Source: an uncultured Acidimicrobiales bacterium (lineage in GTDB: Bacteria; Actinomycetota; Acidimicrobiia; Acidimicrobiales; RAAP-2). From it: 64,000 nucleotides of DNA. The notes below the pieces were generated by a model. It was not told where the DNA came from. It saw nothing but the letters and a program-made list of their open reading frames with translations, and made no database searches. The translations under genes were made by a program, and so were the position numbers. How positions within the stretch are numbered: position 1 is the stretch's first letter; each line of letters starts with the position of its first letter. Shown piece after piece: positions 1 through 64,000 of this stretch. The DNA is taken from contig CAVRYH010000013.1 in NCBI GenBank assembly GCA_963725395.1, forward strand, positions 163,720 to 227,719. Reading direction: 5' to 3'.

Positions 1-1
1 C

Positions 2-652
2 TACGACGCCATCGAGTCCGACCTGGAGGAGGCCATGGCCATCGGTGGCAGCCCGGTCAAGGCGGCGCTCGAAGTGCTGCGCATCCTCCGCGACCAGTTG
101 CGGTCGGTCATCGAGTTCGGTGGGCTCACCTACGAGTCCTATCTCGACTTCCAGACGAATATCCGGGGACGCATCAACCGGCTCGAGGCCGGTCCCCCGC
201 CCCTCCGGTCCCAGCAGCTGCTGGCCCTCCTCGACGCCGGTGTCGTGCACATCCCCTTCGGCCCGAATCCCGACGTCGTCGCCTCGCCCGACGGCCGGGT
301 GACGCTCCGCTCCACCCAGCTCGAAGAGGAGATGAGCGTGACCGTGAACGGCGTGGTCCGCGGTCACCTCGACCTTCCTTCGCTGGCCCGCTCGAGCTCA
401 CCGCTGCTCAACCGACTCTATGCCAACGGCCGGCTGACCCAGATGAGCTACGGGAGCACCCCGGTGGGGAGTGTGGCCATCACCGAGCACTTCCATCCCT
501 ACGACACGGCTGGTCACGTCCAGGCGAATCTCTCGCTGCTCGGTGTGCTCACCGAGGGCGCCCGGTACTTCACTCACTACCTGCCGTCGCCCCGGAGTCG
601 CATACGGGCGGTGCTCGACGCCCAGGAGTGCGTCGAGAACGTCATCGGCTGA
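2..652 (+). CDS. FAD/NAD(P)-binding domain protein, C-terminal fragment (5' end outside window)
   Basis: The frame is open from nt 2; track ORF 35..652 is its in-window part. Composition is balanced, not Arg/Pro-skewed. The segment LNRLYANGRLTQMSYG...GVLTEGARYFTHYLPSP recalls the C-terminal half of FAD-NAD(P)-binding proteins. Family call is from memory only. Confidence 0.45.
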   Translation, partial: YDAIESDLEEAMAIGGSPVKAALEVLRILRDQLRSVIEFGGLTYESYLDFQTNIRGRINRLEAGPPPLRSQQLLALLDAGVVHIPFGPNPDVVASPDGRVTLRSTQLEEEMSVTVNGVVRGHLDLPSLARSSSPLLNRLYANGRLTQMSYGSTPVGSVAITEHFHPYDTAGHVQANLSLLGVLTEGARYFTHYLPSPRSRIRAVLDAQECVENVIG

Positions 653-686
653 GCCGGAGGCGACAGAGGTGGTGGCCGCCAGGGTG

Positions 687-1961
687 TCAGCGGCTCGCCG
701 CGGACAGAGCCTGGTCGATGTCGGCGATGAGGTCGTCGATGTGCTCGAGCCCGATGGACAACCGGATCATCTCCGGTCTGACTCCAGCGGCCGTCAGCTC
801 CTCGGTGCTCAGCTGACGGTGTGTGGTCGATGCGGGGTGGATGGCGAGGGACTTGGCATCCCCGAGGTTGAGCAGGCGCTTGAAGAGCTGGAGTGAGTCG
901 AAGAAGGCGAGGCTGGCGTCGTAGCCCCCGGCAGCACCGAAGGTGATGATCGACGGGGCCCGTCCGTCCAGGTAGCGCTGAGCCAGGTGATGGTGGGGGT
1001 GGTCGGGGAAGCCGACGAAGCTCACCCATTCGACCCGGGGGTCGCGGACGAGATACGCGGCGACGGCGCGGGCGTTGGACTCGTGGCGCTCGAGCCGGAC
1101 GGGGAGGGTCTCCAGCCCCTGCAGCAGCTGGAAGGCGGCCAGGGGCGACAGGGTGGCCCCGGTGTTCCTGAGCTGTACCGAGCGGGCCCGGACGGCGAAG
1201 GGGCGGTCGGGGAAATCGCGTGCGAAGACGACGTCGTGAAATGCCGGCTCGGGCTCGTTGAACATCGGGAAGCGCTCGGCATGGCCGGCCCAGGGGAAGG
1301 TCCCACCGTCGACGATCGCACCCCCCAGCGTGGTCCCGTGGCCGCCGATGAACTTGGTCAGGGAGTGGACGACCACGTCGGCCCCATGGCGGATGGGCTT
1401 CAGCATCAGGGGGGTGGCGACCGTGTTGTCCACGATGAGGGGTACGCCGGCACCGTGGGCCACCGCGGCGACGGCTTCGAGGTCCACGACGTTGCCGGCC
1501 GGGTTGCCGATGGTCTCGCAGAAGATCGCCACGGTGCGGTCGTCGATCAGGGGTGCCATCGACTCGGCCCGGTCGTCGACGGCGAACCGGGCCTCGATGC
1601 CGAGCGTGGGCAGGACGTGGGAGAAATACGTGAAGGTGGCCCCGTACAGCTGCGGTGCCACGACGATGTTTGATCCGGCCCGGGCCACGGTGAGGATCGC
1701 GTAGCTGACGGCCGCCATGCCCGACGACACCACCAGGGCGGCCGTTCCTCCCTCGAGCGCGGCGATTCGCTGTTCGAGGACGTCGTTGGTGGGGTTGTTC
1801 AGCCGGTTGTAGTGGAACCCCGGAACCTCGAGGTCCAAGATGGCCCCGGCGTGCTCGGCGTCGATGAAGTCGTGGGCGACGGTCTGGTAGATGGGCACGG
1901 CCACGGCGCGTGTCTGGTCTGCCGTGTAGCCGCCGTGGATGGCGATGGTCTCGTCGTGCAC
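687..1961 (-). CDS. metY: O-acetylhomoserine (thiol)-lyase / sulfhydrylase (PLP-dependent)
   Basis: Track ORF 687..2228 was trimmed to the GTG at 1961, 4 nt downstream of the metA stop at 1966. The N-terminus reads HDETIAIHGGY. The PLP-lysine motif HSLTKFIGGHG and the C-terminal AIHPASTTH are typical of the Cys/Met-metabolism PLP family. The discarded 5' extension is Arg/Ser/Pro-rich and overlaps metA. Confidence 0.85.
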   Translation of the reverse strand: MHDETIAIHGGYTADQTRAVAVPIYQTVAHDFIDAEHAGAILDLEVPGFHYNRLNNPTNDVLEQRIAALEGGTAALVVSSGMAAVSYAILTVARAGSNIVVAPQLYGATFTYFSHVLPTLGIEARFAVDDRAESMAPLIDDRTVAIFCETIGNPAGNVVDLEAVAAVAHGAGVPLIVDNTVATPLMLKPIRHGADVVVHSLTKFIGGHGTTLGGAIVDGGTFPWAGHAERFPMFNEPEPAFHDVVFARDFPDRPFAVRARSVQLRNTGATLSPLAAFQLLQGLETLPVRLERHESNARAVAAYLVRDPRVEWVSFVGFPDHPHHHLAQRYLDGRAPSIITFGAAGGYDASLAFFDSLQLFKRLLNLGDAKSLAIHPASTTHRQLSTEELTAAGVRPEMIRLSIGLEHIDDLIADIDQALSAASR

Positions 1962-1965
1962 CGAC

Positions 1966-2946
1966 TCACCCGCTCCGTTCCATGGCGCCGGCCAACCAGT
2001 TGGCGTACAGCCGACCCGCCGCCTCCCGCCACGGCCACGGGACCCTGGCGCCGACCTGCTCGAAGGGATAGGCGGCCACGAGGGCCGGCTCGCGCTCGCC
2101 GTGGGTGATCCGGTGGTGGAGCTCGGCCAGGCTCGAGCGGTCCCCCGGGGCCACGCATCGCAACGGGAGGATCGGCAGGTCGTCCCGCTCCCCGAGCACA
2201 TAGCGGCGGACGTCGCGGTGGTACTCACGGAGGAGGCTGGTGGGGCCGTACTCGGGATGAGCCTGGACGAGGACGACCTCCGCGCGCCCGATGCGTCTGG
2301 TGGCCACGCCCCACCCGACGGCGCGGGAGAACACGGGCACCTCGTAGCCGGCGTCCCGGACGCGACGTGTCGGCACCGAATTCAAACGGGAGTGGGGCAG
2401 CGTCAGATCCGCGTCGAGGCCGTCCGTCAGCGGATCGTCCGACTCCACCTCATGACGGAAGACGCCGGTGCACTTGCGGGCGAGGCGCTCGCGTTCCAGG
2501 CCGTCGAACACGGCCAGGGCCGCGTGCGCCGAAAGGCACGAGAGCAGCACCGACCGGGTGTGCTCGGTGGCCCACGAGAGCAGTTCGACCAGGTCCGACC
2601 AGAACGGCTCGTCCTGGAGTACCGGCTCCACCGGATTGGCTCCGGTGACGATCAGGACATCGGGGGGATCGGCGACCAGGTCGGCGACGGGGGCGTAGTG
2701 CTCGGCGATCCGCTGCGCCACCCGTTTGCCCCTCGGGATCGAGTCCAGGGCGTACAGCCGGACGTCGAGTGTGTCGCCACCCAATCCGGCACCGAGGAGC
2801 CCGAGGAACTGTCGCTCGGTCACTTTGAACGCGCCGTCGGGCATGTTGTTGACCAGCGCACACGTCCGGCGTGATTCGTGGGGCGACCCTGTGGCGGACG
2901 GGCCGTGGTCACCTGCCGCGAGTGACTCGGGATGCACGACGGCCAT
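1966..2946 (-). CDS. metA: homoserine O-acyltransferase (MetA/HTS family)
   Basis: The 326-aa ORF contains ALVNNMPDG..TERQFLGLL, which matches the LNLMP...TE.QF.RLL signature of MetA-type homoserine acyltransferases. It lies immediately upstream of metY on the same strand. Confidence 0.8.
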   Translation of the reverse strand: MAVVHPESLAAGDHGPSATGSPHESRRTCALVNNMPDGAFKVTERQFLGLLGAGLGGDTLDVRLYALDSIPRGKRVAQRIAEHYAPVADLVADPPDVLIVTGANPVEPVLQDEPFWSDLVELLSWATEHTRSVLLSCLSAHAALAVFDGLERERLARKCTGVFRHEVESDDPLTDGLDADLTLPHSRLNSVPTRRVRDAGYEVPVFSRAVGWGVATRRIGRAEVVLVQAHPEYGPTSLLREYHRDVRRYVLGERDDLPILPLRCVAPGDRSSLAELHHRITHGEREPALVAAYPFEQVGARVPWPWREAAGRLYANWLAGAMERSG

Positions 2947-3158
2947 GCACCCGTATCGGCATCATCGGGGATCTTCCTGAGGATCTGGTTCTCCGCCGGG
3001 CCGGTCAGATGGGCCTCCCGGCCTCCGCCAGCCCGGCCACCCCACCCAATTCCGGTCCTACCGGTGGCGAATCGTGATTGTGCTCAGGAAATCCCTCGTG
3101 CCTACCGATACTTGACTACAGGCGCACACCGATCACGAACCTGAAGGGACCAATCGAC

Positions 3159-4346
3159 ATGCCTATCGAGATCATCGGGATGGTCGGGACGCGCGACGCA
3201 TCGGAGATCAAGGGTCCCCTGGTCGATGGCCCGGTCGTCGACTGGATGGATGGCCCGGTCGTCGATCCCGGCTACCTGGTGGATATCTCCCGGGCCCACG
3301 AGGAGGCCGGTTTCGATCGAGTGCTGATCGGCTACGGGGCCGTCGGCCCCGAGGGATGGGCGGTCGCCGCCTCTGTGCTGCACAGCACCGACCACCTCAA
3401 GGTGCTGGTGGCCCACCGACCCGGTTTCGTGCAGCCCGTCCTGCTGGCCCGCAAGGCCGCCACGTTGGACAATCTCACCGGAGGCGGAAGGATCGGCATC
3501 CACTTCATCACCGGTGGGGACGAGCAGGACCAGCGACGCGAGGGGGACTTCGCCCCCCACGACGCCCGCTACCGCCGCACAGGGGAGGTCATGTCGATCG
3601 TCCGCCGCATCTGGTCGGAGGACGGTCCCTTCGACTACGAGGGCGAGTTCTTCCGCTACGAAGGGGCGTTCAGCTCGGTGAAGCCGGTCACGCCGGACAG
3701 CATTCCGCTGTTCTTCGCCGGAGCCTCACCCGCAGCCGTGGAGGTGGGAGCGGCCCAGGCCGACGTTTATGCCTTCTGGGGCGAGCCCCGGGCCGCCGTG
3801 GCGGAGCGGATGAACATCATCAACCGCGCCTGTCGCGCACTCGGGCGGACTATGCGCTACAGCATCTCCCTGCGCCCGATCATCGCCGACACCGAGGCCG
3901 AGGCGTGGGAGAAGGCCGAGTGGATCGCGGACAAGACGGCCGAGCGCATCAACCTGGCCAAGGAGCGGATGGACGGTCGGAAGGCGGATTATCGGGGACT
4001 CGGCGGAGGCCAGAACGCCATGCTGTCGGTGGATCGTGATACCGGAGGGACGACGTCGGTCGGTCGCAAGCGCCTGATCGCCATGTCCTCCGAGCGCGAC
4101 GTCCACGACGAGCGGTTGTGGATGAAGGTGGCCAACCTGACCGGTGCCGCCGGCAACTCGACAGCGCTGGTGGGCACCCCCGAACAGGTCGCCGAGGCCA
4201 TGCTCCGCTACTGCGACCTGGGCATCACCACCCTGTTGCTCAAGGGGTTCGACCCCGTGCCCGACGCCGTCGACTTCGGCAAGGAGCTCCTCCCGCTGGT
4301 GCGGGAGGGGGCCACGAGCCGGGCGGCCGCCGCCGGAGCGGCCTGA
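3159..4346 (+). CDS. LLM-class flavin-dependent monooxygenase (SsuD/SfnG-like)
   Basis: Start trimmed to the ATG at 3159, preceded by GAAGGGA. HRPGF..P...A...ATLD.L.GGR..IH.ITGG and LFFAGASPAAVEVGA are typical of luciferase-like monooxygenases of the alkanesulfonate/sulfone group. Confidence 0.75.
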   Translation: MPIEIIGMVGTRDASEIKGPLVDGPVVDWMDGPVVDPGYLVDISRAHEEAGFDRVLIGYGAVGPEGWAVAASVLHSTDHLKVLVAHRPGFVQPVLLARKAATLDNLTGGGRIGIHFITGGDEQDQRREGDFAPHDARYRRTGEVMSIVRRIWSEDGPFDYEGEFFRYEGAFSSVKPVTPDSIPLFFAGASPAAVEVGAAQADVYAFWGEPRAAVAERMNIINRACRALGRTMRYSISLRPIIADTEAEAWEKAEWIADKTAERINLAKERMDGRKADYRGLGGGQNAMLSVDRDTGGTTSVGRKRLIAMSSERDVHDERLWMKVANLTGAAGNSTALVGTPEQVAEAMLRYCDLGITTLLLKGFDPVPDAVDFGKELLPLVREGATSRAAAAGAA

Positions 4347-4394
4347 AGCGGCCGCACGAGGGGGGTGGCTCTCCGTCGACGGTAAGGTGGCTCG

Positions 4395-4784
4395 GTGAGT
4401 GATCCACGGTCAGCAGAAGTCGTGCCGACCGGCCTTCGGCGGATCGGGCAGCGCATGTCCGATCGCCTCCGGGCTGCGTGGGCGACCGAGCGCGGGCGCC
4501 GCATGCTCCTATTCCTGGCCATCGCCGTCATCGTGCTCGTGGTGGTCGTCGGCGGTGCCTTGATGTTCTCGTCGCTCGGAGGCCAGTCCCAGTCCTACAA
4601 GGACGGCTATGCGTCGGGAGGCACGGCCTACACCGCCGACACCGCGCAGGAGGGTGCTCAGCAGGCCTGCCAGGCCATACAGCCCCGCAACGCGGCCAAC
4701 GGGGGCATGCCGCGCGGCGACGACGGCGCCCAGTGGATGGAAGGTTGCATCTCCGCCTTCAACAACGCACAGGGCGACACTTAG
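4395..4784 (+). CDS. hypothetical membrane-anchored protein
   Basis: GTG start preceded by AAGGTGG. It has a single hydrophobic helix (LLFLAIAVIVLVVVVGGALMF) followed by a small Cys-containing extracytoplasmic domain. I recognise no family. Confidence 0.45.
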   Translation: MSDPRSAEVVPTGLRRIGQRMSDRLRAAWATERGRRMLLFLAIAVIVLVVVVGGALMFSSLGGQSQSYKDGYASGGTAYTADTAQEGAQQACQAIQPRNAANGGMPRGDDGAQWMEGCISAFNNAQGDT

Positions 4785-4926
4785 GGTCGCCCTCGGGTCG
4801 GCTCCAGCGGCCGGCGAGGAGCGTCTCCGTTGGGAGGATCGTCTGTACCATGTCCAGTCGGACGCGCCCGAGCAGTTCGCTGCGGCCATCCGCTCCTGGT
4901 GGCCCGGCCGGGCCTGACCGTCCGGC

Positions 4927-5289
4927 CTACGCCGAGACGAAGCTGATGATGAGCCCCGCCGCCGCCAGCCCCAGGGTGCCGATGGTCATCAACCGACACG
5001 CCGACGTGTCGAGGGACCCGGCGTCGGCACGGCCCGAGTTCGAGCGACCGATGTTCACCGCGACGGTCCACAGGGTGGCCCCGGCGGCTCCGACGGCGAG
5101 GGCGGCCACCGCCTTGTTCCCGGTGAGCGGCCAGAGATGACGGATGATGATGGCCACGGTGACCGCCACGGCCAGGCCCGACCGTGTCCAGGCCAGCTGG
5201 GTCCGCTCCCGGACCGCACCCGGGTCCTGCACACCGAGATCGTCGGAGGCACCTTCGTTCCCCTTCCCCGAACCTGCCCCGACCCTCAC
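4927..5289 (-). CDS. DUF202 (YidH-like) membrane protein
   Basis: This is the C-terminal 120 codons of track ORF 4927..5673. The GTG at 5289 overlaps the upstream stop as GTGA. The RERTQLAWTRSGLA motif plus 3 hydrophobic helices match DUF202. The rest of the track ORF is Arg/Pro-rich shadow. Confidence 0.6.
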   Translation of the reverse strand: MRVGAGSGKGNEGASDDLGVQDPGAVRERTQLAWTRSGLAVAVTVAIIIRHLWPLTGNKAVAALAVGAAGATLWTVAVNIGRSNSGRADAGSLDTSACRLMTIGTLGLAAAGLIISFVSA

Positions 5290-5642
5290 TTCGGACCGAA
5301 CACGGCCAGAACGACGGCGATGACGGCGACGAGGCCGATGCCGACGGAGAGCACGAGCGGCATCAGCGAACGGGGGAGGGGCTCGCCACGTCGCATCGCC
5401 CGTTCGTTGGCCTTCCAGTGCTGGAAGCTCGTCGCGGCCACGAGCGCGCCGAGAGCGATGAGCGGGACGCCGAGGATGCGACGCCCCCCGGTCACGTGGA
5501 ACTCTGGGAGGAGTTGCGTGGCGGCCACCCCGGTGGCGATCAGGGCCAGTGCGGTCCGGTTCCAGGCGAGGAAGGTCCGCTCGTTGGCGTAGGTGAACCG
5601 GGCGTCCGGTTCCGTTTCGTCCGTCGAGGGGAGGTCGCTCAC
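5286..5642 (-). CDS. DUF202 (YidH-like) membrane protein
   Basis: The 118-aa ORF contains YANERTFLAWNRTALALIATGVA, a DUF202 signature, and three predicted TM helices. It is translationally coupled to the paralogue downstream. Confidence 0.7.
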   Translation of the reverse strand: MSDLPSTDETEPDARFTYANERTFLAWNRTALALIATGVAATQLLPEFHVTGGRRILGVPLIALGALVAATSFQHWKANERAMRRGEPLPRSLMPLVLSVGIGLVAVIAVVLAVFGPK

Positions 5643-5923
5643 GAGCCTTGCACCGGCGGAAGCCTACGACCACCCACGCCCCGAAGGGGTCTTTTCCGCC
5701 CGACGGGCTCCCGATCCGGACGGCCTCATCACCCAGGGGTGCCCTCGACCAGGAGGGCCGCGGGATCAGCGAGGAAGGAAGGCCGGTCAGTGCAGTCTGG
5801 CCAATTCAATAGGGTCTTTCGACCCTAGAGAAGGAGTCCTCCCGTACTTAGCCTCCGAAGGGAAGAGACATTTTGACGAAGATTGTCTCATCCCGCAAAG
5901 GGCGGCGAGCACGGAGGTGGCAT

Positions 5924-7012
5924 ATGGCACTCGGACTCGATCTCGGGTACCTCGAGCGGTCGGCGAGGGGTGAGTTCGATCTGGGTTGGCTGCGGGACAC
6001 CCGCTCGGAGTGGGGCGTCAGGGCCAAACCCGGTAAGACCGGCCTGACGCTGCGTGACATCGCCATCGGCACCTACGGCGAGATCCCCGACCACGCCCCG
6101 CGGCGCTCGATGGCGCCCCGGGGTTCGGACGTCGAGGAGGACGTACCCGACCTCGGGTACACCATCAACGACAAGGCCGAAGTGTGGTCCGACAACGTGA
6201 TGGACCTCTACGAGGAGGCGGTGAGCCGGCAGTGGAGTGCCACGCGGGATATCCCCTGGGGGGAAATCCCCGAACTCGATCCCGATCTCGAGCACGCCAT
6301 GTGCCAGCTGGCCACCGTGCTCTCCGAGGTCGAGATGGTGGCGGCGGACTTCCCGGCCAAGTGGATGTGGCGGATCAACCACGACTTCGTCGAGGCCAAG
6401 ATGTTCCTCTGCACCCAGGTGATGGACGAGGCCCGTCACACCGAGGTCTTCCGCAAGCGCGCCCTGGCCAACGGTGGCGGTCTGGGTCGGGCGACCGCCG
6501 TGGTGGAGCGGTTCCTGCAGCTGATCCTCGACGCTGGGAGCTATGACGAGGGGTCGGCGCTCATGCACCTGCTCGGCGAGGGCATCGTGCTCTCGTTGTT
6601 CCGCGCCGGGGAGGCCATCGCCCCCTCGCCCGTCGAGCAGCAGATCTTCCGGCTGTGCATGCAGGACGAGGCCCGTCACGTGGCCTACGGGACCATGCAC
6701 CTGCGTTACCGACTCGACAGGGACCCGCTGATGGCCGAGGACTTCCACGCCTACCTCGACCGGGGCGAGGAGATCATCTCCATGATCTTCGCCACGCCCG
6801 AGATCGTCGAGCCGACGGCGATCCTCGCCGCCGGTGGGGTGGCCCAGGCCGCGGAGCTCGGGACCGCGGCCGGAGACGTCATGCGCAAGCAGGTCATCGG
6901 CGAGTACCTCCGGAGATGCGCCCACGCCGGGCTCGACCGCCGGGGTCGGTTGCATCTCCCCGACGTGCTCCTCGAGGACGTTCCCGGCGCCACGGCGGAG
7001 GCGGTGGCGTGA
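5924..7012 (+). CDS. ferritin-like di-iron carboxylate protein (oxygenase/desaturase-type, two DEARH motifs)
   Basis: The ATG at 5924 is preceded by GGAGGTGG. Two copies of the (D/E)EXRH hallmark (MDEARHTEVF and QDEARHVAYG) lie 80 residues apart, as in class II di-iron proteins. Confidence 0.6.
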   Translation: MALGLDLGYLERSARGEFDLGWLRDTRSEWGVRAKPGKTGLTLRDIAIGTYGEIPDHAPRRSMAPRGSDVEEDVPDLGYTINDKAEVWSDNVMDLYEEAVSRQWSATRDIPWGEIPELDPDLEHAMCQLATVLSEVEMVAADFPAKWMWRINHDFVEAKMFLCTQVMDEARHTEVFRKRALANGGGLGRATAVVERFLQLILDAGSYDEGSALMHLLGEGIVLSLFRAGEAIAPSPVEQQIFRLCMQDEARHVAYGTMHLRYRLDRDPLMAEDFHAYLDRGEEIISMIFATPEIVEPTAILAAGGVAQAAELGTAAGDVMRKQVIGEYLRRCAHAGLDRRGRLHLPDVLLEDVPGATAEAVA

Positions 7013-7464
7013 TGACGTCGGTGGGTGCCGCGTTCCCCTCCGACTGCTGGTTCTCCGAGGTCGTGGCCCGGGCGGTCTCCGACCAGCCGACCATGGAGCG
7101 CCTCGGTATCGCCGATCTCCGGCTGGGGATCGAGGTAACGGACGGGAGCGGTTCACCCCGACTGTTCGGGATGGTGTTCGACGGTTACGAGGTCCACTCG
7201 CTCGGGGACGTGTCGGCGAGCGGGTTCGCCCCCGACGTGGTGATCAGCGGTCCCCTCGAGGTGTGGCAGGAGATGGTCTCCGCCATCGAGGACCACGGTG
7301 GGGCCGACGGCCCCCACACGCTGAACAGCCTGACGCTGGCCGGTGTGCCCCTCGAGGCCCGGGCGCCTGACGCGGTGGGCCACGACAAGTTGTTCCGTTA
7401 TATGGGGACGATCCAGGCCGTCTTCGATGCCGCCGGTGCGCCTGCGGCCGCCACGGTGCCCTGA
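7012..7464 (+). CDS. SCP2 sterol/lipid-carrier-like domain protein
   Basis: The ATG at 7012 overlaps the upstream TGA by 1 nt. The 150-aa product has a pattern (RLGIEVTDG...FGMVFDG..V......DVVISGPLEVWQEMV....L.LAGVPLE...) compatible with the SCP2 fold. The call is weak and pattern-based. Confidence 0.45.
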   Translation: MTSVGAAFPSDCWFSEVVARAVSDQPTMERLGIADLRLGIEVTDGSGSPRLFGMVFDGYEVHSLGDVSASGFAPDVVISGPLEVWQEMVSAIEDHGGADGPHTLNSLTLAGVPLEARAPDAVGHDKLFRYMGTIQAVFDAAGAPAAATVP

Positions 7465-7466
7465 CC

Positions 7467-7892
7467 ATGGCGTTCAAGGTCAACGAGGAGGAGTGCCTGG
7501 GTTGTGGGGCATGCGAGTCGGCGTGCCCCACCGGGGCGGTCACCCAGTCGACGGGGTTCCCGGTGGCGTACCTGGTCGATCCCCTCCTGTGCAACGACTG
7601 CAGCCGCTGCCTCGCCGTGTGCCCGGTCGACGGACTGGTCGCCGACGGCACCTGGGCGGTGTGCCACGGGAGAGGTTGCCCGCTGTCCTCCAAGCGCTAT
7701 GCGGGATGGGAGTGCAGTGAGGGTCACGAGCGTTGCCAGGAGTGCGGGTCCATGCTGTGGCGACCCCCGGGTGGTGTGTGGACCTGCAACAGCTGTGACG
7801 CCGACGACGACGGTGCATCCCACCACGCGTCGTGCCCGAAGGTCCGTCGTACCACGCGGCTCGCCGCGGTCGCCTCCGATCAGCTGTCCTGA
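7467..7892 (+). CDS. 4Fe-4S ferredoxin-domain protein with Cys-rich C-terminal extension
   Basis: CLGCGACESACP and CNDCSRCLAVCP are two classical CxxCxxCxxxCP cluster motifs. The C-terminal part holds additional CxxC pairs (CQEC, CNSC). Confidence 0.7.
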   Translation: MAFKVNEEECLGCGACESACPTGAVTQSTGFPVAYLVDPLLCNDCSRCLAVCPVDGLVADGTWAVCHGRGCPLSSKRYAGWECSEGHERCQECGSMLWRPPGGVWTCNSCDADDDGASHHASCPKVRRTTRLAAVASDQLS

Positions 7893-8869
7893 GCGATCGA
7901 TCCGGTGATGTCGTTGAGCAACGGCGCACCGTCGAGATAGCGGTCCAGGTTGGCTCCGAATAGCTCGGCCTGACGGCTAAGGCGCCCGCGGCCCCCGGCC
8001 GCGTTGTGCGGCGTGACCCGTACGGAGGGATGGGTCCAGTACGGGTGGTCGACAGGTAGGGGCTCCGTGCGGAAGACGTCGAGGACGGCTGCGCCCACCG
8101 TCCCGTCGTCGAGGGCGGCCAACAGCGCTCCGTCATCGATCAGTACGCCGCGCGCCACGTTGACCAGGGTGCATCCCGGTCGCACCCGTGCGAGGAACTC
8201 GCGGTCCACGAGATCGGTCGTTTCCGGGGTGGCCGGCGCGGCCAGTACGATCACGTCGGCCTGGTCGAGTACCTCGTGGAGCCGATCGGGCGTCACGGTG
8301 AGGTCGGTGGGATCGGCGGGGGAGGGGCTCCGCCGGCTCCCGATGACGCGGGCACCGAATGCCCTGGCCCGGATGGCCACCTCGGAGCCGATCCCCCCGA
8401 GGCCGATCACGAGCCAGGTGGTGCCGGACACCTCGCGCCAGTCGTGGATCTGCCATGACCGCTCGGCGACCTGCTCCCGCCACCGGGCGGCACCCTGGAA
8501 CTCGTCGAGCACGGCGCGCAGCACGAACTCGGCGATGGGGAGGCTGTTCACGTGGGCGTTGGTGACGGTCACCCCCCGCGCCGCCAATTCGGCGAACACG
8601 GGGGCGTCGTAGCCGGCGGCCGGGGACTGGAACCACTGCAGCGAGGAGGCGCGTCGGAGCAGTCCGAAGAACTCCCGGATCGGTGCACCCTCACGGAAGA
8701 GGTCCGAGGTGCCCCAGGCCACCACCGGACGGGCGTCCTCGGGGGAGACGATGCTGCCCTCGCCGTCACGGAGGCCTCCGTCCGTCTCCATGGTCAGGAA
8801 CTCGACACCGGGCCGTCGGAGGTATGCACCGAAGCTGGCGTGGGCCACCGAGGTCAGGAGCACGAGCAC
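7880..8869 (-). CDS. D-isomer-specific 2-hydroxyacid dehydrogenase family protein (NAD-binding)
   Basis: Track ORF 7880..9313 was trimmed to the GTG at 8869 (VLVLLTS...). It has the Rossmann motif LVIGLGGIGSEVA and VNVARG...D...L, VTPH. The 3' end overlaps the convergent ferredoxin gene by 13 nt. Confidence 0.8.
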   Translation of the reverse strand: MLVLLTSVAHASFGAYLRRPGVEFLTMETDGGLRDGEGSIVSPEDARPVVAWGTSDLFREGAPIREFFGLLRRASSLQWFQSPAAGYDAPVFAELAARGVTVTNAHVNSLPIAEFVLRAVLDEFQGAARWREQVAERSWQIHDWREVSGTTWLVIGLGGIGSEVAIRARAFGARVIGSRRSPSPADPTDLTVTPDRLHEVLDQADVIVLAAPATPETTDLVDREFLARVRPGCTLVNVARGVLIDDGALLAALDDGTVGAAVLDVFRTEPLPVDHPYWTHPSVRVTPHNAAGGRGRLSRQAELFGANLDRYLDGAPLLNDITGSIAQDS

Positions 8870-8903
8870 GGGATCACAGTAGAGGGAGGAGCGCTCCCCA
8901 CGA

Positions 8904-9698
8904 TCACGACAGTCGTCGGATGGCGGCCTCGGCCTGGCCGCGGTAGCCACCCCCGAAGAGCACGGTGTGCACCAGCAGCGGGACGAGCCGGAAGAGGCCC
9001 ACCCGCTGCTCCCAGCCGGACGAGAGCGGACGCGCCTCCGAGTAGGCGCCGAGGGTGGCGTCGGGGACCGGCCCGAACAGTCCCAGCATGGCCAGGTCCT
9101 CCTCGGGGTGGCCTCCGTGCGCCGACGGGTCGATGAGCCATGGCCGACCGTCTGCGCCCCACAGCACGTTGCCCCACCACAGGTCACCGTGGACCAGGGC
9201 GGGACCACCGGGAGCGAGCAGCTCGCCGACCCGGTCCAGCACCGGTTCGATCTGACGGTCCAGTCCACAGCGCACCGCCAGCTCCGACAGACGGGACCGG
9301 TAGAAGTCGGCACCGTCGGGATGGACGGACGGGTCGACGGGGCACGCGCCGATCCACGACGAGCCGCCCCCCCAGCGCGGCCATGGCCCGCCGTGCAGCG
9401 CGGCCAGCATCCGGCCCAGCGCCTCGTCGTGTGCCGAGGTCCGAGGTCCCTGCTCCACCCAGCGGGTCACCAGGAGGTCGGGCTCGGCCATCAGGACCTC
9501 GGGGACGGGTGGCGCCCCATGGCGAGCGGCGAGCTCGACGAGCCCCTCGGCCTCGTCGACGGCACCGGGCCCCACCTTCACGACCACGTCCGCATCGGCG
9601 GAGGACAGTCTCCATACCCGGCCGGCGAGGGGACGGGGGGCCGCGACCGGGCCGATCGCCCGGGCCACCCGGGCCTGCCAGCTACCGGTCGGGGCCAC
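8904..9698 (-). CDS. fructosamine/ketosamine kinase family protein
   Basis: LVHGDLWWGNVLW...LIDPSAHGGHPEEDLAML is the characteristic catalytic region of the fructosamine-3-kinase family. Confidence 0.75.
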   Translation of the reverse strand: MAPTGSWQARVARAIGPVAAPRPLAGRVWRLSSADADVVVKVGPGAVDEAEGLVELAARHGAPPVPEVLMAEPDLLVTRWVEQGPRTSAHDEALGRMLAALHGGPWPRWGGGSSWIGACPVDPSVHPDGADFYRSRLSELAVRCGLDRQIEPVLDRVGELLAPGGPALVHGDLWWGNVLWGADGRPWLIDPSAHGGHPEEDLAMLGLFGPVPDATLGAYSEARPLSSGWEQRVGLFRLVPLLVHTVLFGGGYRGQAEAAIRRLS

Positions 9699-9903
9699 GG
9701 CGACGTGCCCCGTCGGCGGGCAGGCCGCCCATCGCTCGGGTGAACGTCACCGGGCGGTGGGCGCAGGGACGAACGGACCAGTCACCGGCTCATTGTGCCA
9801 GCCTCGGCCCTTCCCGGCGTCGGGATCGCATTCGGGGTGGCTCGCACACCGAGGGCCGGTGTGGACCCGCCCGCCGGACAGGCCGTGCCCTCCGTGCTAG
9901 AGA

Positions 9904-10680
9904 GTGGTCGTGATCACCACCGTGCGCCAGGGTCCCGTGGCGGTCGTCACCATGGACCGGCCCGAGGCCCGCAACGCCCTGACGGGGGCGATGATCCACG
10001 AGATGGCCTCCGCCTTCGACGAGTGCGACGCCGACGAGCAGGTGCGTGTGGTGGTGCTCACCGGCCGAGACCCGGCCTTCTGCGCGGGACTCGACCTGAA
10101 TGACCTGTCCCGGACCTACGACGAGGTCGGGTCCGCCGGCGGAGCGGGCTCTCCGGGTCGGCGGGTGGCGTTCCCCCGTCCGGCCATCCCCCTCATCGGA
10201 GCGGTCAACGGGCCGGCGGTGACCGGGGGCCTGGAGCTGGCCCTCGGTTGTGACTTCCTCATCGCCTCGGACCGGGCCACCTTCGCCGACACCCACGCCC
10301 GGGTCGGTGTGATGCCGGCGGGAGGCCTCACCATCCGCCTCCCCCAACTGGTGGGGATCAACCGGGCCCGCCAGATGTCGATGACCGGTGACTTCGTCGA
10401 CGCGTCCAAGGCCCTCCAGTGGGGCCTGGTGAACGAGCTGGTGACCCACGACGACCTGCTGCCGCGGACGCTCGAGGTGGCTCGATCGGTGAGCGAGGTC
10501 GACCCGGACGCGGTCGCGGAGCTCCGGGCCATGTACGACGCACTCGCGCTGCGGTCGGACGAGGAGGCCTATGTGGAGGAGGCTCGGTGGTCGAGGCGGT
10601 GGATGAGGGACCGCTTCGATCCCGATGCGCTGTCGGCCCGGCGGGCGGGCATCATCGAGCGGGGGTCCGCCCAGCAGTGA
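9904..10680 (+). CDS. enoyl-CoA hydratase/isomerase (crotonase) family protein
   Basis: VAVVTMDRPEARNAL, VVLTG.DPAFCAGLDL and INGPAVTGGLELAL are canonical crotonase motifs. Confidence 0.85.
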   Translation: MVVITTVRQGPVAVVTMDRPEARNALTGAMIHEMASAFDECDADEQVRVVVLTGRDPAFCAGLDLNDLSRTYDEVGSAGGAGSPGRRVAFPRPAIPLIGAVNGPAVTGGLELALGCDFLIASDRATFADTHARVGVMPAGGLTIRLPQLVGINRARQMSMTGDFVDASKALQWGLVNELVTHDDLLPRTLEVARSVSEVDPDAVAELRAMYDALALRSDEEAYVEEARWSRRWMRDRFDPDALSARRAGIIERGSAQQ

Positions 10681-10706
10681 GGTGAACGGGCCGGACCGCG
10701 CCCGCG

Positions 10707-11360
10707 TTACGGTCGACCGGGCTGCAGGGGCAAGGAGAAGCGCCGGCGGATGGCGGCCTGGACCTCTTCGATCGACCGGGTGGCGTCGAAGGTGGCCACG
10801 AACTCCTTGCGTTCGAAGATCTCGATGAGGGGCTTGGTCTCCTCGTGGTACTGGGCCAGCCGCACGGCCAACGCTTCGGGGTTGTCGTCGTCGCGGGCGA
10901 CCAGCGCACCACCGCAGACGTCACAGGTGTCCGGCGTCTCCGGTCGTTGCCCGATGAGGTTGTAGTCCAGCCCGCACTGGGAGCAGAGGCGCCTGGCCAG
11001 CACCCGGCGGACGACGTCCTCGTCTGGGAGGTGCAGGTTGATGACGCCGTCGATGTCGTAGCCCTCGAGGAAGAACTCAGCCTGACGGGCGTTGCGGGGG
11101 AAGCCGTCGATGATGAAGCCGTAGTTCCAGTCGTGCTCGGCCAGCCTCGTCTTGACCACCGCTTCGACCAGGTCGTCGTCGACCAGCCGTCCGCTGGCCA
11201 TGATGCGCTTGACCTGGGCCCCGAGCTTGGTGTGGTGCTGGACGTTCCAGCGGAAGATGTCGCCCACGCTGATGTGCTCGAGCTGGAAGTCAACGGCCAG
11301 CAGCTTCGCCTGGGTGCCCTTCCCGCTTCCCTGGATGCCCATGATGATGTACTTGCGCAC
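10707..11360 (-). CDS. adk: adenylate kinase (long form with Zn-lid CxxC..CxxC)
   Basis: It has the P-loop GIQGSGKGTQA, GFIIDGFPRN and the lid CSQCG...CDVCGG. The start is a GTG at 11360. It sits 42 nt downstream of ppk2 on the same strand, not in a ribosomal-protein/secY context. Confidence 0.85.
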   Translation of the reverse strand: MRKYIIMGIQGSGKGTQAKLLAVDFQLEHISVGDIFRWNVQHHTKLGAQVKRIMASGRLVDDDLVEAVVKTRLAEHDWNYGFIIDGFPRNARQAEFFLEGYDIDGVINLHLPDEDVVRRVLARRLCSQCGLDYNLIGQRPETPDTCDVCGGALVARDDDNPEALAVRLAQYHEETKPLIEIFERKEFVATFDATRSIEEVQAAIRRRFSLPLQPGRP

Positions 11361-11402
11361 GGGTGGATCAGCCGACCCTGCGCCGCCCGGACGGCAGAGG
11401 AC

Positions 11403-12275
11403 TCATCGCACCACGTACCGCTTCGGGACCCAGGTCTGACTGTCGATGGGTGGCCGCTGGTAGGAACGTTGCTGACGGGGGGGCAGCGCCACCTCCTCGT
11501 GGGGGACGGCGTCGTAGGGCACGATCTGCAGGAGATGGCTGATGATGTTGAGACGGGCCGCCTTCTTGTCGTCGGCGTCGACGACGAACCAGGGGGCTTC
11601 TTTGATGTCGGTGTAGGCGAACATCTCGTCCTTGGCCTCGGCATAGTCCACCCAGCGGGCGCGTGCCTCGAGGTCCATCGGGCTCAGCTTCCACCGCTTG
11701 CCCGGATTGTTGATCCGTTCTGTGAACCGGCGCTCCTGCTCCTCATCGCTCAGGGACAGCCAGTACTTGACCAGGATGATGCCGGAGCGCACGAGGGCCC
11801 GCTCGAGCTGGGGGCAGGTCCGGAAGAACTCCTCGTGCTCCTCTTCGGTGCAGAACTCCATGACCCGTTCTACCCCGGCCCGGTTGTACCAGCTGCGGTC
11901 GAACAGGACGATCTCGCCGGCCGCCGGGAGGTGGGCGATGTAGCGCTGGAAGTACCACTGGGTCCGCTCGCGCTCGGTCGGCGTCCCGAGGGCGACGACC
12001 CGGCAGTGCCGGGCATTGAGCCGTTCCATGATCCGCTTGATCGTCCCGCCCTTGCCGGCGGTGTCGCGGCCCTCGAAGATCACCATCACCCGCAGGCCCT
12101 CGTGGATGATCCACTCCTGCATCCGGACCAGCTCGATCTGGAGCCGTGCCAGCTCCTTCTCGTAGGCGGACCTGGACACCACGGTGGGGGCGGTTTCGTC
12201 CGATACGAACGCACCGGCCCCGGCGTGAGGGTGGTGACCGTTCCCCTGGTTTTCGGCGATGTCCTTGCTCATCAC
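11403..12275 (-). CDS. ppk2: polyphosphate kinase 2 (PPK2, single-domain)
   Basis: FEGRDTAGKGGTIKR (Walker A), FDRSWYNR and RW.LSP.D are PPK2 signatures. The start is the GTG at 12275 or the ATG at 12272. Confidence 0.9.
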   Translation of the reverse strand: MMSKDIAENQGNGHHPHAGAGAFVSDETAPTVVSRSAYEKELARLQIELVRMQEWIIHEGLRVMVIFEGRDTAGKGGTIKRIMERLNARHCRVVALGTPTERERTQWYFQRYIAHLPAAGEIVLFDRSWYNRAGVERVMEFCTEEEHEEFFRTCPQLERALVRSGIILVKYWLSLSDEEQERRFTERINNPGKRWKLSPMDLEARARWVDYAEAKDEMFAYTDIKEAPWFVVDADDKKAARLNIISHLLQIVPYDAVPHEEVALPPRQQRSYQRPPIDSQTWVPKRYVVR

Positions 12276-12368
12276 CTTGACGATCGTAGCGGGCGGCGGT
12301 CCGAACCCCCGAGCCCCGACCGGACACGGGGCCCTCGCGCCGCCGGTCCGGTGCTCGGGACTCGCGGC

Positions 12369-13943
12369 CTACAGCAGTGGGGGGACGATCGCCTCCACCA
12401 CGCTCGGGCCCGGGGTGGCGAGGGCCCGCGCCAGCTGATCGGCGAACTGGTCGGCCGAGCCGGCACGCGTGGCGTGCAGGCCGAGACCCTTGGCCAGGTG
12501 GACGAAGTCGATTGAGGGTCCGCCGAGATCGAGCATCTCGCGGGCGCGTGGGCCGGGCTTGTCCACCCCGACGCGGTCGAGCTCCATGTTCAGCACCGCG
12601 TACGAACCGTTGTTCAACAGGATGGTGGTGACATCGAGCCCCTCACGGGCCATGGTCCACCAGGCCTGCAGCGTATAGAGGGCACTGCCGTCCGACTCGA
12701 GCGCCACCACCCGCCGTTCCGGCGACGCCACCGCCGCGCCGAGTGCCACGGGCAGGCCCTGCCCGATGGCGCCGCCCGTGAGGCAGAGCCAGTCGTGCGG
12801 TGGACTCCCAGCCGTGGCTCCGGGAGCGAACAGGCCTGACGTGTTCCCTTCGTCGGAGACGATGGCACCCTCGGGCAGCAGGGCACCCAGAGCCTGGCAC
12901 ACGGCCTGGGCGGTGAGCGGGCCGGTCGGTAGGTCGGGAACCTCGGTACCGCCCCGGGCCGCCGTGCCGTCCCGCACACCCAGCAGACCCGCCAGTTCGA
13001 CCAGCGCCGCCGACGCGTCGTCCGACGGTCCCGCCACCCTGTGCACCGTGCAGCCGGTCGGGACCAGGTCGCTGGGCTTGCCGGGGTAGGCGAAGAACGA
13101 CACGGGCGACGCCGCATCCACCAGCACCAGATGGCGGATGCCCTCCAGCTGCATGGCGGCGAACTCGGCCAGGTAGGCCAGCCGGTCGACATTCGGTCGC
13201 CCCGCCCCGCGCTCGAGACGGCTAGGGAACGTCTCGCACAAGAAGGTGGCGCCGGTTGCGGACGCGATGTCGGCTGCGATGGCGAGGGACGCTCCGGTGC
13301 AGACCCGCCCTCCGATGAACAGGGCGGCCCGCTCCCCCGAACGGAGGGCGTCCGCCGCCGCAACGAGGGCCTCACTGTCCGGGGCGGCACCGCCCCGTCC
13401 GGTACCGACCGTCGGCGATCCGGTGGGCGGGACCACCTTGCCGCCCTCGGACCAGGACACGTCGGCGGGCAGGATCAGCGTGGCCACGGTGGCCGGCGGC
13501 CCGAGCGCCGCGGCCAGCGCGGCCACCGCGTCGTCGCCCAGCGCCGCGGTCGACTCGGAGGTGTGGACGAACGAGGACACGTTGCGGGCCACCGTCTCGA
13601 TGTCGGACTGCAACTGGGCGTCGTAGGGCCGGTGGGAGATGGCATGGTCCCCCACGATGTTGACGATTGGGCTCCGGGCCCGGCGTGCGTTGTGCAGGTT
13701 GGCCAGCCCGTTGCCGAGCCCGGGTCCCAGATGGAGCAGGGTTGCCGCTGGCCGTCCGGCCATACGGGCGTAGCCGTCGGCAGCGCCGGTGGCCACCCCT
13801 TCGAACAGCGCCAGCACGCTGTGCATGGCCGGTACCTCGTCCAGCTGGGCCACGAAGTGCATCTCCGAGGTGCCGGGGTTCATGAAGCAGGTGTCGACCC
13901 CGTGGTCGACCAGGGTGTGCATGAGCGCCTCGGCACCGATCAC
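12369..13943 (-). CDS. thiamine-diphosphate-dependent enzyme (acetolactate synthase / benzoylformate decarboxylase-like)
   Basis: Track ORF 12369..14198 was trimmed to the GTG at 13943, which overlaps the upstream stop as GTGA. The N-terminus GAEALMHTLVDHGVDTCFMNPGTSEMH and the ThDP-binding GAIGQGLP...ESDGSALY...LNN motif support the call. Confidence 0.8.
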   Translation of the reverse strand: MIGAEALMHTLVDHGVDTCFMNPGTSEMHFVAQLDEVPAMHSVLALFEGVATGAADGYARMAGRPAATLLHLGPGLGNGLANLHNARRARSPIVNIVGDHAISHRPYDAQLQSDIETVARNVSSFVHTSESTAALGDDAVAALAAALGPPATVATLILPADVSWSEGGKVVPPTGSPTVGTGRGGAAPDSEALVAAADALRSGERAALFIGGRVCTGASLAIAADIASATGATFLCETFPSRLERGAGRPNVDRLAYLAEFAAMQLEGIRHLVLVDAASPVSFFAYPGKPSDLVPTGCTVHRVAGPSDDASAALVELAGLLGVRDGTAARGGTEVPDLPTGPLTAQAVCQALGALLPEGAIVSDEGNTSGLFAPGATAGSPPHDWLCLTGGAIGQGLPVALGAAVASPERRVVALESDGSALYTLQAWWTMAREGLDVTTILLNNGSYAVLNMELDRVGVDKPGPRAREMLDLGGPSIDFVHLAKGLGLHATRAGSADQFADQLARALATPGPSVVEAIVPPLL

Positions 13944-15346
13944 CGGCGTGTCACCGTCGGGACGGGGTCGGTGGGCCGGAGCTCGAAGATCGTGCCCGGA
14001 TTCAGGATGCCACAGGGGTCGAAGGCCGACTTGATGCGGCGCATCAGGCCGAGCTTCACCGGGTCCTCCAGCTCGGCCAGGAACGTCAGCTTCAGGGTGC
14101 CGATCCCGTGCTCGCCGGAGATGGCGCCTCCCATCGACAATCCGGTGGTGATGATGGAGCGGAGCAGTTCGTGGCGCACCGCGGGGTCGGACTGCCACAC
14201 CGAGAGGTGGACGTTGCCGTCGCCGGCGTGTCCGCAGCCGATGACGAGGGACGACGTGGCCGCGGCCAGCCCTCCCACCGCCGTCAGGTAGGCGGGGATG
14301 GAGGCCCGAGGGACGACCACGTCGACGAGGTCGTCGGCCCCGTTGGCCTTCGACGCCCAGAACGCCCGCTCCCGAGCCTCGATCAACTGGGCGCCGGCCT
14401 GGTCGGGCAGCACGTAGACATCGAGCGCCCCGAGCTCGGCGATCTGGACGGCCAGGGCCTCCACGTCCTCGTCGAGCCGCTCGCGGTGGTGGTCCTCGAG
14501 CACGATCACCAGGTAGGCGAGGGCCTGGTCCCGGATGTCATCGGGTATCCCGAGGTCCATACCGGCCTGGGCCGTGATCCCGGCCATGGATACCAGGTCG
14601 ATGTACTCGACCAGGAGCGGGGCCATCCCGCTCGCCACGATGGGGGGGACCGCGGCGGCGATCTGTCCCACGGTGGCGAACGGGGCGAGCACCGTGGTGT
14701 GGTATTCCGGCCGCGGGTGGAGCCGCAGGATGGCCTCGGTCACGATCGCCAGGGTCCCCTCGGAGCCGACGATCAGCTGGGTCAGGTCGTAGCCGCTGGT
14801 GGACTTCACGAACTTGCCGCCGGAGGTGATGACCTCGCCGGTCCCGAGGACCGCCTCGAGGCCGAGCACGTGGTGCCGGGTCACGCCATACTTGACCGCC
14901 CTCATCCCGCCGGCGTTGGTGGCGACATTGCCTCCGAGGCTGGCCGACTGCTCACCGGGGAACACGGGGTACACGAGACGGTGGGGGACGAGGGCGGCGT
15001 CGAGCTCGGCGAGGGTGACCCCCGGCTGGACCACCGCGGTGTGGTTGTCGGTGTCGATCTCGAGGATTCGGTTCATCCGCTCGAGTGAGACCACCACACC
15101 CCCCGCGACCGGCGTGCAACCGCCCGACAGTCCGGTTCCCGAACCCCGTGGCGTGAGCGGGACCCCTCCGGCGGCCGCCGCCCGCACGATCGCTGCCACT
15201 TCGTCGGTGGCGGCCGGCCTGACCACGGCCCGGGGCCGCACGCCGACCGCCCCGAGGGCCTCGTCGTGGGTGACGTCGTCGCTCACGTCATCGCCCCGGT
15301 CGATGTGGGGGGCGCCGACGATGTCGGTGAGGAGGTCCTCGATCAT
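13940..15346 (-). CDS. FAD-linked oxidase (GlcD / D-lactate dehydrogenase-like)
   Basis: PRGSGTGLSGG, NAGGMRAVKYG, DLTQLIVGSEGTLAIVTEA and C-terminal GEHGIG are FAD_binding_4 / FAD-oxidase_C family motifs. Confidence 0.85.
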   Translation of the reverse strand: MIEDLLTDIVGAPHIDRGDDVSDDVTHDEALGAVGVRPRAVVRPAATDEVAAIVRAAAAGGVPLTPRGSGTGLSGGCTPVAGGVVVSLERMNRILEIDTDNHTAVVQPGVTLAELDAALVPHRLVYPVFPGEQSASLGGNVATNAGGMRAVKYGVTRHHVLGLEAVLGTGEVITSGGKFVKSTSGYDLTQLIVGSEGTLAIVTEAILRLHPRPEYHTTVLAPFATVGQIAAAVPPIVASGMAPLLVEYIDLVSMAGITAQAGMDLGIPDDIRDQALAYLVIVLEDHHRERLDEDVEALAVQIAELGALDVYVLPDQAGAQLIEARERAFWASKANGADDLVDVVVPRASIPAYLTAVGGLAAATSSLVIGCGHAGDGNVHLSVWQSDPAVRHELLRSIITTGLSMGGAISGEHGIGTLKLTFLAELEDPVKLGLMRRIKSAFDPCGILNPGTIFELRPTDPVPTVTRR

Positions 15347-15559
15347 CGACGTGCCCGGGAGGTCCGCCGGCCGAGCCCCGGGAGGCCCACCATCCCGCCC
15401 GCGCCGGTCCTCTCAAGGCTGACTCTGGTCACTCTGGTCATCCCGATCCCCTGTCGGACGGCGTCGGGGCCTACGCTACCGCCCGGGTGCGGGTCAGGGG
15501 CCCGTGACGGGGAATCCGACCGGATGGGCCTCGGAGGCGGGGCCGACAAAGGAGCCATC

Positions 15560-15982
15560 GTGACCAGTGAGGACAACAGACGACGGGTCCAGGAGTTCTG
15601 GGACGCCCTCTACCGCCGGGACTGGGAGGCCATCGCCTCGTTCTTCACCGACGGGAGCGAGTACACCGACGTCCCGTCCCCGGCCGATGACGTGGCCCAC
15701 GGCCCGGCACAGATCGTGGCCCGGTTGCGGTTGGGGCTGGAGCGGATCGCCGACTACGGGCACGAGTTGCGCCTGATGGTCGCCGAGGGCGACACCGTGG
15801 TCACCGAGCATTCGGAGACCTGGCACTGGCACACCGGCGAGGAGGTCACGCTGCCCTTCGTCTCCGTCCAGGAGCTCCGCGACGGCGCCATCATCCGGTG
15901 GTGGGACTACTGGGACCTCCAGACCCTGATGAATGCCGCTCCCGACTGGTGGATCGAGCACATCGCCCAGGGGTATACCTGA
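15560..15982 (+). CDS. SnoaL/NTF2-like (limonene-1,2-epoxide hydrolase-like) small protein
   Basis: The GTG at 15560 lies 6 nt after AAGGAG. The 140-aa product (NRRRVQEFWDALYRRDWEAIASFF..) shows the typical NTF2-like pattern. The longer track ORF from 15266 is Arg/Pro-rich upstream. Confidence 0.6.
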   Translation: MTSEDNRRRVQEFWDALYRRDWEAIASFFTDGSEYTDVPSPADDVAHGPAQIVARLRLGLERIADYGHELRLMVAEGDTVVTEHSETWHWHTGEEVTLPFVSVQELRDGAIIRWWDYWDLQTLMNAAPDWWIEHIAQGYT

Positions 15983-16010
15983 GCCACGTCCGGCAGGCCC
16001 CGACGGGCGG

Positions 16011-17693
16011 TCAGCTCTCGAAGCCGTAGACGCCCTGGGCGTACTCGTCGACCTTCGACGCGGGCAGCCGGAGCCGTATCGCCGTGTAATACACGACCAG
16101 GCTCCAGACGGCCACCACCAGCATGTCCCAGTAGAAGGGGATGTTCATCCGACCACCCTGGAACTGCCCGAAGTAGGAGATCAGGGTGAGACCGGCCAGA
16201 TAGGGCCACAACCAGATGGCCGCGGACCAGTCGAGTGGGGAGTGGACCGGATTGGCGTTGGTGATGCGTGACAGGCCCATCAAGAGGTAGCCGAGGACGA
16301 CGGCCACCATCAGCTTCCAGACCACGTCCCACCCGCTCCAGTAGATGATCAGGCTGGCCGAGACGAACGACGCCGGGCACAGGACGGTGGCCCACGGCAG
16401 GCGGTAGGGACGCTCGGCGTCGGGCTTCTCCAGCCGGAGGGCGCCGAGGGCGAGTGGCGCCCCGGCGTACATGAGCACGGTGGCCGAGGTGATGAAGCCG
16501 ACCAGTTTCTGCCAGCCGGGGAACGGGAGGAACAGGAGCAGGCCCATGAGGAAGGTGAAGATGAGCCCGAACACCGGGACGTTCGACTTCTTGGTGGTCT
16601 TCTCGAAGATGGACGGTACGTGTCCGTTCTTGCTCATGCCGAACGTGATGCGGCTGGTCGTCGTGGTGTAGATCAGTCCGGAGCCGGCCGGGGCAATGAT
16701 GGCGTCGGCGTAGAGGATGTAGGCCAGCCACCCGAGGCCCAGCCCCTTGGCCAGTCCGGCGAACGGGCCGAAGATGCCGGCGAAGGACAGGTTGGCCCAC
16801 CCGTGGGCCAGCGCGTCATGGGGCAGTGCACCGATGAACACCACCTGCAAGAGGATGTAGATGGTGGCACCGATGAGCATGGAGAAGATGACCGCCCGGG
16901 GCATGTCCCGTTGGGGGTTCCTGCTCTCACCGCCCAGCTGCACCGCCTGCTCGAAGCCGACGAGGGCGAAGACGGCCCCGCCGTCGCTCACCGCCCTCAG
17001 GACCCCGTGCAGGCCGTAGGGGGCGAAGCCCCCGGCCCGGGTGAAATTGGACGTGTCGAAGTGGGTGACGAAGAGGACGACGATGGTCAGGGTGGGGATG
17101 AGTACCTTCCAGGTGGTAATGGCGCTGTTGGCCCGGATCAGGTACCGCACGCCGAACAGGTTGGCCACCACGAAGAGGGCCATCATCACCGTGGCCACCA
17201 GGTAGCCGGTGGCCGAGAGCACCGGGGTGCCGTTGACCGTGTGGGTCAGGCCGTGCCAGTAGTTGGAGGTGTAGGTGATCGCCGCCTCGACCTCGATGGG
17301 GGCGGTCCCGACCGCCTGCAGCCACGAGAACCAGCCGAACGAGGCACCGGCGAGCCCTCCGAAGGCGTAGTAGGGGAAGCGGGTGGTTCCCCCGCTGACC
17401 GGGAACATCCCGCCGAGCTCGGCATGGACCAGCGCCAGCAGGATCACGGCCACGGACCCGATGAGCCAGGCGATGATGGCGGCCGGACCGCCGATGGTGG
17501 CGCACACCAACGCGCCGAACAGCCATCCCGACCCGATGATCGAGCCTTCGGAGGTCAGCAGCAGTCCGAAGAAGCCGACATTGCGGGTCAGGCCGTCGCC
17601 GGCGGTGGAGTCGGCGGTGTTGGCATCACCGACGGCTCTCTCTCCGGTCGGGATGGCCACCGCACCGTCGTCCATCCGCGACCTCCGTCTCAT
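16011..17693 (-). CDS. APC-superfamily amino acid/polyamine permease
   Basis: About 12 hydrophobic segments. GSIIGSGWLFG....GGPAAIIAWLIG is the N-terminal signature of the APC family. The start is uncertain (ATG at 17729, 17693 or 17675). Confidence 0.8.
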   Translation of the reverse strand: MRRRSRMDDGAVAIPTGERAVGDANTADSTAGDGLTRNVGFFGLLLTSEGSIIGSGWLFGALVCATIGGPAAIIAWLIGSVAVILLALVHAELGGMFPVSGGTTRFPYYAFGGLAGASFGWFSWLQAVGTAPIEVEAAITYTSNYWHGLTHTVNGTPVLSATGYLVATVMMALFVVANLFGVRYLIRANSAITTWKVLIPTLTIVVLFVTHFDTSNFTRAGGFAPYGLHGVLRAVSDGGAVFALVGFEQAVQLGGESRNPQRDMPRAVIFSMLIGATIYILLQVVFIGALPHDALAHGWANLSFAGIFGPFAGLAKGLGLGWLAYILYADAIIAPAGSGLIYTTTTSRITFGMSKNGHVPSIFEKTTKKSNVPVFGLIFTFLMGLLLFLPFPGWQKLVGFITSATVLMYAGAPLALGALRLEKPDAERPYRLPWATVLCPASFVSASLIIYWSGWDVVWKLMVAVVLGYLLMGLSRITNANPVHSPLDWSAAIWLWPYLAGLTLISYFGQFQGGRMNIPFYWDMLVVAVWSLVVYYTAIRLRLPASKVDEYAQGVYGFES

Positions 17694-17803
17694 CGGTCGC
17701 TCGCCGCGATTGCGGGGAACGACGCACACCGGTGGAAGGTGAAGCTACCGGAGCTCCTTCCCCCGCTCAAGCATCGTCCGTGCGGGGGGACCAGCCCTGG
17801 CGC

Positions 17804-18433
17804 TCAACCGGCCTGCTCGTGGGCAGTGATCCACTCGGGGAGGTGGGGTGCCTCGGCGCCGATGGTGGTCTCGTCCCCGTGTCCGGTGAGGGCCCTCGTG
17901 TCCGCCGGCAGCACCAGGAGACGGTCCCGGATGGAGGCGATGATGGTGGCGAAGTCGGAGAAGCTGCGCCCGGTGGCGCCCGGTCCCCCGTTGAACAGCG
18001 TGTCGCCGGTGAACACGACGGACCCCTCGGCATCGTGGAGGCAGCAGCCCCCGGGGGTGTGGCCTGGCGTGTGGAGGACCTCGAGGGTCACGCCACCTGT
18101 GGAGATCGACATCCCGTCGGACAGGGCGCCATCCGGGTTCCGGTCGGGGTAGACGTCGTGCCACAGCATCAGGTCGTCGGGGTGCAGCCAGACCGGCGCC
18201 CCCAGGGCGTCGGCCAGGGCGACGGCCGCGTTGATGTGGTCGTTGTGCCCGTGGGTGGCGATGATGGCGACGGTGTCGCGGCCGCCGACCGCCTCGGCGA
18301 TGGGACGGTGGTCGTGGGCCGCGTCGACCACCACCACCTGACGGTCGTCCCCCACGATCCAGATGTTGTTCTCCACCTCGAAGTCGGAGCCGTCCAACGA
18401 GAAGATCCCCGAGGTGACGACCCGTTCGATCAT
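17804..18433 (-). CDS. MBL-fold metallo-hydrolase (companion of mycothiol-dependent formaldehyde dehydrogenase)
   Basis: The ATG at 18433 overlaps the upstream stop as ATGA. It has ATHGHNDH (HxHxDH), HTPGHTPG and TGHG. This pairing with the class III ADH is common in Actinobacteria (established knowledge, from memory). Confidence 0.8.
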
Positions 18434-19518
18434 CGGAGCACCACCACCGAACGCAGCACCTCCCCCCGCTCCATCCGATGGAACGCCTCCTCCACGTCGG
18501 TGAGTTCGATCGTCTCGCTCACGAACCGGTCGAGATCGAGCCGGCCCTGGAGGTAGAGGTCCACGAGGAGGGGGAAGTCCCGTGACGGCAGGCAGTCCCC
18601 GTACCAGCTGGGTCGCAGCTGGCCACCCCGGCCGAAGAAGTCGATCATCGGAAGGTCGATGCGCATGTCGGGCGTCGGCACGCCGACCTGCACCAGCGTG
18701 CCCGCAAGGTCGCGGGCGTAGAAGGCCTGCTCCATCACGGTCGGGTTGCCGACCGCCTCGATGCACACGTCGGCACCGTTCCCCCCGGTGAGGCCCTGCA
18801 CGGCGGCGACCACATCCTCGCGGGAGGCGTCGACGACGTTGGTTGCGCCGAAGGCACGGGCCAGTTCGAGCTTGCCCGGGTCGAGGTCGACGGCGATGAT
18901 CCTGGCCGCCCCGGCCAGTCGGGCGCCGGCGACAGCGGCACAGCCGACACCACCGCAGCCGAAGACGGCGACCGAGTCCCCCGGACCCACCTCGCCGGTG
19001 AGCATGGTCGATCCCAGTCCGGCCATGACCCCGCAGCCCAGGAGGCCGACGGCCTCGGGTTTAGCGGCCGGGTCGACCTTTGTGCACTGGCCGGCCGCCA
19101 CCAAGGTCCTCTCGGCGAACGCCCCGATCCCGAGCGCGGGGGTGAGCGGCGTCCCGTCGACGAGCGTCATCTTCTCGACGGCGTTGGCCGTGGAGAAGCA
19201 GTACCAGGGGCGGCCCCGGCGGCACGACCGGCACTCCCCGCACACCGCCCTCCAGTTGAGGACCACGAAGTCCCCCGGGGCCACCGAGGTGACTCCGGAC
19301 CCGACCTGTTCGACCACGCCGGCCGCCTCGTGGCCCAAGAGGAAGGGGAACTCGTCGCTGATGCCACCCTCGCGGTAGTGGAGGTCGGTGTGGCACACGC
19401 CACAGGCCTGCACCCGCACCACCGCCTCGCCCGGACCGGGGTCGGGAACCAGGACTCCCACCACCGAGACCGGCTCCCCCTCGGCCATCGCCACCACGCC
19501 CCGCACCTCAGCTGTCAT
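18430..19518 (-). CDS. Zn-dependent class III alcohol dehydrogenase, S-(hydroxymethyl)mycothiol dehydrogenase-like
   Basis: The ATG at 19518 is preceded by [26 protein letters not shown], the structural Zn site [15 protein letters not shown] and GCGGVG support the call. Confidence 0.85.
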
Positions 19519-19576
19519 GCTCCACTCCCCGTCGCGTCGATCGGTTGTCCCGGGCCAGTGTGCCATGCCGGCTCAC

Positions 19577-20941
19577 TCAGGCCATCGTGTCCAGGATCTC
19601 CTCGATCATCTCCACCGTGGTGTCCGGATGGAGCAGGGCCAATCGCCCTATCGACTCGCCCTCCCAGGTGGTGGGCACGACGAATCCGATCTGGTCGCTC
19701 AGCAGCCGGTCGGACCACTGCTCGTAGTCCTCGCGACCCCAGCCGGTCCGGCGGAAGAGGACCACCGAGAGCTCCGGCCGCCGCACCAGTTCCACGTGGG
19801 GCAGCCGTTCGATGAGGTCCGCGGCCTGCTGGGTGACGGTCAGCACGGTCTCGATGGCCTCGCGGTACGCATCGGTCCCGTTGACGGCCAGTGAGAACCA
19901 CAGGGGTAGCCCACGCGCCCGCCGCGTCAGGTGGTAGGCGTAGTCGCTCGGGTTCCACTCCTCGGGGGCGTCGGTGTGGAGCACGTCGAGGTAGGAGGCG
20001 TCCTGGGTGTGCACGGCCTTGGCCAGGTTGGGCTCCCGGTAGATGAGGCCGGCACAGTCGAAGGGGGCGAATAGCCACTTGTGGGGGTCCACCACGAAGG
20101 AGTCGACCAGTTCGATGCCGTCGAAGCGCGCCCGGATCGACGGGGCGAAGAGCGCCGCACAGCCGTAGGCGCCGTCCACGTGGAACCACAGGGACCGTTC
20201 GCGGGCGAGCTCGCCCACGCCGGCCAGATCGTCGATGATCCCCGCGTTGGTGGTTCCCCCGGTGGCCACTACGGCGATGACGTTCTCGCCCCGTGGGCTG
20301 TGCTCGAGCGCGGAGCGCAGGGCACGCCCGGTTAGGCGGTGGTCCTCGCAGGCCACCAGGAGCGCATCGATCCCGAGGACCCGCAGAGCCTTGCCCACCG
20401 ACGAGTGGGCCTCCTCGCTGATGGCGACGGCCGGGCGCACGGGTGCCCGGTTGCCCATGCGGTGGGACGCGGTGTCGCGCGCCACCATCAGGGCCGACAG
20501 ATTGCCGGCCGAGCCCCCGGCCACGAAGCATCCGCCGGCTCCCTCGGGGAGGCCGGCGAGGTCGGAGAGCACGCCGAGAGCTTGGTTCTCCGCGGCGACG
20601 GCCCCGGCCGCCTCCATCCAGCTGGTGCCCTGGAGCGACGAGCACGCCACCACCATGTCGAACAGCAATGCGGCCTTGGTCGGCGCCGCCGGGATGAACG
20701 AGAGGAAGCGCGGACTGTCGCACGAAACCACGGCCGTGGCCAGTTCGTTGTCGAAGAGCTCCATGACCCGGTGGGCGTCGGTGCCGCCCGGGTTGATCAG
20801 TCCCTTGAGACTGGCCTCGAGCGAAGCCGCCTGGGCCCCCCCGAAGTCGAGTGGGACCGGGTCGAGGGCCAGGCGCCAACGGCAGTAGTCGAGGACGAGG
20901 GTGGTCAGTTGCTCGTCGTAGACGAACATGGGGTTGCGCAT
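19577..20941 (-). CDS. PLP-dependent group II amino-acid decarboxylase
   Basis: The ATG at 20941 is preceded by AAGGAC. SGGSAGNL, HVDGAYG and DPHKWLFAPFDCA (PLP lysine) are typical of aromatic-amino-acid/glutamate decarboxylase-type enzymes. Confidence 0.8.
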   Translation of the reverse strand: MRNPMFVYDEQLTTLVLDYCRWRLALDPVPLDFGGAQAASLEASLKGLINPGGTDAHRVMELFDNELATAVVSCDSPRFLSFIPAAPTKAALLFDMVVACSSLQGTSWMEAAGAVAAENQALGVLSDLAGLPEGAGGCFVAGGSAGNLSALMVARDTASHRMGNRAPVRPAVAISEEAHSSVGKALRVLGIDALLVACEDHRLTGRALRSALEHSPRGENVIAVVATGGTTNAGIIDDLAGVGELARERSLWFHVDGAYGCAALFAPSIRARFDGIELVDSFVVDPHKWLFAPFDCAGLIYREPNLAKAVHTQDASYLDVLHTDAPEEWNPSDYAYHLTRRARGLPLWFSLAVNGTDAYREAIETVLTVTQQAADLIERLPHVELVRRPELSVVLFRRTGWGREDYEQWSDRLLSDQIGFVVPTTWEGESIGRLALLHPDTTVEMIEEILDTMA

Positions 20942-21016
20942 GGTGTCCTTTCGGGAGCCGGCCCATGTTGGCAGATCCGACGGGCGCAATCCGCCCCCCG
21001 CCCGACGCACGAGCCC

Positions 21017-22084
21017 TCAGCCAGTAGCCGACCCACCACCGAAGAGGTTCAGCTGCGGCTCGTCCACGGGTCCCAACCGGTGGTACCCGGGGAGGTCCGC
21101 CATGGGCGTGTCCAGGTACACCTTGGCCTCGGGGGGATGGGCGAACCGACCGTGACTCCACCTGATCTCCACGTGGCCGGCGACGGATGCCGGCTGTCCG
21201 TCCCGGCGGCAGCGGTAGGTGCAGGACCAATCGACCCGGGGTTGGCCGGCCTCTCCGGGGGCGATGGTGAAGGCCGAGAGTTCGAACTGCTCACGCCAGT
21301 CCCACGGACTGGCGATCCGGTAGCGGGCCGGCGCTCCGCTGCGGCGGTCGACACCCAGCACGAAGTAGGGGGCACTGCCGATCCGGAGCAGGCGCCAGAG
21401 CATCACCTCGTCAGTCGCCCCCGACGATTCGAGGCTCGTCGCCCACCGCTCCGCCGAGGCGGCGCTGACGGCGCGACACAGTCGGGCGTACGCCGCCCGC
21501 GAGGCGGCGTCGGGGTACGACCGACCCCCGAGGGCGGCGCGGATCGAGGCGAGCTGCTCCTTCGTGCACCCGGAGGGCTCGGACGGGAAGCCGACCAGTC
21601 CTGTGGCCGTAACACAGGACCGGAAGAGCGATCCGAGCTCGGCCGGTGCCACGACCTCGTACCAGTCGCCGCGCTCCCAGTCGCCGCTCGTGGCGAGCAG
21701 CCCGTCGAAGACCCGGCCCGGGGAGGCGTTGGCCAGGATGTCGGACTCGTACTTGCAGCTGACCAGGTAGACGTGGTCGATTCGCAGGTCGATGGGGGCC
21801 ACCTCGTCCCCCGGCGCCCGGCGCCCACCGGTCCACTCGATGATGAGCGGGGTGCGGCCGCGTAGACCGTCGGGCGCCTCGAGCAGCGCACGGCCGTTGG
21901 CGAAGGCCGTGCCCAACTCGGTCGAGTACCGGCCTGATCGTCCGATGCGCCCGAGGTCATCCCATGTCTCGGCCCCCACCCGGATCTCGGGTGGACGATG
22001 GGCGATGGCCGAGTCCGGGTCGCCGAACGGGAGTGTCCCGAGCGCCGTCCCGAGCTCGGTCACCATGGTCCGCTCGTCAGGCAC
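21017..22084 (-). CDS. hypothetical protein, candidate PD-(D/E)xK-type nuclease partner of the adjacent methyltransferase
   Basis: This 355-aa ORF has normal composition and lies 24 nt downstream of the methyltransferase gene. The segment APIDLRIDHVYLVSCKYES resembles a PD...(E/S)xK nuclease core. I recognise no other family. Confidence 0.4.
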   Translation of the reverse strand: MPDERTMVTELGTALGTLPFGDPDSAIAHRPPEIRVGAETWDDLGRIGRSGRYSTELGTAFANGRALLEAPDGLRGRTPLIIEWTGGRRAPGDEVAPIDLRIDHVYLVSCKYESDILANASPGRVFDGLLATSGDWERGDWYEVVAPAELGSLFRSCVTATGLVGFPSEPSGCTKEQLASIRAALGGRSYPDAASRAAYARLCRAVSAASAERWATSLESSGATDEVMLWRLLRIGSAPYFVLGVDRRSGAPARYRIASPWDWREQFELSAFTIAPGEAGQPRVDWSCTYRCRRDGQPASVAGHVEIRWSHGRFAHPPEAKVYLDTPMADLPGYHRLGPVDEPQLNLFGGGSATG

Positions 22085-22108
22085 CGAGCGCGCGCTCCGA
22101 CGGCGGGG

Positions 22109-23587
22109 TCATCCGCGGGTTGAGCCGCCCGAACCGTAGGCGCGCAGCCGGTGCATGGACTCGGGGTCGAGCAGCTCGAGGACATCGTGGACCGGACCGG
22201 AGCCATCGGGGCCGGTCACCGCCCGCAGCGCCTTCCCCCCAGCCGTACGGGCACCGGGGACCTCCGTGGAAAGGAGGACGAGGGGGCCGAGGTCGTCGCG
22301 GCCGGGATCGCTCCCTCGGGCCTGATGGAGGACGCTGGCCTTGCCCAAGGCCTTCAGCAGCACATCCGGACGCCGAAGGCCCGGCCGGGTCGTCGAGTAG
22401 GCACCCGAGAGGTCGAAGAGCCAGCAGTGTCCCTTGGCGTCCCGCGCCCGGAAGTCGACGGCGATGCCCAGGTCCCCATAGGCCACATTGGGCTCGATGC
22501 CCTCGAACCCGCTGGCCTCGAGGGCCTGGTGGGCCAGCTGGCGGGCCTTCTGGCCGAGGCCCACGGCGTCGGCGTCGACCGCTGCGGACCCGGTGGGGGG
22601 GACGGTGACCCGCCGGTCGAGCCCGGGGTCGGGTGCGGGCACGGCGGCCCGCTCGCGGGCCACCCGGTCGAGGGCCAACGCCACGTAGGCCTCGTCGGTG
22701 TCGAAGCCGACGAAATGGCGCTCGGTGCGGACGGCGGCGACGGCCGTCGATCCCGAGCCCATGAACGGGTCGAGGACGAGATCGCCACGGTAGGTGTAGA
22801 GCTCGATGAGCCGCCGGGGCAGCTCCACTGGGAACGGTGCCGGGTGGCCGACTCGGGTTGCGGACTCGGTGGGGATGTCCCAGACGTCGAGGGTGGCATC
22901 AACGAACTCGTCCATCGTGATGGTTCCCTCGCACGGGAGGCCCTGGACGGCACGCTCGCCGGCGGTGAGGGCCCGGTCGAACCGGCCTTTCGACGCCACG
23001 ACGATTCGCTCGCTCACGTCACGCAGGACAGGATTGCCCGGCCGTTGATACGTTCCCCACGCGCACGAACCTCCCGCGGCGCGGCTCTTCTGCCAGATGA
23101 TTTCCCCCCGTAGGAGGTAGCCCTGGCCCTCGAGCAGGTCGATGACGTCCCTCGACAGCGAGCGGTAGGGCTTGCGTCCCAGATTGGCCACGTTCACAGC
23201 GATGCGACCGCCGGGTTCGAGCTTGTCGAAACACTGAGCGAAGACGGCGTCGAGCATGCCCAGGTAGGCGTGGTAGTCGGCGGGGACGTGACCGACACCG
23301 AGCGCAGCCTCGTACTCCTTCCCGGCGAAGTACGGCGGTGACGTGACCACCAGAGCCACCGAATTGTCGACGATGTCGCCGTGCCGGTTCATGGCGCGGG
23401 CGTCCCCGGCCCAGACCGTGTCCAGCGCGGTGGGCCGATTGATGTCGCTGTCGTCGGACAGGAGCGGTGGGGTGAAACGGGCGTAGAACGGCGAAGAGTC
23501 GTGGGCCTCCCGCCGTCCGACGCCGAATGACGAGGTAGAGGTGGGCCGACGTCGGGGAGCCCGGCGGATGGGCTCGACGTTGCTCAT
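22109..23587 (-). CDS. beta-class N4/N6 DNA methyltransferase (SPPY motif) with about 170-aa C-terminal extra domain
   Basis: Motif IV VVTSPPYFAGKEY precedes motif I LDPFMGSGSTAVAA, the beta-class order. Start set at the ATG at 23587 (MSNVEP...); the track ORF starts 10 codons earlier. The C-terminal region (..GIAVDFRARDAKGHCWLFDLSGAY..) is not part of a standard methylase core. Confidence 0.8.
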   Translation of the reverse strand: MSNVEPIRRAPRRRPTSTSSFGVGRREAHDSSPFYARFTPPLLSDDSDINRPTALDTVWAGDARAMNRHGDIVDNSVALVVTSPPYFAGKEYEAALGVGHVPADYHAYLGMLDAVFAQCFDKLEPGGRIAVNVANLGRKPYRSLSRDVIDLLEGQGYLLRGEIIWQKSRAAGGSCAWGTYQRPGNPVLRDVSERIVVASKGRFDRALTAGERAVQGLPCEGTITMDEFVDATLDVWDIPTESATRVGHPAPFPVELPRRLIELYTYRGDLVLDPFMGSGSTAVAAVRTERHFVGFDTDEAYVALALDRVARERAAVPAPDPGLDRRVTVPPTGSAAVDADAVGLGQKARQLAHQALEASGFEGIEPNVAYGDLGIAVDFRARDAKGHCWLFDLSGAYSTTRPGLRRPDVLLKALGKASVLHQARGSDPGRDDLGPLVLLSTEVPGARTAGGKALRAVTGPDGSGPVHDVLELLDPESMHRLRAYGSGGSTRG

Positions 23588-23796
23588 CGCGGGCCGGACC
23601 CGTGGTCGGTGGTCCATCGCGTCGGGGAGGCCGTCGGTTGTGCGGGCACGGGGCAGATCATACGGAAGGGTTGTGACGCGACGACGGGGTGCCGGTCGCT
23701 TGCCCTCGCATGGCTAAGGAGGCTAGCGGTGCCCCCGTTCCACCCAGGGGATGGGCTCAGCCGGGCGGTCGGGCATCGCTCCCCTCGCCGGCGAAC

Positions 23797-25086
23797 CTAG
23801 CCGCCGTTGAGGTACTGGCTGATCGACTCACCCACCACCACGCACGAGGAGAGCGAGACGCAGCTGACCGCGGTCAGCGACTGGGGCGAATGGTCCACGG
23901 CCGGATGGCTCCACGGGTGGATGGACGCGCCGGTGAGGACGATCAGTCCGGCCTCGGGGGAGGCTGCCACGGCGCTGCCCACGGCCACGCAGGTGCCGAT
24001 TGCCGTGCAGGAGATGTCCATCAGGGCAGCGGATGCGGCGGTGACGGGTTGGCTGGTCCAGGTGGCCCCACCGTTGTCCGACGTGAGCAACACCCCCCGC
24101 CCGGTCCGCACACCGTTGAGGGTGGTGGCCGTCGTGCCCACCACAGCGCAGCGGGCTCCGGCCACTCCGACGACCGGGGCCGGAGCGGAGGTCGTGGTCG
24201 ACGCCGGTGCCCCGGCGGTTGGTGCCCCGACCGGGGCGGTGGCCGCCGGAACCGCACCGGTCCCCGAGGGGGCGCCAGCCAGGCACGAGACACCATCAAG
24301 GGAGCCGAGGCCCTTCGGCGTCGGGACCGTCGCCCAGGTGGTGCCCCCGTCCGTCGTCAGGGCCACCGTGCCCGTGATGGCATCGGCACCGGCCGCGGTC
24401 CGGGCGGTGACCCAGCAGTCGTCCTCCGTGCACGAGATCGCCGTCGCACCCGTCGTGCCTGGCGGGAGTGCTCCGGCCGCCGTCCACCCCGACTGCGGCG
24501 AGCTCGACGTGAGGGCGATCGCCCCTCCCGTCGTCGCCCCGATGGCGACGCAGCTACCACCCGGCCTGCAGGTCACAGCGGTGACATCGAGGACACCAAC
24601 TGGTACCGGCTCCAGCTTCCAGGTGGCCCCCCCGTCGTCGGTGCCGATGGTCACACCCTGCCCGTCCGTCGTCTGGGTCGCCTGGCCGACCGCGGTGCAC
24701 GAGCGGTCGTCGCTACAGGCGATGCGGGACAGGTAGCCGACCTGCGGAGGGATGACCTCGATGGACCATGTCATCCCTCCGTCGTCGGTGGCGATCACCG
24801 CGGCACCGTTCGGGGCCCCCGCACCTCCGACCGTCGATCCGACGGCCCAGCAGTGCGAGGGGCTGGGACAGGTCACATCGGTGAGGGAGTTGACAGGGGC
24901 CGGCGGGGTGACGCTGGTGAATCCTCCGACCCACGGCGCGCCGGCAGCCAGGGTGGACGTCGTGGTCGTACCCCCCGATGCCGAGGTGTTCGAGCAGCCG
25001 GCCGTGGCGAGCAGCGTCATGACGGCCAGGACAGGTGCCAGGCGCCACGGGAGCGGTCGGCTCCTTCGCCCTCGTCGAGTGCTCAC
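23797..25086 (-). CDS. lipoprotein with BNR/Ycf48-like beta-propeller repeats
   Basis: Track ORF trimmed to the GTG at 25086. It has a signal peptide plus lipobox (LLATAGC). There are repeated TDDGG.TW / TSDNGGATW blades, each flanked by a C....C.AVG motif. Confidence 0.65.
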   Translation of the reverse strand: MSTRRGRRSRPLPWRLAPVLAVMTLLATAGCSNTSASGGTTTTSTLAAGAPWVGGFTSVTPPAPVNSLTDVTCPSPSHCWAVGSTVGGAGAPNGAAVIATDDGGMTWSIEVIPPQVGYLSRIACSDDRSCTAVGQATQTTDGQGVTIGTDDGGATWKLEPVPVGVLDVTAVTCRPGGSCVAIGATTGGAIALTSSSPQSGWTAAGALPPGTTGATAISCTEDDCWVTARTAAGADAITGTVALTTDGGTTWATVPTPKGLGSLDGVSCLAGAPSGTGAVPAATAPVGAPTAGAPASTTTSAPAPVVGVAGARCAVVGTTATTLNGVRTGRGVLLTSDNGGATWTSQPVTAASAALMDISCTAIGTCVAVGSAVAASPEAGLIVLTGASIHPWSHPAVDHSPQSLTAVSCVSLSSCVVVGESISQYLNGG

Positions 25087-25102
25087 GGCCCGAAGGGTGG
25101 GA

Positions 25103-25792
25103 TCAGCGGACCTTGACGACGTCGGTCTTGGCCACCTTGTCGTGGAAGCCCTGGCGGCGCCGGTCCCACAGGGGGGACAGGGCGGCCACCAGCGTGTAGA
25201 TGCCGAGGACCCCTCCGACCACAGGCACCCAGGAGAAGACGAGGCCCGGATAGAGAACCAGGATCCTGAGCCCGCCCCGTTGGGTGCCGATGGCCCCGCC
25301 CGAGGATTCGTCACGCACGGCGATGCCCAGTGCCATCTGCCCGACCGTTTGGCCGTGCTCGCTCCCGTTCAGCAGTGCGAAGTAGGCCAGGTCGATGACA
25401 GCGAAGATGATCCCGATCACGACGACCCCGCCGCGCCAGTCGGACGAGAAGACGCCTCCCCCGTTGTCCCGGCCCACGACGATGGCGAGGATGATGCTCT
25501 TCGGGACTCCGAGGATCAACCCGTCGAGGATGATGGCCACCAGCCGCTGCCACCATGCAGCCAGGGGACGACCGAACCGGTCCGTGGGGACGGCGACGTA
25601 GCCGTAGGTCGGTCCCGGATTCGATGGAGGAGGTGGCATCCTGGGCGGCATCGGTGGTGGCGGAGCCGCCGGGGGCGGCATCGGTGGGGGCGCGGACGGC
25701 GGGACCGCCGGGTCCGCACCCTGCCCCTCCGGCGACGACCGGCCTGACGGCCCTTCCGGGCCCTCGCCCCCGGGGGGCGTCAGATCGCTCAC
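25103..25792 (-). CDS. RDD-family membrane protein with Pro-rich N-terminus
   Basis: The N-terminal PPPMPPPAAPPPPMPP tract is followed by WWQRLVAIILDGLIL...GQT.G....G..V and a C-terminal R.G.HDK.A.T.VV pattern, typical of the RDD domain. Confidence 0.75.
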   Translation of the reverse strand: MSDLTPPGGEGPEGPSGRSSPEGQGADPAVPPSAPPPMPPPAAPPPPMPPRMPPPPSNPGPTYGYVAVPTDRFGRPLAAWWQRLVAIILDGLILGVPKSIILAIVVGRDNGGGVFSSDWRGGVVVIGIIFAVIDLAYFALLNGSEHGQTVGQMALGIAVRDESSGGAIGTQRGGLRILVLYPGLVFSWVPVVGGVLGIYTLVAALSPLWDRRRQGFHDKVAKTDVVKVR

Positions 25793-25998
25793 GATGAACC
25801 CCGCTCACTCGAGTTGCGTCCGCACCGGCACCGTTCGGCCGGCGGAACGTCCGATTCCGCCAACGATCTTGCCACGCGGCCATCCCCGAGCAGGTGATGA
25901 CGGCTGGTGGCAACGACAGGGGTCTACCGTTGGCCAGTGGTGCTGGCCCTGCGAACCTCTCCGTGCCCTTGTCTGGCCCGTACCGGGCGGTCCAGGAG

Positions 25999-27171
25999 AT
26001 GACCCTGGTCGACGTGGCCGTGCTGGTCATCGTGGCGCTGGCGGCCGTCCAGGGGCTCAGGCTCGGTGCCATCGTGCAGGTGCTCTCGTTCGGGGGCTTC
26101 CTGGGCGGCCTCTATCTCGGTGCCCGCCTGGCGTCGGTGACCGTGCGGGGTGTCCACTCGCAGTCGACGCGGACCCTGGTGGCCCTCGGGACGATGATCG
26201 GCGTGGCCATCCTGTGCGGCGTCGCGGGCCGTGTGGTCGGCAATCTGGCCTTCCGGCACGTCCACAAGGGATTTCTCGGCTCGGTCGACTCGGTCCTCGG
26301 CGTGGCCGTGGCCGTCACCGCCACGCTGTTGATCGTGTGGCTGGTGGCCAACACGCTGATCAACTCTTCGTCGGTCAGCCTCAACTCGTCCATCGACCGG
26401 TCACAGATCATCCGGTCACTCGACAGCGTGCTTCCGCCGCCGCCATCGGTGTTCTCGCAGGTGCAGAGCTTCCTGTCCGCGGAGGGGTTCCCTCCGGTCT
26501 TCGCCCAGTTGGCGCCGGCCTCGGCCGGTCCGGTCCCGGTGACCGGCGGTGCCGAGGTTCAACAGGCGGTCGCCCGGGCCGGTGCCTCCACGGTCAAGGT
26601 CGTCGGCATCGGCTGCGGGGGGATCCAGGAGGGTTCGGGATTCGTCGTGGCGCCCGGATTGGTGGTGACCAACGCGCACGTGGTTGCCGGCATCGCCCAC
26701 CCCATGGTCGAGGACATGAACGGTTCGCACCAGACGTCGGTCGTCCTGTTCGATCCCTCCTACGACCTGGCGCTGATGAGGGTCGGGGGGCTGACGGAAC
26801 CGACGCTCGCCCTCGATCCGGCCAACGTCGCCCGCGGGACCACCGCCGCGGTGCTCGGCTACCCGGAGGGCGGTCAGTTCACGGCCACCCCCGCCGGGGT
26901 CATGGCCGAGTTCGAGGCCGAGGGTCGCGACATCTACGGGCAGGGACTGACGCTGCGCAATGTCTATGAGGTCCAGGCGGTCGTGCGACCCGGTAACTCC
27001 GGGGGTCCGCTCGTGGAGCCCGACGGTGAGGTGATCGGCGTGGTCTTCTCCCGATCGACCATCAACGACGACATCGGGTATGCCCTCACGTCACCGGGCG
27101 TGCTGACGCGGGTGCTCGGGGCCCGTACCGCCACAACCTCCGTCGGCACCGGTTCCTGCACCCCGGGCTGA
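25999..27171 (+). CDS. MarP-like membrane-anchored trypsin-family serine protease (CvpA-type N-terminal TM domain)
   Basis: Four N-terminal TM helices precede a chymotrypsin-fold domain with TNAHVV (His), DLAL (Asp) and GNSGGPL (Ser). The start is uncertain (ATG at 25999 or further upstream in track ORF 25894). Confidence 0.75.
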   Translation: MTLVDVAVLVIVALAAVQGLRLGAIVQVLSFGGFLGGLYLGARLASVTVRGVHSQSTRTLVALGTMIGVAILCGVAGRVVGNLAFRHVHKGFLGSVDSVLGVAVAVTATLLIVWLVANTLINSSSVSLNSSIDRSQIIRSLDSVLPPPPSVFSQVQSFLSAEGFPPVFAQLAPASAGPVPVTGGAEVQQAVARAGASTVKVVGIGCGGIQEGSGFVVAPGLVVTNAHVVAGIAHPMVEDMNGSHQTSVVLFDPSYDLALMRVGGLTEPTLALDPANVARGTTAAVLGYPEGGQFTATPAGVMAEFEAEGRDIYGQGLTLRNVYEVQAVVRPGNSGGPLVEPDGEVIGVVFSRSTINDDIGYALTSPGVLTRVLGARTATTSVGTGSCTPG

Positions 27172-27229
27172 CGACTCCGGCCGGGCAGTGGGCCGCCGGT
27201 CCGCAATTGGCGGCATCCCCGACTAGACA

Positions 27230-29614
27230 GTGAGCATGACGCTCTCCATCGAGGATTACGGCATCATCGGCGATCTTCACACGGCCGCGCTCGTGGGGAG
27301 GGATGGCTCGATCGACTGGCTGTGCCTTCCCCGTTTCGACTCGGCCGCGTGCTTCAGCAAACTTCTGGGCGACGACGACCACGGCTATTGGAAGCTGGCT
27401 CCCCGAGGCGCCCAGGGCGCCACCCACCGCCACTACCGGGGCGACACACTCGTCCTCGAGTCGGAATTCGTCACCGACGAGGGGACGGTCCGGATCATCG
27501 ACTGCATGCCCATACGTCAGCAGCATCCCGAGGTCGTCAGACTGGTGGAGGGTGTGCTCGGCAAGGTCACCATGGAGATGAACCTCACCATCCGGTTCGG
27601 GTACGGACAGATCGTCCCCTGGGTTCGGCGACTGGACGGGACCCTCAGTGCCATCGCCGGACCGGACGGGCTCTCGTTGTGGACGCCGGTGCCGTGCCGG
27701 GGTCAGGACTTCTCCACGGTCGCCGAGTTCACTGTGTCCGAAGGCCAGCAGGTCCCGTTCTCCCTGACGTGGTTCCCGGCCAACGAGGAGCCACCCCGCC
27801 CGGTCGATGCCGCCTATGCGATCCAGGACACGGAGCTGTGGTGGACTGACTGGGCGTCCCAGTGCACCTATGAGGGCGACTACCGCGATGCCGTGCTTCG
27901 GTCCCTCATCACCCTGAAGGCGTTGACCTACGCCCCGACCGGCGGGATCGTTGCGGCCGCCACCACCTCGCTCCCCGAGACCCTCGGGGGCAACCGCAAT
28001 TGGGACTACCGGTTCTGCTGGCTGCGTGACGCCACCCTCACACTCGAGTCGCTCATGCGCGGCGGGTTCTACGACGAGGCGATGGCCTGGCGCAACTGGC
28101 TGCTTCGCGCCGTGGCCGGCGATCCCTCCCAGATGCAGATCATGTACGGCGCTGGCGGCGAACGACGCCTCGACGAGTGGGAGATCGACTGGTTGCCCGG
28201 GTACGAGGGATCCTCGCCCGTGCGGATCGGCAACGCGGCGGCCGGTCAGTTCCAACTCGACGTGTACGGCGAGGTGATGTCCGCACTCTACGAGTCGGAG
28301 GCGGGGTCGCAGGCCGAATCCGGAACCAGCCCGACCTGGGATTTCCAACTGTCCTTGATGGAGTTCCTGAAGGACGGATGGCGCGAGCCCGACGACGGCA
28401 TCTGGGAGGTACGGGGGCCGCGCCGTCACTTCACCCACTCGAAGGTCATGGCCTGGGTGGCCATCGATCGTGCCATCAGGACCGCCGAGGAGTACGGGCG
28501 GGACGGTCCGGTCGACAGCTGGAAGGAGATCCGTCAGGAGATCCATGATCAGGTCTGCGACGAGGGGTTCAATGCCGACGTGGGCTCCTTCACCCAGTAC
28601 TACGGATCGGACCAGCTCGACGCCAGCCTGTTGATGATCCCGATGGTGGACTTCCTGCCCGCCCACGACCCCCGGGTCCGGGGAACCATCGAGGCGGTCG
28701 AGCGCGAGCTCGTCGAGGGGGGATTCGTCCTCCGCTACCGGACCGACGACACCGGTAACGTCGACGGGCTGTCCGGCCGCGAAGGCTCGTTCCTCGCCTG
28801 CTCCTTCTGGCTGGCCGACTGCCTGTCCATGCTCGGCCGGACCCACGATGCCCGCCAACTCATCGACCGGTTGCTGGGGCTCCGCAACGACCTCGGGCTC
28901 CTGTCCGAGGAGTACGACGCCGTGGCGGGCCGTCTGGTTGGCAACTTCCCCCAGGCGTTCTCCCATGTGTCGCTGGTCAACTCGGCATCGAAGCTGGTCG
29001 GCGGCGAGAAGCCGACGTCGGAGCACTTCGTCCTCGGCCTGGCCCGCCGCGCGCTGACCCAGAGCAAGAGTGCCGGTGGGCAGCACCACATGGGGGGACT
29101 CACCGCCCAGGGGATGCTGGCCAAGCTCACCGAGAGCATCAATGCGGATGAGCCCCGAACCGCCGCCCGTACTCTCCAAGTTGCGGTCGGCGGATCGGAC
29201 GAGGCCGGTGGGGCCAAACCCGCCAAGCGGACTTCCAAGAAGCTGGGCAAGCCCACGGCCAAGGCGTCAGCCAAACATCCGCCCACGATGTTGGACAAAC
29301 ACCCCCTGCGGGATGCGGCCGCCGATGGGGCCAAGAAGGGGACAGGAGCGACATCGGCGGCAACGAGGACCGCCAAGGCAACCAAGGTGCCGAAGAAAGC
29401 GGGGGCGAAGGCCACCAAGGCCACCAAGGCCACCAAGGCCACCAAGGCCACCAAGGCCACCAAGGCCACCAAGGCCACCAAGGCCACCAAGGCCACCAAG
29501 GCCACCAAGGCCACCAAGGCCGGCCTGGCCACCGAGGCCACCAAGGCCAACTCGTCCACGACGAAAGCGCCGGCGGCCGGGCGACGGTCGTCGGCATCGA
29601 GAGGGCGCTCGTAG
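27230..29614 (+). CDS. glycoside hydrolase family 15 (glucoamylase/trehalase-like) with 133-aa Lys/Ala/Thr-rich C-terminal tail
   Basis: The N-terminus IEDYG.IGD..TAALV...GSIDWLC.PRFDS, and further on NWDYRF.W.RD, are classic bacterial GH15 motifs. The tail from about 29213 is AKPAKRTSKK...(KAT)x12. Confidence 0.85.
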   Translation: MSMTLSIEDYGIIGDLHTAALVGRDGSIDWLCLPRFDSAACFSKLLGDDDHGYWKLAPRGAQGATHRHYRGDTLVLESEFVTDEGTVRIIDCMPIRQQHPEVVRLVEGVLGKVTMEMNLTIRFGYGQIVPWVRRLDGTLSAIAGPDGLSLWTPVPCRGQDFSTVAEFTVSEGQQVPFSLTWFPANEEPPRPVDAAYAIQDTELWWTDWASQCTYEGDYRDAVLRSLITLKALTYAPTGGIVAAATTSLPETLGGNRNWDYRFCWLRDATLTLESLMRGGFYDEAMAWRNWLLRAVAGDPSQMQIMYGAGGERRLDEWEIDWLPGYEGSSPVRIGNAAAGQFQLDVYGEVMSALYESEAGSQAESGTSPTWDFQLSLMEFLKDGWREPDDGIWEVRGPRRHFTHSKVMAWVAIDRAIRTAEEYGRDGPVDSWKEIRQEIHDQVCDEGFNADVGSFTQYYGSDQLDASLLMIPMVDFLPAHDPRVRGTIEAVERELVEGGFVLRYRTDDTGNVDGLSGREGSFLACSFWLADCLSMLGRTHDARQLIDRLLGLRNDLGLLSEEYDAVAGRLVGNFPQAFSHVSLVNSASKLVGGEKPTSEHFVLGLARRALTQSKSAGGQHHMGGLTAQGMLAKLTESINADEPRTAARTLQVAVGGSDEAGGAKPAKRTSKKLGKPTAKASAKHPPTMLDKHPLRDAAADGAKKGTGATSAATRTAKATKVPKKAGAKATKATKATKATKATKATKATKATKATKATKATKATKAGLATEATKANSSTTKAPAAGRRSSASRGRS
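29408..29521 (+). repeat. perfect 9-bp tandem repeat AAGGCCACC x12.7 (encodes KAT repeats)
   Basis: Read directly from the sequence: uninterrupted identical units from 29408 to 29515, plus a partial unit. In frame within the GH15 gene tail. Confidence 0.95.
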
Positions 29615-30654
29615 TGGGTGGGCACCATCATCACGGTCGTCGGGCAGGCCGGCGCGCCGCGCGGGAAAACCGAGACGATCCCGACACCGCCACGCCTGCC
29701 GCCGGCACCGTCGTGGCCGAAGGGGTCATCGAGCTCGACACGCTTCTCGGAGGGTGGGAGCGCGTCACTGCCGGCTATCTGATCGAGGGCGACAGCCCGG
29801 TCTTGGTCGAGACCGGCAGCCAGTCGTCCGTCCCCGTCCTCCTGGCCCACCTCGATGCCCTCGGTCTCGGCCCGACGGATCTGGCCGGCGTGGTCGTCAC
29901 CCACATCCACCTCGACCATGCCGGCGGGGTGGGCGACGTGGCCCGGGCATTCCCGAACGCCACGGTGTACGTGCATGAGAAAGGCGCTCGCCACCTGGCC
30001 GACCCGACCAGGCTCGTCGACTCCGCCGCCCGCGTTTACGGTCCACTGCTCGACTCGCTCTACGGCCGACTCGATCCCACACCGGCCGACCGGATCCACG
30101 TGCTCGAGGACGGTGAGGCCATTCGGGTCGGTGCCGCCCGATCCCTGGTGGCGGTGGACTCGCCCGGACACGCCAAGCACCATGTCGCCCTCCACGACTC
30201 CCTGAGCGGTGTGCTGTTCGCCGGAGACGCCGTGGGGGTGAAGTTGCCCGACGGCGGCGTGCTGCGACCGTCGACTCCCCCTCCGGACTTCGATCTGACA
30301 TTGGCGCTGCACTCACTCCAGCGGTTCGCCGACCGCCGGCCCGCGAGTCTGGCCCTGGCCCACTACGGCCTCCTCGGGGATCCGCTCGACCTGCTGGACG
30401 AGGCGGACGGGACCCTCCGCAAGTGGGCCGAGGTGGCCGAGTCGGCATTCCGCCGCGGCGACGACATCGCCGCCGCGCTGTCATCCGCCTTCGAGTCCGA
30501 CCTGGACGGTGTCGCCGAGGAGCATCGGGAGAAACTCGAGGTCATGAACGGAGTGCACTCCAATGCTGCGGGACTCGAGCGGTGGCTGACCACCCGCCCG
30601 CCCCGGGCCACGGGCGACGGCGGCGGCGGTGCGACGGGGGGGAGCGCCAGCTGA
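29614..30654 (+). CDS. MBL-fold metallo-hydrolase
   Basis: THIHLDHAGG (HxHxDH), SPGHAKHH and GD..G are MBL motifs. The GTG at 29614 overlaps the upstream TAG by 1 nt. The true start may be further downstream, since the first 30 codons are His/Arg-rich. Confidence 0.7.
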   Translation: MGGHHHHGRRAGRRAARENRDDPDTATPAAGTVVAEGVIELDTLLGGWERVTAGYLIEGDSPVLVETGSQSSVPVLLAHLDALGLGPTDLAGVVVTHIHLDHAGGVGDVARAFPNATVYVHEKGARHLADPTRLVDSAARVYGPLLDSLYGRLDPTPADRIHVLEDGEAIRVGAARSLVAVDSPGHAKHHVALHDSLSGVLFAGDAVGVKLPDGGVLRPSTPPPDFDLTLALHSLQRFADRRPASLALAHYGLLGDPLDLLDEADGTLRKWAEVAESAFRRGDDIAAALSSAFESDLDGVAEEHREKLEVMNGVHSNAAGLERWLTTRPPRATGDGGGGATGGSAS

Positions 30655-30712
30655 TCGCGGGTGCGGCGGAGCGGGCGGTCCCGGGCGTCCGCCCCTTGCC
30701 CTGTGAGCGGTC

Positions 30713-32005
30713 GTGAACATCTCGATCGTCTCGGGGTGGGTGCCGGTCCTCGTCGAGGCGCTGGCCCTGGCCAGCCTGGCGCTGGCCGTCGATTGGAGGT
30801 CGTGGCGGTGGCGGCGACAACTCGGCTTCGGTGTGCCTCTCGCCCTCGTGGTCACGGCGGCGGTGGCTCTCGTCCTGTCCCTCGGATCGCTGGTCCCTTC
30901 CGACTTCCCTACGTCGGCCTACGGATGGGGGGCCGGATTCGTCCTCGCCGTCTGGCTCACCCTGACCGACTGGTCTGTCGGAGGCCAAGCACGCCGGGCC
31001 GTATCGGTCATCGCGATGATCCTGACCCTGGCGGCGACGTTGGGCACGGTCAACCAGACCTCCGATTCCTTCCCTACCGTCGACCGACTGGTCACCCTCG
31101 ATCCCGAGAACGTGGTGGACGGCCCACAGCTCCAGCAGCTGCGAGCACAGGTGGCCGCCACCGGCCGGCTTCCGTCGGAGGGGGTCCTCATCATGACCAC
31201 CATCCCGCCGACCGTCTCCCATTTCTCCACGCGCCCCGCCTACGTCTATCTGCCGCCGGCCTGGTTCGCCAAGGTCACGCCGTCCCTCCCCACCCTCGTC
31301 CTGCTCCCGGGGGAACCGGGCAGCGCCGCGGACTGGTCCGATTCCGGCGATGCCGACAACACGGCGGACGCCTTCGCCGCGGCCCACCACGGGGTGGCAC
31401 CGATCATCGTGATGCCCGATCCCAACGGGTACGCCACGATCGACACCGAGTGCGTGAACAGCAAGTTCGGGAACGCCGAGACCTACCTGGTCGACGACGT
31501 GCCTGCCTTCGTCAGGCGGCAGTTCCATGCCGCGACCGGCTCCGGTTCGCTCGCCATCGGCGGACTGTCGGCCGGTGGGACCTGCTCGGTGATGCTGGCC
31601 CTGCGGCATCCGACGGTCTACCCGACCTTCGCCACGTACTCGGGGTTCTCCTTCCCCCAGTACCAAGACACCAGTCGGGCCCAGACCGTCGACACACTCT
31701 TCGGTGGGTCGGTCGCCGCCTTTGACGCCCACGACCCGCTGCTGCTCCTCGGCAAGGGTCGCTTCGACGGGATGGCGGGCTGGTTCGAGGTCGGTGACGA
31801 CGACGCCCAACCGCTGGCCGCGGCCCTCGCCCTCCAACCGGCGGCGTCGAAGGCGGGGATCGCCACCTGCCTGCTCGTGCGACCGGGTGGTCACGATTTC
31901 GATCTCTGGAGCCAGGCCCTCGTCGACTCCTTCCCCTGGCTGGCCTGGCGGCTCGGACTCAGCCCCGAACCCGATAGCGAACCGGCAAAATGCACGTCAG
32001 CCTGA
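30713..32005 (+). CDS. membrane-anchored esterase-family alpha/beta hydrolase (esterase D / mycolyltransferase-like)
   Basis: About 4 N-terminal TM helices are followed by P.YVYLPP.W...P.LP...L..G.PG, the nucleophile elbow GLSAGG, and GGHDF. It is a paralogue of 38907..40220. Confidence 0.7.
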   Translation: MNISIVSGWVPVLVEALALASLALAVDWRSWRWRRQLGFGVPLALVVTAAVALVLSLGSLVPSDFPTSAYGWGAGFVLAVWLTLTDWSVGGQARRAVSVIAMILTLAATLGTVNQTSDSFPTVDRLVTLDPENVVDGPQLQQLRAQVAATGRLPSEGVLIMTTIPPTVSHFSTRPAYVYLPPAWFAKVTPSLPTLVLLPGEPGSAADWSDSGDADNTADAFAAAHHGVAPIIVMPDPNGYATIDTECVNSKFGNAETYLVDDVPAFVRRQFHAATGSGSLAIGGLSAGGTCSVMLALRHPTVYPTFATYSGFSFPQYQDTSRAQTVDTLFGGSVAAFDAHDPLLLLGKGRFDGMAGWFEVGDDDAQPLAAALALQPAASKAGIATCLLVRPGGHDFDLWSQALVDSFPWLAWRLGLSPEPDSEPAKCTSA

Positions 32006-32129
32006 GTGCTGGGACCGTACGCGAGGGAAACGGAGCACCCCCGCCCGCCTTCCCGCCTTGCGCGGTACAGCCGCGGTGGTCTCGAATGGTTCGGGAGGGA
32101 GCCGTCATGAGGATCGCGAGAACGGGCCG

Positions 32130-33047
32130 ATGAGCATCCTGTTCGCGCTGCTCGGTGCCTTCAGCCAGGCCCTCACCTCGGTGCTGCAACGCCTGGCCAA
32201 CGTGTCAGCACCCAAGGTCAAGCGATCGGCGTGGCAGACAGCCTTGCACCTGGTCCGACAGCCCATGTGGCTGCTCGGGATGGTGACGATGGGAGGCACT
32301 TTCGTCTTCACCGCTCTCGCGCTCTACTTCGGCGAGTTGGCCACCGTACAGCCCATCCTCGTCACCGAACTCATCTTCACCCTCGCACTCCGGGCCCTGT
32401 GGTTGGGGGACCGGATCGCTCAGCGGACCTGGGCGGCGGCCGGCCTTCTTTGTGCCGGGCTGTTCGGCTTCCTGGTGGTCGCACATCCCCAAGAGGGCCA
32501 CGGGCACCCGAGCGCCATCGGGTGGGTGGTCGCGGTGGGCAGCCGCATGGTGGTGGTGGTCGTCCTCGTCGTCCTCAGCCGGTGGGGCTCCCCGGCCCGC
32601 CGTGCCGCCCTCCTCGGTGCGGCCGCCGCGCTCGTGTGGGCCATCGACGCCGCCTTCGTCAAGTCCGCCACCGAGGTGCTGGCCCACGAGGGCTGGGGAG
32701 CCCTGTTCGTCCACTGGCCCCTCTACGCCGTAGTGGCCAGCGGAGTGCTCGGCACGGTGCTGCTGGAAGCGGCCTTCACCGCCGGGCCGTTGGCCGCCTC
32801 GCAGTCGGCACTGCTGATAGTCGACCCGCTGGCCAGCATCGCCATCGGCGTCGAGCTCTTCGGTGAGCAGCTGCGGTCGTCCCCGGTCGCCATCCTGCTG
32901 CAGGCCCTGTGCCTCGGTGGGATGTTCGTCGGAGTGGTCCTCCTGTCCCGGTGGGCACCGCCCGAGATGGAGGTGCGCAAGAGGAGCCCGCGGCCCAGCG
33001 TGGCCTCGGGCGAGTTGACCGGGGATGTCGCCTCCGACCAGGCATGA
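32130..33047 (+). CDS. DMT-superfamily-like polytopic membrane protein
   Basis: Starts at the ATG at 32130 within track ORF 31704..33047. It has about 9-10 hydrophobic segments. The family call is by general resemblance only. Confidence 0.55.
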   Translation: MSILFALLGAFSQALTSVLQRLANVSAPKVKRSAWQTALHLVRQPMWLLGMVTMGGTFVFTALALYFGELATVQPILVTELIFTLALRALWLGDRIAQRTWAAAGLLCAGLFGFLVVAHPQEGHGHPSAIGWVVAVGSRMVVVVVLVVLSRWGSPARRAALLGAAAALVWAIDAAFVKSATEVLAHEGWGALFVHWPLYAVVASGVLGTVLLEAAFTAGPLAASQSALLIVDPLASIAIGVELFGEQLRSSPVAILLQALCLGGMFVGVVLLSRWAPPEMEVRKRSPRPSVASGELTGDVASDQA

Positions 33048-33083
33048 CCGCTGAGCCACGTCCCGACGTCGGACACTCAGCGG
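33048..33083. terminator. hairpin between convergent genes (candidate bidirectional terminator)
   Basis: CCGCTGAG (33048-33055) pairs with CTCAGCGG (33076-33083). The interior holds the palindrome CCGACGTCGG. It lies between the stops at 33047 (+) and 33096 (-). There is no U-tract. Confidence 0.5.
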
Positions 33084-33095
33084 CGGAACGGCCGG

Positions 33096-33737
33096 TCAGG
33101 TGCTGTGTGGTCCGGTGGTGCGAGAGGCGGTGGACGCAGTGGTGGCGGCCGGATCGGCACCCGGAGAGCCGCTTTCGACTTTCGGCACGGTCAAGCCCCA
33201 GGGGACTCGCGTGGCCAGCGACGGCTCCAGATGGATCGCCTCGCCCACGTCGGCTGTTCCCTCGCCCGGGTCCCAGCGCTCTACCAGCAGGAGTCCCAGG
33301 TTGAAGTAGCTCGAAGCCGCGAGTGGGTCGTGGGTGAGGATCTGTCGATAGATCGAAATCGCCTCGGACGGCTGGGTGGCAGTCAACAGCCCCGCCTTGT
33401 TGAACAGCGCCGGTACGAACGTCGGATCCGATGTCAACGCCATGTCGTAGGAGTGCAACGCTGCTGTGGTGTCGCCCGCAGCCTCGTAGGCGACGCCGAG
33501 GTCGTAGGCGGCGGCGGTGTTCTTCGCGTCGATCCGTAGCACACTGCCGTAGTCGTGGACGGCGCTGGCGGGGTCGTGGTGGGCTAGGGCTTCGGATCCT
33601 GCTCCGATCAGTCGGACTTCTTGGGTTCGGGCTGACTCCGTCGACGAACCCGCGGTCGTGCAGCCGACGAAACCCAGGCACGCGGACACCACCAGTAGCA
33701 CCCCCGGTGCCGCCCGCATCCGACGTCCGGTCGGCAT
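33096..33737 (-). CDS. TPR-repeat lipoprotein
   Basis: The ATG at 33737 shares 1 nt with the TGA of the upstream collagen-like gene. It has a signal peptide with lipobox (LLVVSAC). There are 3-4 TPR-like units (AAYDLGVAYEAAGD..AL..YD.AL..DP, ..YFNLGLLL..). Confidence 0.65.
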   Translation of the reverse strand: MPTGRRMRAAPGVLLVVSACLGFVGCTTAGSSTESARTQEVRLIGAGSEALAHHDPASAVHDYGSVLRIDAKNTAAAYDLGVAYEAAGDTTAALHSYDMALTSDPTFVPALFNKAGLLTATQPSEAISIYRQILTHDPLAASSYFNLGLLLVERWDPGEGTADVGEAIHLEPSLATRVPWGLTVPKVESGSPGADPAATTASTASRTTGPHST

Positions 33738-35362
33738 CAGTTCGGCGTCTCGCAGGTCAGGAAGATGCTGAGGGAGGCGACCACGGTTGTGGTCGTGCTG
33801 GTGAAGTCGAAGGACCACGCACCAAGTGAGGTGGGATAGGCGTCGGACGGCATGAGCGATGCGGATTGGGAGAACCCCCACCCGAGGGCGTACCCACCGC
33901 TGGGGCAGGTGGCGGTGAAATCCTGGCCGGTGTTCGCTACGAAGCTGACGTTGGTGAAGGTCGTCACGAAGTCGCTCGGGGTGTGTTGGGGTGCTGCAGT
34001 TCCTTGGGGTCCGGCGGGGCCTTGAGCGCCGGTTGCCCCGGTGGATCCCTGGGGGCCCACTGCTCCCTGTACCCCTTGAAATCCGGCCGCGCCCTGGGCC
34101 CCCTGCAGACCCTGGCCACCGGTCGCCCCCTGCGCACCGGCTGCACCACCCGGGCCCTGGACTCCCTGTGCTCCCTGGGGTCCCTGGAGGCCGACCGGAC
34201 CTTGCGGACCCACCGGCCCTTGCGGTCCGTCCTCACCCTGCGGTCCGACTGCGCCCTGGGATCCGACCGCGCCCTGGGCGCCTTCGGGACCCTGGTCGCC
34301 GGTGGCGCCCATCGCCCCCTGCGTACCGGCTGCACCGGCGGTCCCCTGGATACCCTGCGCTCCTTGGGACCCCTGAAGACCGACCGGACCCATCGGCCCA
34401 TCCGGGCCTTGCGGGCCGGTCCCTCCCTGGTCACCCATTGTGCCCTGCGCCCCGGATACTCCCTGCGGCCCGGTCGCCCCTGGAGTCCCTTGTGCGCCGG
34501 TGGACCCGTCTGCGCCGGTAGCCCCGTTCGTTCCCTGGTCGCCCGTCGCACCGGTAGCGCCGGTGGCCCCTTCTGCACCAGGAGCCCCGATCGATCCCTG
34601 GGCACCCGCCGCACCGGTCGCCCCCTCGGCACCCGCCGCACCCGTAGCGCCATTGGTTCCTTCTGCACCGGTCGCCCCGGTCGTCCCCTGGACACCCGCG
34701 TTCCCCTCGACGCCCTGACTGCCGGTTGCCCCCGATGTACCGGCAGCACCGATCGACCCTGTAACTCCGGTTGCACCACTGGTCCCCTTCACCCCCGCCC
34801 TACCGCGGCTTCCGGTCGAGCCGGATGGTCCCGGGACACCCTGGGTGCCGGTAAGCCCAGTCGCGCCGCTGGGACCTGCGGCCCCTGTTCGACCGTGCAC
34901 GCCGCGATGCCACCGCTCGCGATTCGGTCGGGAGGTCGGTTCGGCACCGACCGCAAGCCGGCCGGACGGTGCGGATCCCCCGCGCCGTCCTTTGCCGACC
35001 CGGTTACCGGGCGTGCCCAGAATGCCCCGTGGTCCAAGGGGCCGCTGCCCAGGGTGTCCGGCCTCCGCCGGAGCGTGCCCCGGGCTGGAACCCGGCTGAC
35101 GGTGGAGTTCCCGAGCACCGGGACCGCAGCCCATCGGCACCCATGGACCACCACTGCCGGGATCCACTTCCCTGCCCCTGAACAAGTCCGGAATGGCCCA
35201 CTGCCGCGGACGGAAGCCCTCGTGGGCGACCTGACAATCTCGTCGTGCCGCCACTGCCCCTTCAGCCCGCTGGGGGGTGTGCGCCACTAGGCCCAAGACC
35301 ACGCCCACCGTGATGCCGATCGCAGTCAGACGTTTCGCCAATGCCCACCTGTGCCGTCTCAC
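33737..35362 (-). CDS. secreted collagen-like triple-helix-repeat protein with 87-aa C-terminal globular domain
   Basis: I counted 100 uninterrupted Gly-X-Y triplets ([12 protein letters not shown] ... GPA GPQ). A candidate start GTG at 35362 gives the signal-like N-terminus [29 protein letters not shown]. The track ORF extends to 35488. Confidence 0.8.
34001..34903 (-). repeat. Gly-X-Y coding repeat region (about 100 triplets)
   Basis: Direct count in the translation of 33737..35488. There are no interruptions. It is rich in GAT/GAQ/GPQ triplets, with few charged residues. Confidence 0.9.
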
Positions 35363-35676
35363 GGGCCGGTTCCTTCCGGGCGCGTTGAGCTGAACGTGAC
35401 GCGCCGACACTTGGGCATCGGCACATCCGTGCGCCTGGCCGAGGGGGTACGCCCTAAGGACTCCGGCGTGTGGACGCCACCCCGCCACTGCCGTCTCTTC
35501 GGTGACGATCCCAGGGGGAGTTCCGATCGCCCGCTACACGTGTTGCATCGTCGTCCGGATTCGGCCGTATGCTGTGCAGTGCCCGGCATTGAGGGGCGCT
35601 TGGCGCGGTCGACGAGCTGGCATGTTGGAAATCCAGCAGGTCCGCAGTCGTCCGCCATGGTGCTAGGAAGCTGCGC

Positions 35677-36837
35677 ATGGTTCGGGACAGAGAGCCGACG
35701 AAGGTGATCCTCGTCACGGAGAACAGCCTCATCGGCGAGGGCCTGGCTGTCTCGTTGAGCGATGCCTCATCGGTCGACCTGGTCGGGCGGACCAGCGACC
35801 CTGTCGAGATGGTGCGACTCGTCGAGGAAGTCAGTCCCGATGTGATCATCGTGACGCTTCGCGCCACGGCAGGCCTCACAACGTCCATGACCGTGGCCGT
35901 GCACCGCGTACGCTCCCGATTTCCCGAGATGGGAACCGTGATCATCTCCGACATGGTCGACAGCTTCGTCCTCGACCTCCTCATGGCAGAGACGTCACGG
36001 ATCGCCTATCTGCTCGACGATGAGGTCAGGAGCATGGCGACGGTGCTCCACGCGGTGCACCAGGTGTGCGCCGGACGGAGTGTGCTCGACCCGGGCATCA
36101 GCGATGCACTGGCCCAGTGGCACGAGGACATGAACTTCGACCATCTCGAAGACGTTGAGATCGAAATACTGGATCTGATGACACGGGGGCTGTCCGACTC
36201 CTCCATCGCCGATGTGCTGCAACTCCCCGTCGAATCGGTCACGGACCGGGTGGCCTCCCTCTTCGACAAGCTCGGCCTCTTCGAGCACGAGGCCTTCGAC
36301 CGTCGGATGTCAGCAGTGCTCATCCGCCTACGGGCCCGGACGAACCCGGCCGGCCCGAACCTGTTCGGGGACATGTCAGCCGAGGTGAGGGACCACCTCC
36401 GGAGCCTCCTCGATCAACGAGCGATGTCCGTGGCGGCGGGGGGTGAGTGGGTCCAGTCCGAGGGTCCGGCGGGTCGGCCGACGCAGACGCCGCCAATACC
36501 TGAGACCGAGATCGCCCTGCTGGATGCGGAAGGCGTCATCGTGTCGGTCAACGCGGCCTGGGTCTCGTTCTGCACTGAGAACGGCGGAGACCCGGGTCGG
36601 GCGGGTGTCGGGTCGTCCTACCTGGACGCCTGCACTGGTTGTGACGATCCCCACGCCAAGGAGGTGGAGCGGGCCCTTCGCGTGGCGCTCCGGGGTGACC
36701 TTCCTGCACCGCTGAGGCTGTTGATCCCGTGCAACAGCCCGGAGTCCGAGCGCTGGTTCGACGTGCTGATCTCTTCCAGGATCGACCAAGACGGCCACTG
36801 TCTGGGTGCCGCAGTCACACTTTCTCACGTCGTCTGA
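35677..36837 (+). CDS. atypical response-regulator-like protein: pseudo-receiver + LuxR/FixJ HTH + C-terminal PAS
   Basis: The REC-like fold (KVILVTENSLIGEGL...DVIIVTLRA...VIISD...AYLLDD) lacks the acidic pocket DD, the phospho-acceptor Asp and the conserved Lys. The HTH is EIEILDLMTRGLSDSSIADVLQLPVESVTDRVASLFDKLG. The C-terminal IALLDAEGVIVSVNAAW......RWFDVLISS.....G...GAAVTLSHV is PAS-like. Confidence 0.7.
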   Translation: MVRDREPTKVILVTENSLIGEGLAVSLSDASSVDLVGRTSDPVEMVRLVEEVSPDVIIVTLRATAGLTTSMTVAVHRVRSRFPEMGTVIISDMVDSFVLDLLMAETSRIAYLLDDEVRSMATVLHAVHQVCAGRSVLDPGISDALAQWHEDMNFDHLEDVEIEILDLMTRGLSDSSIADVLQLPVESVTDRVASLFDKLGLFEHEAFDRRMSAVLIRLRARTNPAGPNLFGDMSAEVRDHLRSLLDQRAMSVAAGGEWVQSEGPAGRPTQTPPIPETEIALLDAEGVIVSVNAAWVSFCTENGGDPGRAGVGSSYLDACTGCDDPHAKEVERALRVALRGDLPAPLRLLIPCNSPESERWFDVLISSRIDQDGHCLGAAVTLSHVV

Positions 36838-36870
36838 ACAGTGGGGACGACTCGTCGGTGAGGACCTGAC

Positions 36871-37095
36871 GTGTTCGTCGTCCACGAGAGTTGGACGGAC
36901 ATGCATTGCCGGGTCCACCTGGCCACGTGTTCGATCTGCACGGCGGCGGGTGAGCGAACGCTCCACGGGCAGTGGCATCGGGGGTATGAGTCGCGAGAAG
37001 AAGCCCTAGAGGCGGCCAAGTTTTTCGCTGGCGCCCATCACGATGCCCGGCTCTGGAGCGTGGGCCTCTGCCATATCTGCTGCGGAGTGGACTAG
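36871..37095 (+). CDS. hypothetical small Cys/His-rich protein (possible Zn-binding)
   Basis: A 74-aa ORF with a GTG start. It contains H..C..H...C..C early and C..CC at the C-terminus. Composition is not shadow-like. I recognise no family. Confidence 0.35.
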   Translation: MFVVHESWTDMHCRVHLATCSICTAAGERTLHGQWHRGYESREEALEAAKFFAGAHHDARLWSVGLCHICCGVD

Positions 37096-37154
37096 GCGGT
37101 CGAGCACCAGTCCACTGCAACCGGCATGATCCCCGCCGAAGTCTGGGAACTCAA

Positions 37155-37712
37155 TTACGACCCGGGTGCAGCCTTCTTCACCGTCGTCTTCTTCGCGGCA
37201 GCAGTCTTCGGCGCGGCCTTCTTGGCCGGTGCCGGCTTGGCCGGGACCTTCTTGGCCGGTGCCCGCTTGGCTACCGCCTTCTTCGGAGGCGCCTTCTTCG
37301 CCGGTGTCCGCTTGGCCACCGCCTTCTTCGGGGGCGACTTCTTAGCCGGTGACCGCTTGGCCGACGCCTTCCGGACCGCCGCTACCCGCTTGGCCACAGC
37401 CTTTCTTCTCGCCGTTGCCCGCTTGGTGATCCTCCGGGTTGCCGTCCGACCCTTCTGTGCAGCCTCGTCGGTCTGTTCGTTGATGGCCTTCACGGCGTCA
37501 CGGACCATCCGCCGCTGACTCCTCAGCACCCGTTCGGCGAAGTCGAATACCTCGTGCAGCGCCTGATCGATGTCCTCCGACGCCGGGGCTACGCGTCGAC
37601 CGGTGCGCCTGTTGATTCCCTTTGTCAACTGGTGGCCGGCATGGGAGATTTCGTCCTCCGCCCGCTCGATAAAGTGCTCGATCTGCTTCCGCACATCGCT
37701 CGTGTCAGCCAT
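37155..37712 (-). CDS. histone H1-like Lys/Ala/Pro-rich DNA-binding-type protein
   Basis: An N-terminal helical 85-aa part is followed by AKRSPAKKSPPKKAVAKRTPAKKAPPKKAVAKRAPAKKVPAKPAPAKKAAPK, PAKK-type repeats like the tails of actinobacterial Hlp/HupB-type proteins. Confidence 0.7.
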   Translation of the reverse strand: MADTSDVRKQIEHFIERAEDEISHAGHQLTKGINRRTGRRVAPASEDIDQALHEVFDFAERVLRSQRRMVRDAVKAINEQTDEAAQKGRTATRRITKRATARRKAVAKRVAAVRKASAKRSPAKKSPPKKAVAKRTPAKKAPPKKAVAKRAPAKKVPAKPAPAKKAAPKTAAAKKTTVKKAAPGS

Positions 37713-37837
37713 GATTCAGTCCTTTCCCGACTGTCCTGAACGCTCCCCCTAGTTCTACATACTGATCGATTCGTGCGCCCGAGGGGAGGGGACAAAGTCC
37801 CAACACGCCAGAACGCATGCATCGTCGGCAACACGGG

Positions 37838-38677
37838 TCAGGTCGCTTGTATCTCCCAGGGAGGTCCGCTCACCCGGCCGGCGCCAGGGCTCGGCCACAA
37901 AGGGCCGATGAGGAGAGCCTGATGGTCGCATGCCCACCGAAGGGCTTCCTCTAGCGCCTTGTGGGCGGTCACCGCATCGACGTGCTGGTCTGGCTGAGCT
38001 CCCGTGGTCACCTGCAGAGGACTCACGGCAAGATGACCCAGAAACATCCCGCCATCACCGATCCGAAGGGTCAGGTGGCCAGGTGAATGGCCTCCGACCT
38101 GTTCGGCAATGACTCCGGGCGCCACGGCCACCGGTGGCGACAAACCCTCGACCACTCCTTGACGTGCGAGCTCGGAGAAGGCGACAGCGCCGCCGATCTC
38201 AGGATTCGAAGCGATGTGAGTGATCTCACTGGTGGAGAGCAGCACCTTCGCATTCGGGAAGAATGGTGACCACTTGCCACGACCGTCTACCGAGGCGGCC
38301 ATGCCGATGCCGTCGAGGTGGCTGAGGACGACCGAATCGATACGGCCGACGGGATAGCCCCTGGTGGCCAGCGCTTCAACCACTGCGGATTGGTGCGCCA
38401 GAGCCTCGGGTCCCGATCGGATGAACGCGTCTGCCGCACCACACGGATCCACGACGACCGTCTTGTTGTCGGATTCGATGACCCAGACTGCCTGTCCGAC
38501 CATCACCTGGCCGGTTTCTGTGGCCCAGGCGGGCGTCGCCCACGGGATGGAGGTGACCTGTTCTCGCGTGAAGCCGATCACACTCGCGTCGAGAGGTACG
38601 TCGAAATACGGAACCCGGGTGAGTCTGATGTGATCGATCTCGAGGCTCGACACGTCTCGAATTATGCCTGTCCTCAC
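37838..38677 (-). CDS. MBL-fold-like protein with degenerate metal motif
   Basis: This 279-aa protein has beta-lactamase-fold-like spacing, but the HxHxDH position reads LSHLDGIG. GGHSPGH is retained. Confidence 0.55.
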   Translation of the reverse strand: MRTGIIRDVSSLEIDHIRLTRVPYFDVPLDASVIGFTREQVTSIPWATPAWATETGQVMVGQAVWVIESDNKTVVVDPCGAADAFIRSGPEALAHQSAVVEALATRGYPVGRIDSVVLSHLDGIGMAASVDGRGKWSPFFPNAKVLLSTSEITHIASNPEIGGAVAFSELARQGVVEGLSPPVAVAPGVIAEQVGGHSPGHLTLRIGDGGMFLGHLAVSPLQVTTGAQPDQHVDAVTAHKALEEALRWACDHQALLIGPLWPSPGAGRVSGPPWEIQAT

Positions 38678-38720
38678 GACGCCGGGACCGGGCCGCTGCG
38701 CTGGGTGCCGTCGAAGAGGT

Positions 38721-38742
38721 CAGCTGCGATCGCCTGCAGCTG
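38721..38742. terminator. small hairpin downstream of tRNA-Lys
   Basis: CAGCTGC (38721-27) and GCAGCTG (38736-42) flank an 8-nt loop, 36 nt downstream of the tRNA 3' end on the minus strand. There is no U-tract. Confidence 0.3.
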
Positions 38743-38777
38743 CTGTCGTCCCGACTTGACCGGGCCGACAGCCAATC

Positions 38778-38853
38778 TGGTGCGCCCCCCCGGACTCGAA
38801 CCCAGGAACCTGCGGATTAAGAATCCGCTGCTCTACCGTTGAGCTAGGGGCGC
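38778..38853 (-). tRNA. tRNA-Lys (anticodon CTT), CCA encoded
   Basis: Folded by hand on the minus strand as GCGCCCC-TA-GCTC-AACGGTA-GAGC-A-GCGGA-TTCTTAA-TCCGC-...-TTCGAGT-...-GGGGCGC-A-CCA. The acceptor, D and anticodon stems are perfect. The T-arm has one extra nt or a G.G mismatch (see findings). Confidence 0.8.
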
Positions 38854-38906
38854 CCGGGCAGCATAAGTGTCGCGGCCGTGGCCGTCAACGAGTGGCGTCG
38901 TACCGA

Positions 38907-40220
38907 TCACGGGATCGGCGGCGTGCAGTGGGCCGGTACGTTTTTGGGGGGAGGCGTCAACCCCAGTCGCCACGACAACCAGGGGAGCGAGAGCCTGAAG
39001 GCCGCCGCCCAGAACAGGAAGGAGTGGTCTCCCGGCGGGGTGGACGAGCACACCTGCATCCCGGTCTGCTCCGCCAGTTTGGCCAGTTGCTGGGTCGCGG
39101 CCAGGGCCTGGGGATCGCTCTGGCCCGCGGTGAACCAGCCGGCCAGCCCTGTGAACTTCGAGCTCTTGAGCAGGCTCACCGGGTTGTGGGCCTCGTAGTC
39201 GGCCTTCGATCCGCCGTACAGCTGGCTGATGGTCTGTTGCTCGTCGTCGTTGATGTAGGTCGGTGACGCATAGCCCGAGTAGGAGGCGAAGGTGGAAAAG
39301 GTCTTCGGGTTCCTCAGCGCGAGGATGGTGGCACAGGTGCCACCGGCGGAGAGGCCGGCCACGGCCAGCGAGTGCTTGCCCACCGCCGCGTTGAAGCTGG
39401 CCTCCATGAAAGCGGGTACGTCTTTGACCAGGTAGGTCTCGGCGTTCCCGAACACGCTGTTGGAACACTCGGTGTCCTGGGTCTTGACTCCGTTGTTGTC
39501 GGGGATCACCAGGATGGGAGCCGCCCCGTGGTGCTGTTCTGCGAACGCAGTCGACGTGGTGTCGGCATAGCCCGCCCGGGTCCAGTCGGACGGTTGCCCC
39601 GGCACCCCGGCGATGAGTTCGATGACCGGGAGCTGCGGCTCGGGGTTGTTGAACCAGCTGGGAGGAAGATAGACGTAAGCAGGCCCGGTTTCGAATTTGG
39701 ACTGTGTCGCCGGAATGGTGACCTGGATGGTCTCGCCGTGGTCGGGCAGCTTGTGGGTGCGCCGGACCTCGCTGCGGATGGCCTGCAACTGGGGAAGGCT
39801 GGTGAAGTCGGCCGCGTTCTTGCCGAGCAAGCGGGAGAGGGTCGGGTAGTAGTCGTAGGACTGGTTGACGACGGTGAACGCGGCAATCACACAGAAGACC
39901 AGCGCGATGACCGAGAACGTGCGGAGGATCCAGTGGGCCCTGGTCCAGCCGAGGATGATGACCACCACTGAAAACCAGATGAGCCAGGCCCACAGGTAGA
40001 AGGTCGTGGGGAATTCGGCCGGCACCAGGTTGAACACGTGGATGGCGACGCCGGTCAGCACGGTCAGGACGAAGCTTACCGGGATGCCCACGGGCAGCTC
40101 CCATTTCCACGCACCGTCGTGCCAACCCACGGAGAGGACCACCGATGCGATGGCCACGATGACCACGGTCTCGGGGAACCAGCCGGTGATGAGGTCGATG
40201 TCGATAGCGAAAGTCCCCAT
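38907..40220 (-). CDS. membrane-anchored esterase-family alpha/beta hydrolase (paralogue of 30713..32005)
   Basis: Same architecture as the paralogue: 4 TM helices, PAYVYLPPSWF, GLSAGG, GDHSF, and the C-terminal LPWLSWRLGL. Identity to the paralogue is roughly 40-45% by eye. It visibly uses more A/T-ending codons. Confidence 0.7.
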   Translation of the reverse strand: MGTFAIDIDLITGWFPETVVIVAIASVVLSVGWHDGAWKWELPVGIPVSFVLTVLTGVAIHVFNLVPAEFPTTFYLWAWLIWFSVVVIILGWTRAHWILRTFSVIALVFCVIAAFTVVNQSYDYYPTLSRLLGKNAADFTSLPQLQAIRSEVRRTHKLPDHGETIQVTIPATQSKFETGPAYVYLPPSWFNNPEPQLPVIELIAGVPGQPSDWTRAGYADTTSTAFAEQHHGAAPILVIPDNNGVKTQDTECSNSVFGNAETYLVKDVPAFMEASFNAAVGKHSLAVAGLSAGGTCATILALRNPKTFSTFASYSGYASPTYINDDEQQTISQLYGGSKADYEAHNPVSLLKSSKFTGLAGWFTAGQSDPQALAATQQLAKLAEQTGMQVCSSTPPGDHSFLFWAAAFRLSLPWLSWRLGLTPPPKNVPAHCTPPIP

Positions 40221-40301
40221 AGGCCTCTGCCTAAGATAACCAGCACGACAGCGCTGAGCGGGGACTGAGGAACGGGGAAACCCGGGGAAGAGGGCGAGAC
40301 C

Positions 40302-41837
40302 GTGGCAGATCCCAGCAGTGGTGGTGAGTCCGACTCGGTGAGGCCCGAAGGCGAATCATCGACGTCGGACGCCCTGATCGCCGAGCGCAGGAAGAAGCGG
40401 GACACCCTGGCCGAGGTGGGGATCGACCCCTATCCGGTGAGGTTCGACCGAACGGCGGTGGCCTCCGAGCTGCACCAGCGGTACGACGCCCTCGAACCGG
40501 ACGCCCGTACCGGGGAGACCGTCCGGATGGCCGGGCGGCTGACCAGCATCCGCGGCCACGGCAAGCTGTCGTTCGCCACCCTCACCGACGTGACCGGTTC
40601 GATCCAGCTGCTGATGCAGGTCTCCTCGCTCTCCGACGGGGCCAAGGCGGTGTTGGCCAACGTCGACCTGGGTGACTGGGTCGGCACCGAGGGGGAGGTG
40701 GTGACCAGCCGGCGCGGCGAGCTGTCGGTGGATGTCACCGAGCTGCAGCTGCTGTCCAAGTCGCTGCGTCCTCTTCCTGACAAGTGGCACGGGCTCTCCG
40801 AGACCGACACCCGCTACCGCCAGCGGGAGATCGACCTCCTGGCCAATGCCGAGAGCCGGAGAGTCTTCGACACCCGGTTCGCGGCCATCGCCGCCCTGCG
40901 CCGGCAGCTGCTGTCGGAGCACTTCGTGGAGGTGGACACCCCGATCCTCCAGCCTCAGGCCGGTGGGGCCCTGGCCCGACCGTTCATGACGCACGCCAAT
41001 GCGCTCGACATCGATCTCAGCCTGCGGATCGCTCCCGAGCTGTATCTGAAGCGCCTGGTGGTCGGGGGCTACGAACGGGTCTTCGAGATCGGGCGGAACT
41101 TCCGGAACGAGGGCGTGGACACCCGGCACAGCCCCGAGTTCACTTCCCTCGAGGCCTACCGGGCCTTCGGTGACGTGAACGACGGCATGGACCTGACCGA
41201 GCGGCTCATCGTCGGAGCCGCTGAGATGGCGGCCGGCCGGCTCGTTTTCGCCGTCGGCGACCGGTCCATCGACCTCACACCACCGTGGCCTCGCCGCCCA
41301 CTGCTGGACTGGCTCGAGGAGGTGGTCGGCAGGAGGCTGCACCCCAACGACCCGGTGGACGAGGTGCGGAAGATCTGTGAAGCCCTCGGAGTCGATTTCC
41401 TCCCCGAATGGGGATCGGGCAAGTTGATCTTCGAGCTCTACGACACCGTCCTGCTGCCCACCGTGGTCGACCCGGTCTTCGTGTGCGGGTTCCCGGTCGA
41501 GGTCTCACCTCTGGCCCGGCGGACCCGGGATGACCCCACGATGGCCGACCGTTTCGAGTTGGCCATCGACGCCAAGGAGTTCGCCAACGGGTACAGCGAG
41601 CTCAACATCCCCGAGGAGCAGCAGGACCGGTTCCGGGGTGAGGCCGACGCCGTGGCCCGAGGGGACCTCGAGGCCCATCCCGCCGACCTCGCCTTCCTGC
41701 GGGCGCTCGAATACGGGTTGCCGCCCACCTCGGGTATCGGGATCGGTGTCGACCGGTTGGTCATGCTGATCACCGAGGTGGAGGCCATCCGCGACGTGAT
41801 CCTGTTCCCGATGATGCGGCCGGAGGTCACCAGTTGA
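40302..41837 (+). CDS. lysS: lysine--tRNA ligase, class II
   Basis: An OB-fold N-terminus (GETVRMAGRLTSIRGHGKLSFATL.D..G.IQL) is followed by class II motifs (FVEVDTPILQ; FEIGRNFRNEG.D..H.PEFT..E.Y; GIGIGVDRLVML). GTG start. Confidence 0.9.
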   Translation: MADPSSGGESDSVRPEGESSTSDALIAERRKKRDTLAEVGIDPYPVRFDRTAVASELHQRYDALEPDARTGETVRMAGRLTSIRGHGKLSFATLTDVTGSIQLLMQVSSLSDGAKAVLANVDLGDWVGTEGEVVTSRRGELSVDVTELQLLSKSLRPLPDKWHGLSETDTRYRQREIDLLANAESRRVFDTRFAAIAALRRQLLSEHFVEVDTPILQPQAGGALARPFMTHANALDIDLSLRIAPELYLKRLVVGGYERVFEIGRNFRNEGVDTRHSPEFTSLEAYRAFGDVNDGMDLTERLIVGAAEMAAGRLVFAVGDRSIDLTPPWPRRPLLDWLEEVVGRRLHPNDPVDEVRKICEALGVDFLPEWGSGKLIFELYDTVLLPTVVDPVFVCGFPVEVSPLARRTRDDPTMADRFELAIDAKEFANGYSELNIPEEQQDRFRGEADAVARGDLEAHPADLAFLRALEYGLPPTSGIGIGVDRLVMLITEVEAIRDVILFPMMRPEVTS

Positions 41838-44782
41838 CCGAGGCGGTGACGACGGACGTGGTCCGGGGCGTCCTCGATCAGGGGGCGACCGAAGGGGAGC
41901 TGCCACCGTTCCTCATCGACGAGGAGATCGAGCTCGAACTTCCCCCCGGTTGCCGCACCCTGGTGGTGAGCGACCTACACCTTCCGGCAGTGGCCACGCC
42001 GACCTCGACAGCGGTGGCCGACGAGCTGGCCGGCCTGCTGAGGTCCGTCCAGGGTCCGGCCGTGTTCGTCATCGCCGGCGACGGCTTCGAGATGCTGGCC
42101 GGGCCCCCCGACGTGGACAAGATCCTCGACGCCCATCCGCAGTTCACCGGGGCGGCCTCCACCTTCGCCGCTCGGGACGACCACCACCTGGTCGTCCTAT
42201 CGGGCAACCACGATGGGCAGCTGGCCTGGGACGGGCGTTCGATCGCCGTGTTGAGGGAGCGACTGGGCGTGCAGCGGTTCGCCCTCCGGTGCAACCTGGC
42301 GGTCAGCACCGACCAAGGTCCCCAGCGGGTGCGGGTGGTCCACGGCAACCAGGCGGATCCCTACAACGCATTCGAAGACCCGTGGTCGCCGGTGGACACG
42401 CCGTTCGGCCACCATGTCGTCCGGGACCTGCTCCCCGAGGTCGAGACGCGCCAGACCTCGGGCTCCCTCCTCGAGGGGATCCAGTGGCTCGACGGGGACA
42501 TCGCCGACTTCGTGGGATCACGCCTCTTCTACCGCAAGATCATCGGGAAGCTGTGGCTCGTCGCCGTCCCGTTCGTGGCCATCCTCCTCCTGCGCCTCCT
42601 CACCTTCCTGCCCGGCGTCAACCAGCTCCTCCACCACCACGCGCAGCGATGGCTCCTGGGCTTCGGTCTGCTGGTGGTCTTCATCATCGTGGTGGCCGCC
42701 GTGGCCGCCGTGGCCACCCTCCTCCGGGTCAACCGCGCCCTGCGCGAGACGGCCATCAGCGCCCGGTCCGATCCGTCCAGCCACAATGCCCCCCCTCGGG
42801 CCGAGGCGGCTCGCCTGGTGTCCCGGGGGTATGCGGGGATGATCTCGGGGCACACCCACGAGCCCGAGCTGTCCGTGGTGGGGAACGGCTTCTACGCCAA
42901 TACCGGGAGTGGCACCGCCTCGGTGGCGGGTCGACCGTCCCGGCTCCGGCTTCCCCATCCCTTCGTGACGGTGCACCGTTTCTCCTATGTCGAGATGACC
43001 GGCGGGACGGTCCTCGGCCTGAAGCTCTGGTTGCGGGAGGTGCCAGTCCGCTCGCCGGTCCTGCTCGAACGGCTGGCCACGGCACCGAGCAAGATCGACA
43101 TGACGAAGACGACCGTGGTGGGGGCACTGCCCAACGGTCCCACCTGGCCGCTCAACGAATCAGGGCTCCGACGGTGGGTCGTCAGACGGCGGGTGCGCCA
43201 GGTGGCTGCTGGCCTCCTCGTGGTGTTCGGCCTACTCAATGTGGTCTTCGCCGCCCTGTGGGGCATCCGGGGCACCCGCCCCGTCGACCACTGGCTGCCC
43301 TTCGGTGTACACCCGCTGTCGGTGGTGGAGGCACTGGTCGCCGGGTTGGCCCTGCTCGGACTGGCCCGGGGTGTGCGCAGGGGCATACGTCCGGCCTGGG
43401 TGGCCACCATCGTCCTCATGCTGGCCACCACCGCCGATCGACTGATCCAGGGCCGGCCGGCCGAGGGGGCGAGCCTGGCCCTCGTGTTCAGCCTGTGGTT
43501 GCTCGTCGAGCATCAGCACTTCCGCGTGAGGCCCTCGGGAGTGAGCCGGCTGTTCGTCTGGACCGCCGCCGCCGGCCTGGTGGTCATCGGAGCCACCGCC
43601 GGGGTCGGGAACCTCCTGGGCTACGGACACCGGGCCCGCTTCGACGTGGTGTTCCTGCTCATCGTGGTGGTGGTCCTGGTCCTGCTGCTGCTGGTGGCCA
43701 TTCCCGGCCGGGAGTCGCGCCGGGTGGGGGCAGCCCGCGAGGAGGCCTTCGAGCGGGCGCGGTCGATCATCGACGCCCACGGGGGCGACACCCTCGACTA
43801 CTTCGCGCTCCGCGACGACAAGTCGTGGCTCTTCACCGGTGAATCCCTGGTCGCCTACTCGGTCATCAACGGTGTGATGCTCGTATCGCCGGATCCGATC
43901 GGGCCGCCTCAGGACCGGGCCGAGGTGTGGTCCGACGTGATGGACATGGCGCAGTCGAACGCGTGGCAACCGACCGTACTGGCTGCATCGCAGTCGTGGC
44001 TCGGTGTCTACCGGGCGGCGGGGCTCGTCGACCACTACATCGGTGACGAGGCCATCGTCGACGCCACCCGATTCACCTTGAAGGGAAAGTCGATGAAGTC
44101 CCTGCGCGGCGCCTACAACCGGGTGAAGAAGGCCGGATGCCGGGTGGAGTGCTACCAGTCGACGGAAGACATTGCCCCCGAGCTGAAGCTCCAGCTGCTC
44201 GAGTTGATGACCGAGACACGCCAGGGTGAAGGGGAGCGCGGGTACTCCATGACCTTGAGCCGCATCTTCGACCCCCGGGACGAGGGGCTCTTGTTGGCGG
44301 TGTGCTTCGGTGATGACGATCGGCCGTTGGCGTTCAACCAGTACGTCCCGGCCGCCGAGGTGGACGGCTACTCGCTCGACCTCATGAGGCGGACCAACGA
44401 TCCCGACGCCCCGAACGGCCTGACGGATTTCGTGATCATCGAGACGCTCCAGTGGATGGCCGAACGAGGGATGCGGGGCCTGGGCCTCAACTTCGCCACC
44501 ATGCGGGCGGTGGTGGCCGGCGAGGTCGGCACCGGGCCGTGGGCGTCACTGGAGCGGAGCGTGCTGCACCGGTTCAGTGAGACCCTGCAGATCGAGTCCC
44601 TGTGGCGCTTCAACCAGAAGTACGAGCCGATGTGGAATCCCCGCTACGTGGTCACCGGCCCCCATCTGCCGCTGGCCCGCAGCGGGCTGGCCATCGCCCG
44701 GGCCGAGGCGGTCGCCGAGATCCCTGTCATCGGTGGCCTGCTGAAGACCCACCAGCCGGCGCACTCCGGCGAGGAGCACTAG
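41834..44782 (+). CDS. fusion protein: calcineurin-like metallophosphoesterase + polytopic membrane region + MprF C-terminal (aminoacyl-phosphatidylglycerol synthase, DUF2156-type) domain
   Basis: The TTG at 41834 overlaps the lysS TGA (TTGA); an alternative GTG lies at 41846. Phosphoesterase motifs SDLHL, AGDGFE, SGNHD and VHGN are present, and GHTHEP follows a 2-TM insertion. About 6 further TM helices follow. C-terminal LDYFALRDDKSW...KSLRGAYNRVKKAG...DLMRR...PNGLTDF...LNFA...LWRFNQKYEPMWNPRY matches the lysyl-PG synthase domain. Confidence 0.8.
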   Translation: MTEAVTTDVVRGVLDQGATEGELPPFLIDEEIELELPPGCRTLVVSDLHLPAVATPTSTAVADELAGLLRSVQGPAVFVIAGDGFEMLAGPPDVDKILDAHPQFTGAASTFAARDDHHLVVLSGNHDGQLAWDGRSIAVLRERLGVQRFALRCNLAVSTDQGPQRVRVVHGNQADPYNAFEDPWSPVDTPFGHHVVRDLLPEVETRQTSGSLLEGIQWLDGDIADFVGSRLFYRKIIGKLWLVAVPFVAILLLRLLTFLPGVNQLLHHHAQRWLLGFGLLVVFIIVVAAVAAVATLLRVNRALRETAISARSDPSSHNAPPRAEAARLVSRGYAGMISGHTHEPELSVVGNGFYANTGSGTASVAGRPSRLRLPHPFVTVHRFSYVEMTGGTVLGLKLWLREVPVRSPVLLERLATAPSKIDMTKTTVVGALPNGPTWPLNESGLRRWVVRRRVRQVAAGLLVVFGLLNVVFAALWGIRGTRPVDHWLPFGVHPLSVVEALVAGLALLGLARGVRRGIRPAWVATIVLMLATTADRLIQGRPAEGASLALVFSLWLLVEHQHFRVRPSGVSRLFVWTAAAGLVVIGATAGVGNLLGYGHRARFDVVFLLIVVVVLVLLLLVAIPGRESRRVGAAREEAFERARSIIDAHGGDTLDYFALRDDKSWLFTGESLVAYSVINGVMLVSPDPIGPPQDRAEVWSDVMDMAQSNAWQPTVLAASQSWLGVYRAAGLVDHYIGDEAIVDATRFTLKGKSMKSLRGAYNRVKKAGCRVECYQSTEDIAPELKLQLLELMTETRQGEGERGYSMTLSRIFDPRDEGLLLAVCFGDDDRPLAFNQYVPAAEVDGYSLDLMRRTNDPDAPNGLTDFVIIETLQWMAERGMRGLGLNFATMRAVVAGEVGTGPWASLERSVLHRFSETLQIESLWRFNQKYEPMWNPRYVVTGPHLPLARSGLAIARAEAVAEIPVIGGLLKTHQPAHSGEEH

Positions 44783-44874
44783 CGCCGACGCGGCGGGGGC
44801 ACGGGCCCGGCGCGGGTCGGGCCCCTCCTCGCCGTCGGGTCGTGCCGAGGCGAGGGACCCGTCCGTCCGTGGAC

Positions 44875-44916
44875 GCGACAGTGGCCGGGGGTACGGGAAC
44901 CCCCGGCCACTGTCGC
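44875..44916. terminator. 17-bp perfect-stem hairpin between convergent genes (bidirectional terminator candidate)
   Basis: GCGACAGTGGCCGGGGG (44875-44891), loop TACGGGAA, CCCCCGGCCACTGTCGC (44900-44916). It lies between the stops at 44782 (+) and 44931 (-). Confidence 0.65.
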
Positions 44917-44930
44917 ACTACCGGGTTCGA

Positions 44931-47900
44931 TCAGAACCCGAAGTTGTTGCGGGCCCCGTTGGCGTCGATGAGGGAGTACCCCGGGTTGGTCGGGGAGACG
45001 ATCATCCCCACCGCCTCGAGCCCGGCGTTCCCTCCCGATCCGTGGAACGAGGCGTCGCCGAAGGTGAAGATCCCACCGTCGGAGGCGACCAGCCAGTAGC
45101 CGCGACCGTCGCGGGTGGGGGCCATGCCGTTGATCGGCTGGTTCAACCGGATGTTCCCGGTCGAGCCGTAGAACTGGGCGTCACCGAAGGTGAAGATCCC
45201 ACCGTCGGAGGCCACCAGCCAGTAGCCGTTGCCCGAAGGCGTGGCCGACATGCCCACGACCGGCTTGTTCAACCGGATGTTCCCGGTCGAGCCGTGGAAC
45301 TGGGCGTCACCGAAGCTGAAGACCCCACCGTCGGAGGCCACCAGCCAGTAGCCCCTCCCGTCGAGGGTGCTGGTGATGCCGACGATCGGCTGGTTCAACC
45401 GGATGTTCCCGGTCGAGCCGTAGAACTGGGCGTCGCCGAAGCTGAACACCCCACCGTCGGTCGCCACCAGCCAGTAGCCCTTCCCGTCCGGCGTGGCCGC
45501 GATGCCCACGACCGGCTTGTTGAGAGGCTTGCCGGCCATCGACCCGTAGTTGACCGCCGTGCCGTAGCTGGTGACGGATCCGTTGGACCCGGCCATCCAG
45601 TAGCCGAGCCCGTCCGGCGTGGCTGCCAGCCGGTTGCCACCGGCCAGGGTGGTGGTCACCTTGGGATTGACCGTCAGGGTGAAGCCCTGGCTGACCTCGC
45701 CGCTGGCGTTGGTCGCCTCCCACGTGAGTTGGGTGACCCCGGCGCTGGTCGGTGTCCCCGACAGGGTGCCGGTCCCGTTGCCGTGGTCGGTGAAGGTGAG
45801 CCCACTGGGCAACGTCCCGCTCCAACCGAGCGACGGTGTCGGATACCCCTGGCTTGACACCGTGAAGGAGAAGGGCAGACCCACCGCAGCCCCGGCCGAA
45901 GCGGCGCTGGTGATGGCCGGCGGCGCGGTGACCACGATGGAGAGGTCCTGGGTCGTGGTCGACGTCCCGTTGTAGGCGTTGGTGGCCGTCACCACGATGG
46001 TGCTGGTGCCCGTGGCCGTCGGGGTCCCCGAGATCAGGGCCTCGGCGTTGGCTCCGGCCGCCGGGGCCGGGGTCGACCAGGTCAACCCGGCCGGCAGAGC
46101 GCCGGCCTCGGTGATCGAGGTGACAGCGGGCCCGCCGGTGGCGGTCACCGCGATGGTCCCCGCCTTACCCACCGGGAAGTACTGGGTGGACGGGCTGGTG
46201 AACGTGGGTGGCCCCGAGGGGTCCACCGTGATGGTGACCGCCAGGGTGGCCGTCGACCCAGACGAGTTGGTCGCCGAGATGGTGATCGGGTAGGACCCGG
46301 TGGCCACCGCCGCCGTGGTGCTGGTGATGGTGGCCGATCCCGTCGCCGGGGACGGCACCGTCCAGGTCAATCCGGTCGGAAGGGCCCCGGTCTCGGTGAT
46401 GGTGGCCGCCGGGAAGCCCGTGGTGGTCACCGTGTAGGTGCTGGCCGTCCCCGAGTAGAAGGTCGTGGCCGCGGCGCTGGTGATGGTCGGCGCCTGCGAG
46501 TTGGTCAGCGTGAAGGCCTGGGTGGTCGTTCCCGCGGTGTTGGTGGCCGTAATGGTGATCGGGTAGCTCCCGCCCGAACCGGCCGCCGGGGTGCCCGAGA
46601 TGGTGGCCGTCCCGTTGCCGTTGTCGACGAAGGTGATGCCCGACGGCAGCACGCCCGTCTCGGTGAGAGCGGGTGCCGGCTCACCGGTGGTGGTCACCGT
46701 GGTGGTGAAGGCCGCGCCCACGATCGAGTTGGCCGTGGCGGCACTCGTGATGATCGGGGCACCGCTCTCGTCGAGGACCAGGCTTCCGCCGGCAGCGACG
46801 CTCGTCCAGGTGGAGAGCTCACCGCCGTAGGACTGGCCGTAGGCGACGCCGCCGACGGTTGTGCCCGTCGGGGCGGTCACCGGCACGTTGATCGCACCGG
46901 TGCCCGAGTTGGTCACCGTGACGACACCGTTCTGCTCGGTGGCCTTCACCGTTCCCGCTCCGAGAGCGGTGGACCAGTCGGTCTGCTCGGCGAGAGTCGT
47001 GCCGATGGCGCCCAGGGTCAGCTGCTCGTAGGGCGTGGCCGAGGTGTAATAGGAGTGATAGTCGGCCAGCAGCGGGTTGAGCACCGAGTAGAGCAGTCCG
47101 TCGCCGGTCGTGTCGGCCGTGGCCGGCGGGGTGTAGCCCGCCGGGGGCAGCGCCGTGGTGTACGGAACCGTCCCCATCAGATTGGTCTGGTGGACGTAGG
47201 TCGGCTCGGGGTTGTTGGACAGCATGTTCTGCAGCATCCCGGTCACCACTTGGTTGACGACGTCGCTCCAGGTGAACGCCGTGGTCGAGCACGTGGTGGT
47301 CGAGGTGGACTTGCACTGGCTGTCCGGCGCATCGGCGTCGTACAGGGTGTTGTACTCGTCCAGCTCCTGGGCCTCGGTCGAGGCGTTGTAGAAGATGTTG
47401 ATCGGGTGGCGGGGGACGGCCTCGGCGGTGCCGTCCACGAAGGGCACGCCGGCGGCGTAGGTGGCACCGGTGTACGAGGTGTTGGTGCCCCCCGAGATGT
47501 CCCCGGTGCCGAAGGTGGCGTCAGCCGGATCGGGGTAGGCCTTGGAGGCGTCGGCCCCCACCGCGGTGATCCCGACCGCCTCGAGGGCGGGGATGAAGTA
47601 GGGGTTCTGCTCCCAGGGCGTCTCCTGGGCGTTCTCCACCACCGGAGGGGTCCAGCCGGCCGGCTCGGCCGTGCCTGCGGCACCGTTGTCGGTGTAGGTC
47701 AGCTCGAGCTCACCACCGTTCGCCGTGTTGGTGGTAGAGGTCGGATTGCCCGAGCTGTTGTCGGGCAGGGTGGCCGAGGACGGGGTCGAGAGGTTGCCGA
47801 GGTAGGACCAGGCACCAACCGTGGTGCCGGTCACCGGGGCGCGGTAGACGAGGTAATTGTCCGCGTGGCAGATGGCCTGCCACACCAGGGACACGGACCC

Positions 47901-49388
47901 GCCGGCGCCGACGGTGATGGGGTCGGTCACGTACGCCTGTGACTGGTCGACGCTCGGCGAGTCGGCCGAGTTGAACTGGTCGGTGACCGCGTACTCATAG
48001 GTGCCGGCACCCAGGGTCCCACCGGTCCCGGCGGTCTCGCTGTCGAGGTCGGGGGGGTCGACCGTGGACGGGGTGCCCGGGGCGAGGTCGGCGAAGCCCG
48101 AGTGGTTGCCGGGCACGAACACCTGGGGGTTCTCATACCCGAGGGCGTCAGAGGTGTCGGTCGACTCGGTCAGTCCGAGCCCACCGGTCCCCGGCGTGGC
48201 CCCCGGAGCCGCCGCCGCCTCGGACGTGTTCTGGTTCAGCTCCGCCTCGATGTAGTTCTGGGTGGCGCAGCCCACGTCGAGGTAGGGCGTGTCGTAGGTG
48301 TGGCTGAGCCATCCGAAGTCGTCGGCGTAGGACTTCCCGGTGGTCGGGTCGGTGGCCTGGAACTCGGCCAGCAGCGGGTCGGCGCCGGCGGTGTCACCGG
48401 GCAGGCCCAGCTCGCCCGCCTGGTACTCGTCGGTGCCGCCGTAGTTGAACAGCTGGTCCATGCGGAAGTCGTTGGCCTCGGACCACTGGGCGGCGGTGAC
48501 CACGTCGGCGGGCTGCATGCGCAGCGAGTCGGCATCGGAGTAGTCGTTGTCGTGGACCGTGGTGCTCCAGGCGTTGTCCGGGGTGAAGGTGTCGTCGATG
48601 TCCATCTCGACATAGTTGCGGTCGATCCCGAGGTGGGTGCCAGACGTCACCCAGTTGATGAGCCCCGGGGCGAGCAGGAGCCACTGGAGGTCGGTGGAGC
48701 TGTAGTCGAAGTTGAGCGCCAGCTCGGTCACGTTGGCCTGCGGGTCGGTGGCCGGGTGCTGGTAGACACCGGCCAGGACGGCACCGGTGCTGGAGTCGAG
48801 CCACGCCGTGAAGGGGGCGCCGGTCTCGGCGGTGGCCGGGTAGCCATTGGTGCCCGTCGAGAAGGGCACGGCTCCGGCCAGACCCGGCAGCCCGGCGAGC
48901 CCGGCGGCCGTCAGGGTCCCGTTGGTGCCGTCGAGCACCGCGGCGGTGCTCGAGTCGTTCTCGCCGATCCCGGTGTAGGGAGCGGTGTAGCCGTCGAGCT
49001 GCCGCACGCCGTAGGTCGACTCGTAGGAGAACAGCGAGGTGAGCTGGCCCGAGGCGAAGGCCGCGGGTGAGTCGGCGACCACCACCGCGTTGAAGTTCCC
49101 GATCGTACCGTCGGTCAGGGCGGGCAATGTGACCGTCTCGGCGCCGTAGGTTCCGGCCGCCGTGGCGAGGGTGTAGCTCACTCCCTCACTGGACAGCGCC
49201 GATTGCCATGCCACCGTTGTCGGGTCGGTGGAGCCGCCGCCGATGAGCAGCACGTTGAGACTGAGCTCCGGCGGCGTGGTTGCCGCTTCCGTTGGCTTGA
49301 CCGCCACGGAGAGCGAAGTGAAGACGACCATGGAGACCAGCACACCGGCCGTCACCACTTTGCTGAGGGATCGACGGAATCGATTCAT
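44931..49388 (-). CDS. 1485-aa secreted multidomain protein: N-terminal catalytic-type region, four Ig-like (He_PIG-type) domains, six-blade 42-aa repeat propeller
   Basis: AAGGGAGAG RBS and signal peptide (VVTAGVLVSMVVFTSLSVAVKPTEA). The central region contains MDIDDTF and GWLSHTYDTPYLD. There are four ...G.LP.GLT(F/W)...GT..ISGTP... modules. The C-terminus has six GYWLV(A)(S/T)DGG(V/I)F.FGDA.F.GS blades. Confidence 0.85.
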   Translation of the reverse strand: MNRFRRSLSKVVTAGVLVSMVVFTSLSVAVKPTEAATTPPELSLNVLLIGGGSTDPTTVAWQSALSSEGVSYTLATAAGTYGAETVTLPALTDGTIGNFNAVVVADSPAAFASGQLTSLFSYESTYGVRQLDGYTAPYTGIGENDSSTAAVLDGTNGTLTAAGLAGLPGLAGAVPFSTGTNGYPATAETGAPFTAWLDSSTGAVLAGVYQHPATDPQANVTELALNFDYSSTDLQWLLLAPGLINWVTSGTHLGIDRNYVEMDIDDTFTPDNAWSTTVHDNDYSDADSLRMQPADVVTAAQWSEANDFRMDQLFNYGGTDEYQAGELGLPGDTAGADPLLAEFQATDPTTGKSYADDFGWLSHTYDTPYLDVGCATQNYIEAELNQNTSEAAAAPGATPGTGGLGLTESTDTSDALGYENPQVFVPGNHSGFADLAPGTPSTVDPPDLDSETAGTGGTLGAGTYEYAVTDQFNSADSPSVDQSQAYVTDPITVGAGGSVSLVWQAICHADNYLVYRAPVTGTTVGAWSYLGNLSTPSSATLPDNSSGNPTSTTNTANGGELELTYTDNGAAGTAEPAGWTPPVVENAQETPWEQNPYFIPALEAVGITAVGADASKAYPDPADATFGTGDISGGTNTSYTGATYAAGVPFVDGTAEAVPRHPINIFYNASTEAQELDEYNTLYDADAPDSQCKSTSTTTCSTTAFTWSDVVNQVVTGMLQNMLSNNPEPTYVHQTNLMGTVPYTTALPPAGYTPPATADTTGDGLLYSVLNPLLADYHSYYTSATPYEQLTLGAIGTTLAEQTDWSTALGAGTVKATEQNGVVTVTNSGTGAINVPVTAPTGTTVGGVAYGQSYGGELSTWTSVAAGGSLVLDESGAPIITSAATANSIVGAAFTTTVTTTGEPAPALTETGVLPSGITFVDNGNGTATISGTPAAGSGGSYPITITATNTAGTTTQAFTLTNSQAPTITSAAATTFYSGTASTYTVTTTGFPAATITETGALPTGLTWTVPSPATGSATITSTTAAVATGSYPITISATNSSGSTATLAVTITVDPSGPPTFTSPSTQYFPVGKAGTIAVTATGGPAVTSITEAGALPAGLTWSTPAPAAGANAEALISGTPTATGTSTIVVTATNAYNGTSTTTQDLSIVVTAPPAITSAASAGAAVGLPFSFTVSSQGYPTPSLGWSGTLPSGLTFTDHGNGTGTLSGTPTSAGVTQLTWEATNASGEVSQGFTLTVNPKVTTTLAGGNRLAATPDGLGYWMAGSNGSVTSYGTAVNYGSMAGKPLNKPVVGIAATPDGKGYWLVATDGGVFSFGDAQFYGSTGNIRLNQPIVGITSTLDGRGYWLVASDGGVFSFGDAQFHGSTGNIRLNKPVVGMSATPSGNGYWLVASDGGIFTFGDAQFYGSTGNIRLNQPINGMAPTRDGRGYWLVASDGGIFTFGDASFHGSGGNAGLEAVGMIVSPTNPGYSLIDANGARNNFGF
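45061..45564 (-). repeat. 126-bp tandem coding repeat x4 (propeller blades)
   Basis: Units start at 45061, 45187, 45313 and 45439 (exact 126-nt phase). They share long identical stretches, e.g. CCACCGTCGGAGGC.ACCAGCCAGTAGCC and TTCAACCGGATGTTCCCGGTCGAGCCGT.GAACTGGGCGTC.CCG. Confidence 0.9.
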
Positions 49389-49922
49389 TGGAATTGCTCT
49401 CCCTTGCGCGGCTCCTGCCCAGTGCGCGCCGACGCAATGGGCACAGTAAGCCCAGAGAAAAGTCCTGCCTACCCTGCACTGTCACGAAACCACCCTGCTC
49501 TTTTTCGCCCCGGACCTGGCTCCGACCCGGGCATTTGGGCGGTGGAGCGGCGGACCCCGGTACGCGGTTCGTGGATTCGCCCCGGCTCCCACTGCAGAGT
49601 GTGGGGACCGTCTCGTGGCCTTGCTCCAAGCCCCGGTGGCGACTCCTGAAGACCGGTTGGGCACACACCGGCGTTTTCCTTCCAGGGTGGGCCGACCCTG
49701 TGGTGAGGGTGGTCCGGGCTTCTCGCCAGGGTCGGCGGAATTGTCACTCGGGTGGAGGCGTCGATCGGGACGCACCGACCAGCGGAGGTCAGAGAAAGTC
49801 CGGGGTGTTCACATCCGGGTCGGCTCTCTACTCTCGTACTCGACGATGAACTCGAACCGCACCATCTCCTCATCGACAGTGGCGCGCCCCTGTTCGGCCA
49901 TCCGTGGACCGGCGGCTGGTTG

Positions 49923-51485
49923 ATGGACGTCGCGCTCCTGGCCGAGGGCACCTACCCGTATCACCCCGGGGGCGTGAGCGTCTGGTGTGATCAACTCATC
50001 CGCGGGCTCGCGCCGCACCGGTTCACCGTGCATGCCATCACCGCCGGTGACGATCCGGTGCCGACATGGGAGCTCCCGGACAATGTCGACGGTGTGCGGG
50101 CGATCGCGGTGTGGGGTCCGACCCACCGGGCCGGACGGCCGGCGCGCAACTCGCCTGAGCTGCAGTCCGCCTTCCTCCGGCTGGTCGCATCGATGGCCCA
50201 TCCGGACGGGGGGCCAGAGTTCCTCGAAGCACTCCATCAGTTGTTCGAACTCTCGCAACGGATGTCACTGGTCGGAGCCCTGCACACCACCTCTTCATTG
50301 AACGTCCTCCTCCGTGCCATGGCAGAGGCCAGTCGGAGCGATCGCTTCTCCACCTCCGAACCGGTCACGGTCTCCGTGCAGGACGCCAGGGTGGCGCTCG
50401 ACCTGATCGAGCATCAGTTGCGTCCGCTGTTCGTCCCGCCGCCGCGGGCTGACCTCTGCCATGCCACGGCCAACGGGCTCTCGGTGCTGCTCGGGATCGG
50501 GGCCCACTGGGCCTACGGCACCCCCCTGATCATCAGCGAGCACGGGATCTACCTGCGTGAGCGATACCTGGCGCTCGGGTCCCACCAGTTCTCCCACCCC
50601 GTGAGGGCCATCATGCTGCGCTTCTACAAGCACCTCACGTGGGCCGGCTACCAGATCGCCGGATGCATCGCCCCGGGGAGTGAGTACAACCGCCAGTGGC
50701 TCGAGGCGAACGGGGCGAACCCGGAGCGGATCCATCCCGTCTACAACGGTGTCGACGTCGGCAGCTTCATCGCCCCGGCCGTCGAGCCGGAGGTGCCGAC
50801 CCTGGTTTGGCTGGGTCGGATCGACCCGCTGAAGGACGTGGAGACGCTGATCCGCGCCTTCGCCAACGTGCGGGCGGCGATACCCACCGCCCGGCTGCGG
50901 ATCTTCGGTGGTGCCTCCGCCGAGAACAGGGACTATCTCGAGCGGTGCATCGCCCTTCGGGACTCTCTCGGTCTGGCCGGATCGGCCGTGTTCGAGGGCC
51001 GGGTCGACTCGGTGGTCGAGGCCTATCACGCCGGGCACGTCGTGTTGCTCAGCAGTATCTCTGAGGGATTCCCCTACACCCTCATCGAGGCGATGGCGTC
51101 CGGCATGCCCACCGTCGCCACCGATGTGGGAGGGGTGAGGGAGGCCACCGGTGATGCCGGACTGATCGTGCCACCGCGGAACCCCCGTGCCATGGCCGAA
51201 GCGTGCCTGCAGCTCCTGTCGAACGCTTCGCTCCGCCGGTCCATCGGGAACGCCGCCCGCAATCGGATCCTGTCGATGTTCACCCTGGAGCAGAGCCTGG
51301 CGGTGTTCGCCGACCTCTACCGCGAGGCGACCGGCAAGGTCTCGAGTGCCACCGTCCTGAGGGCGGACCGGGTCGGGGCGCGCCAGAAATACGCGGTGTC
51401 GAGATCCCGCCTGGAGCCCGCGCCCAGGAACGCGTTCGACCTCATCCAATGGAGCGCATTGGCGCTCCCGCTCGGGGCGGGGTGA
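49923..51485 (+). CDS. PelF-like glycosyltransferase (DUF3492 N-terminal domain + GT4)
   Basis: ATG at 49923. MDVALLAEGTYPYHPGGVSVWCDQLIRGL matches the EG.YPY..GGVS.W...L signature of PelF/DUF3492. The GT4 EX7E motif EGFPYTLIEAMASG is present. Confidence 0.8.
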   Translation: MDVALLAEGTYPYHPGGVSVWCDQLIRGLAPHRFTVHAITAGDDPVPTWELPDNVDGVRAIAVWGPTHRAGRPARNSPELQSAFLRLVASMAHPDGGPEFLEALHQLFELSQRMSLVGALHTTSSLNVLLRAMAEASRSDRFSTSEPVTVSVQDARVALDLIEHQLRPLFVPPPRADLCHATANGLSVLLGIGAHWAYGTPLIISEHGIYLRERYLALGSHQFSHPVRAIMLRFYKHLTWAGYQIAGCIAPGSEYNRQWLEANGANPERIHPVYNGVDVGSFIAPAVEPEVPTLVWLGRIDPLKDVETLIRAFANVRAAIPTARLRIFGGASAENRDYLERCIALRDSLGLAGSAVFEGRVDSVVEAYHAGHVVLLSSISEGFPYTLIEAMASGMPTVATDVGGVREATGDAGLIVPPRNPRAMAEACLQLLSNASLRRSIGNAARNRILSMFTLEQSLAVFADLYREATGKVSSATVLRADRVGARQKYAVSRSRLEPAPRNAFDLIQWSALALPLGAG

Positions 51486-51487
51486 GC

Positions 51488-52931
51488 ATGACGACGCAAT
51501 CGGAAGCGGTGCGCTCGGATGCTGCGGCCGGGGCCCCCGTGCCGGACGCCGCCGCCGGTCGCATCACCGCGTGGGTGCTGAGGGATCCGCGGCTGGCAGC
51601 CCAGTGCGCCTCAGCCGTCGACGCGCTGGAGGTGGCGGCGCGGTTGGAGACCCACGGGGTGAGCAGCCGGGTGGCCATCGACTCGTTCGGGTTCCCCGAC
51701 GTGTTCAGCGTGGCCGAGGCCGTCTACCGCTCACTGCCCTTCGTCGATCTCGCGGCCCCGGAGCCGACCGCCCCGGCGATGGGTGGGCCGGCAGACCTCC
51801 TCCGGGGAGCGCTCTATGCCCTGCCCGCCGTGTTCCTCCCAGTGGTGGTGACCGGGTTCGCGCTGCACCTGAAGTGGTGGGTGCTCCCCGTGGGGCTCAC
51901 TGTTGCCTGGGCCATGGGGCAGGCAACCGCCACCATCGCCTGGTCGTTGCGGGGCCGGGAGGACGAGCGGAGCGACTCGCTGATCGCATTCGTGTCCATC
52001 GTGGCCAGCGCCCTCGTCTGTCTGGTGTGCGCCGTGTCGGCCACGCGGATCGTCGGGGGGAACGAGACCAGCGTCATCCTCGCCGTCGCCGTCGCCGCCT
52101 ACATCGCGGCCAGCGGCATCCTCGTGTTCCAGCGGGCCGAGTGGATGCTGGCCGCCAGCATGCTGCCGGCTGTGGTCGGGTCGCTTCTCATCCTCGGCGT
52201 CCTGCCCGTGGCGATCACCCACCGGGCCGCCGCGTGGTGCGTGGTGGCCACCGCGATCCTGGTGGTGGCCATGGCCAACCGGCACCTGCTGGCGCCCCGT
52301 TGGCGTCGACCGGTCCTGGTCCGGGGTGACCATGCCCGGGCCGTCAAGTACTTCGGGTACGGCCTGGGTTGTGGCGTCTTCATCTCGGTGTTCATCGTGT
52401 GTGCCGCAGACCTCGACGGCAGCGGTGGCGCGCTCGGTCATCGCCGTCGTCCCCCTCCTGGCGACCCTGGGACTCATGGAGTGGCAACTTCGCTCGTTCC
52501 GCTGCCGGGCCACGATGGCCCTGGCGACCAGCCGGGACGTCCGACAGTTCGGTCTCCGGGCCCGGGGGGCGTTCGCCAGGTCGGTCGGCTGCTATGTGGC
52601 CGCTCTCGCCCTCTTGTCCGCCGCAGGTGTGGCGGTCGGGGACGCCAGACGGGCCGGTGACGTGCCGATACTGCTTGCCTCGGTGGGAGCTCTCGGTATC
52701 GCGTTCTTCCTCGCACTCCTGCTGGCGTCCTCGGGCCGCGTCAACCTGGTGCTCTTGGGTTGGGGTGTCAGCCTCGGCCTGCTCGCCGCGCTGGCGTCCG
52801 TCGTGTTCTCCGCCCACCACCGCATCGCCCCGCTGACCGGGCTCACCATGCTGTTGGCGGCGGCCGGGACGGCGATCCTCATGCTTTCCCTGCTGTCGAT
52901 TCGAGTCCTTGGATCACCTCTGAGCTACTAG
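51488..52931 (+). pseudogene. polytopic membrane protein of the polysaccharide locus, reading frame interrupted near 52.41-52.44 kb
   Basis: Frame 2 (from the ATG at 51488) encodes TM-rich sequence up to ..FIVCAADLDGSGGA, then turns into Arg/Pro/Gly-rich shadow until 52660. Frame 0 picks up TM-rich sequence (ARSVIAVVPLLATLGLMEW...) and runs to the TAG at 52931. An alternative reading is two genes, the second with a GTG start near 52425. Confidence 0.5.
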
Positions 52932-52958
52932 CTCCGAGCCGAAGAGAAGGAAAACCCC

Positions 52959-53954
52959 ATGTCCATGACCGTTGCGATCACCGGAGCCGACGGATTCATC
53001 GGTTCCCACCTGGCCGAGGCCTTGGCGGGTTCGGGCTACCGCGTCCGGGCCATGGTGCAGTACAACTCGTTCGGATCCTGGGGGTGGATCGAGTCGCTCG
53101 ACAGCGAGGCGCTCGCTTCGATCGAGGTGGTCCCCGGCGACGTCCGGGACCGTGACTCCGTGCTGTCACTGCTGACCGGTGCCGACATGGTGTGCCACCT
53201 TGCCGCGCTGATCGCCATTCCCTACTCGTACCAGGCTCCCTGGTCGTACCTCGAGACGAACGCCGGCGGCACGTTGAACGTGCTGGAGGCCGGACGCAAG
53301 CTCGGTACCGAGCGGATCGTCTGCACGTCGACCAGCGAGGTCTACGGGAGCGCCCAGGTCGTACCCATCACCGAGGACCATCCCCTCCAGGCCCAGTCGC
53401 CCTACTCCGCGTCAAAGATCGCCGCCGACAAACTGGCCGAGAGCTACCACCTGAGCTTCGGGCTCCCGGTGGTCACGCTCCGGCCGTTCAACACCTACGG
53501 CCCCCGCCAGTCGGCCCGGGCCGTGATACCGACGGTGATCTCCCAACTCGCCGCCGGCCGCCGGGCCATCTCCCTCGGCTCGTTGACGCCGACACGCGAC
53601 TTCAACTTCGTGCTCGACACCGCCCACGCGTTCCGGGCGATGCTCGAGGCCCCGGTCGACGAGGTCGTCGGGAGGACGTTCAACGCCGGGTCCGGCGTGG
53701 AGATCTCAGTGGCGGACACCGTCAAGCTCATCGCCGAGCTCATGGGCACCGAGGCGGAGATCGAGGTCGACAAGGCGAGGTTCCGGCCCGAACGATCCGA
53801 GGTGACCCGCCTGGTGTCCGACAGTTCGGCCATTCGGCGGGCTGCGTCATGGAAACCCGCCCACACCCTCTCCGAGGGCCTGGCCACAACGATCGAGTGG
53901 TTCTCCAATCCCGACAACCTCCGCCGGTACAAGACCGACCAGTACAACGTCTGA
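52959..53954 (+). CDS. NAD-dependent sugar epimerase/dehydratase (extended SDR)
   Basis: AGAAGGA RBS. ITGADGFIGSHL (GxxGxxG) and the catalytic YSASK are present, with the typical C-terminal W.P...L.EGL. Confidence 0.85.
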   Translation: MSMTVAITGADGFIGSHLAEALAGSGYRVRAMVQYNSFGSWGWIESLDSEALASIEVVPGDVRDRDSVLSLLTGADMVCHLAALIAIPYSYQAPWSYLETNAGGTLNVLEAGRKLGTERIVCTSTSEVYGSAQVVPITEDHPLQAQSPYSASKIAADKLAESYHLSFGLPVVTLRPFNTYGPRQSARAVIPTVISQLAAGRRAISLGSLTPTRDFNFVLDTAHAFRAMLEAPVDEVVGRTFNAGSGVEISVADTVKLIAELMGTEAEIEVDKARFRPERSEVTRLVSDSSAIRRAASWKPAHTLSEGLATTIEWFSNPDNLRRYKTDQYNV

Positions 53955-53982
53955 CCAGATTCCGCAGGACAGGGGCAGAGCA

Positions 53983-54744
53983 ATGACCGATGTCATCGAC
54001 AGGGAGAGTCCGACGAGCGTGGACACCCGGCACGTGGTGATCCTGGCTGGGGGGAAGGGCGTTCGTCTGCGGCCGTACACCACGGTCATCCCCAAGCCGC
54101 TCGTGCCCATCGGTGAGCAGTATTCGATCCTCGAGATCGTCCTCCGCCAGCTGGCCGCCAAGGGGTTCCGTCATGCCACCCTGGCCATCGGCCACCTCGG
54201 TCAGCTGATCCGGGCCTATGTCGGGGACGGCTCGCAGTGGGGGATCGAGGTGGACTACGTGCACGAGGAGTCTCCGCTCGGGACCATCGGCCCCGCCCTC
54301 ATGGTCCTCGACCGCCTGCCGGACCACTTCCTGCTCATGAACGGCGACATCCTCACGGATCTCGACTACGGCCAGCTGATGGACGACCACGTGGCGTCGG
54401 GCGCCCCGTTGACGGTGGCCACCTACAACCGTGTCCACCAGGTCGATTTCGGCGTCCTCGAGGTGGTGGACCAGAGGATCATCAACTTCACGGAGAAGCC
54501 ACCCATGACCTATTCGGTCAGCATGGGGATCTACGGCGTCAGCAAGCGGCACCTCGAGCGCTACACGCCGGGGCTGCCCTACGGATTCGACGAGCTGATG
54601 CTCGATCTCATCGAGCGGGGCACGCTGCCCTTCAGCTACAGCTTCGACGGGTTCTGGCTCGACATCGGGCGACCCGACGATTACGACCAGGCCAACCGGG
54701 AGTTCGACGTTCTCGGTCCTCGGTTGCTGCCGGGCCAGCGGTGA
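53983..54744 (+). CDS. sugar-phosphate nucleotidyltransferase
   Basis: ILAGGKGVRLRPYT...PKPLVPI is the canonical NTP-transferase N-terminal motif. The product is 253 aa. Confidence 0.85.
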   Translation: MTDVIDRESPTSVDTRHVVILAGGKGVRLRPYTTVIPKPLVPIGEQYSILEIVLRQLAAKGFRHATLAIGHLGQLIRAYVGDGSQWGIEVDYVHEESPLGTIGPALMVLDRLPDHFLLMNGDILTDLDYGQLMDDHVASGAPLTVATYNRVHQVDFGVLEVVDQRIINFTEKPPMTYSVSMGIYGVSKRHLERYTPGLPYGFDELMLDLIERGTLPFSYSFDGFWLDIGRPDDYDQANREFDVLGPRLLPGQR

Positions 54745-55664
54745 GCAGGTACCTCCTCCTCGGCGCGAACGGCTTCCTCGGGAGCCAGGTACGTGAAGCC
54801 ATCGAGCGCTCCGGCGACTCGTCGTTCATGGTCGCCGTAAGCGGCCACCAGCCGCGCCACCCGCTGCGGGCGACGTGCCACTGGCGCCGGATGGACCTAG
54901 TGCGGGCTTCGGTACAGGACTTCTCGGCCCTATTCGACTACAGCAAACCCGACGCCATCATCAACTGCGCCGGATCGACGTCGGGCTCCCCGCAGCTGCT
55001 CGAGGCCGTCAACACCACCGTCGTCGACAAACTGGTCAAGGCGCTGGCCGCCACCGAACCGATCCCCCTGGTCCACCTGGGTTCCGCCGCTGAGTACGGG
55101 TTCCAGCCCGAGGGCATCGCCATCACCGAGACGGCTACCGCCCGACCGGTCGGCGACTACGGGCGGACCAAGCTGGTGGCCACCGAACTGGTGCGGGACA
55201 TGGTCGATCGCGGTGCCATCCGCGCCACCGTGCTCCGTGTGTTCAACCCGGTGGGGAGGAGGGCCCCGGCCAACTCACTGGCCGGAACCGCGGTCCGTGA
55301 GATCCGCCGGGCCCTGGCCACCAACAAGTCGTTCATCACACTCGGCTCGCTCTGCTCGTATCGGGACTTCCTTTCCACGAACGATGTCGTCTCCGCTGCC
55401 CTCCGGGCGGCCCACTGTGCCGACACGCCCCCGATCCTGAACGTCGGACGGGGAGTGGCCATGTCGTGTCGGTCGATGGTCGAACTCCTCGCCGCCGCCG
55501 CCGGGTTCGACGGTGACGTCTTCGAGACAGAGAGCGGGTCCAGGCGGTCGGCGGCGGTGCCGTGGCAGAAGGCCAGCGTCACCCTGCTCCGGGAGCACCT
55601 GCAGTGGGTTCCCACCACCTCGATCTCCGAAGCTATGTCCGACCTCTGGCAGTCAGGGAGCTGA
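54741..55664 (+). CDS. NAD-dependent epimerase/dehydratase family protein (SDR)
   Basis: The GTG at 54741 overlaps the upstream stop as GTGA. LLLGANGFLGSQV (GxxGxxG) and YGRTK (YxxxK) are present. The track ORF from 54237 is shadow upstream. Confidence 0.75.
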   Translation: MSRYLLLGANGFLGSQVREAIERSGDSSFMVAVSGHQPRHPLRATCHWRRMDLVRASVQDFSALFDYSKPDAIINCAGSTSGSPQLLEAVNTTVVDKLVKALAATEPIPLVHLGSAAEYGFQPEGIAITETATARPVGDYGRTKLVATELVRDMVDRGAIRATVLRVFNPVGRRAPANSLAGTAVREIRRALATNKSFITLGSLCSYRDFLSTNDVVSAALRAAHCADTPPILNVGRGVAMSCRSMVELLAAAAGFDGDVFETESGSRRSAAVPWQKASVTLLREHLQWVPTTSISEAMSDLWQSGS

Positions 55665-55667
55665 ACC

Positions 55668-57513
55668 ATGTGTGGAATCATTGGTGTCACCGGGGTCGAC
55701 GATGTGGTGGTCACCCTCCTCGAGGGGCTGGGCCGGCTGGAGTACCGCGGCTACGACTCGGCCGGCGTGGTGCTCACGGGTCGGGACGGCCTGTGGAGGT
55801 GCCGGGCTGCCGAGGGGACCCACTCCGTCCGTGATCTCCGTGGACTGGCGGAGCACGCCCCGACGGGGTCGGCCACCGGTGTCGGCCACACCCGCTGGGC
55901 CACCCACGGGCAGCCGACGACGGGCAACGCCCACCCGCACTTCGATTGCACCGGCCGGTTGGCCCTCGTGCACAACGGCATCATCGAGAACTATGTGGAG
56001 CTGGCCGACCGGTTGCTGGCTGCCGGGCACGTCCTCGAATCGCAGACCGATTCGGAGGTCCTCTGCCACCTGGTGGAATCCGAGATGGGCGACGGCGTGT
56101 GCCTGGCGGAAGGGGTTCGTCGGGCTTTGCGCCAGGTCCGCGGCTCCTACGCCGTGGCTGCAGTCCATGCGGACGAGACCGATCTGGTGGTCGCGGCACG
56201 GCGGATCTCGCCCCTGATTGTCGGCATCGGTGACGACGCGGTCGTTCCTGGCTTCGGACATCCCGGCCTTGCTCGGCTCCACCCGGCGCCTGTTCGCCAT
56301 CGAGGACGATCAGCTCGTGGAGCTCCGACCCGGGACGATGCGGGTGACGGCTCTCGACGGCACCCCGGTCGAGGCGACCGCGCTCACCATCGACTGGGAC
56401 GTCGCCGCTTCCCAGCAGGGCGGATTCGACGACTTCATGACCAAGGAGATCCATGAGCAGCCGAAGGCGGTGGCCGACACGTTGCTCGGCCGGTGCCGGC
56501 AGGACGGGGCACTGGTCCTCGACGAGGCGTCCGGTCTGGGTGCCGATGAGCTCGCTGCCGTCGAGCGCGTGTGCATCGTCGCCTGCGGAAGCAGCTATCA
56601 CGCAGCGCTGGTGGGCAAGTTCGCCATCGAGAAATGGGCGCGACTGCCCACCCAGGTCGACATCGCTAGCGAGTTCCGCTACCGAGATCCCGTCCTCGAC
56701 CACGGGACACTGACCATCGGGGTGAGCCAGTCCGGCGAGACGGTGGACACCCTGCAGGGTCTCCGTCAGGCCCGTTCCCTCGGGTCGAAGGTGCTGGTCG
56801 TCTCCAATGTGGTGGATTCGTCGATGGCCCGTGAGGCCGACGGCGTCCTCTACACCAGGGCCGGCCCGGAGATCGGCGTGGCGGCCACCAAGACCTATCT
56901 CACTCAGATCGTGGCCCTCGAGCTGCTGGCCCTGGTACTGGCCCAGGCCCGGGGGACCCTTTCTCCGGCCGGCGTTGCCGTCCTCATGGACCAGATGCTC
57001 GGACTGCCCGGTCTGCTCGACTCGGCACTGGAGCGGACCAAGGACGTGGCTGCGGTGGCCGAGGAGCTGTCCGACGCCCGGGACTTCTTCTTCCTCGGGC
57101 GCCACGTCGGCCATCCGGTGGCCATGGAGGGGGCACTGAAGTTGAAGGAGATCTCGTATCTCCGGGCCGAGGGGTATCCGGGCGGTGAGCTGAAGCACGG
57201 GCCCATCGCGCTCATCGAGCCGGGCACGGTGGTGGTGGGCGTGGCCACCCGCAACGTCCTGTGGGAGAAGATGTGCTCGAACATCCAGGAGGTGAAGAGT
57301 CGCGGGGCGACCATCGTCCTGGTTGGGAACGATGACGATGAGCAGACCGCACAGCTGGCCGACCACATGCTATGGGTGCCCCGCACCGAGCCGATGCTGT
57401 CGCCGGTGGTCGACGCCATCCCCCTGCAGTTCCTCGCCTACTGGCTGGCCAGGGCCCACGGTCACGACGTGGACCGACCCCGCAACCTGGCCAAGACGGT
57501 GACCGTGGAGTGA
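55668..57513 (+). pseudogene. glmS: glutamine--fructose-6-phosphate aminotransferase, frame broken by one extra nt near 56244
   Basis: MCGIIG (Ntn Cys), RGYDSAG and HTRWATHG carry frame 0 up to ..PLIVGIGDDAV. The protein continues as FLASDIPALL... in frame +1 through the two SIS domains to the C-terminal LAKTVTVE. Removing 1 nt at 56241-56244 gives a continuous, full-length GlmS. Confidence 0.8.
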
Positions 57514-57712
57514 GCCATGACGGTGTGGCCGCGGGGTGAGAGGCTGGTCCGGACCACCGGTCACTCTGCTTGGTGTCGGAAGTGCCGGAGGGGCACGGGG
57601 GTTCGATCGAAACGATGCGAGGACGACGGATGGAACTTCGAGGATGGCGGTGGCGGGGCTGGGTCCACGGTCTCGATCCCGTGGCGTCGACTGATCCCTC
57701 GCGCCGCTGTTG

Positions 57713-58659
57713 ATGCCCGGCCGGGTGGGCCGCGTCGCGGTCTTGGTCGTGGTGCTGGCCGTAGTGTGCATCGTGGTCATCCAGGTGCTGCCGTCGGGAT
57801 CGACCGCCTCCCGACGCTCGAACGACGAAGGGGATTCCGGCCTCGTGCAGCGACTCGCGGTACCCGCTTACATCGACCCGGCGAGCGATCCCGGGGCGTG
57901 GGTCCAGCTGTCCGGCTCGCATGCGGTGGGGCTCGTCGTCGCCAACGTGAGCAACGGACCCGGAACGCAGGCCGTGCCGGCATGGTCCACGGCCATCCAC
58001 CGGGCCCACCTGGCGGGCACCACGGTGCTGGGCTATGTCGACACCGGTTACCTCGGACGTCCGAACGGGGACCGGTCGGCTGGGCTGGTCACCAGATCCG
58101 GTTCGACCGGCTTCACCGCGTGGATCAGACAGATCGAGGGCGACATCGAGGCGTGGTACGAGTTCTACGGGTCCGACATCGGTGGGATCTTCATGGACCA
58201 GACCCCCAGCGAGTGCGGGCCCACCGCGTCCTCGACGCTGTACGCCGAACAGTACCGGGCCCTGACCGCCTTCGTCAGGGAGTTGCGGCCCGGCGCCGTG
58301 ACCGCGCTCAATCCCGGGACAGCGGTCGGGCAGTGCTTCGAGGACTCCGCAGACGTGCTGGTGACGTTTGAGGGCACCTACGGGGAGTACACCGACACCG
58401 GTGGCTCGCCCAACGAGGCCTATCGGCCTCTGGACTGGACGGCGGGAGGGCCCGGAAAGACATGGCACATCATCTACGGCGCGGGCACCGTGGCGGAGAT
58501 GCGGCACGCGTTGGCATTGAGCAGGGTCAGGGGTGCAGGCTACGTCTTCGTGACCGACGCCGGGCCGCCTGACCCCTTCGACCAGCTTCCCCCCCCGCCT
58601 ACTGGTCGGCCGAGGAGAGTGCGGGCGCGGGAACCGCCTCGCTCAATCCGGCCACCTGA
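57713..58659 (+). pseudogene. spherulin-4 family (Sph3/GH135-like) protein, frame broken in a C8 tract
   Basis: An N-terminal TM anchor is followed by AVPAYIDP..DPGAW, VVANVSNGPG, VLGYVDTGY, GGIFMDQTP, ALNPG and VTFEGTY, a spherulin-4 pattern. After the C8 run (58589-58596) the track frame becomes Arg/Pro/Ser-rich and overlaps the convergent gene. The other frame reads AYWSAEESAGAGTASLNPAT and stops at 58659. Confidence 0.65.
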
Positions 58660-58677
58660 CCGGTCCGTCCGCCCCCG

Positions 58678-61600
58678 TCAGAGCGCCGAGGCGTCGAGCA
58701 GCTCCCCGCCGTCCCGGTCGTCGTCACCGAGGGCGAGGGCCAGGTTGCGGCGTGAGTCGACACCCAGCTTCCGGTAGGCCTTGGCCAGGTGCCCCTCGAC
58801 GGTCTTGACCGTGACATAGAGGTCGGCGGCGATCCCCTGGTTTGTCAGGCCGGTCGCCGCCAGGCGGGCCACGCGGCGCTCGGCCGGCGTGAGCGAGTCC
58901 GGCCCGATCGATCCGAGCCTCCTCGGCCGGGCGCCGGCGGCGCGGAGCTGGATGCCCGCCGCCTCCACCAGTTGATGAGCCCCACACAGTGATGCGAGGT
59001 TGGCCCCGCGCCGCAGGACGCCACGAGCCTCCTCTTTCTTCTTGCGCTCGACCAGCACCATGCCGAGCTCGACGAGCGCGTAGGCCGATTCGAGGCGAGC
59101 CGGCGATGGCTCCAACAGGTCGACCGCCTCGGTGAGCAACGCGGTCCGCTCCTCCAGGTCGGGCGTGGCCGCCGCTGACGCCCGCAGGGCGATGCCGAGA
59201 GAGCGGGTGGCCCCGAATGCCCGGGCCAGCTTGAGATGTTCGTCAGCCAGTCGCCCGGCTTCCGTCCACTCGCCCAGCGTCGACAGCACCATCGTCGCGT
59301 CGGCCCGCCACGAGTTGAGCGCCGGATTCACCAGACCGGCGCGCTGGGCGTCGCTCCCCGCCCCCATGAACTGTTCGAGACCCTCGCGGAGGAGGCCCCG
59401 CGCAACCAGCAGGCGGCCGCGCTCGACGCGGACGGTGGCTTCGAAGTTCGGCGACCCGTCCTGTTCGACCCGGAGGCGTTCCAGGATCCGCTCGGCCTCG
59501 TCGGTCCTTCCCTGGCGAAGCAGCGCGTCGGCGAGCCCGAGTGTCGGGCGGCTCTGTGCGCCACCCCCGAGCTGGATGCCGAGTCGCCTCCCGCGACGGT
59601 AGACTTCCTCCGCCGCGGTCAGCGACCCCTGCCATAGGAGTGAGGTCGCTGACAGGAGCGAAGCGCGCTGCTCGAAGGCGGTGAGCCCACGATCACGGGC
59701 ATGACGAAGAGGAGAGGCGAGAAGTTCGTCGACCACCGTGAACCGATCGGTGCACAGCAGGCCGAAGAAGGTCATCGACTGGATCTCCACGACGACCGGG
59801 TCGGAGCTGAACAGCTGCTCGGCGTCGACCGCCTGCTCGAGTACCACGGCCAGCTCGTCGGCCGTGACCGACGCGCCACCGGCGGCCTCGTGGAGGCTGA
59901 TGAAGTTCCGGGCCAGGCGGACGATGGCCGAGTCGGAATCACGCGCCGCGCCGGGCGCGGCAACCAACGCCGTCAGCCCCGACAGGTTCTGGCTCCGCTC
60001 CGCCGGCCGTCCCGACCTCATGGCCAGCGTCAGCTCGAACTCGACGCGGAGATCGTGGTCGACGCCTTCGAGCCGGTCGCCGAGCCCTTGGACGGCCCGC
60101 ACCGTCTCCTCCCGCAGGGAAGGTGCCTGGGACAGGTTCCGGAGCAGTCCCACGGCGAGCTCGATGACCTCGGTGTCCTCGGTGCCACCGAGCTCGAGGG
60201 CCCGGCGGAAGTGGGGGAGTGCCGTGGATTGGCTGCTGGCCAGTTCCGCCGAGGCGAGATCGAGATAGAGACCACCCCCGCGGGAAGCCGGTGGTGACTC
60301 CACCAGGGCGCGGTTGAGGCAACGGAGCGCCAGGGCGAGGTCACCGGCTTCCCGTGCCACACGGCCCATCCGATGGAGCCGTTCGGCGGTCTGGGCGTCA
60401 CCGACGGGCTCGGTGGCCAACAGGTGCTCGGCGACCGTCGCGTCGGCATCTCCCTGCTCACTGAGCAGTTCCGCGGCACGGGCGTGGAGGTGTGAGCGCC
60501 GGGCCGTCGGGATGTCCCGGTAGATGGCCCATCGGATCAGCGGTGAACTGAACGCAAAGGGCCGGCCCGGTCGGAAGAGCTCCATGTGGGCCGCAGCATC
60601 GGCGGCCCGTTCCGCGGCCAGCGGATCGATCTTCGCCAGGGTACGGGCAACCGTCGGATCCGCGCCGTCGCCGAGGATGGCACAGGCCTGCAGGAGATCG
60701 GAGGCGGCCACCGGAAGTTGAGCCAACCGGGCCAGGACGAACTGGGTGATCTTCGGTGCCGGTACGCGCTCGACGAGTCCGGCCATGTCGGCCACGGGGC
60801 GGACGTCGTGGCGCGTCAGACACGGGAGCAGTGTCTTGACGAACAAGGGCATGCCGAGCGTCGCCTTCACGCACGCCGTCACAAAAGCCGGGTCCGGCTC
60901 CTGACCGAAGAAACCCGAGAGCATGAGAGCCACACTGTCGTACTGCAGCGGCTCGAGGATGAACTGGCGCGTCTCCGGGTCGGTGAGCAACCCGTCGACC
61001 GGCCGCACTCCCTCGCCCGGATGGAGAGGTCGGGCACTGACCAGGAGCCAGACCTGCTGGTTCTCCAGGCGACGCACCATGTACCGGAGGGTGGCCAGGG
61101 TCTCGCGGTCGGCCAGGTCGGCGTCGTCCACCGCCAGCAGGACCGGTGCGGTGGCCCGGAGGGAGAGGACCAGGGTATGGAATAGATGGCTGACTTCCGC
61201 CGGGTCATGGCGGTCGGTCTCCGATGAAGCCAAGCGCTCCCAGAGAGAGTTCGCCTGACGGGATGCCGCTTGGTTCTCGCCGGCGGACGCCACGGCGGAT
61301 TCGACCAGTTTGCCGAGGACCGAGAAGGGAATCTGCTTCTCGACGTCGCCCCCTCTGGCCCGGAGGACGACGCACTCGGCATTGCCGGCCACCTCGCAGG
61401 CGGCATTGACCAATGCGGTTCTCCCCGACCCCCACGGTCCCTCGATGGCGATGCACCGGCTGGGAACCTGCAGGGTCCTGGTGAAGATGGCCTCGAACTC
61501 GCGGAGCAGAGGCTCGCGCTCGAGCAACCGGGGACCCGACTCACTAGTCGAACGACGATCGGTTGCCGGGGTGGTCAGGTCAGAGATGGCCACGATCGCC

Positions 61601-61824
61601 CCCTGCCGTCCGATGCAGCCGCACACAGCCCAACGCCAATCAGTCGACCCAGAGAACGGACCGGCGCGTGCCTCGATGGCCCACACCCCTTCGGCCCGTT
61701 CGTCGACCCGCGACCCCCACCGTCGATGACGGTCCCCGCCCTGATCGTCGCTGTTGCGTATTGCATTGGAAGCAGCCCTGCCCGCTGGATCGTTTGCTTT
61801 TTCGATTGTTCGAAAACCGGGCAC
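58678..61824 (-). CDS. large ATP-binding LuxR-family regulator (LAL/MalT-like: AAA/STAND NTPase + helical repeats + C-terminal HTH)
   Basis: Walker A IEGPWGSGRTAL, Walker B-like VLLAVDDADLAD, a long TPR-like helical region, and the C-terminal LTPAERRVARLAATGLTNQGIAADLYVTVKTVEGHLAKAYRKLGV. The start is uncertain; an in-frame GTG at 61593 is more plausible than 61824. Confidence 0.8.
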   Translation of the reverse strand: MPGFRTIEKANDPAGRAASNAIRNSDDQGGDRHRRWGSRVDERAEGVWAIEARAGPFSGSTDWRWAVCGCIGRQGAIVAISDLTTPATDRRSTSESGPRLLEREPLLREFEAIFTRTLQVPSRCIAIEGPWGSGRTALVNAACEVAGNAECVVLRARGGDVEKQIPFSVLGKLVESAVASAGENQAASRQANSLWERLASSETDRHDPAEVSHLFHTLVLSLRATAPVLLAVDDADLADRETLATLRYMVRRLENQQVWLLVSARPLHPGEGVRPVDGLLTDPETRQFILEPLQYDSVALMLSGFFGQEPDPAFVTACVKATLGMPLFVKTLLPCLTRHDVRPVADMAGLVERVPAPKITQFVLARLAQLPVAASDLLQACAILGDGADPTVARTLAKIDPLAAERAADAAAHMELFRPGRPFAFSSPLIRWAIYRDIPTARRSHLHARAAELLSEQGDADATVAEHLLATEPVGDAQTAERLHRMGRVAREAGDLALALRCLNRALVESPPASRGGGLYLDLASAELASSQSTALPHFRRALELGGTEDTEVIELAVGLLRNLSQAPSLREETVRAVQGLGDRLEGVDHDLRVEFELTLAMRSGRPAERSQNLSGLTALVAAPGAARDSDSAIVRLARNFISLHEAAGGASVTADELAVVLEQAVDAEQLFSSDPVVVEIQSMTFFGLLCTDRFTVVDELLASPLRHARDRGLTAFEQRASLLSATSLLWQGSLTAAEEVYRRGRRLGIQLGGGAQSRPTLGLADALLRQGRTDEAERILERLRVEQDGSPNFEATVRVERGRLLVARGLLREGLEQFMGAGSDAQRAGLVNPALNSWRADATMVLSTLGEWTEAGRLADEHLKLARAFGATRSLGIALRASAAATPDLEERTALLTEAVDLLEPSPARLESAYALVELGMVLVERKKKEEARGVLRRGANLASLCGAHQLVEAAGIQLRAAGARPRRLGSIGPDSLTPAERRVARLAATGLTNQGIAADLYVTVKTVEGHLAKAYRKLGVDSRRNLALALGDDDRDGGELLDASAL

Positions 61825-62049
61825 GAGATGCCCAAGTGGAATTGTAGGGCATGGCCTATGACCGGCGCAATTGGCCCGATATCACGCCATGGGTCGCCGA
61901 ACTCGGGATCCGACGACCGACCCTCATACCGCTCCGACAACTGACCCTCGATACCAATCAGGACTACCAGTGCATGCCCTGAGCTGGTTGTCGACGATGC
62001 CTCGCGACATCGTCGCTTATGTCGCGCGAGATCACAAAGCGGAGGGAGT

Positions 62050-62134
62050 GGGATTCGAACCCACGGTGCCTTGCGACACAACGGTTTTCGAGACCGTCCG
62101 ATTCGTCCGCTCTCGCATCCCTCCTGAACTGGGA
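62050..62134 (-). tRNA. tRNA-Ser (anticodon CGA), CCA not encoded
   Basis: Hand fold on the minus strand: GGAGGGA-TG-CGA-GAGCGGACGAA-TCG-G-ACGGT-CTCGAAA-ACCGT-T-GTGTC-GCAA-GGCAC-C-GTGGG-TTCGAAT-CCCAC-TCCCTCC-G. It has the long variable arm typical of class II tRNA. Confidence 0.85.
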
Positions 62135-62146
62135 CTCTGCAGTTCC

Positions 62147-62179
62147 AGCACTGCAGTTCCAGCACTGCGCCGAACCGGC
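62147..62179. repeat. 14-bp tandem repeat CTGCAGTTCCAGCA x2.4
   Basis: Read directly from the sequence. It lies 13 nt upstream of the tRNA-Ser 5' end. Confidence 0.9.
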
Positions 62180-62304
62180 CGGCGTCGTGACCTCATCACC
62201 GCAACGCCGTGGTGGTGGGCCGAGAGGGCGGGGCCAGATCGGTAAGGCCCGTGAGCATAGTCGCGACCCAACCGATCGAAGGTGTGCGAGGAGCACGCCG
62301 GGGT

Positions 62305-62607
62305 TTATCGGGCCGCGCGCCTTGCCTTCGGCCGCGGGCGGGCCAGCACGTCCAGGACCTCACCGATGGCCTGATCCCGGTCGGTGGCCTCGGGGAGCGG
62401 AAGGTGGTGCTGCAGCTGGTAGCGGTTGCGCCGGCCCACCCGCTCCTTCACGAGGTAGCCGCCCTCGACCAAGTCGTTGACGACGGCGTAGGCACTGCGT
62501 TCGGTGATGCCGAGCTGGGCGGCGATCTCGCGTAGGCGGATCGCCGGATCGTGGGCGATACACAGCAGCGCGCGACCGTGTGTGCTGAGAAACGTCCACC
62601 TGGCCAT
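62305..62607 (-). CDS. winged-helix (MarR/ArsR-like) transcriptional regulator
   Basis: A 100-aa protein. IRLREIAAQLGITERSAYAVVNDLVEGGYLVKERVGRRNRY is an HTH-plus-wing pattern. It is divergent from the DUF3494 gene. Confidence 0.7.
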   Translation of the reverse strand: MARWTFLSTHGRALLCIAHDPAIRLREIAAQLGITERSAYAVVNDLVEGGYLVKERVGRRNRYQLQHHLPLPEATDRDQAIGEVLDVLARPRPKARRAAR

Positions 62608-62736
62608 GGAGGGAAAGATAACAGAAAATACAAGAAATAAGTTGCTGGAAACAATCTACGCAAGTATTCTGGTGATGCAGCCCGGACGTCCGTCGCCGAC
62701 GGTTATCTATTTCGGGTGTGCACGAAGGGGGCCGCC

Positions 62737-63936
62737 ATGCGGTCGAACCGGTTCACCTTGCTCCAAGTTCTCTCGCGCCCTGATCGTCGGAGGGGGGAGC
62801 TGCACCCCGCTCGCTCGCGTGGCTCTGGGCCCGGCCGGAGAGCTGCGCTGTCGGTGGCCGGTGGCCTGGCATGCTCGCTCGTGTTGCTCAGCACGGCCTT
62901 CGCCGTTCCGGCGTCGGCCGCGCAGAAGGTGCAGCTGGGGACAGTGACACCGTTCGCCGTACTGGGCGCCAGCGCGGTCACCGACATCCCAACTTCGGCC
63001 ATCACCGGTGACGTCGGCCTGACCGCGAACGCAGGGACCGGCTATACCGGGCTGACCAAGGCGGAGGTCACGGGGACGATCTATGCCACCAACGCCACCG
63101 GCCCGGCCGGCGACGTGGACGACCCCGCACTCCTGACCCAGGCGTCCAGCGACCTGACCACCGCATACAACGCGGCGGCAGGCCAGACCCCGGTCACCAC
63201 CTTCACCACCGGTGACAACCAGCTCGGTGGTCAGACCCTCACCGCCGGTGTCTATGCCTTCGGCGGTGCGAGCACGGCCAATCTCGTCGGGGGGAGCCCC
63301 CTGGTCCTGAACGGTGGGGGTGACCCCGACGCCGTGTTCGTCTTCCAGGCCTCGTCCACCCTCGTCACGGGCACCAGCAGCGTGGTGGAACTCGAGAACG
63401 GTGCGCAGGCCTGCAACGTGTTCTGGGATGTCGGCAGCTCGGCCACCCTGGGCTCGTCCAGCACCTTCGTCGGGACCGTGATGGCTGTGACCTCGGCCTC
63501 CCTGGGCTCCACCGCCACGGTGGAGGGCCGGATCCTGGCCGAGACCGGGGCAGTCACGCTCGATGCCGACACCATCACCGCCCCCTCGGGCTGCACCGTC
63601 GCCGCCTCGACGTCGCCCACCACCACTGCCGTGGTGGCCACGGCGGCGACCACCGGCACCGGCTCGTCGACTGGTGCGACCGGCTCGGCCAGCGGCAACG
63701 GCGCTGCGGCGGCGACAGGCAGCTCCGCGGGCGGGACCTCGGGCTCGACGGCGTCCACCACGAGCGGGGTCGTCCCGGTCGGCTTTCCCCACACTGGTCT
63801 CGGTGGAGCGGCCCACGCACGGTATGACGACGTGATCGCACTCGGGGTGGCGGCACTCGTGGGTTCGGCGGGCGCCTTCGGCCTCGCCTACCGCAGACGG
63901 CGCCCCCTGCAGCGCGGCGTCGGAACCAGCGGGTAG
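62737..63936 (+). CDS. ice-binding-like (DUF3494) secreted protein with C-terminal sorting-signal-like tail
   Basis: The ATG at 62737 lies 5 nt after GAAGGGGG. LGT...FAVLGASAVT....S.ITGDVG, L.AGVY.F......L.G...L.G.GD.DAVFVFQ..S.L.T, NGAQACNVFW.VGSSATLG and GRILA..GAVTLD..TI are DUF3494 motifs. A Thr/Ser/Gly-rich linker follows, then FPHTG + hydrophobic helix + RRRR. Confidence 0.8.
   Translation: MRSNRFTLLQVLSRPDRRRGELHPARSRGSGPGRRAALSVAGGLACSLVLLSTAFAVPASAAQKVQLGTVTPFAVLGASAVTDIPTSAITGDVGLTANAGTGYTGLTKAEVTGTIYATNATGPAGDVDDPALLTQASSDLTTAYNAAAGQTPVTTFTTGDNQLGGQTLTAGVYAFGGASTANLVGGSPLVLNGGGDPDAVFVFQASSTLVTGTSSVVELENGAQACNVFWDVGSSATLGSSSTFVGTVMAVTSASLGSTATVEGRILAETGAVTLDADTITAPSGCTVAASTSPTTTAVVATAATTGTGSSTGATGSASGNGAAAATGSSAGGTSGSTASTTSGVVPVGFPHTGLGGAAHARYDDVIALGVAALVGSAGAFGLAYRRRRPLQRGVGTSG

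Positions 63937-64000: not shown

What the first reader, a model, noticed from the sequence alone, without database searches (positions are those of the whole stretch)
21017..23587. SPPY DNA methyltransferase with an extra C-terminal domain plus a 355-aa unknown: candidate restriction-modification or defence pair
Seen in the sequence: a beta-class methyltransferase with motif IV TSPPY before motif I FMGSGST. SPPY is the form usually associated with N4-cytosine enzymes. It carries about 170 additional C-terminal residues with a D..D.K-like stretch (VDFRARDAKGHCWLFDLSG). After 24 nt comes a 355-aa ORF with APIDLRIDHVYLVSCKYES.

Established knowledge: some type II endonucleases of the Cfr10I/NgoMIV group use an S-x-K variant of the PD-(D/E)xK motif.

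Inference: the 355-aa protein is the cognate nuclease or another effector. The methylase C-terminal domain may be a second nuclease-fold or DNA-binding module. No specificity subunit, helicase or control protein is present. The pair is embedded in an otherwise metabolic gene train.
Basis: partly seen in the sequence, partly recalled or inferred. Interest (0 to 1): 0.6.

Follow-up and report, generated by a model that had tools for sequence, protein, structure and literature searches.

The report
Chromosome-fixed methylase and putative restriction enzyme pair
Two adjacent genes, a DNA methyltransferase with an extra dead-nuclease-shaped tail and an uncharacterised 355-residue partner, most likely form a restriction-modification pair that has become a permanent, vertically inherited resident of a soil Acidimicrobiales lineage instead of a mobile defence island.

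Summary
The methylase (22109-23587, minus strand) is a beta-class SPPY enzyme. Its extra 168 C-terminal residues fold like a PD-(D/E)xK nuclease but lack conserved catalytic residues. The 355-aa partner (21017-22084) has no Pfam, NCBIfam or PDB sequence match. A confident model (pLDDT 93) finds no fold relative in the PDB, so the Cfr10I/NgoMIV analogy is not supported.

Three results favour a restriction enzyme:
- 32 of 48 family members weakly hit one PADLOC type II restriction-enzyme model through the conserved C-terminal motif E306..E319-x-K321.
- In 100 genomes of the genus, the partner occurs without a family methylase only once, in a 77%-complete genome. The methylase occurs without the partner 14 times.
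- Where the adjacent methylase is lost, a second family methylase sits elsewhere in the genome.

Against a typical mobile system, the pair is syntenic and near-core in the genus, and I found it on no plasmid or phage. The methylase stays under purifying selection after partner loss.

Cleavage, target site and methylated base are untested. The scan noted the same pair before in other Acidimicrobiia genomes (e1-3960649, e1-3854109, e1-3015907). Confidence in the restriction-modification reading is about 0.55.

The parts
22109..23587 (-). DNA methyltransferase gene (492 aa from ATG 23587; the longest ORF starts at ATG 23617 and gives 502 aa). Residue numbers in this report use the 502-aa ORF.
   Evidence: ORF list and sequence. 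Pfam N6_N4_Mtase E 1.1e-34. PADLOC MTase_II PDLC03350 E 1.6e-82. Best solved relative is TTHA0409, PDB 2zie, E 2.4e-30. It is the only PF01555 gene in the genome.
22673..23359 (-). Catalytic methyltransferase domain (residues 87-315), with motif IV TSPPY at 23330-23344 and motif I FMGSGST at 22745-22765. Motif IV precedes motif I, which is the beta-class order.
   Evidence: Pfam match coordinates. Motifs read directly from the sequence.
22112..22615 (-). C-terminal domain of the methylase (residues 335-502). It has a PD-(D/E)xK nuclease-like fold whose catalytic positions are not conserved, so it is probably inactive.
   Evidence: AlphaFold model pLDDT 86.7 with topology a-bbb-a-b-a-b. Foldseek PDB top hits are EndoMS 5gke (E 5e-3, prob 1.0), NucS 2vld, the R2 endonuclease domain, SfsA and Bse634I. 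In the alignment of 36 sequences, D54 and position 70 vary and the invariant columns are all Gly, Pro or hydrophobic. No Pfam or PHROG match.
22085..22108 (-). 24-nt spacer between the methylase stop and the partner's GTG start. In several relatives the two genes overlap by a few bases.
   Evidence: Sequence. In relatives such as L066 and L073 the methylase frame ends at 5008 and the partner starts at 5001.
21017..22084 (-). 355-aa partner protein, here called X355. It is a candidate restriction endonuclease of an uncharacterised family.
   Evidence: 2578 relatives. No Pfam, NCBIfam, PHROG or PDB sequence match. AlphaFold pLDDT 93.4. No PDB fold match. Two uncharacterised phage proteins match at E 3e-5 in BFVD. 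32 of 48 relatives hit PADLOC REase_II PDLC03456.
21752..21796 (-). Conserved motif P97-x-D99 ... In the model it lies on a beta hairpin.
   Evidence: Across 48 sequences: D99 in 47, S109 in 46, K111 in 46. Model strands 100-102 and 106-111.
21122..21169 (-). Conserved motif E306-x-R308-W-x-H311-G ... P318-E319-x-K321. This is a canonical acid...ExK pattern and is the stretch shared with the PADLOC restriction-enzyme model.
   Evidence: Across 48 sequences: E306 in 47, R308 in 48, H311 in 47, E319 in 47, K321 in 48. PADLOC matches map here, at profile positions 340-375 of 387. The only PDLC03456 match in the whole genome is at window 21107-21172, E 0.62.

Best explanation
This is a two-gene, type II-like restriction-modification pair that has become fixed in the chromosome.

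The upstream gene encodes a beta-class amino-methyltransferase. Its SPPY motif points to N4-methylcytosine, but the methylated base is inferred only. It would mark a so far unknown target sequence on the host's own DNA.

The downstream, co-transcribed 355-aa protein would be the endonuclease that cuts DNA lacking that mark. It probably uses the conserved acidic and lysine residues E306/E319-x-K321, perhaps together with D99/S109-x-K111.

The methylase's extra C-terminal domain has a nuclease fold but seems to have lost catalysis. It most likely serves in DNA binding or as a structural module. It is not needed for the partnership, because variants without the tail also pair with the partner.

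Shown here: gene structure, domain folds, pairing, distribution, selection. Inferred: DNA cleavage, methyl protection, the target site, the methylated base.

The methylase has in addition acquired a value of its own, because it is kept after the partner is lost.
For: 1. Pairing. The methylase is directly upstream of X355 in 70 of 80 related loci and in 7 of 8 loci from other families. The context there differs, so the two genes move as a unit.

2. Link to a known restriction-enzyme model. 32 of 48 family members hit the single PADLOC model REase_II PDLC03456 (best E 2.6e-6). The hit always falls on the same C-terminal motif and in the same order along the protein. Across 401 genomes of the phylum, that model's only hit at E <= 0.01 is another X355 homologue.

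3. Asymmetric distribution in 100 genomes of the genus. The methylase tail is found in 91 and X355 in 81. Fourteen genomes have the methylase without X355, and two of three loci checked, which reach the flanking decarboxylase gene, show a clean loss of X355 at the same site. Four genomes have X355 without a tail-bearing methylase: at least one carries an adjacent tail-less methylase, and one is a 77%-complete genome with no family methylase found.

4. Compensation. Genomes where the adjacent methylase is gone but X355 stays intact (dN/dS 0.08-0.47) carry a second, unlinked family methylase of 53-58% identity in 4 of 5 tested. In the genus sample seven such genomes are seen, while only one genome with an intact pair also has that second copy.

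5. A different partner elsewhere. In another actinobacterial family the same methylase family is flanked by an unrelated 196-aa protein with a textbook E..D..D-x-K nuclease motif. Such partner swapping is usual among restriction-modification systems.
Against: - The window's own X355 matches the restriction-enzyme model only at E 0.62 over 22 positions. Relatives score 10-22 bits, mostly on a 25-35-residue motif, and they are not independent tests.
- A very confident model finds no nuclease, or any other fold, in the PDB. Profile searches find nothing either.
- The pair is near-core and syntenic across a genus with synonymous divergence near saturation. It has normal G+C, and I found it on no plasmid or phage. 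This is unusual for restriction-modification systems.
- The methylase stays under purifying selection without X355 (dN/dS about 0.2), so it has another role.
- No 4-6-bp palindrome is clearly depleted in genomes with the pair compared with methylase-only genomes.
- Where the PADLOC model came from, and whether its members were biochemically tested, I could not establish.
Confidence: 0.55

Rival explanations
1. The methylase is a lineage-conserved housekeeping epigenetic enzyme, comparable to Dam or CcrM. X355 is then a methylation-reading accessory rather than a defence nuclease. It could be a methyl-directed nickase like MutH, a binder of hemimethylated DNA like SeqA, or a regulator.
For: - The methylase is present in 39 of 40 high-quality genomes of the genus and in 21 of 26 genomes of another family.
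- It stays under purifying selection after X355 loss.
- X355 is a subset of the methylase-bearing genomes and still works when unlinked, as mutH does with dam.
- Inheritance is vertical and syntenic, and I found no mobile-element copies.
- The genus lacks both MutS and NucS in the genomes searched.
Against: - The genes are tightly adjacent, with the methylase first and sometimes overlapping, which is typical of restriction-modification.
- The PADLOC match is to a type II restriction-enzyme model.
- A MutH-like role needs MutS and MutL, which were not found.
- Fourteen genomes dropped X355 and, in those tested, have no NucS either. X355 therefore does not fill an essential repair gap.
- Two relatives in the same order have both NucS and X355.
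Confidence: 0.2
2. The methylase itself is a fused restriction-modification enzyme whose C-terminal PD-(D/E)xK domain is the nuclease. X355 is then a specificity, regulatory or unrelated subunit.
For: The tail has a clear restriction-endonuclease-like fold. Foldseek top hits are EndoMS/NucS, Bse634I, SgrAI and McrC.
Against: - The canonical catalytic positions are not conserved. D54 varies, position 70 (where the Lys should be) is S/A/Y/C/P/W/V/T, and no charged residue is invariant.
- Tail-less methylases still pair with X355 in G010, and an unlinked tail-less one occurs in G330.
- The tail-bearing methylase is often found alone.
Confidence: 0.05
3. X355 has a function unrelated to DNA methylation and is merely a conserved neighbour in an operon.
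For: No recognised nuclease or DNA-binding domain, and no fold match. The flanking genes are metabolic.
Against: - The two genes travel together into different genomic contexts in other families.
- X355 is found with a family methylase even when unlinked.
- The metabolic neighbours are not conserved outside the genus.
- The motif is shared with a restriction-enzyme model.
Confidence: 0.1

Closest known systems
Orthodox type II restriction-modification systems with beta-class N4-cytosine methyltransferases (for example PvuII, BamHI; named from general knowledge)
   Same: Two genes only. The methylase has the motif order IV before I and an SPPY-type motif IV. A separate small nuclease candidate sits next to it, and there is no helicase or specificity subunit. 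In distribution, the nuclease candidate is not found without a family methylase, while the methylase can stand alone.
   Different: The nuclease candidate has no detectable fold relative in the PDB. The methylase has an extra nuclease-shaped tail. No controller gene is present. The pair is vertically inherited and near-core in a genus rather than strain-variable and mobile.
PADLOC-DB model PDLC03456 (REase_II, 387 positions)
   Same: Similar length. The match runs in the same order along both sequences and covers the C-terminal motif G-H-V-E-I-R-W-S-H-G...P-E-A-K-V-Y-L-D. 32 of 48 X355 relatives hit it, with a best E of 2.6e-6.
   Different: At most about 95 of the 387 profile positions align. 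The window's own protein reaches only E 0.62. X355 is at best a distant sister family. Which named enzymes lie behind the model is unknown to me.
TTHA0409 putative modification methylase of Thermus thermophilus HB8 (PDB 2zie)
   Same: It is the closest solved structure to the methyltransferase domain (E 2.4e-30, residues 70-323).
   Different: TTHA0409 is 297 aa and has no counterpart of the C-terminal 170 residues.
EndoMS/NucS C-terminal nuclease domain (PDB 5gke, 2vld) and other PD-(D/E)xK domains
   Same: They share the fold and topology of the methylase tail (Foldseek prob 1.0, TM about 0.44).
   Different: There is no sequence-level match: the NucS_C Pfam model finds nothing in the genome. 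The catalytic triad is not conserved in the tail.
Cfr10I/NgoMIV/Bse634I group with the S-x-K active-site variant
   Same: X355 has a conserved P-x-D ... S-C-K stretch on a beta hairpin.
   Different: X355 shows no structural similarity to these enzymes. The spacing is 12 residues rather than about 50 (the latter figure from general knowledge). The Bse634I and SgrAI fold hits belong to the methylase tail.
Dam with MutH/SeqA, and CcrM (conserved solitary methylases with or without methyl-reading partners; general knowledge)
   Same: The methylase is near-core in a lineage and is kept without the partner. The partner is restricted to methylase-bearing genomes.
   Different: The partner is usually adjacent and possibly translationally coupled. 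No MutS was found. No evidence of methyl reading.

Membership tests
Type II restriction-modification system | A DNA methyltransferase with intact catalytic and AdoMet-binding motifs | tested here: met
   Pfam PF01555 E 1.1e-34. PADLOC MTase_II E 1.6e-82. TSPPY and FMGSGST are present.
Type II restriction-modification system | A linked gene encoding a recognisable endonuclease | tested here: inconclusive
   32 of 48 relatives hit PADLOC REase_II PDLC03456 at low scores, but the window's protein reaches only E 0.62. There is no PDB fold or sequence match. Two conserved acid..x-K motifs are present.
Type II restriction-modification system | The nuclease gene is not maintained without a protecting methylase, while solitary methylases occur | tested here: met
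   In the genus, 14 genomes have the methylase only. X355 without any family methylase occurs only in one 77%-complete genome. When the adjacent methylase is lost, an unlinked family methylase is present in 4 of 5 genomes tested, and also in G330 and G027.
Type II restriction-modification system | Cleavage of unmethylated target DNA and protection by the cognate methylation | not testable with these tools
   This needs biochemistry or methylome data. A test for palindrome avoidance gave no clear candidate site.
Type II restriction-modification system | Patchy, horizontally mobile distribution (typical, not strictly defining) | tested here: inconclusive
   Patchy at phylum scale, 9 of 401 genomes, and found in foreign contexts in other families. 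Within the genus it is syntenic and vertical, and I found it on no plasmid or phage.
Beta-class N4-cytosine DNA methyltransferase | Motif IV (S/D)PP(Y/F) lies N-terminal to motif I FxGxG | tested here: met
   TSPPY is at residues 92-96 and FMGSGST at 285-291 of the 502-aa ORF.
Beta-class N4-cytosine DNA methyltransferase | Methylation of the exocyclic N4 of cytosine | not testable with these tools
   SPPY is usually linked with N4-cytosine enzymes (general knowledge). The solved relatives include both N4-cytosine and N6-adenine enzymes.
PD-(D/E)xK nuclease superfamily (methylase C-terminal domain) | Core a-bbb-a-b fold | tested here: met
   Model topology. The top Foldseek hits are dominated by PD-(D/E)xK proteins.
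PD-(D/E)xK nuclease superfamily (methylase C-terminal domain) | Conserved catalytic D ... (D/E)-x-K residues | tested here: not met
   The strand-2 Asp and the Lys position vary across 36 sequences. The invariant residues are all Gly, Pro or hydrophobic.
Cfr10I/NgoMIV-type restriction endonucleases (X355) | Structural similarity to Cfr10I, NgoMIV or Bse634I | tested here: not met
   None of these enzymes appears among the listed Foldseek PDB matches of the pLDDT-93 model; the best E is 0.05 and the hit is unrelated.
PADLOC REase_II PDLC03456 family (X355) | Significant match over most of the profile | tested here: not met
   Matches cover 22 to 95 of 387 positions and score 10-22 bits. This supports a distant relationship, not membership.
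Methyl-directed repair pair of the Dam/MutH kind | MutS and MutL partners present in the genome | tested here: not met
   The MutS_V domain was not found in this 94.65%-complete genome, although the control genomes ring. MutL was not searched.

The most novel reading that the evidence does not exclude
The pair is not a defence system. It is a housekeeping, methylation-based DNA-transaction system of a lineage in which neither known mismatch-repair route, MutS/MutL or NucS, was found. A near-core methylase, fused to a NucS-shaped but inactive domain, marks the DNA. X355, a protein with a fold not represented in the PDB, reads or nicks according to that mark.
Probability: 0.1. Interest if true: 0.8.

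Novelty: new variant of a known kind. Interest (0 to 1): 0.42.

Why it matters
If the reading is right, there are three consequences.
- X355 defines a restriction-endonuclease family with at least 499 clusters at 50% identity. It is found in at least 597 species genomes, and its confidently predicted fold has no solved relative. That makes it a good target for structure and specificity work, and possibly a new enzyme reagent.
- The pair is a clear case of a restriction-modification system that has turned into a stable, vertically inherited chromosomal resident. Its methylase has gained a role of its own.
- The reciprocal-loss pattern is a natural experiment in addiction and compensation. The methylase is lost only where a second family methylase exists, whereas the partner is lost freely.

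If the minority reading is right, it would point to an unknown methyl-directed DNA function in actinobacteria where neither MutS nor NucS was found.

Tried and rejected
- **Sequence and profile searches of X355** against Pfam, NCBIfam, PHROGs and PDB sequences found nothing. This included scanning all 48 alignment members.
- **Foldseek of the X355 model against the PDB** gave only spurious low-TM hits such as Tn5 inhibitor, lipocalins and SnoaL. The viral library gave two uncharacterised phage proteins at E 3e-5, which say nothing about function.
- **Profile-profile comparison of X355** with the methylase tail and with the 196-aa partner of the other family found no homology, at probabilities 0.2 and 0.07. 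A suggestive single-sequence alignment did not survive the profile test.
- **Longer proteins that might be domain fusions of X355** turned out to be read-through or frameshift products, joined either to the neighbouring class I methyltransferase or to the DNA methylase. They are uninformative.
- **Plasmid and phage collections** contain no copy of X355 or of the methylase tail.
- **Palindrome avoidance** was compared between G000 plus two genomes with the pair and two methylase-only genomes. No site is clearly depleted when X355 is present. CAGCTG scores 0.82-0.88 against 0.95-0.99, which is within noise. CTAG and CGCG depletion is general. The result is inconclusive.
- **In-frame stops and split matches of X355 or the methylase** occur in several relatives. 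In G010 the stop is a frameshift near residue 30. These genomes are mostly few-contig assemblies in which neighbouring genes are split too, so I did not count them as pseudogenes.
- **Provenance of the PADLOC restriction-enzyme models** is not described in the two PADLOC papers I searched.
- **Literature searches** for a conserved actinobacterial N4-cytosine methylase, or for methylation motifs of Acidimicrobiia, found nothing specific.
Full report
**1. Observation**

Two co-directional ORFs lie on the minus strand. The first is 22109..23617, 502 aa. Its probable start is ATG 23587, which gives 492 aa, the same length as the database copy P0271. The second is 21017..22084, 355 aa with a GTG start, here called X355. 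A 24-nt spacer separates them.

The first protein has TSPPY (residues 92-96) ahead of FMGSGST (285-291). It matches Pfam N6_N4_Mtase over residues 87-315 (E 1.1e-34) and PADLOC MTase_II PDLC03350 (E 1.6e-82). Its closest solved relative is the 297-aa TTHA0409 (2zie, E 2.4e-30). It is the only PF01555 gene in the genome. G+C is unremarkable and the neighbours are metabolic or envelope genes.

**2. The methylase tail**

Residues 335-502 have no Pfam or PHROG match. They are nevertheless conserved in at least 165 database proteins, nearly all carrying the methylase domain.

I built an alignment of 36 tails from related loci (A2). It gave an AlphaFold model with pLDDT 86.7 and topology helix, three strands, helix, strand, helix, strand. 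The best Foldseek PDB hits are dominated by restriction-endonuclease-fold proteins: EndoMS 5gke (E 5e-3, prob 1.0), NucS 2vld, the R2 retrotransposon endonuclease domain, SfsA, Bse634I, Card1/Can2, Exo5, McrC and SgrAI.

The fold is therefore PD-(D/E)xK. The catalytic pattern is not kept, however. The strand-2 Asp (D54 of the tail) varies. The strand-3 motif reads D/E-x-(S/A/Y/C/P/W/V/T), with no Lys. Every invariant column is Gly, Pro or hydrophobic. I read the tail as a degenerate, probably non-catalytic nuclease-like module. This last step is inference.

**3. X355**

It matches nothing in Pfam, NCBIfam, PHROGs or PDB sequences. That holds even with a profile and when all 48 alignment members are scanned. 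The family is nevertheless large:
- 2578 hits at 90% clustering
- 499 clusters at 50% identity
- at least 597 species genomes; the best 80 loci are almost all Acidimicrobiales metagenome-assembled genomes from soil and peat, plus the cultured Acidiferrimicrobium sp. IK

The AlphaFold model is very confident (pLDDT 93.4, pTM 0.88). It shows an N-terminal helical bundle, a small sheet carrying P97-x-D99 and S109-C-K111, a long helical insert, and a C-terminal antiparallel sheet carrying E306-x-R308-W-x-H311-G and P318-E319-x-K321.

Foldseek finds no PDB relative; the best E is 0.05 and the hits are unrelated. In the viral library it finds two uncharacterised phage proteins at E 3e-5. The Cfr10I/NgoMIV analogy is therefore not supported structurally.

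Both motifs are almost invariant across 48 sequences: D99 in 47, S109 in 46, K111 in 46, E306 in 47, R308 in 48, H311 in 47, E319 in 47, K321 in 48.

**4. A link to a restriction-enzyme model**

I scanned the 48 family members against PADLOC-DB. Of these, 32 hit one model, REase_II PDLC03456 (387 positions), with a best E of 2.6e-6.
- The matches always place X355's C-terminal motif on profile positions 340-375.
- Some extend in the same order over profile positions 277-372.
- In the window's own genome, the only match of that model lies inside X355 (window 21107-21172, E 0.62).
- In 401 genomes of the phylum, the only match at E <= 0.01 is another X355 homologue.

The scores are low (10-22 bits) and the members are related to each other. 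I take this as moderate evidence of distant kinship with a catalogued type II restriction-enzyme family. It also suggests that E306/E319-x-K321 is the more likely catalytic motif. I could not establish how the model was built.

**5. Pairing and inheritance**

Within the genus the order BNR-repeat gene, methylase, X355, PLP decarboxylase is conserved. Identities are similar to those of the neighbours: X355 66-84%, methylase 71-86%, decarboxylase 78-90%. This indicates vertical descent.

Outside the genus the two genes recur together in unrelated contexts. X355 is patchy at phylum scale, in 9 of 401 genomes. I found no copy on plasmids or phages.

**6. Asymmetry of loss**

In 100 genomes of the genus, the tail-bearing methylase is found in 91 (39 of 40 high-quality genomes) and X355 in 81.

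- **Methylase without X355.** Fourteen genomes are in this state. Three such loci were examined. All keep the BNR-repeat gene directly upstream of the methylase and show no trace of X355. The two that reach the decarboxylase gene place it directly downstream, so X355 is cleanly absent there. The methylase remains under purifying selection (dN/dS 0.19-0.21, against 0.15-0.27 when paired).
- **X355 without the adjacent methylase.** In 8 of 80 related loci X355 sits directly after the BNR gene and the methylase is missing. X355 is intact there and under purifying selection (dN/dS 0.08-0.47).
- **Compensation.** Four of five such genomes carry an unlinked methylase of the same family (53-58% identity, tail included). 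The fifth is a 2.1-Mb partial genome.
- **Genus sample.** Seven genomes show this split state. Only one genome with an intact pair, which has 5% contamination, also carries the second copy.
- **Other split cases.** G330 and G027, which have X355 away from any methylase, also carry an unlinked family methylase.
- **X355 with no family methylase.** The only such genome is 77% complete.

This is the pattern expected of a nuclease that needs protective methylation. It would also fit any partner that depends on methylation.

**7. Partner swapping, and the tail is dispensable**

The tail-bearing methylase is much more widespread than X355. It is in 40 of 401 phylum genomes, against 9 for X355, and in 21 of 26 genomes of one other family.

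In that family, 11 of 26 genomes carry the gene for an unrelated 196-aa protein with invariant E22, D46, D49 and K64-E65-K66 plus near-invariant D62, a textbook PD-(D/E)xK signature. Where the loci were examined it lies directly upstream of the methylase, and a 115-aa gene follows the methylase.

In G010 a methylase without the tail pairs with an X355 variant. The tail is therefore not the docking site for X355.

**8. Tests that did not discriminate**

Palindrome avoidance gave no clear candidate target.

MutS was not found in the window's own genome. NucS was not found in that genome or in any of the 24 other genus genomes searched, although NucS is present in 9 of 16 other families of the order. 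This keeps a repair-related reading alive. However, two relatives have both NucS and X355, and genomes that lost X355 also lack NucS, so the complementarity is not clean.

**9. Verdict**

The most likely reading is a type II-like restriction-modification pair. Its nuclease belongs to an uncharacterised family, its methylase has a dead-nuclease tail, and the pair has been domesticated into the core chromosome of the lineage. My confidence is about 0.55.

The main rival is a housekeeping methylase with a methyl-reading accessory (0.2).

Earlier notes of this scan reached the same general reading on other Acidimicrobiia genomes. What is added here:
- the link to the PADLOC restriction-enzyme model
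- the reciprocal-loss and compensation pattern
- the selection analysis
- the evidence that the tail is degenerate and dispensable
- the alternative partner in another family
- the negative fold search

Noticed in passing
window 21010-21017 versus L013:8110-8690, L014:8122-8878: In close relatives a gene of about 190 aa for a class I SAM-dependent methyltransferase (motif LDAGCGTGR) lies between X355 and the PLP decarboxylase. It is missing from this window, where the two genes almost abut. This looks like a lineage-specific deletion.
   Followed up: partly
L150:5664-8189, L151:6663-9137, L155:6801-8941: In another actinobacterial family (f29) the same methylase family sits in a three-gene unit. 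Upstream is a 196-aa protein with invariant E22, D46, D49 and K64-E65-K66 plus near-invariant D62 (a canonical PD-(D/E)xK signature). Downstream is a 115-119-aa protein. Neither has a Pfam match. The methylase tail is found in 21 of 26 genomes of that family and the 196-aa gene in 11 of 26.
   Followed up: partly
G000 whole genome and 24 genomes of the genus: The NucS_C domain was not found in the window's genome or in any of the 24 other genus genomes searched, and the MutS_V domain was not found in the window's genome. NucS is present in 9 of 16 other families of the order. The genus may lack both known mismatch-repair routes. MutL and the NucS N-terminal domain were not searched.
   Followed up: partly
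L122:1250-1510 (G441:C311): The unlinked second methylase copy, in a genome with solitary X355, is preceded by a short ORF whose sequence (RIATAVRLPESIHHRLHQAALDRDISANLLVTRAVAEFLDRL) looks like a ribbon-helix-helix DNA-binding protein. It could be a controller or a remnant of a mobile element.
   Followed up: no
L027:8894-10809 (G010), also G472 and G497: A divergent version of the pair: a methylase that ends right after the catalytic domain (no tail), followed by an X355 homologue of 41-42% identity. In G010 the N-terminal 30 residues of that homologue are in another frame, which is either a frameshift or an assembly error.
   Followed up: partly
L055, L064, L066, L067, L071, L073, L074, L089 and others: Many relatives are few-contig assemblies in which housekeeping neighbours (PLP decarboxylase, CvpA-like gene) are split by frameshifts. 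Apparent pseudogenes in these genomes should not be trusted without the reads.
   Followed up: no
G000 whole genome: Ratios of observed to expected counts: CTAG is strongly under-represented (0.33), CGCG moderately (0.72) and CGCGCG more so (0.54). In two methylase-only relatives CGCG is lower still (0.42-0.54), while AGCT and AATT change from over-represented to under-represented or near-neutral.
   Followed up: partly
BFVD entries A0A8D9C8Y9 and A0A1J0F9H5: Two uncharacterised viral proteins of 517 and 571 aa are the only significant structural matches of the X355 model (E 3e-5, TM 0.36-0.42). The fold may also occur in phages.
   Followed up: no

Follow-up and report, generated by a model that had tools for sequence, protein, structure and literature searches.

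A conserved Acidimicrobiales gene cluster for the probable synthesis and trimming of a partly deacetylated GalNAc-type surface polymer

The 64-kb stretch of DNA analysed here (the window), from an uncultured Acidimicrobiales bacterium, contains a gene cluster that probably encodes a synthase-type exopolysaccharide system akin to Pel and galactosaminogalactan (GAG), without PelD, PelE or a PelG recognisable by sequence. The cluster is real and widely conserved; its products, a Pel-type glycosyltransferase and bacterial counterparts of three fungal GAG enzymes, most likely synthesise a GalNAc-type surface polymer, deacetylate it in part and trim it. By analogy with known systems the polymer would be of the cationic α-1,4-GalNAc type, with GalNAc as the presumed sugar. 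A hexosamine-rich, possibly cationic polymer had been proposed in a first-pass annotation of the sequence and is still the best reading, with partial deacetylation probable; that annotation missed the Agd3-type nature of a 1485-aa secreted protein, which it left unassigned, and the MOP (Wzx/MATE/MurJ) fold predicted for the membrane protein.

Organisation and conservation of the cluster

The cluster consists of one gene train, which runs from a PelF-type DUF3492+GT4 enzyme and a polytopic membrane protein through an SDR, a nucleotidyltransferase, a further SDR and GlmS to a spherulin-4/GH135 protein, and of the ORF for the secreted protein, which is divergent from the train across a 534-bp spacer (Table 1). 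All of these features, spacer included, had been described in the first-pass annotation and were recovered at the same positions. The gaps between genes measure -4 to 28 nt, as expected of an operon, except for one of 196 nt ahead of the spherulin-4 gene. No priming phosphoglycosyltransferase, Wzy or chain-length regulator was found in the locus. PelD and PelE were also missing, as all ORFs between 41.8 and 61.8 kb fall in other families and the locus has no GGDEF/GAF protein. A tblastn search with three GH114 proteins found no GH114 gene in the window.

Table 1 Features of the cluster and the basis of their assignment
Feature	Coordinates	Strand	Basis
Agd3-type polysaccharide de-N-acetylase (predicted), secreted, 1485 aa	44931-49388	-	fold and profile match to Agd3
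Divergent promoter/leader region, 534 bp	49389-49922	.	blocks conserved among relatives
PelF-type cytoplasmic GT4 with N-terminal DUF3492, 520 aa	49923-51485	+	Pfam, NCBIfam PelF equivalog
Polytopic membrane partner of PelF, about 481 aa after frame repair	51488-52931	+	predicted MOP-like fold
SDR1, extended SDR near LegB-type NDP-HexNAc 4,6-dehydratases, 331 aa	52959-53954	+	NCBIfam, PDB sequence matches
Sugar-1-phosphate nucleotidyltransferase, 253 aa	53983-54744	+	Pfam NTP_transferase
SDR2, divergent GalE-like epimerase/reductase, 307 aa	54741-55664	+	Pfam Epimerase
GlmS, glutamine--fructose-6-phosphate transaminase	55668-57513	+	GATase and two SIS domains
Spherulin-4/GH135 (Sph3-like) glycoside hydrolase, membrane-anchored	57713-58659	+	Pfam Spherulin4
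LAL (large ATP-binding LuxR-family) regulator, candidate for the pathway	58678-61824	-	domains of the L001 orthologue

The same gene order is present in 37 Acidimicrobiales species-representative genomes, and plasmids from cultured Streptomyces californicus, Deinococcus and Kocuria rosea carry the cluster too, so the association of these genes is far beyond chance, and the grouping that had been drawn from a single sequence is borne out as synteny in Acidimicrobiales and three other genera. In many related loci, genes for GH114 (Ega3-like, 'endo alpha-1,4 polygalactosaminidase') are added at the same position; all known enzyme classes specific for α-1,4-GalNAc/GalN polymers therefore co-occur with the pair of PelF and membrane protein. 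The cassette of K. rosea is minimal, with Agd3-like, pelF, membrane protein, GH135 and GH114 genes and none of the three genes of the SDR1-nucleotidyltransferase-SDR2 triad. Acidimicrobiales, Streptomyces and Deinococcus have this triad alongside pelF and the membrane gene. One Acidimicrobiales subclade has SDR2 and GlmS without SDR1 and the nucleotidyltransferase, and in a remote locus an ordinary GalE-like SDR takes the place of the triad.

Alignment of the spacer with those of seven relatives revealed conserved elements that may be regulatory. The pair TACCCTGCACT / CACCCTGCTCT lies at 49470-49501, its members 21 bp apart, and these are the only two exact matches to the motif in the window. 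The looser pattern [CG]AGGGT[GAC]G has six copies in the spacer, with plus-strand occurrences at 49683, 49705 and 49727, and the 500-bp bin from 49500 holds four, the most of any bin. A 25-codon upstream ORF (49846-49923) ends in a stop codon that overlaps the ATG of pelF (TGATG), and both its position and the overlap are conserved in six relatives. The spacer had no Rfam match. The gene of the LAL regulator is convergent with the GH135 gene and adjoins the cluster in nearly all Acidimicrobiales loci; its L001 orthologue has AAA_16, TPR and GerE domains, and NCBIfam searches gave LuxR-type C-terminal HTH matches. This regulator probably controls the two divergent promoters.

The secreted deacetylase and the membrane-anchored hydrolase

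On the evidence of sequence profiles and a predicted structure, the 1485-aa divergent protein is an Agd3-type CE18/CBM87 deacetylase and a candidate maker of a cationic polymer. Its N-terminus resembles a signal peptide (about residues 1-35) and is followed by the three-domain architecture of CE18/Agd3, namely a CBM87-like α/β/α domain, a CE18-like barrel with an inserted β-sandwich (about residues 448-570), and a C-terminal β domain that extends to near residue 875. Beyond this lie four He_PIG Ig domains (about residues 885-1240) and a 42-residue repeat, 'GYWLVASDGGxFxFGDAxFxGS', in five clear copies (residues 1250-1485) and then a more degenerate tail. The Pfam matches to CBM87_Agd3 and Agd3_CE were weak and in the correct order; the orthologue in L001 clears the CBM87_Agd3 cut-off, and PF25116 and PF25115 are present in many homologues. 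A profile of the family matched PDB 6NWZ with an E-value of 1.9e-15. The best Foldseek match of the AF2 model (pLDDT 86, pTM 0.88) was 6nwz_A, with an E-value of 2.5e-24 and a TM-score of 0.72 normalised to Agd3; the alignment takes in all three domains and, counting gaps, 926 columns, the matched chain having 665 residues. The NDST1 deacetylase came next.

In CE18/Agd3 enzymes, the CM1 Asp-Asp provides the catalytic base and a metal ligand. In the family-profile alignment to 6NWZ, D265/D266 of the window protein pair with D377/D378 of Agd3 and R660 with R613, the CM3 arginine, and both aspartates are invariant in 120 homologues. The metal-binding CM2 motif, HxxxH, was compared among bacterial homologues and reads H363-T-Y-D-T367 ('HTYDT') in the window, with the second histidine absent. 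The residues at this position are HTYTH in S. californicus, HTYSH in K. rosea and HTWDH in a distant subgroup; of the 120 closest homologues, 90% or more have Thr in place of the second histidine. The missing metal-binding histidine is one needed in Agd3, whose H514A mutant is inactive (PMC7229062). A further histidine, H733 ('YVHQTN'), is nearly invariant and falls within the stretch matched by Pfam Agd3_CE; it may correspond to H668, the CM4 catalytic histidine of Agd3. Deacetylase activity is a prediction, and the missing CM2 histidine counts against it.

The placement of the last gene of the train in the spherulin-4/GH135 family, suggested in the first-pass annotation, was confirmed by Pfam Spherulin4 (E 7.7e-33; 114 bits, cut-off 30) and by matches to the PDB entries of Sph3, 5C5G and 5D6T (E 1e-6). 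The catalytic pair of Sph3 has been named (PMC12054363). In the alignment to 5C5G, 'FFDETP' and 'VVFEATY' stand opposite 'FMDQTP' and 'VTFEGTY' of the window protein, and the catalytic Asp and Glu in these two segments are invariant across the aligned orthologous loci; at the adjacent position, Glu167, either E or Q is seen.

The PelF-type enzyme, its membrane partner and the sugar supply

The first gene of the train had likewise been ascribed to the PelF/DUF3492 family, and the profile searches agree: the product matched Pfam DUF3492 (E 4.4e-47) and Glyco_trans_1_4 (E 1.2e-32) and, over its full length, the NCBIfam PelF equivalog NF038011 (180.4 bits; cut-off 100). It carries the motifs EGTYPYHPGGVSVW from residue 8 and EGFPYTLIE (EX7E) from residue 381, shares only about 30% identity with the PelF of Proteobacteria, and is the putative polymerase.

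Directly after pelF, in the 37 Acidimicrobiales genomes as well as in S. californicus, Deinococcus and the locus of the remote member, sits the gene of the membrane protein, and in Streptosporangiaceae the two proteins are naturally fused (six independent contigs). After frame repair, the window protein aligns over 100% of its length with intact 480-aa homologues. It consists of a conserved N-terminal cytoplasmic helical domain, which carries 'VDPLEVAARLETHG.S..VA.D.FGY.DVF', and a MOP-superfamily-like transmembrane bundle; it has no GT domain, the soluble PelF-type enzyme being the sole GT of the locus. The AF2 model of the orthologue P0001 (pLDDT 86) has the two-lobed 12-14 TM MOP fold, and its top 43 Foldseek matches in the PDB are all MATE, WzxE or MurJ (probability about 1.0, TM 0.4-0.55, best E 4.6e-4). 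The sequence had no Pfam or NCBIfam match, PelG included. The PelG model (Pfam/NCBIfam) found none of 58 family members at E <= 1 and none of ten remote members at E <= 0.01, and hhalign gave a probability of 0.1% against B. thailandensis PelG, the comparison with PelG being one of sequences and profiles. The first-pass annotation recognised no PelG or Wzx in the locus; this stands for PelG as a sequence match, but the predicted fold belongs to the superfamily of Wzx. We regard the protein as a putative exporter on the basis of this model. MOP-fold proteins usually flip lipid-linked units, so that export of a free polymer by this one is assumed by analogy with PelG.

With the LegB model TIGR04180, SDR1 reaches 456.7 bits, just below the cut-off of 475, and its best PDB sequence matches are dTDP-glucose 4,6-dehydratases and epimerases. 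The nucleotidyltransferase matched Pfam NTP_transferase (E 7e-35), and among characterised enzymes it comes nearest to mannose-1-P guanylyltransferases and the MurU type, in each case under the family cut-off. SDR2, which begins with a GTG overlapping the stop codon of the gene before it (GTGA), matched Pfam Epimerase (E 2e-31) and, weakly, NCBIfam GalE; its PDB sequence matches are 4-epimerases and GDP-6-deoxy-hexose reductases, and it shares 26% identity with the GalE-like SDR found in locus L043. It is kept in loci that have neither SDR1 nor the nucleotidyltransferase, and is a candidate UDP-GlcNAc/UDP-GalNAc 4-epimerase. The GATase and two SIS domains of GlmS are divided between two frames; L001 has an intact orthologue of 614 aa, for which the GlmS models give 763 bits. 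A dedicated glmS is kept in most lineages. The first-pass annotation spoke of the locus having its own GlmS, which is not a distinctive trait: a canonical pel locus of Burkholderia thailandensis has glmS too, along with galE and a GH114 gene.

Proposed pathway, alternatives and comparison with known systems

In the pathway that we propose, GlmS would increase the amount of hexosamine available, and the activated sugar would come from the SDR and nucleotidyltransferase genes; it is most likely UDP-GalNAc formed through 4-epimerisation by SDR2, with SDR1 and the nucleotidyltransferase as an accessory branch of uncertain product. The cytoplasmic PelF-type GT4 would polymerise this sugar, and the MOP-fold protein would dock PelF and carry the chain over the membrane, in a direction that we infer. 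Outside the cell, the secreted Agd3-type enzyme would strip part of the N-acetyl groups and so give the polymer a cationic, adhesive character; the enzyme is probably anchored to the cell surface or to the polymer by its Ig domains and C-terminal repeats. The membrane-anchored GH135 protein would trim or release α-1,4-GalNAc stretches.

The cluster could be of this type and still be inactive in the window's organism. A +1-nt insertion near 52434 breaks the membrane gene, another near 56240 (placed by alignment) breaks glmS, and a -1-nt deletion in the C8 run 58589-58596 changes the frame of the GH135 gene, within an interval that the first-pass annotation had presented as one gene without mention of the change. 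If these breaks were real, the three genes would be pseudogenes, which we consider possible but unlikely. The breaks are the only internal frame switches found by a frame tracker over the 64 kb (nine suspicious ORF pairs elsewhere are separate intact genes) and lie within 7.2 kb; were breaks uniform over about 57 kb of coding sequence, the chance of all three falling here would be roughly 0.002-0.014, and two of the three are outside homopolymers. The GH135 break, however, is in the window's single longest homopolymer, its sole run of at least 8 bases and a classic site of consensus error. Moreover, genes of the same operon are split in the nearest relatives, which are long-read environmental MAGs (L007, L017, L025, L036, L038), neither the codon-position GC signal nor the conservation of amino acids is disturbed past any of the breaks, premature stops and larger deletions are not seen, and the deposited protein set merely truncates the gene (P0002).

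Other readings concern the product. SDR1 is closest to a 4,6-dehydratase, as its LegB score indicates, so the sugar is possibly not plain GalNAc; the polymer would then not be a Pel/GAG-type poly-GalNAc, and the triad and GlmS would make an NDP-6-deoxy-HexNAc or other modified hexosamine, used by PelF alone or with GalNAc. The guanylyltransferase relatives of the nucleotidyltransferase, the likeness of SDR2 to GDP-6-deoxy-hexose 4-reductases and the travelling of the triad with pelF and the membrane gene all point this way, but we give it little credence: the subclade without SDR1 and the nucleotidyltransferase keeps SDR2 and GlmS, the remote locus makes do with an ordinary GalE-like SDR and K. 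rosea with no triad at all, and the associated hydrolase and deacetylase families are α-1,4-GalNAc/GalN-specific in the characterised cases (PMC7229062, PMC12054363). The structural neighbours WzxE, MurJ and MATE, with no second exporter in the locus, would also suit a true flippase acting on a lipid-linked oligosaccharide for a wall glycopolymer or glycoconjugate rather than a free exopolysaccharide. This is improbable, as neither the locus nor its surroundings contain a priming phosphoglycosyltransferase, Wzy polymerase or ligase, one lineage has the membrane protein fused to a PelF-type enzyme, and a CE18 enzyme with a long binding cleft and endo-acting GH135/GH114 enzymes imply a long chain. 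That the Agd3-like and GH135 proteins attack foreign polymers (fungal GAG, bacterial Pel) for nutrition or antagonism is very improbable; close Agd3-like paralogues do stand alone beside GH9, GH36 and GH15 genes in other genomes, whereas here the two are tightly and widely linked with genes for a GT, an exporter, GlmS and sugar-nucleotide enzymes.

The Pel/GAG-like system that we favour belongs with the bacterial Agd3 operons described in silico by Bamford et al. (2020, Nat Commun; PMC7229062). In the available text of that paper these have a cytoplasmic GT and a multi-spanning membrane protein, frequent GH114 genes and, in some Actinobacteria, spherulin-4 genes, in taxa that include Deinococcus-Thermus. 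The window fits this description, with an Agd3 homologue beside just such a GT and membrane protein, and the taxa match. The novelty claimed in the first-pass annotation was therefore overstated, though it is right that no such system has been experimentally characterised. The PelF type of the GT and the fold of the membrane protein are not identified in that text. Relative to the operons presented there, the Acidimicrobiales version adds the LegB-like SDR, the nucleotidyltransferase, the second SDR, glmS and the LAL regulator, and its deacetylase is extended by long Ig and repeat regions and shows an altered CM2 motif.

With MOP transporters (Wzx/WzxE, MurJ, MATE) the membrane protein shares its predicted fold, but it has no membership in their sequence families, has an extra N-terminal cytoplasmic domain, and goes together, by linkage or fusion, with a cytoplasmic polymerising GT instead of a lipid-linked repeat-unit pathway. 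The legionaminic-acid pathway of Campylobacter has a GDP-GlcNAc front end of GlmS-like PtmA/F, PtmE and LegB. The window similarly has GlmS, a nucleotidyltransferase and a LegB-like dehydratase together; however, aminotransferase, acetyltransferase and NeuB/NeuA-type genes are absent from it and SDR1 is just under the LegB cut-off.

The fungal GAG cluster (uge3, gtb3, agd3, ega3, sph3) differs in its large integral-membrane Gtb3, where the window has the pair of PelF and MOP-fold protein, in its GH114, which the window lacks, and in the sequence of Agd3, to which the bacterial deacetylase is only about 14% identical in the Foldseek alignment. It has in common with the window the Agd3-type deacetylase and Sph3-type GH135, and with the window's relatives the Ega3-type GH114 and, in one remote locus, the GalE-type epimerase. 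For the UDP-Glc/GlcNAc 4-epimerase Uge3, the window offers at most a candidate in SDR2, whose GalE matches are weak. In comparison with the Pel systems of P. aeruginosa (pelABCDEFG) and B. cereus (pelDEA_DA-FG), the window locus has neither PelD nor PelE, and consequently no c-di-GMP receptor. Between its membrane partner and PelG no relation could be detected by sequence, its deacetylase is Agd3-like (CE18/CBM87) instead of CE21 (PaPelA) or CE26 (BcPelA_DA), and its hydrolase is GH135 instead of GH166. Some pel loci have accessory galE, glmS and GH114 genes (PMC7112168). In common with Pel, a DUF3492 PelF-type GT4 is followed directly by a protein of roughly 12 TM segments, a dedicated deacetylase and an endo-α-1,4-N-acetylgalactosaminidase are present, and a partly de-N-acetylated α-1,4-GalNAc polymer would be expected.

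Gene content and reading frames of the cluster

An ORF map combined with profile searches recovered every element listed in the first-pass annotation, which had described a co-directional train of genes and a divergently transcribed 1485-aa ORF across a short spacer. The glycosyltransferase reached 180 bits on the NCBI PelF equivalog model (cut-off 100), and its sequence contains both motifs quoted for it, EGTYPYHPGGVSVW beginning at residue 8 and EGFPYTLIE (EX7E) at 381. The spherulin-4 assignment of the last gene was equally borne out (114 bits against a cut-off of 30, Pfam Spherulin4). Its product also matched 5C5G and 5D6T, the sequences of Sph3 crystal structures (E 1e-6), and the catalytic Asp and Glu, a pair named for Sph3 in PMC12054363, are invariant in all orthologous loci aligned. 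Annotation pipelines call the glycosyltransferase 'PelF', the hydrolase 'spherulation-specific family 4 protein' and GH114 proteins 'endo alpha-1,4 polygalactosaminidase'; the deacetylase and the membrane protein are still 'hypothetical'.

Features of the exopolysaccharide cluster and of the remaining window
Feature	Coordinates	Strand or orientation	Basis or remark
N6_N4 DNA methyltransferase	22109-23617	-	
Collagen-triple-helix-repeat protein, 583 aa	33737-35488	-	Pfam Collagen E 2e-42
HC2 histone-H1-like protein	37155-37712	-	
1485-aa ORF, putative Agd3-type deacetylase	44931-49388	-	ORF map, profile searches
Spacer, 534 bp	between 1485-aa ORF and DUF3492+GT4 gene		ORF map
DUF3492+GT4 protein (PelF-type)	49923-51485	co-directional train	profile searches
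Polytopic membrane protein	from 51488	co-directional train	ORF map
SDR1, extended SDR	52959-53954	co-directional train	profile searches
NTP_transferase	53983-54744	co-directional train	profile searches
SDR2	54741-55664	co-directional train	GTG start overlaps stop codon of upstream gene
GlmS	55668-57513	co-directional train	profile searches
Spherulin4 protein (GH135)	57713-58659	co-directional train	profile searches
Ice_binding-like (DUF3494) protein	62716-63936	+	

The earlier gene list thus stands, but single-base breaks in three of its genes had gone unreported. The membrane gene carries an extra nucleotide near 52434 ('CTCGG' against 'CT-GG' in relatives), glmS another near 56240 ('GCGG' against 'GC-G'), and the GH135 gene has lost one nucleotide within a C8 run at 58589-58596, a run that is not present in relatives and is the window's sole homopolymer of at least 8 bases. 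With the frames repaired, intact 480-aa homologues can be aligned over the full length of the membrane protein, and the GH135 C-terminus recovers the 'YWS.E' ending conserved in relatives. Over the 64 kb, a Viterbi frame tracker based on codon usage detected no internal frame switch besides these three; it superseded an overlap heuristic that had returned only false positives. Because the tracker saw no further switch, and nine suspicious ORF pairs elsewhere in the window proved to be separate intact genes, the breaks do cluster in this operon, as would be expected of real indels. Against that origin, which we regard as less likely than not, comparable long-read MAGs have split operon genes at their sister loci too, and beyond each break the coding signal and the conservation run on without change.

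The spacer holds two sets of conserved direct repeats. TACCCTGCACT and CACCCTGCTCT lie 21 bp apart at 49470-49501, upstream of the deacetylase gene, and three CAGGGTGG-like copies ([CG]AGGGT[GAC]G) recur with 22-bp spacing at 49683-49734, upstream of pelF. Both sets share one core motif whose orientation follows each gene, and an additional copy, at 61925, is located about 100 nt upstream of the start of the LAL-type LuxR regulator, a conserved neighbour of the cluster. Judged from sequence, the repeats are a possible operator array. A 25-codon upstream ORF (MNSNRTISSSTVARPCSAIRGPAAG, 49846-49923) begins at an invariant 'ACGATGA' and its stop overlaps the pelF ATG (TGATG). Relatives keep its position, length and overlap, although its peptide sequence is conserved only loosely. 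We regard both features as leads rather than findings. Rfam matched only two tRNAs and no known riboswitch in the spacer and elsewhere in the window, scanning the spacer and the GH135 region for sigma-70 sites and terminators gave nothing informative, and no c-di-GMP receptor was found in the locus.

The divergent Agd3-like protein

The 1485-aa protein, which the first-pass annotation had left unplaced, is on profile and fold evidence the probable deacetylase of the system. Within the first 900 residues it matches Pfam CBM87_Agd3 and Agd3_CE, weakly but in the correct order; the orthologue in L001, the closest related locus, exceeds the CBM87_Agd3 cut-off, and both families are carried by many of 396 homologues. 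A profile of 26 homologues aligned with the Agd3 structure 6NWZ (E 1.9e-15), placing the invariant D265-D266 on Agd3 D377-D378 and R660 on R613; the roles of the Agd3 residues, D377-D378 being catalytic, are taken from PMC7229062. The AlphaFold model (pLDDT 86, pTM 0.88) has 6nwz_A as its top PDB neighbour over all three domains (E 2.5e-24, TM 0.72), followed by the NDST1 deacetylase domain.

The metal motif deviates. The window protein reads 'HTYDT' at residues 363-367 ('SHTYDTPY', window region 48290-48300), as do at least 90% of its 120 closest homologues; in this clade the second metal-binding His has become Thr and an invariant Asp adjoins it. Agd3 has the HxxxH motif at this place, and it is retained as 'HTYTH' in Streptomyces californicus, 'HTYSH' in Kocuria rosea and 'HTWDH' in a distant subgroup. 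The deacetylase of the Acidimicrobiales clade may therefore use an altered metal site in which the His is replaced and an adjacent Asp gained. The mapping of CM2, the HxxxH metal-binding motif, rests on bacterial homologues, since a CM1-CM2 sub-profile gave no alignment to Agd3 in the PDB.

Four He_PIG Ig domains follow the catalytic core and are succeeded by five clear 42-residue repeats and a degenerate tail. The repeat, at residues ~1250-1485 (window 44931-45700), has the form 'P.VG...T.DG.GYWLVASDGG.F.FGDA.F.GS'. It belongs to no Pfam or NCBIfam family, a BPL_C match being spurious, and the repeats look like a beta-propeller-type module.

Agd3-like genes also occur on their own. P0066, a homologous protein 87% identical, is encoded by a stand-alone copy in a different genomic context, and a Streptacidiphilus homologue is likewise stand-alone. 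At loci L041/L042 and L039, close Agd3-like homologues with catalytic-region identities of 87% and 65% lie away from any pelF and adjoin GH36, GH15 or GH9 genes. Several Acidimicrobiales loci have a second Agd3-like copy directly upstream of the first.

The membrane partner of PelF and the apparent mobility of the cassette

The polytopic protein was likewise unplaced in the first-pass annotation, which had recognised no PelG or Wzx in the locus. At the sequence level it has no Pfam or NCBIfam match, and its homology to PelG was rejected for want of profile similarity to bona fide PelG (hhalign probability 0.1%). The model of an intact orthologue (pLDDT 86) has structural neighbours exclusively in the MOP superfamily, namely MATE transporters, the lipid III flippase WzxE and MurJ (TM 0.45-0.55, probability ~1.0). 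An exhaustive profile search, clustered at 50% identity, gathered 973 representative proteins spanning Actinomycetota and Deinococcota. In one cluster, recovered from six independent contigs, DUF3492-GT4 and the membrane domain are naturally fused into a single protein; NCBI HUJ05309.1, from a Streptosporangiaceae MAG, is a member. The fusion is good evidence that PelF and the membrane protein act as one unit.

In a scan of one genome per species the membrane gene was present in 37 loci, all in Acidimicrobiales MAGs. Tblastn with the window proteins showed the gene order held throughout among relatives: Agd3-like (-), then PelF, membrane protein, SDR1 and nucleotidyltransferase (both missing from one subclade), SDR2, GlmS and, further on, GH135, followed by the LAL regulator (-). 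L001 is intact and colinear. GH114, absent from the window, is encoded in other loci by an Ega3-type gene between glmS and the GH135 gene; in a deep clade two GH114 genes replace both. The locus of a remote member is reordered as Agd3-like, GlmS, GalE-like SDR, DUF3492-GT, membrane protein, Spherulin4 and GH114. A canonical Burkholderia thailandensis pel locus also has GH114, glmS and galE, so a private glmS is not unusual.

Outside MAGs, tblastn against plasmids located the train in three cultured strains, which makes it directly testable. It lies on a plasmid of Deinococcus sp. QL22 and on a linear plasmid, NZ_CP070243.1, of S. californicus FDAARGOS_1209 (Agd3-like, pelF, membrane, SDR, nucleotidyltransferase, SDR, spherulin-4, GH114). 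The MOBF plasmid NZ_CP126484.1 of K. rosea RP1 (locus L047, 6514-15582) carries a five-gene core of Agd3-like, pelF, membrane, spherulin-4 and GH114 genes, bracketed by two copies of one transposase, WP_284563886.1, and looks like a composite transposon.

Within the window, a genomic island between the tRNAs at 38.8 and 62.0 kb was considered and dropped, because relatives keep the flanking lysS/lysX-like genes in synteny. These genes, at 40302-44782 immediately upstream of the cluster, encode lysyl-tRNA synthetase and a 982-aa protein with a metallophosphoesterase-like N-terminus, a membrane region and an LPG_synthase_C (LysX/MprF-type) domain, forming a split lysX-like pair that is syntenic in the closest relatives only. 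G+C is lower (0.64-0.65) over 36-40 kb, ending at the tRNA gene 38781-38853.

Proposed pathway and relation to known systems

Judging from the families involved, GlmS together with the sugar-nucleotide genes would supply a cytoplasmic PelF-type polymerase, and the MOP-fold partner would dock the polymerase and export the chain. The secreted CE18-type enzyme would then de-N-acetylate the chain in part, and the N-terminally anchored GH135 enzyme would trim it. In characterised cases every modifying family found alongside the PelF-membrane pair acts on alpha-1,4-GalNAc/GalN, so the product is most likely a Pel/GAG-like polymer (GAG, galactosaminogalactan). This model is weakest in its sugar-nucleotide module. 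SDR1 comes close to a LegB-type 4,6-dehydratase, at 456.7 bits against a cut-off of 475, the nucleotidyltransferase resembles guanylyltransferases, and SDR2 resembles 4-epimerases and 4-reductases alike; the product could conceivably contain a modified hexosamine.

Two cationic GalNAc polymers of biofilms are known, Pel and galactosaminogalactan; for neither, to our knowledge, has the route of the chain across the membrane been solved. Here PelF is paired with a different, MOP-fold membrane protein in the absence of PelD and PelE, and the pairing therefore offers a simpler system for defining a minimal Pel-type synthase. The pair, a single chain in some lineages, would need no PelD, PelE or PelG. 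We suggest, tentatively, that the partner represents a previously unnamed exporter family that would form a two-component synthase with PelF and, with CE18, GH135 and GH114, a compact mobile cassette, perhaps the bacterial source of the fungal GAG modification genes or else a sister to them. All three fungal GAG-modifying enzyme families occur in this one bacterial, often plasmid-borne, cassette, which is relevant to the proposal that the fungal cluster came from bacteria. Soil and peat Acidimicrobiales are known nearly exclusively from MAGs, and the locus predicts an adhesive cationic matrix polymer in them. Its main points of interest are that PelF is paired with a MOP-fold protein, that the deacetylase has a changed metal motif and that the cassette appears mobile.

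A literature search returned nothing relevant on PelF with spherulin or on DUF3492, and no experimental work on any cluster of the Agd3-operon class. Compared with known systems, the locus cannot be classed as canonical Pel: PelD, PelE, the CE21/CE26 and GH166 enzymes and any PelG recognisable by sequence are missing. Nor is it a fungal GAG cluster, since it has no Gtb3 and the window lacks GH114. Its composition agrees with a class of bacterial operons containing Agd3 that Bamford et al. 2020 (PMC7229062) described in silico.
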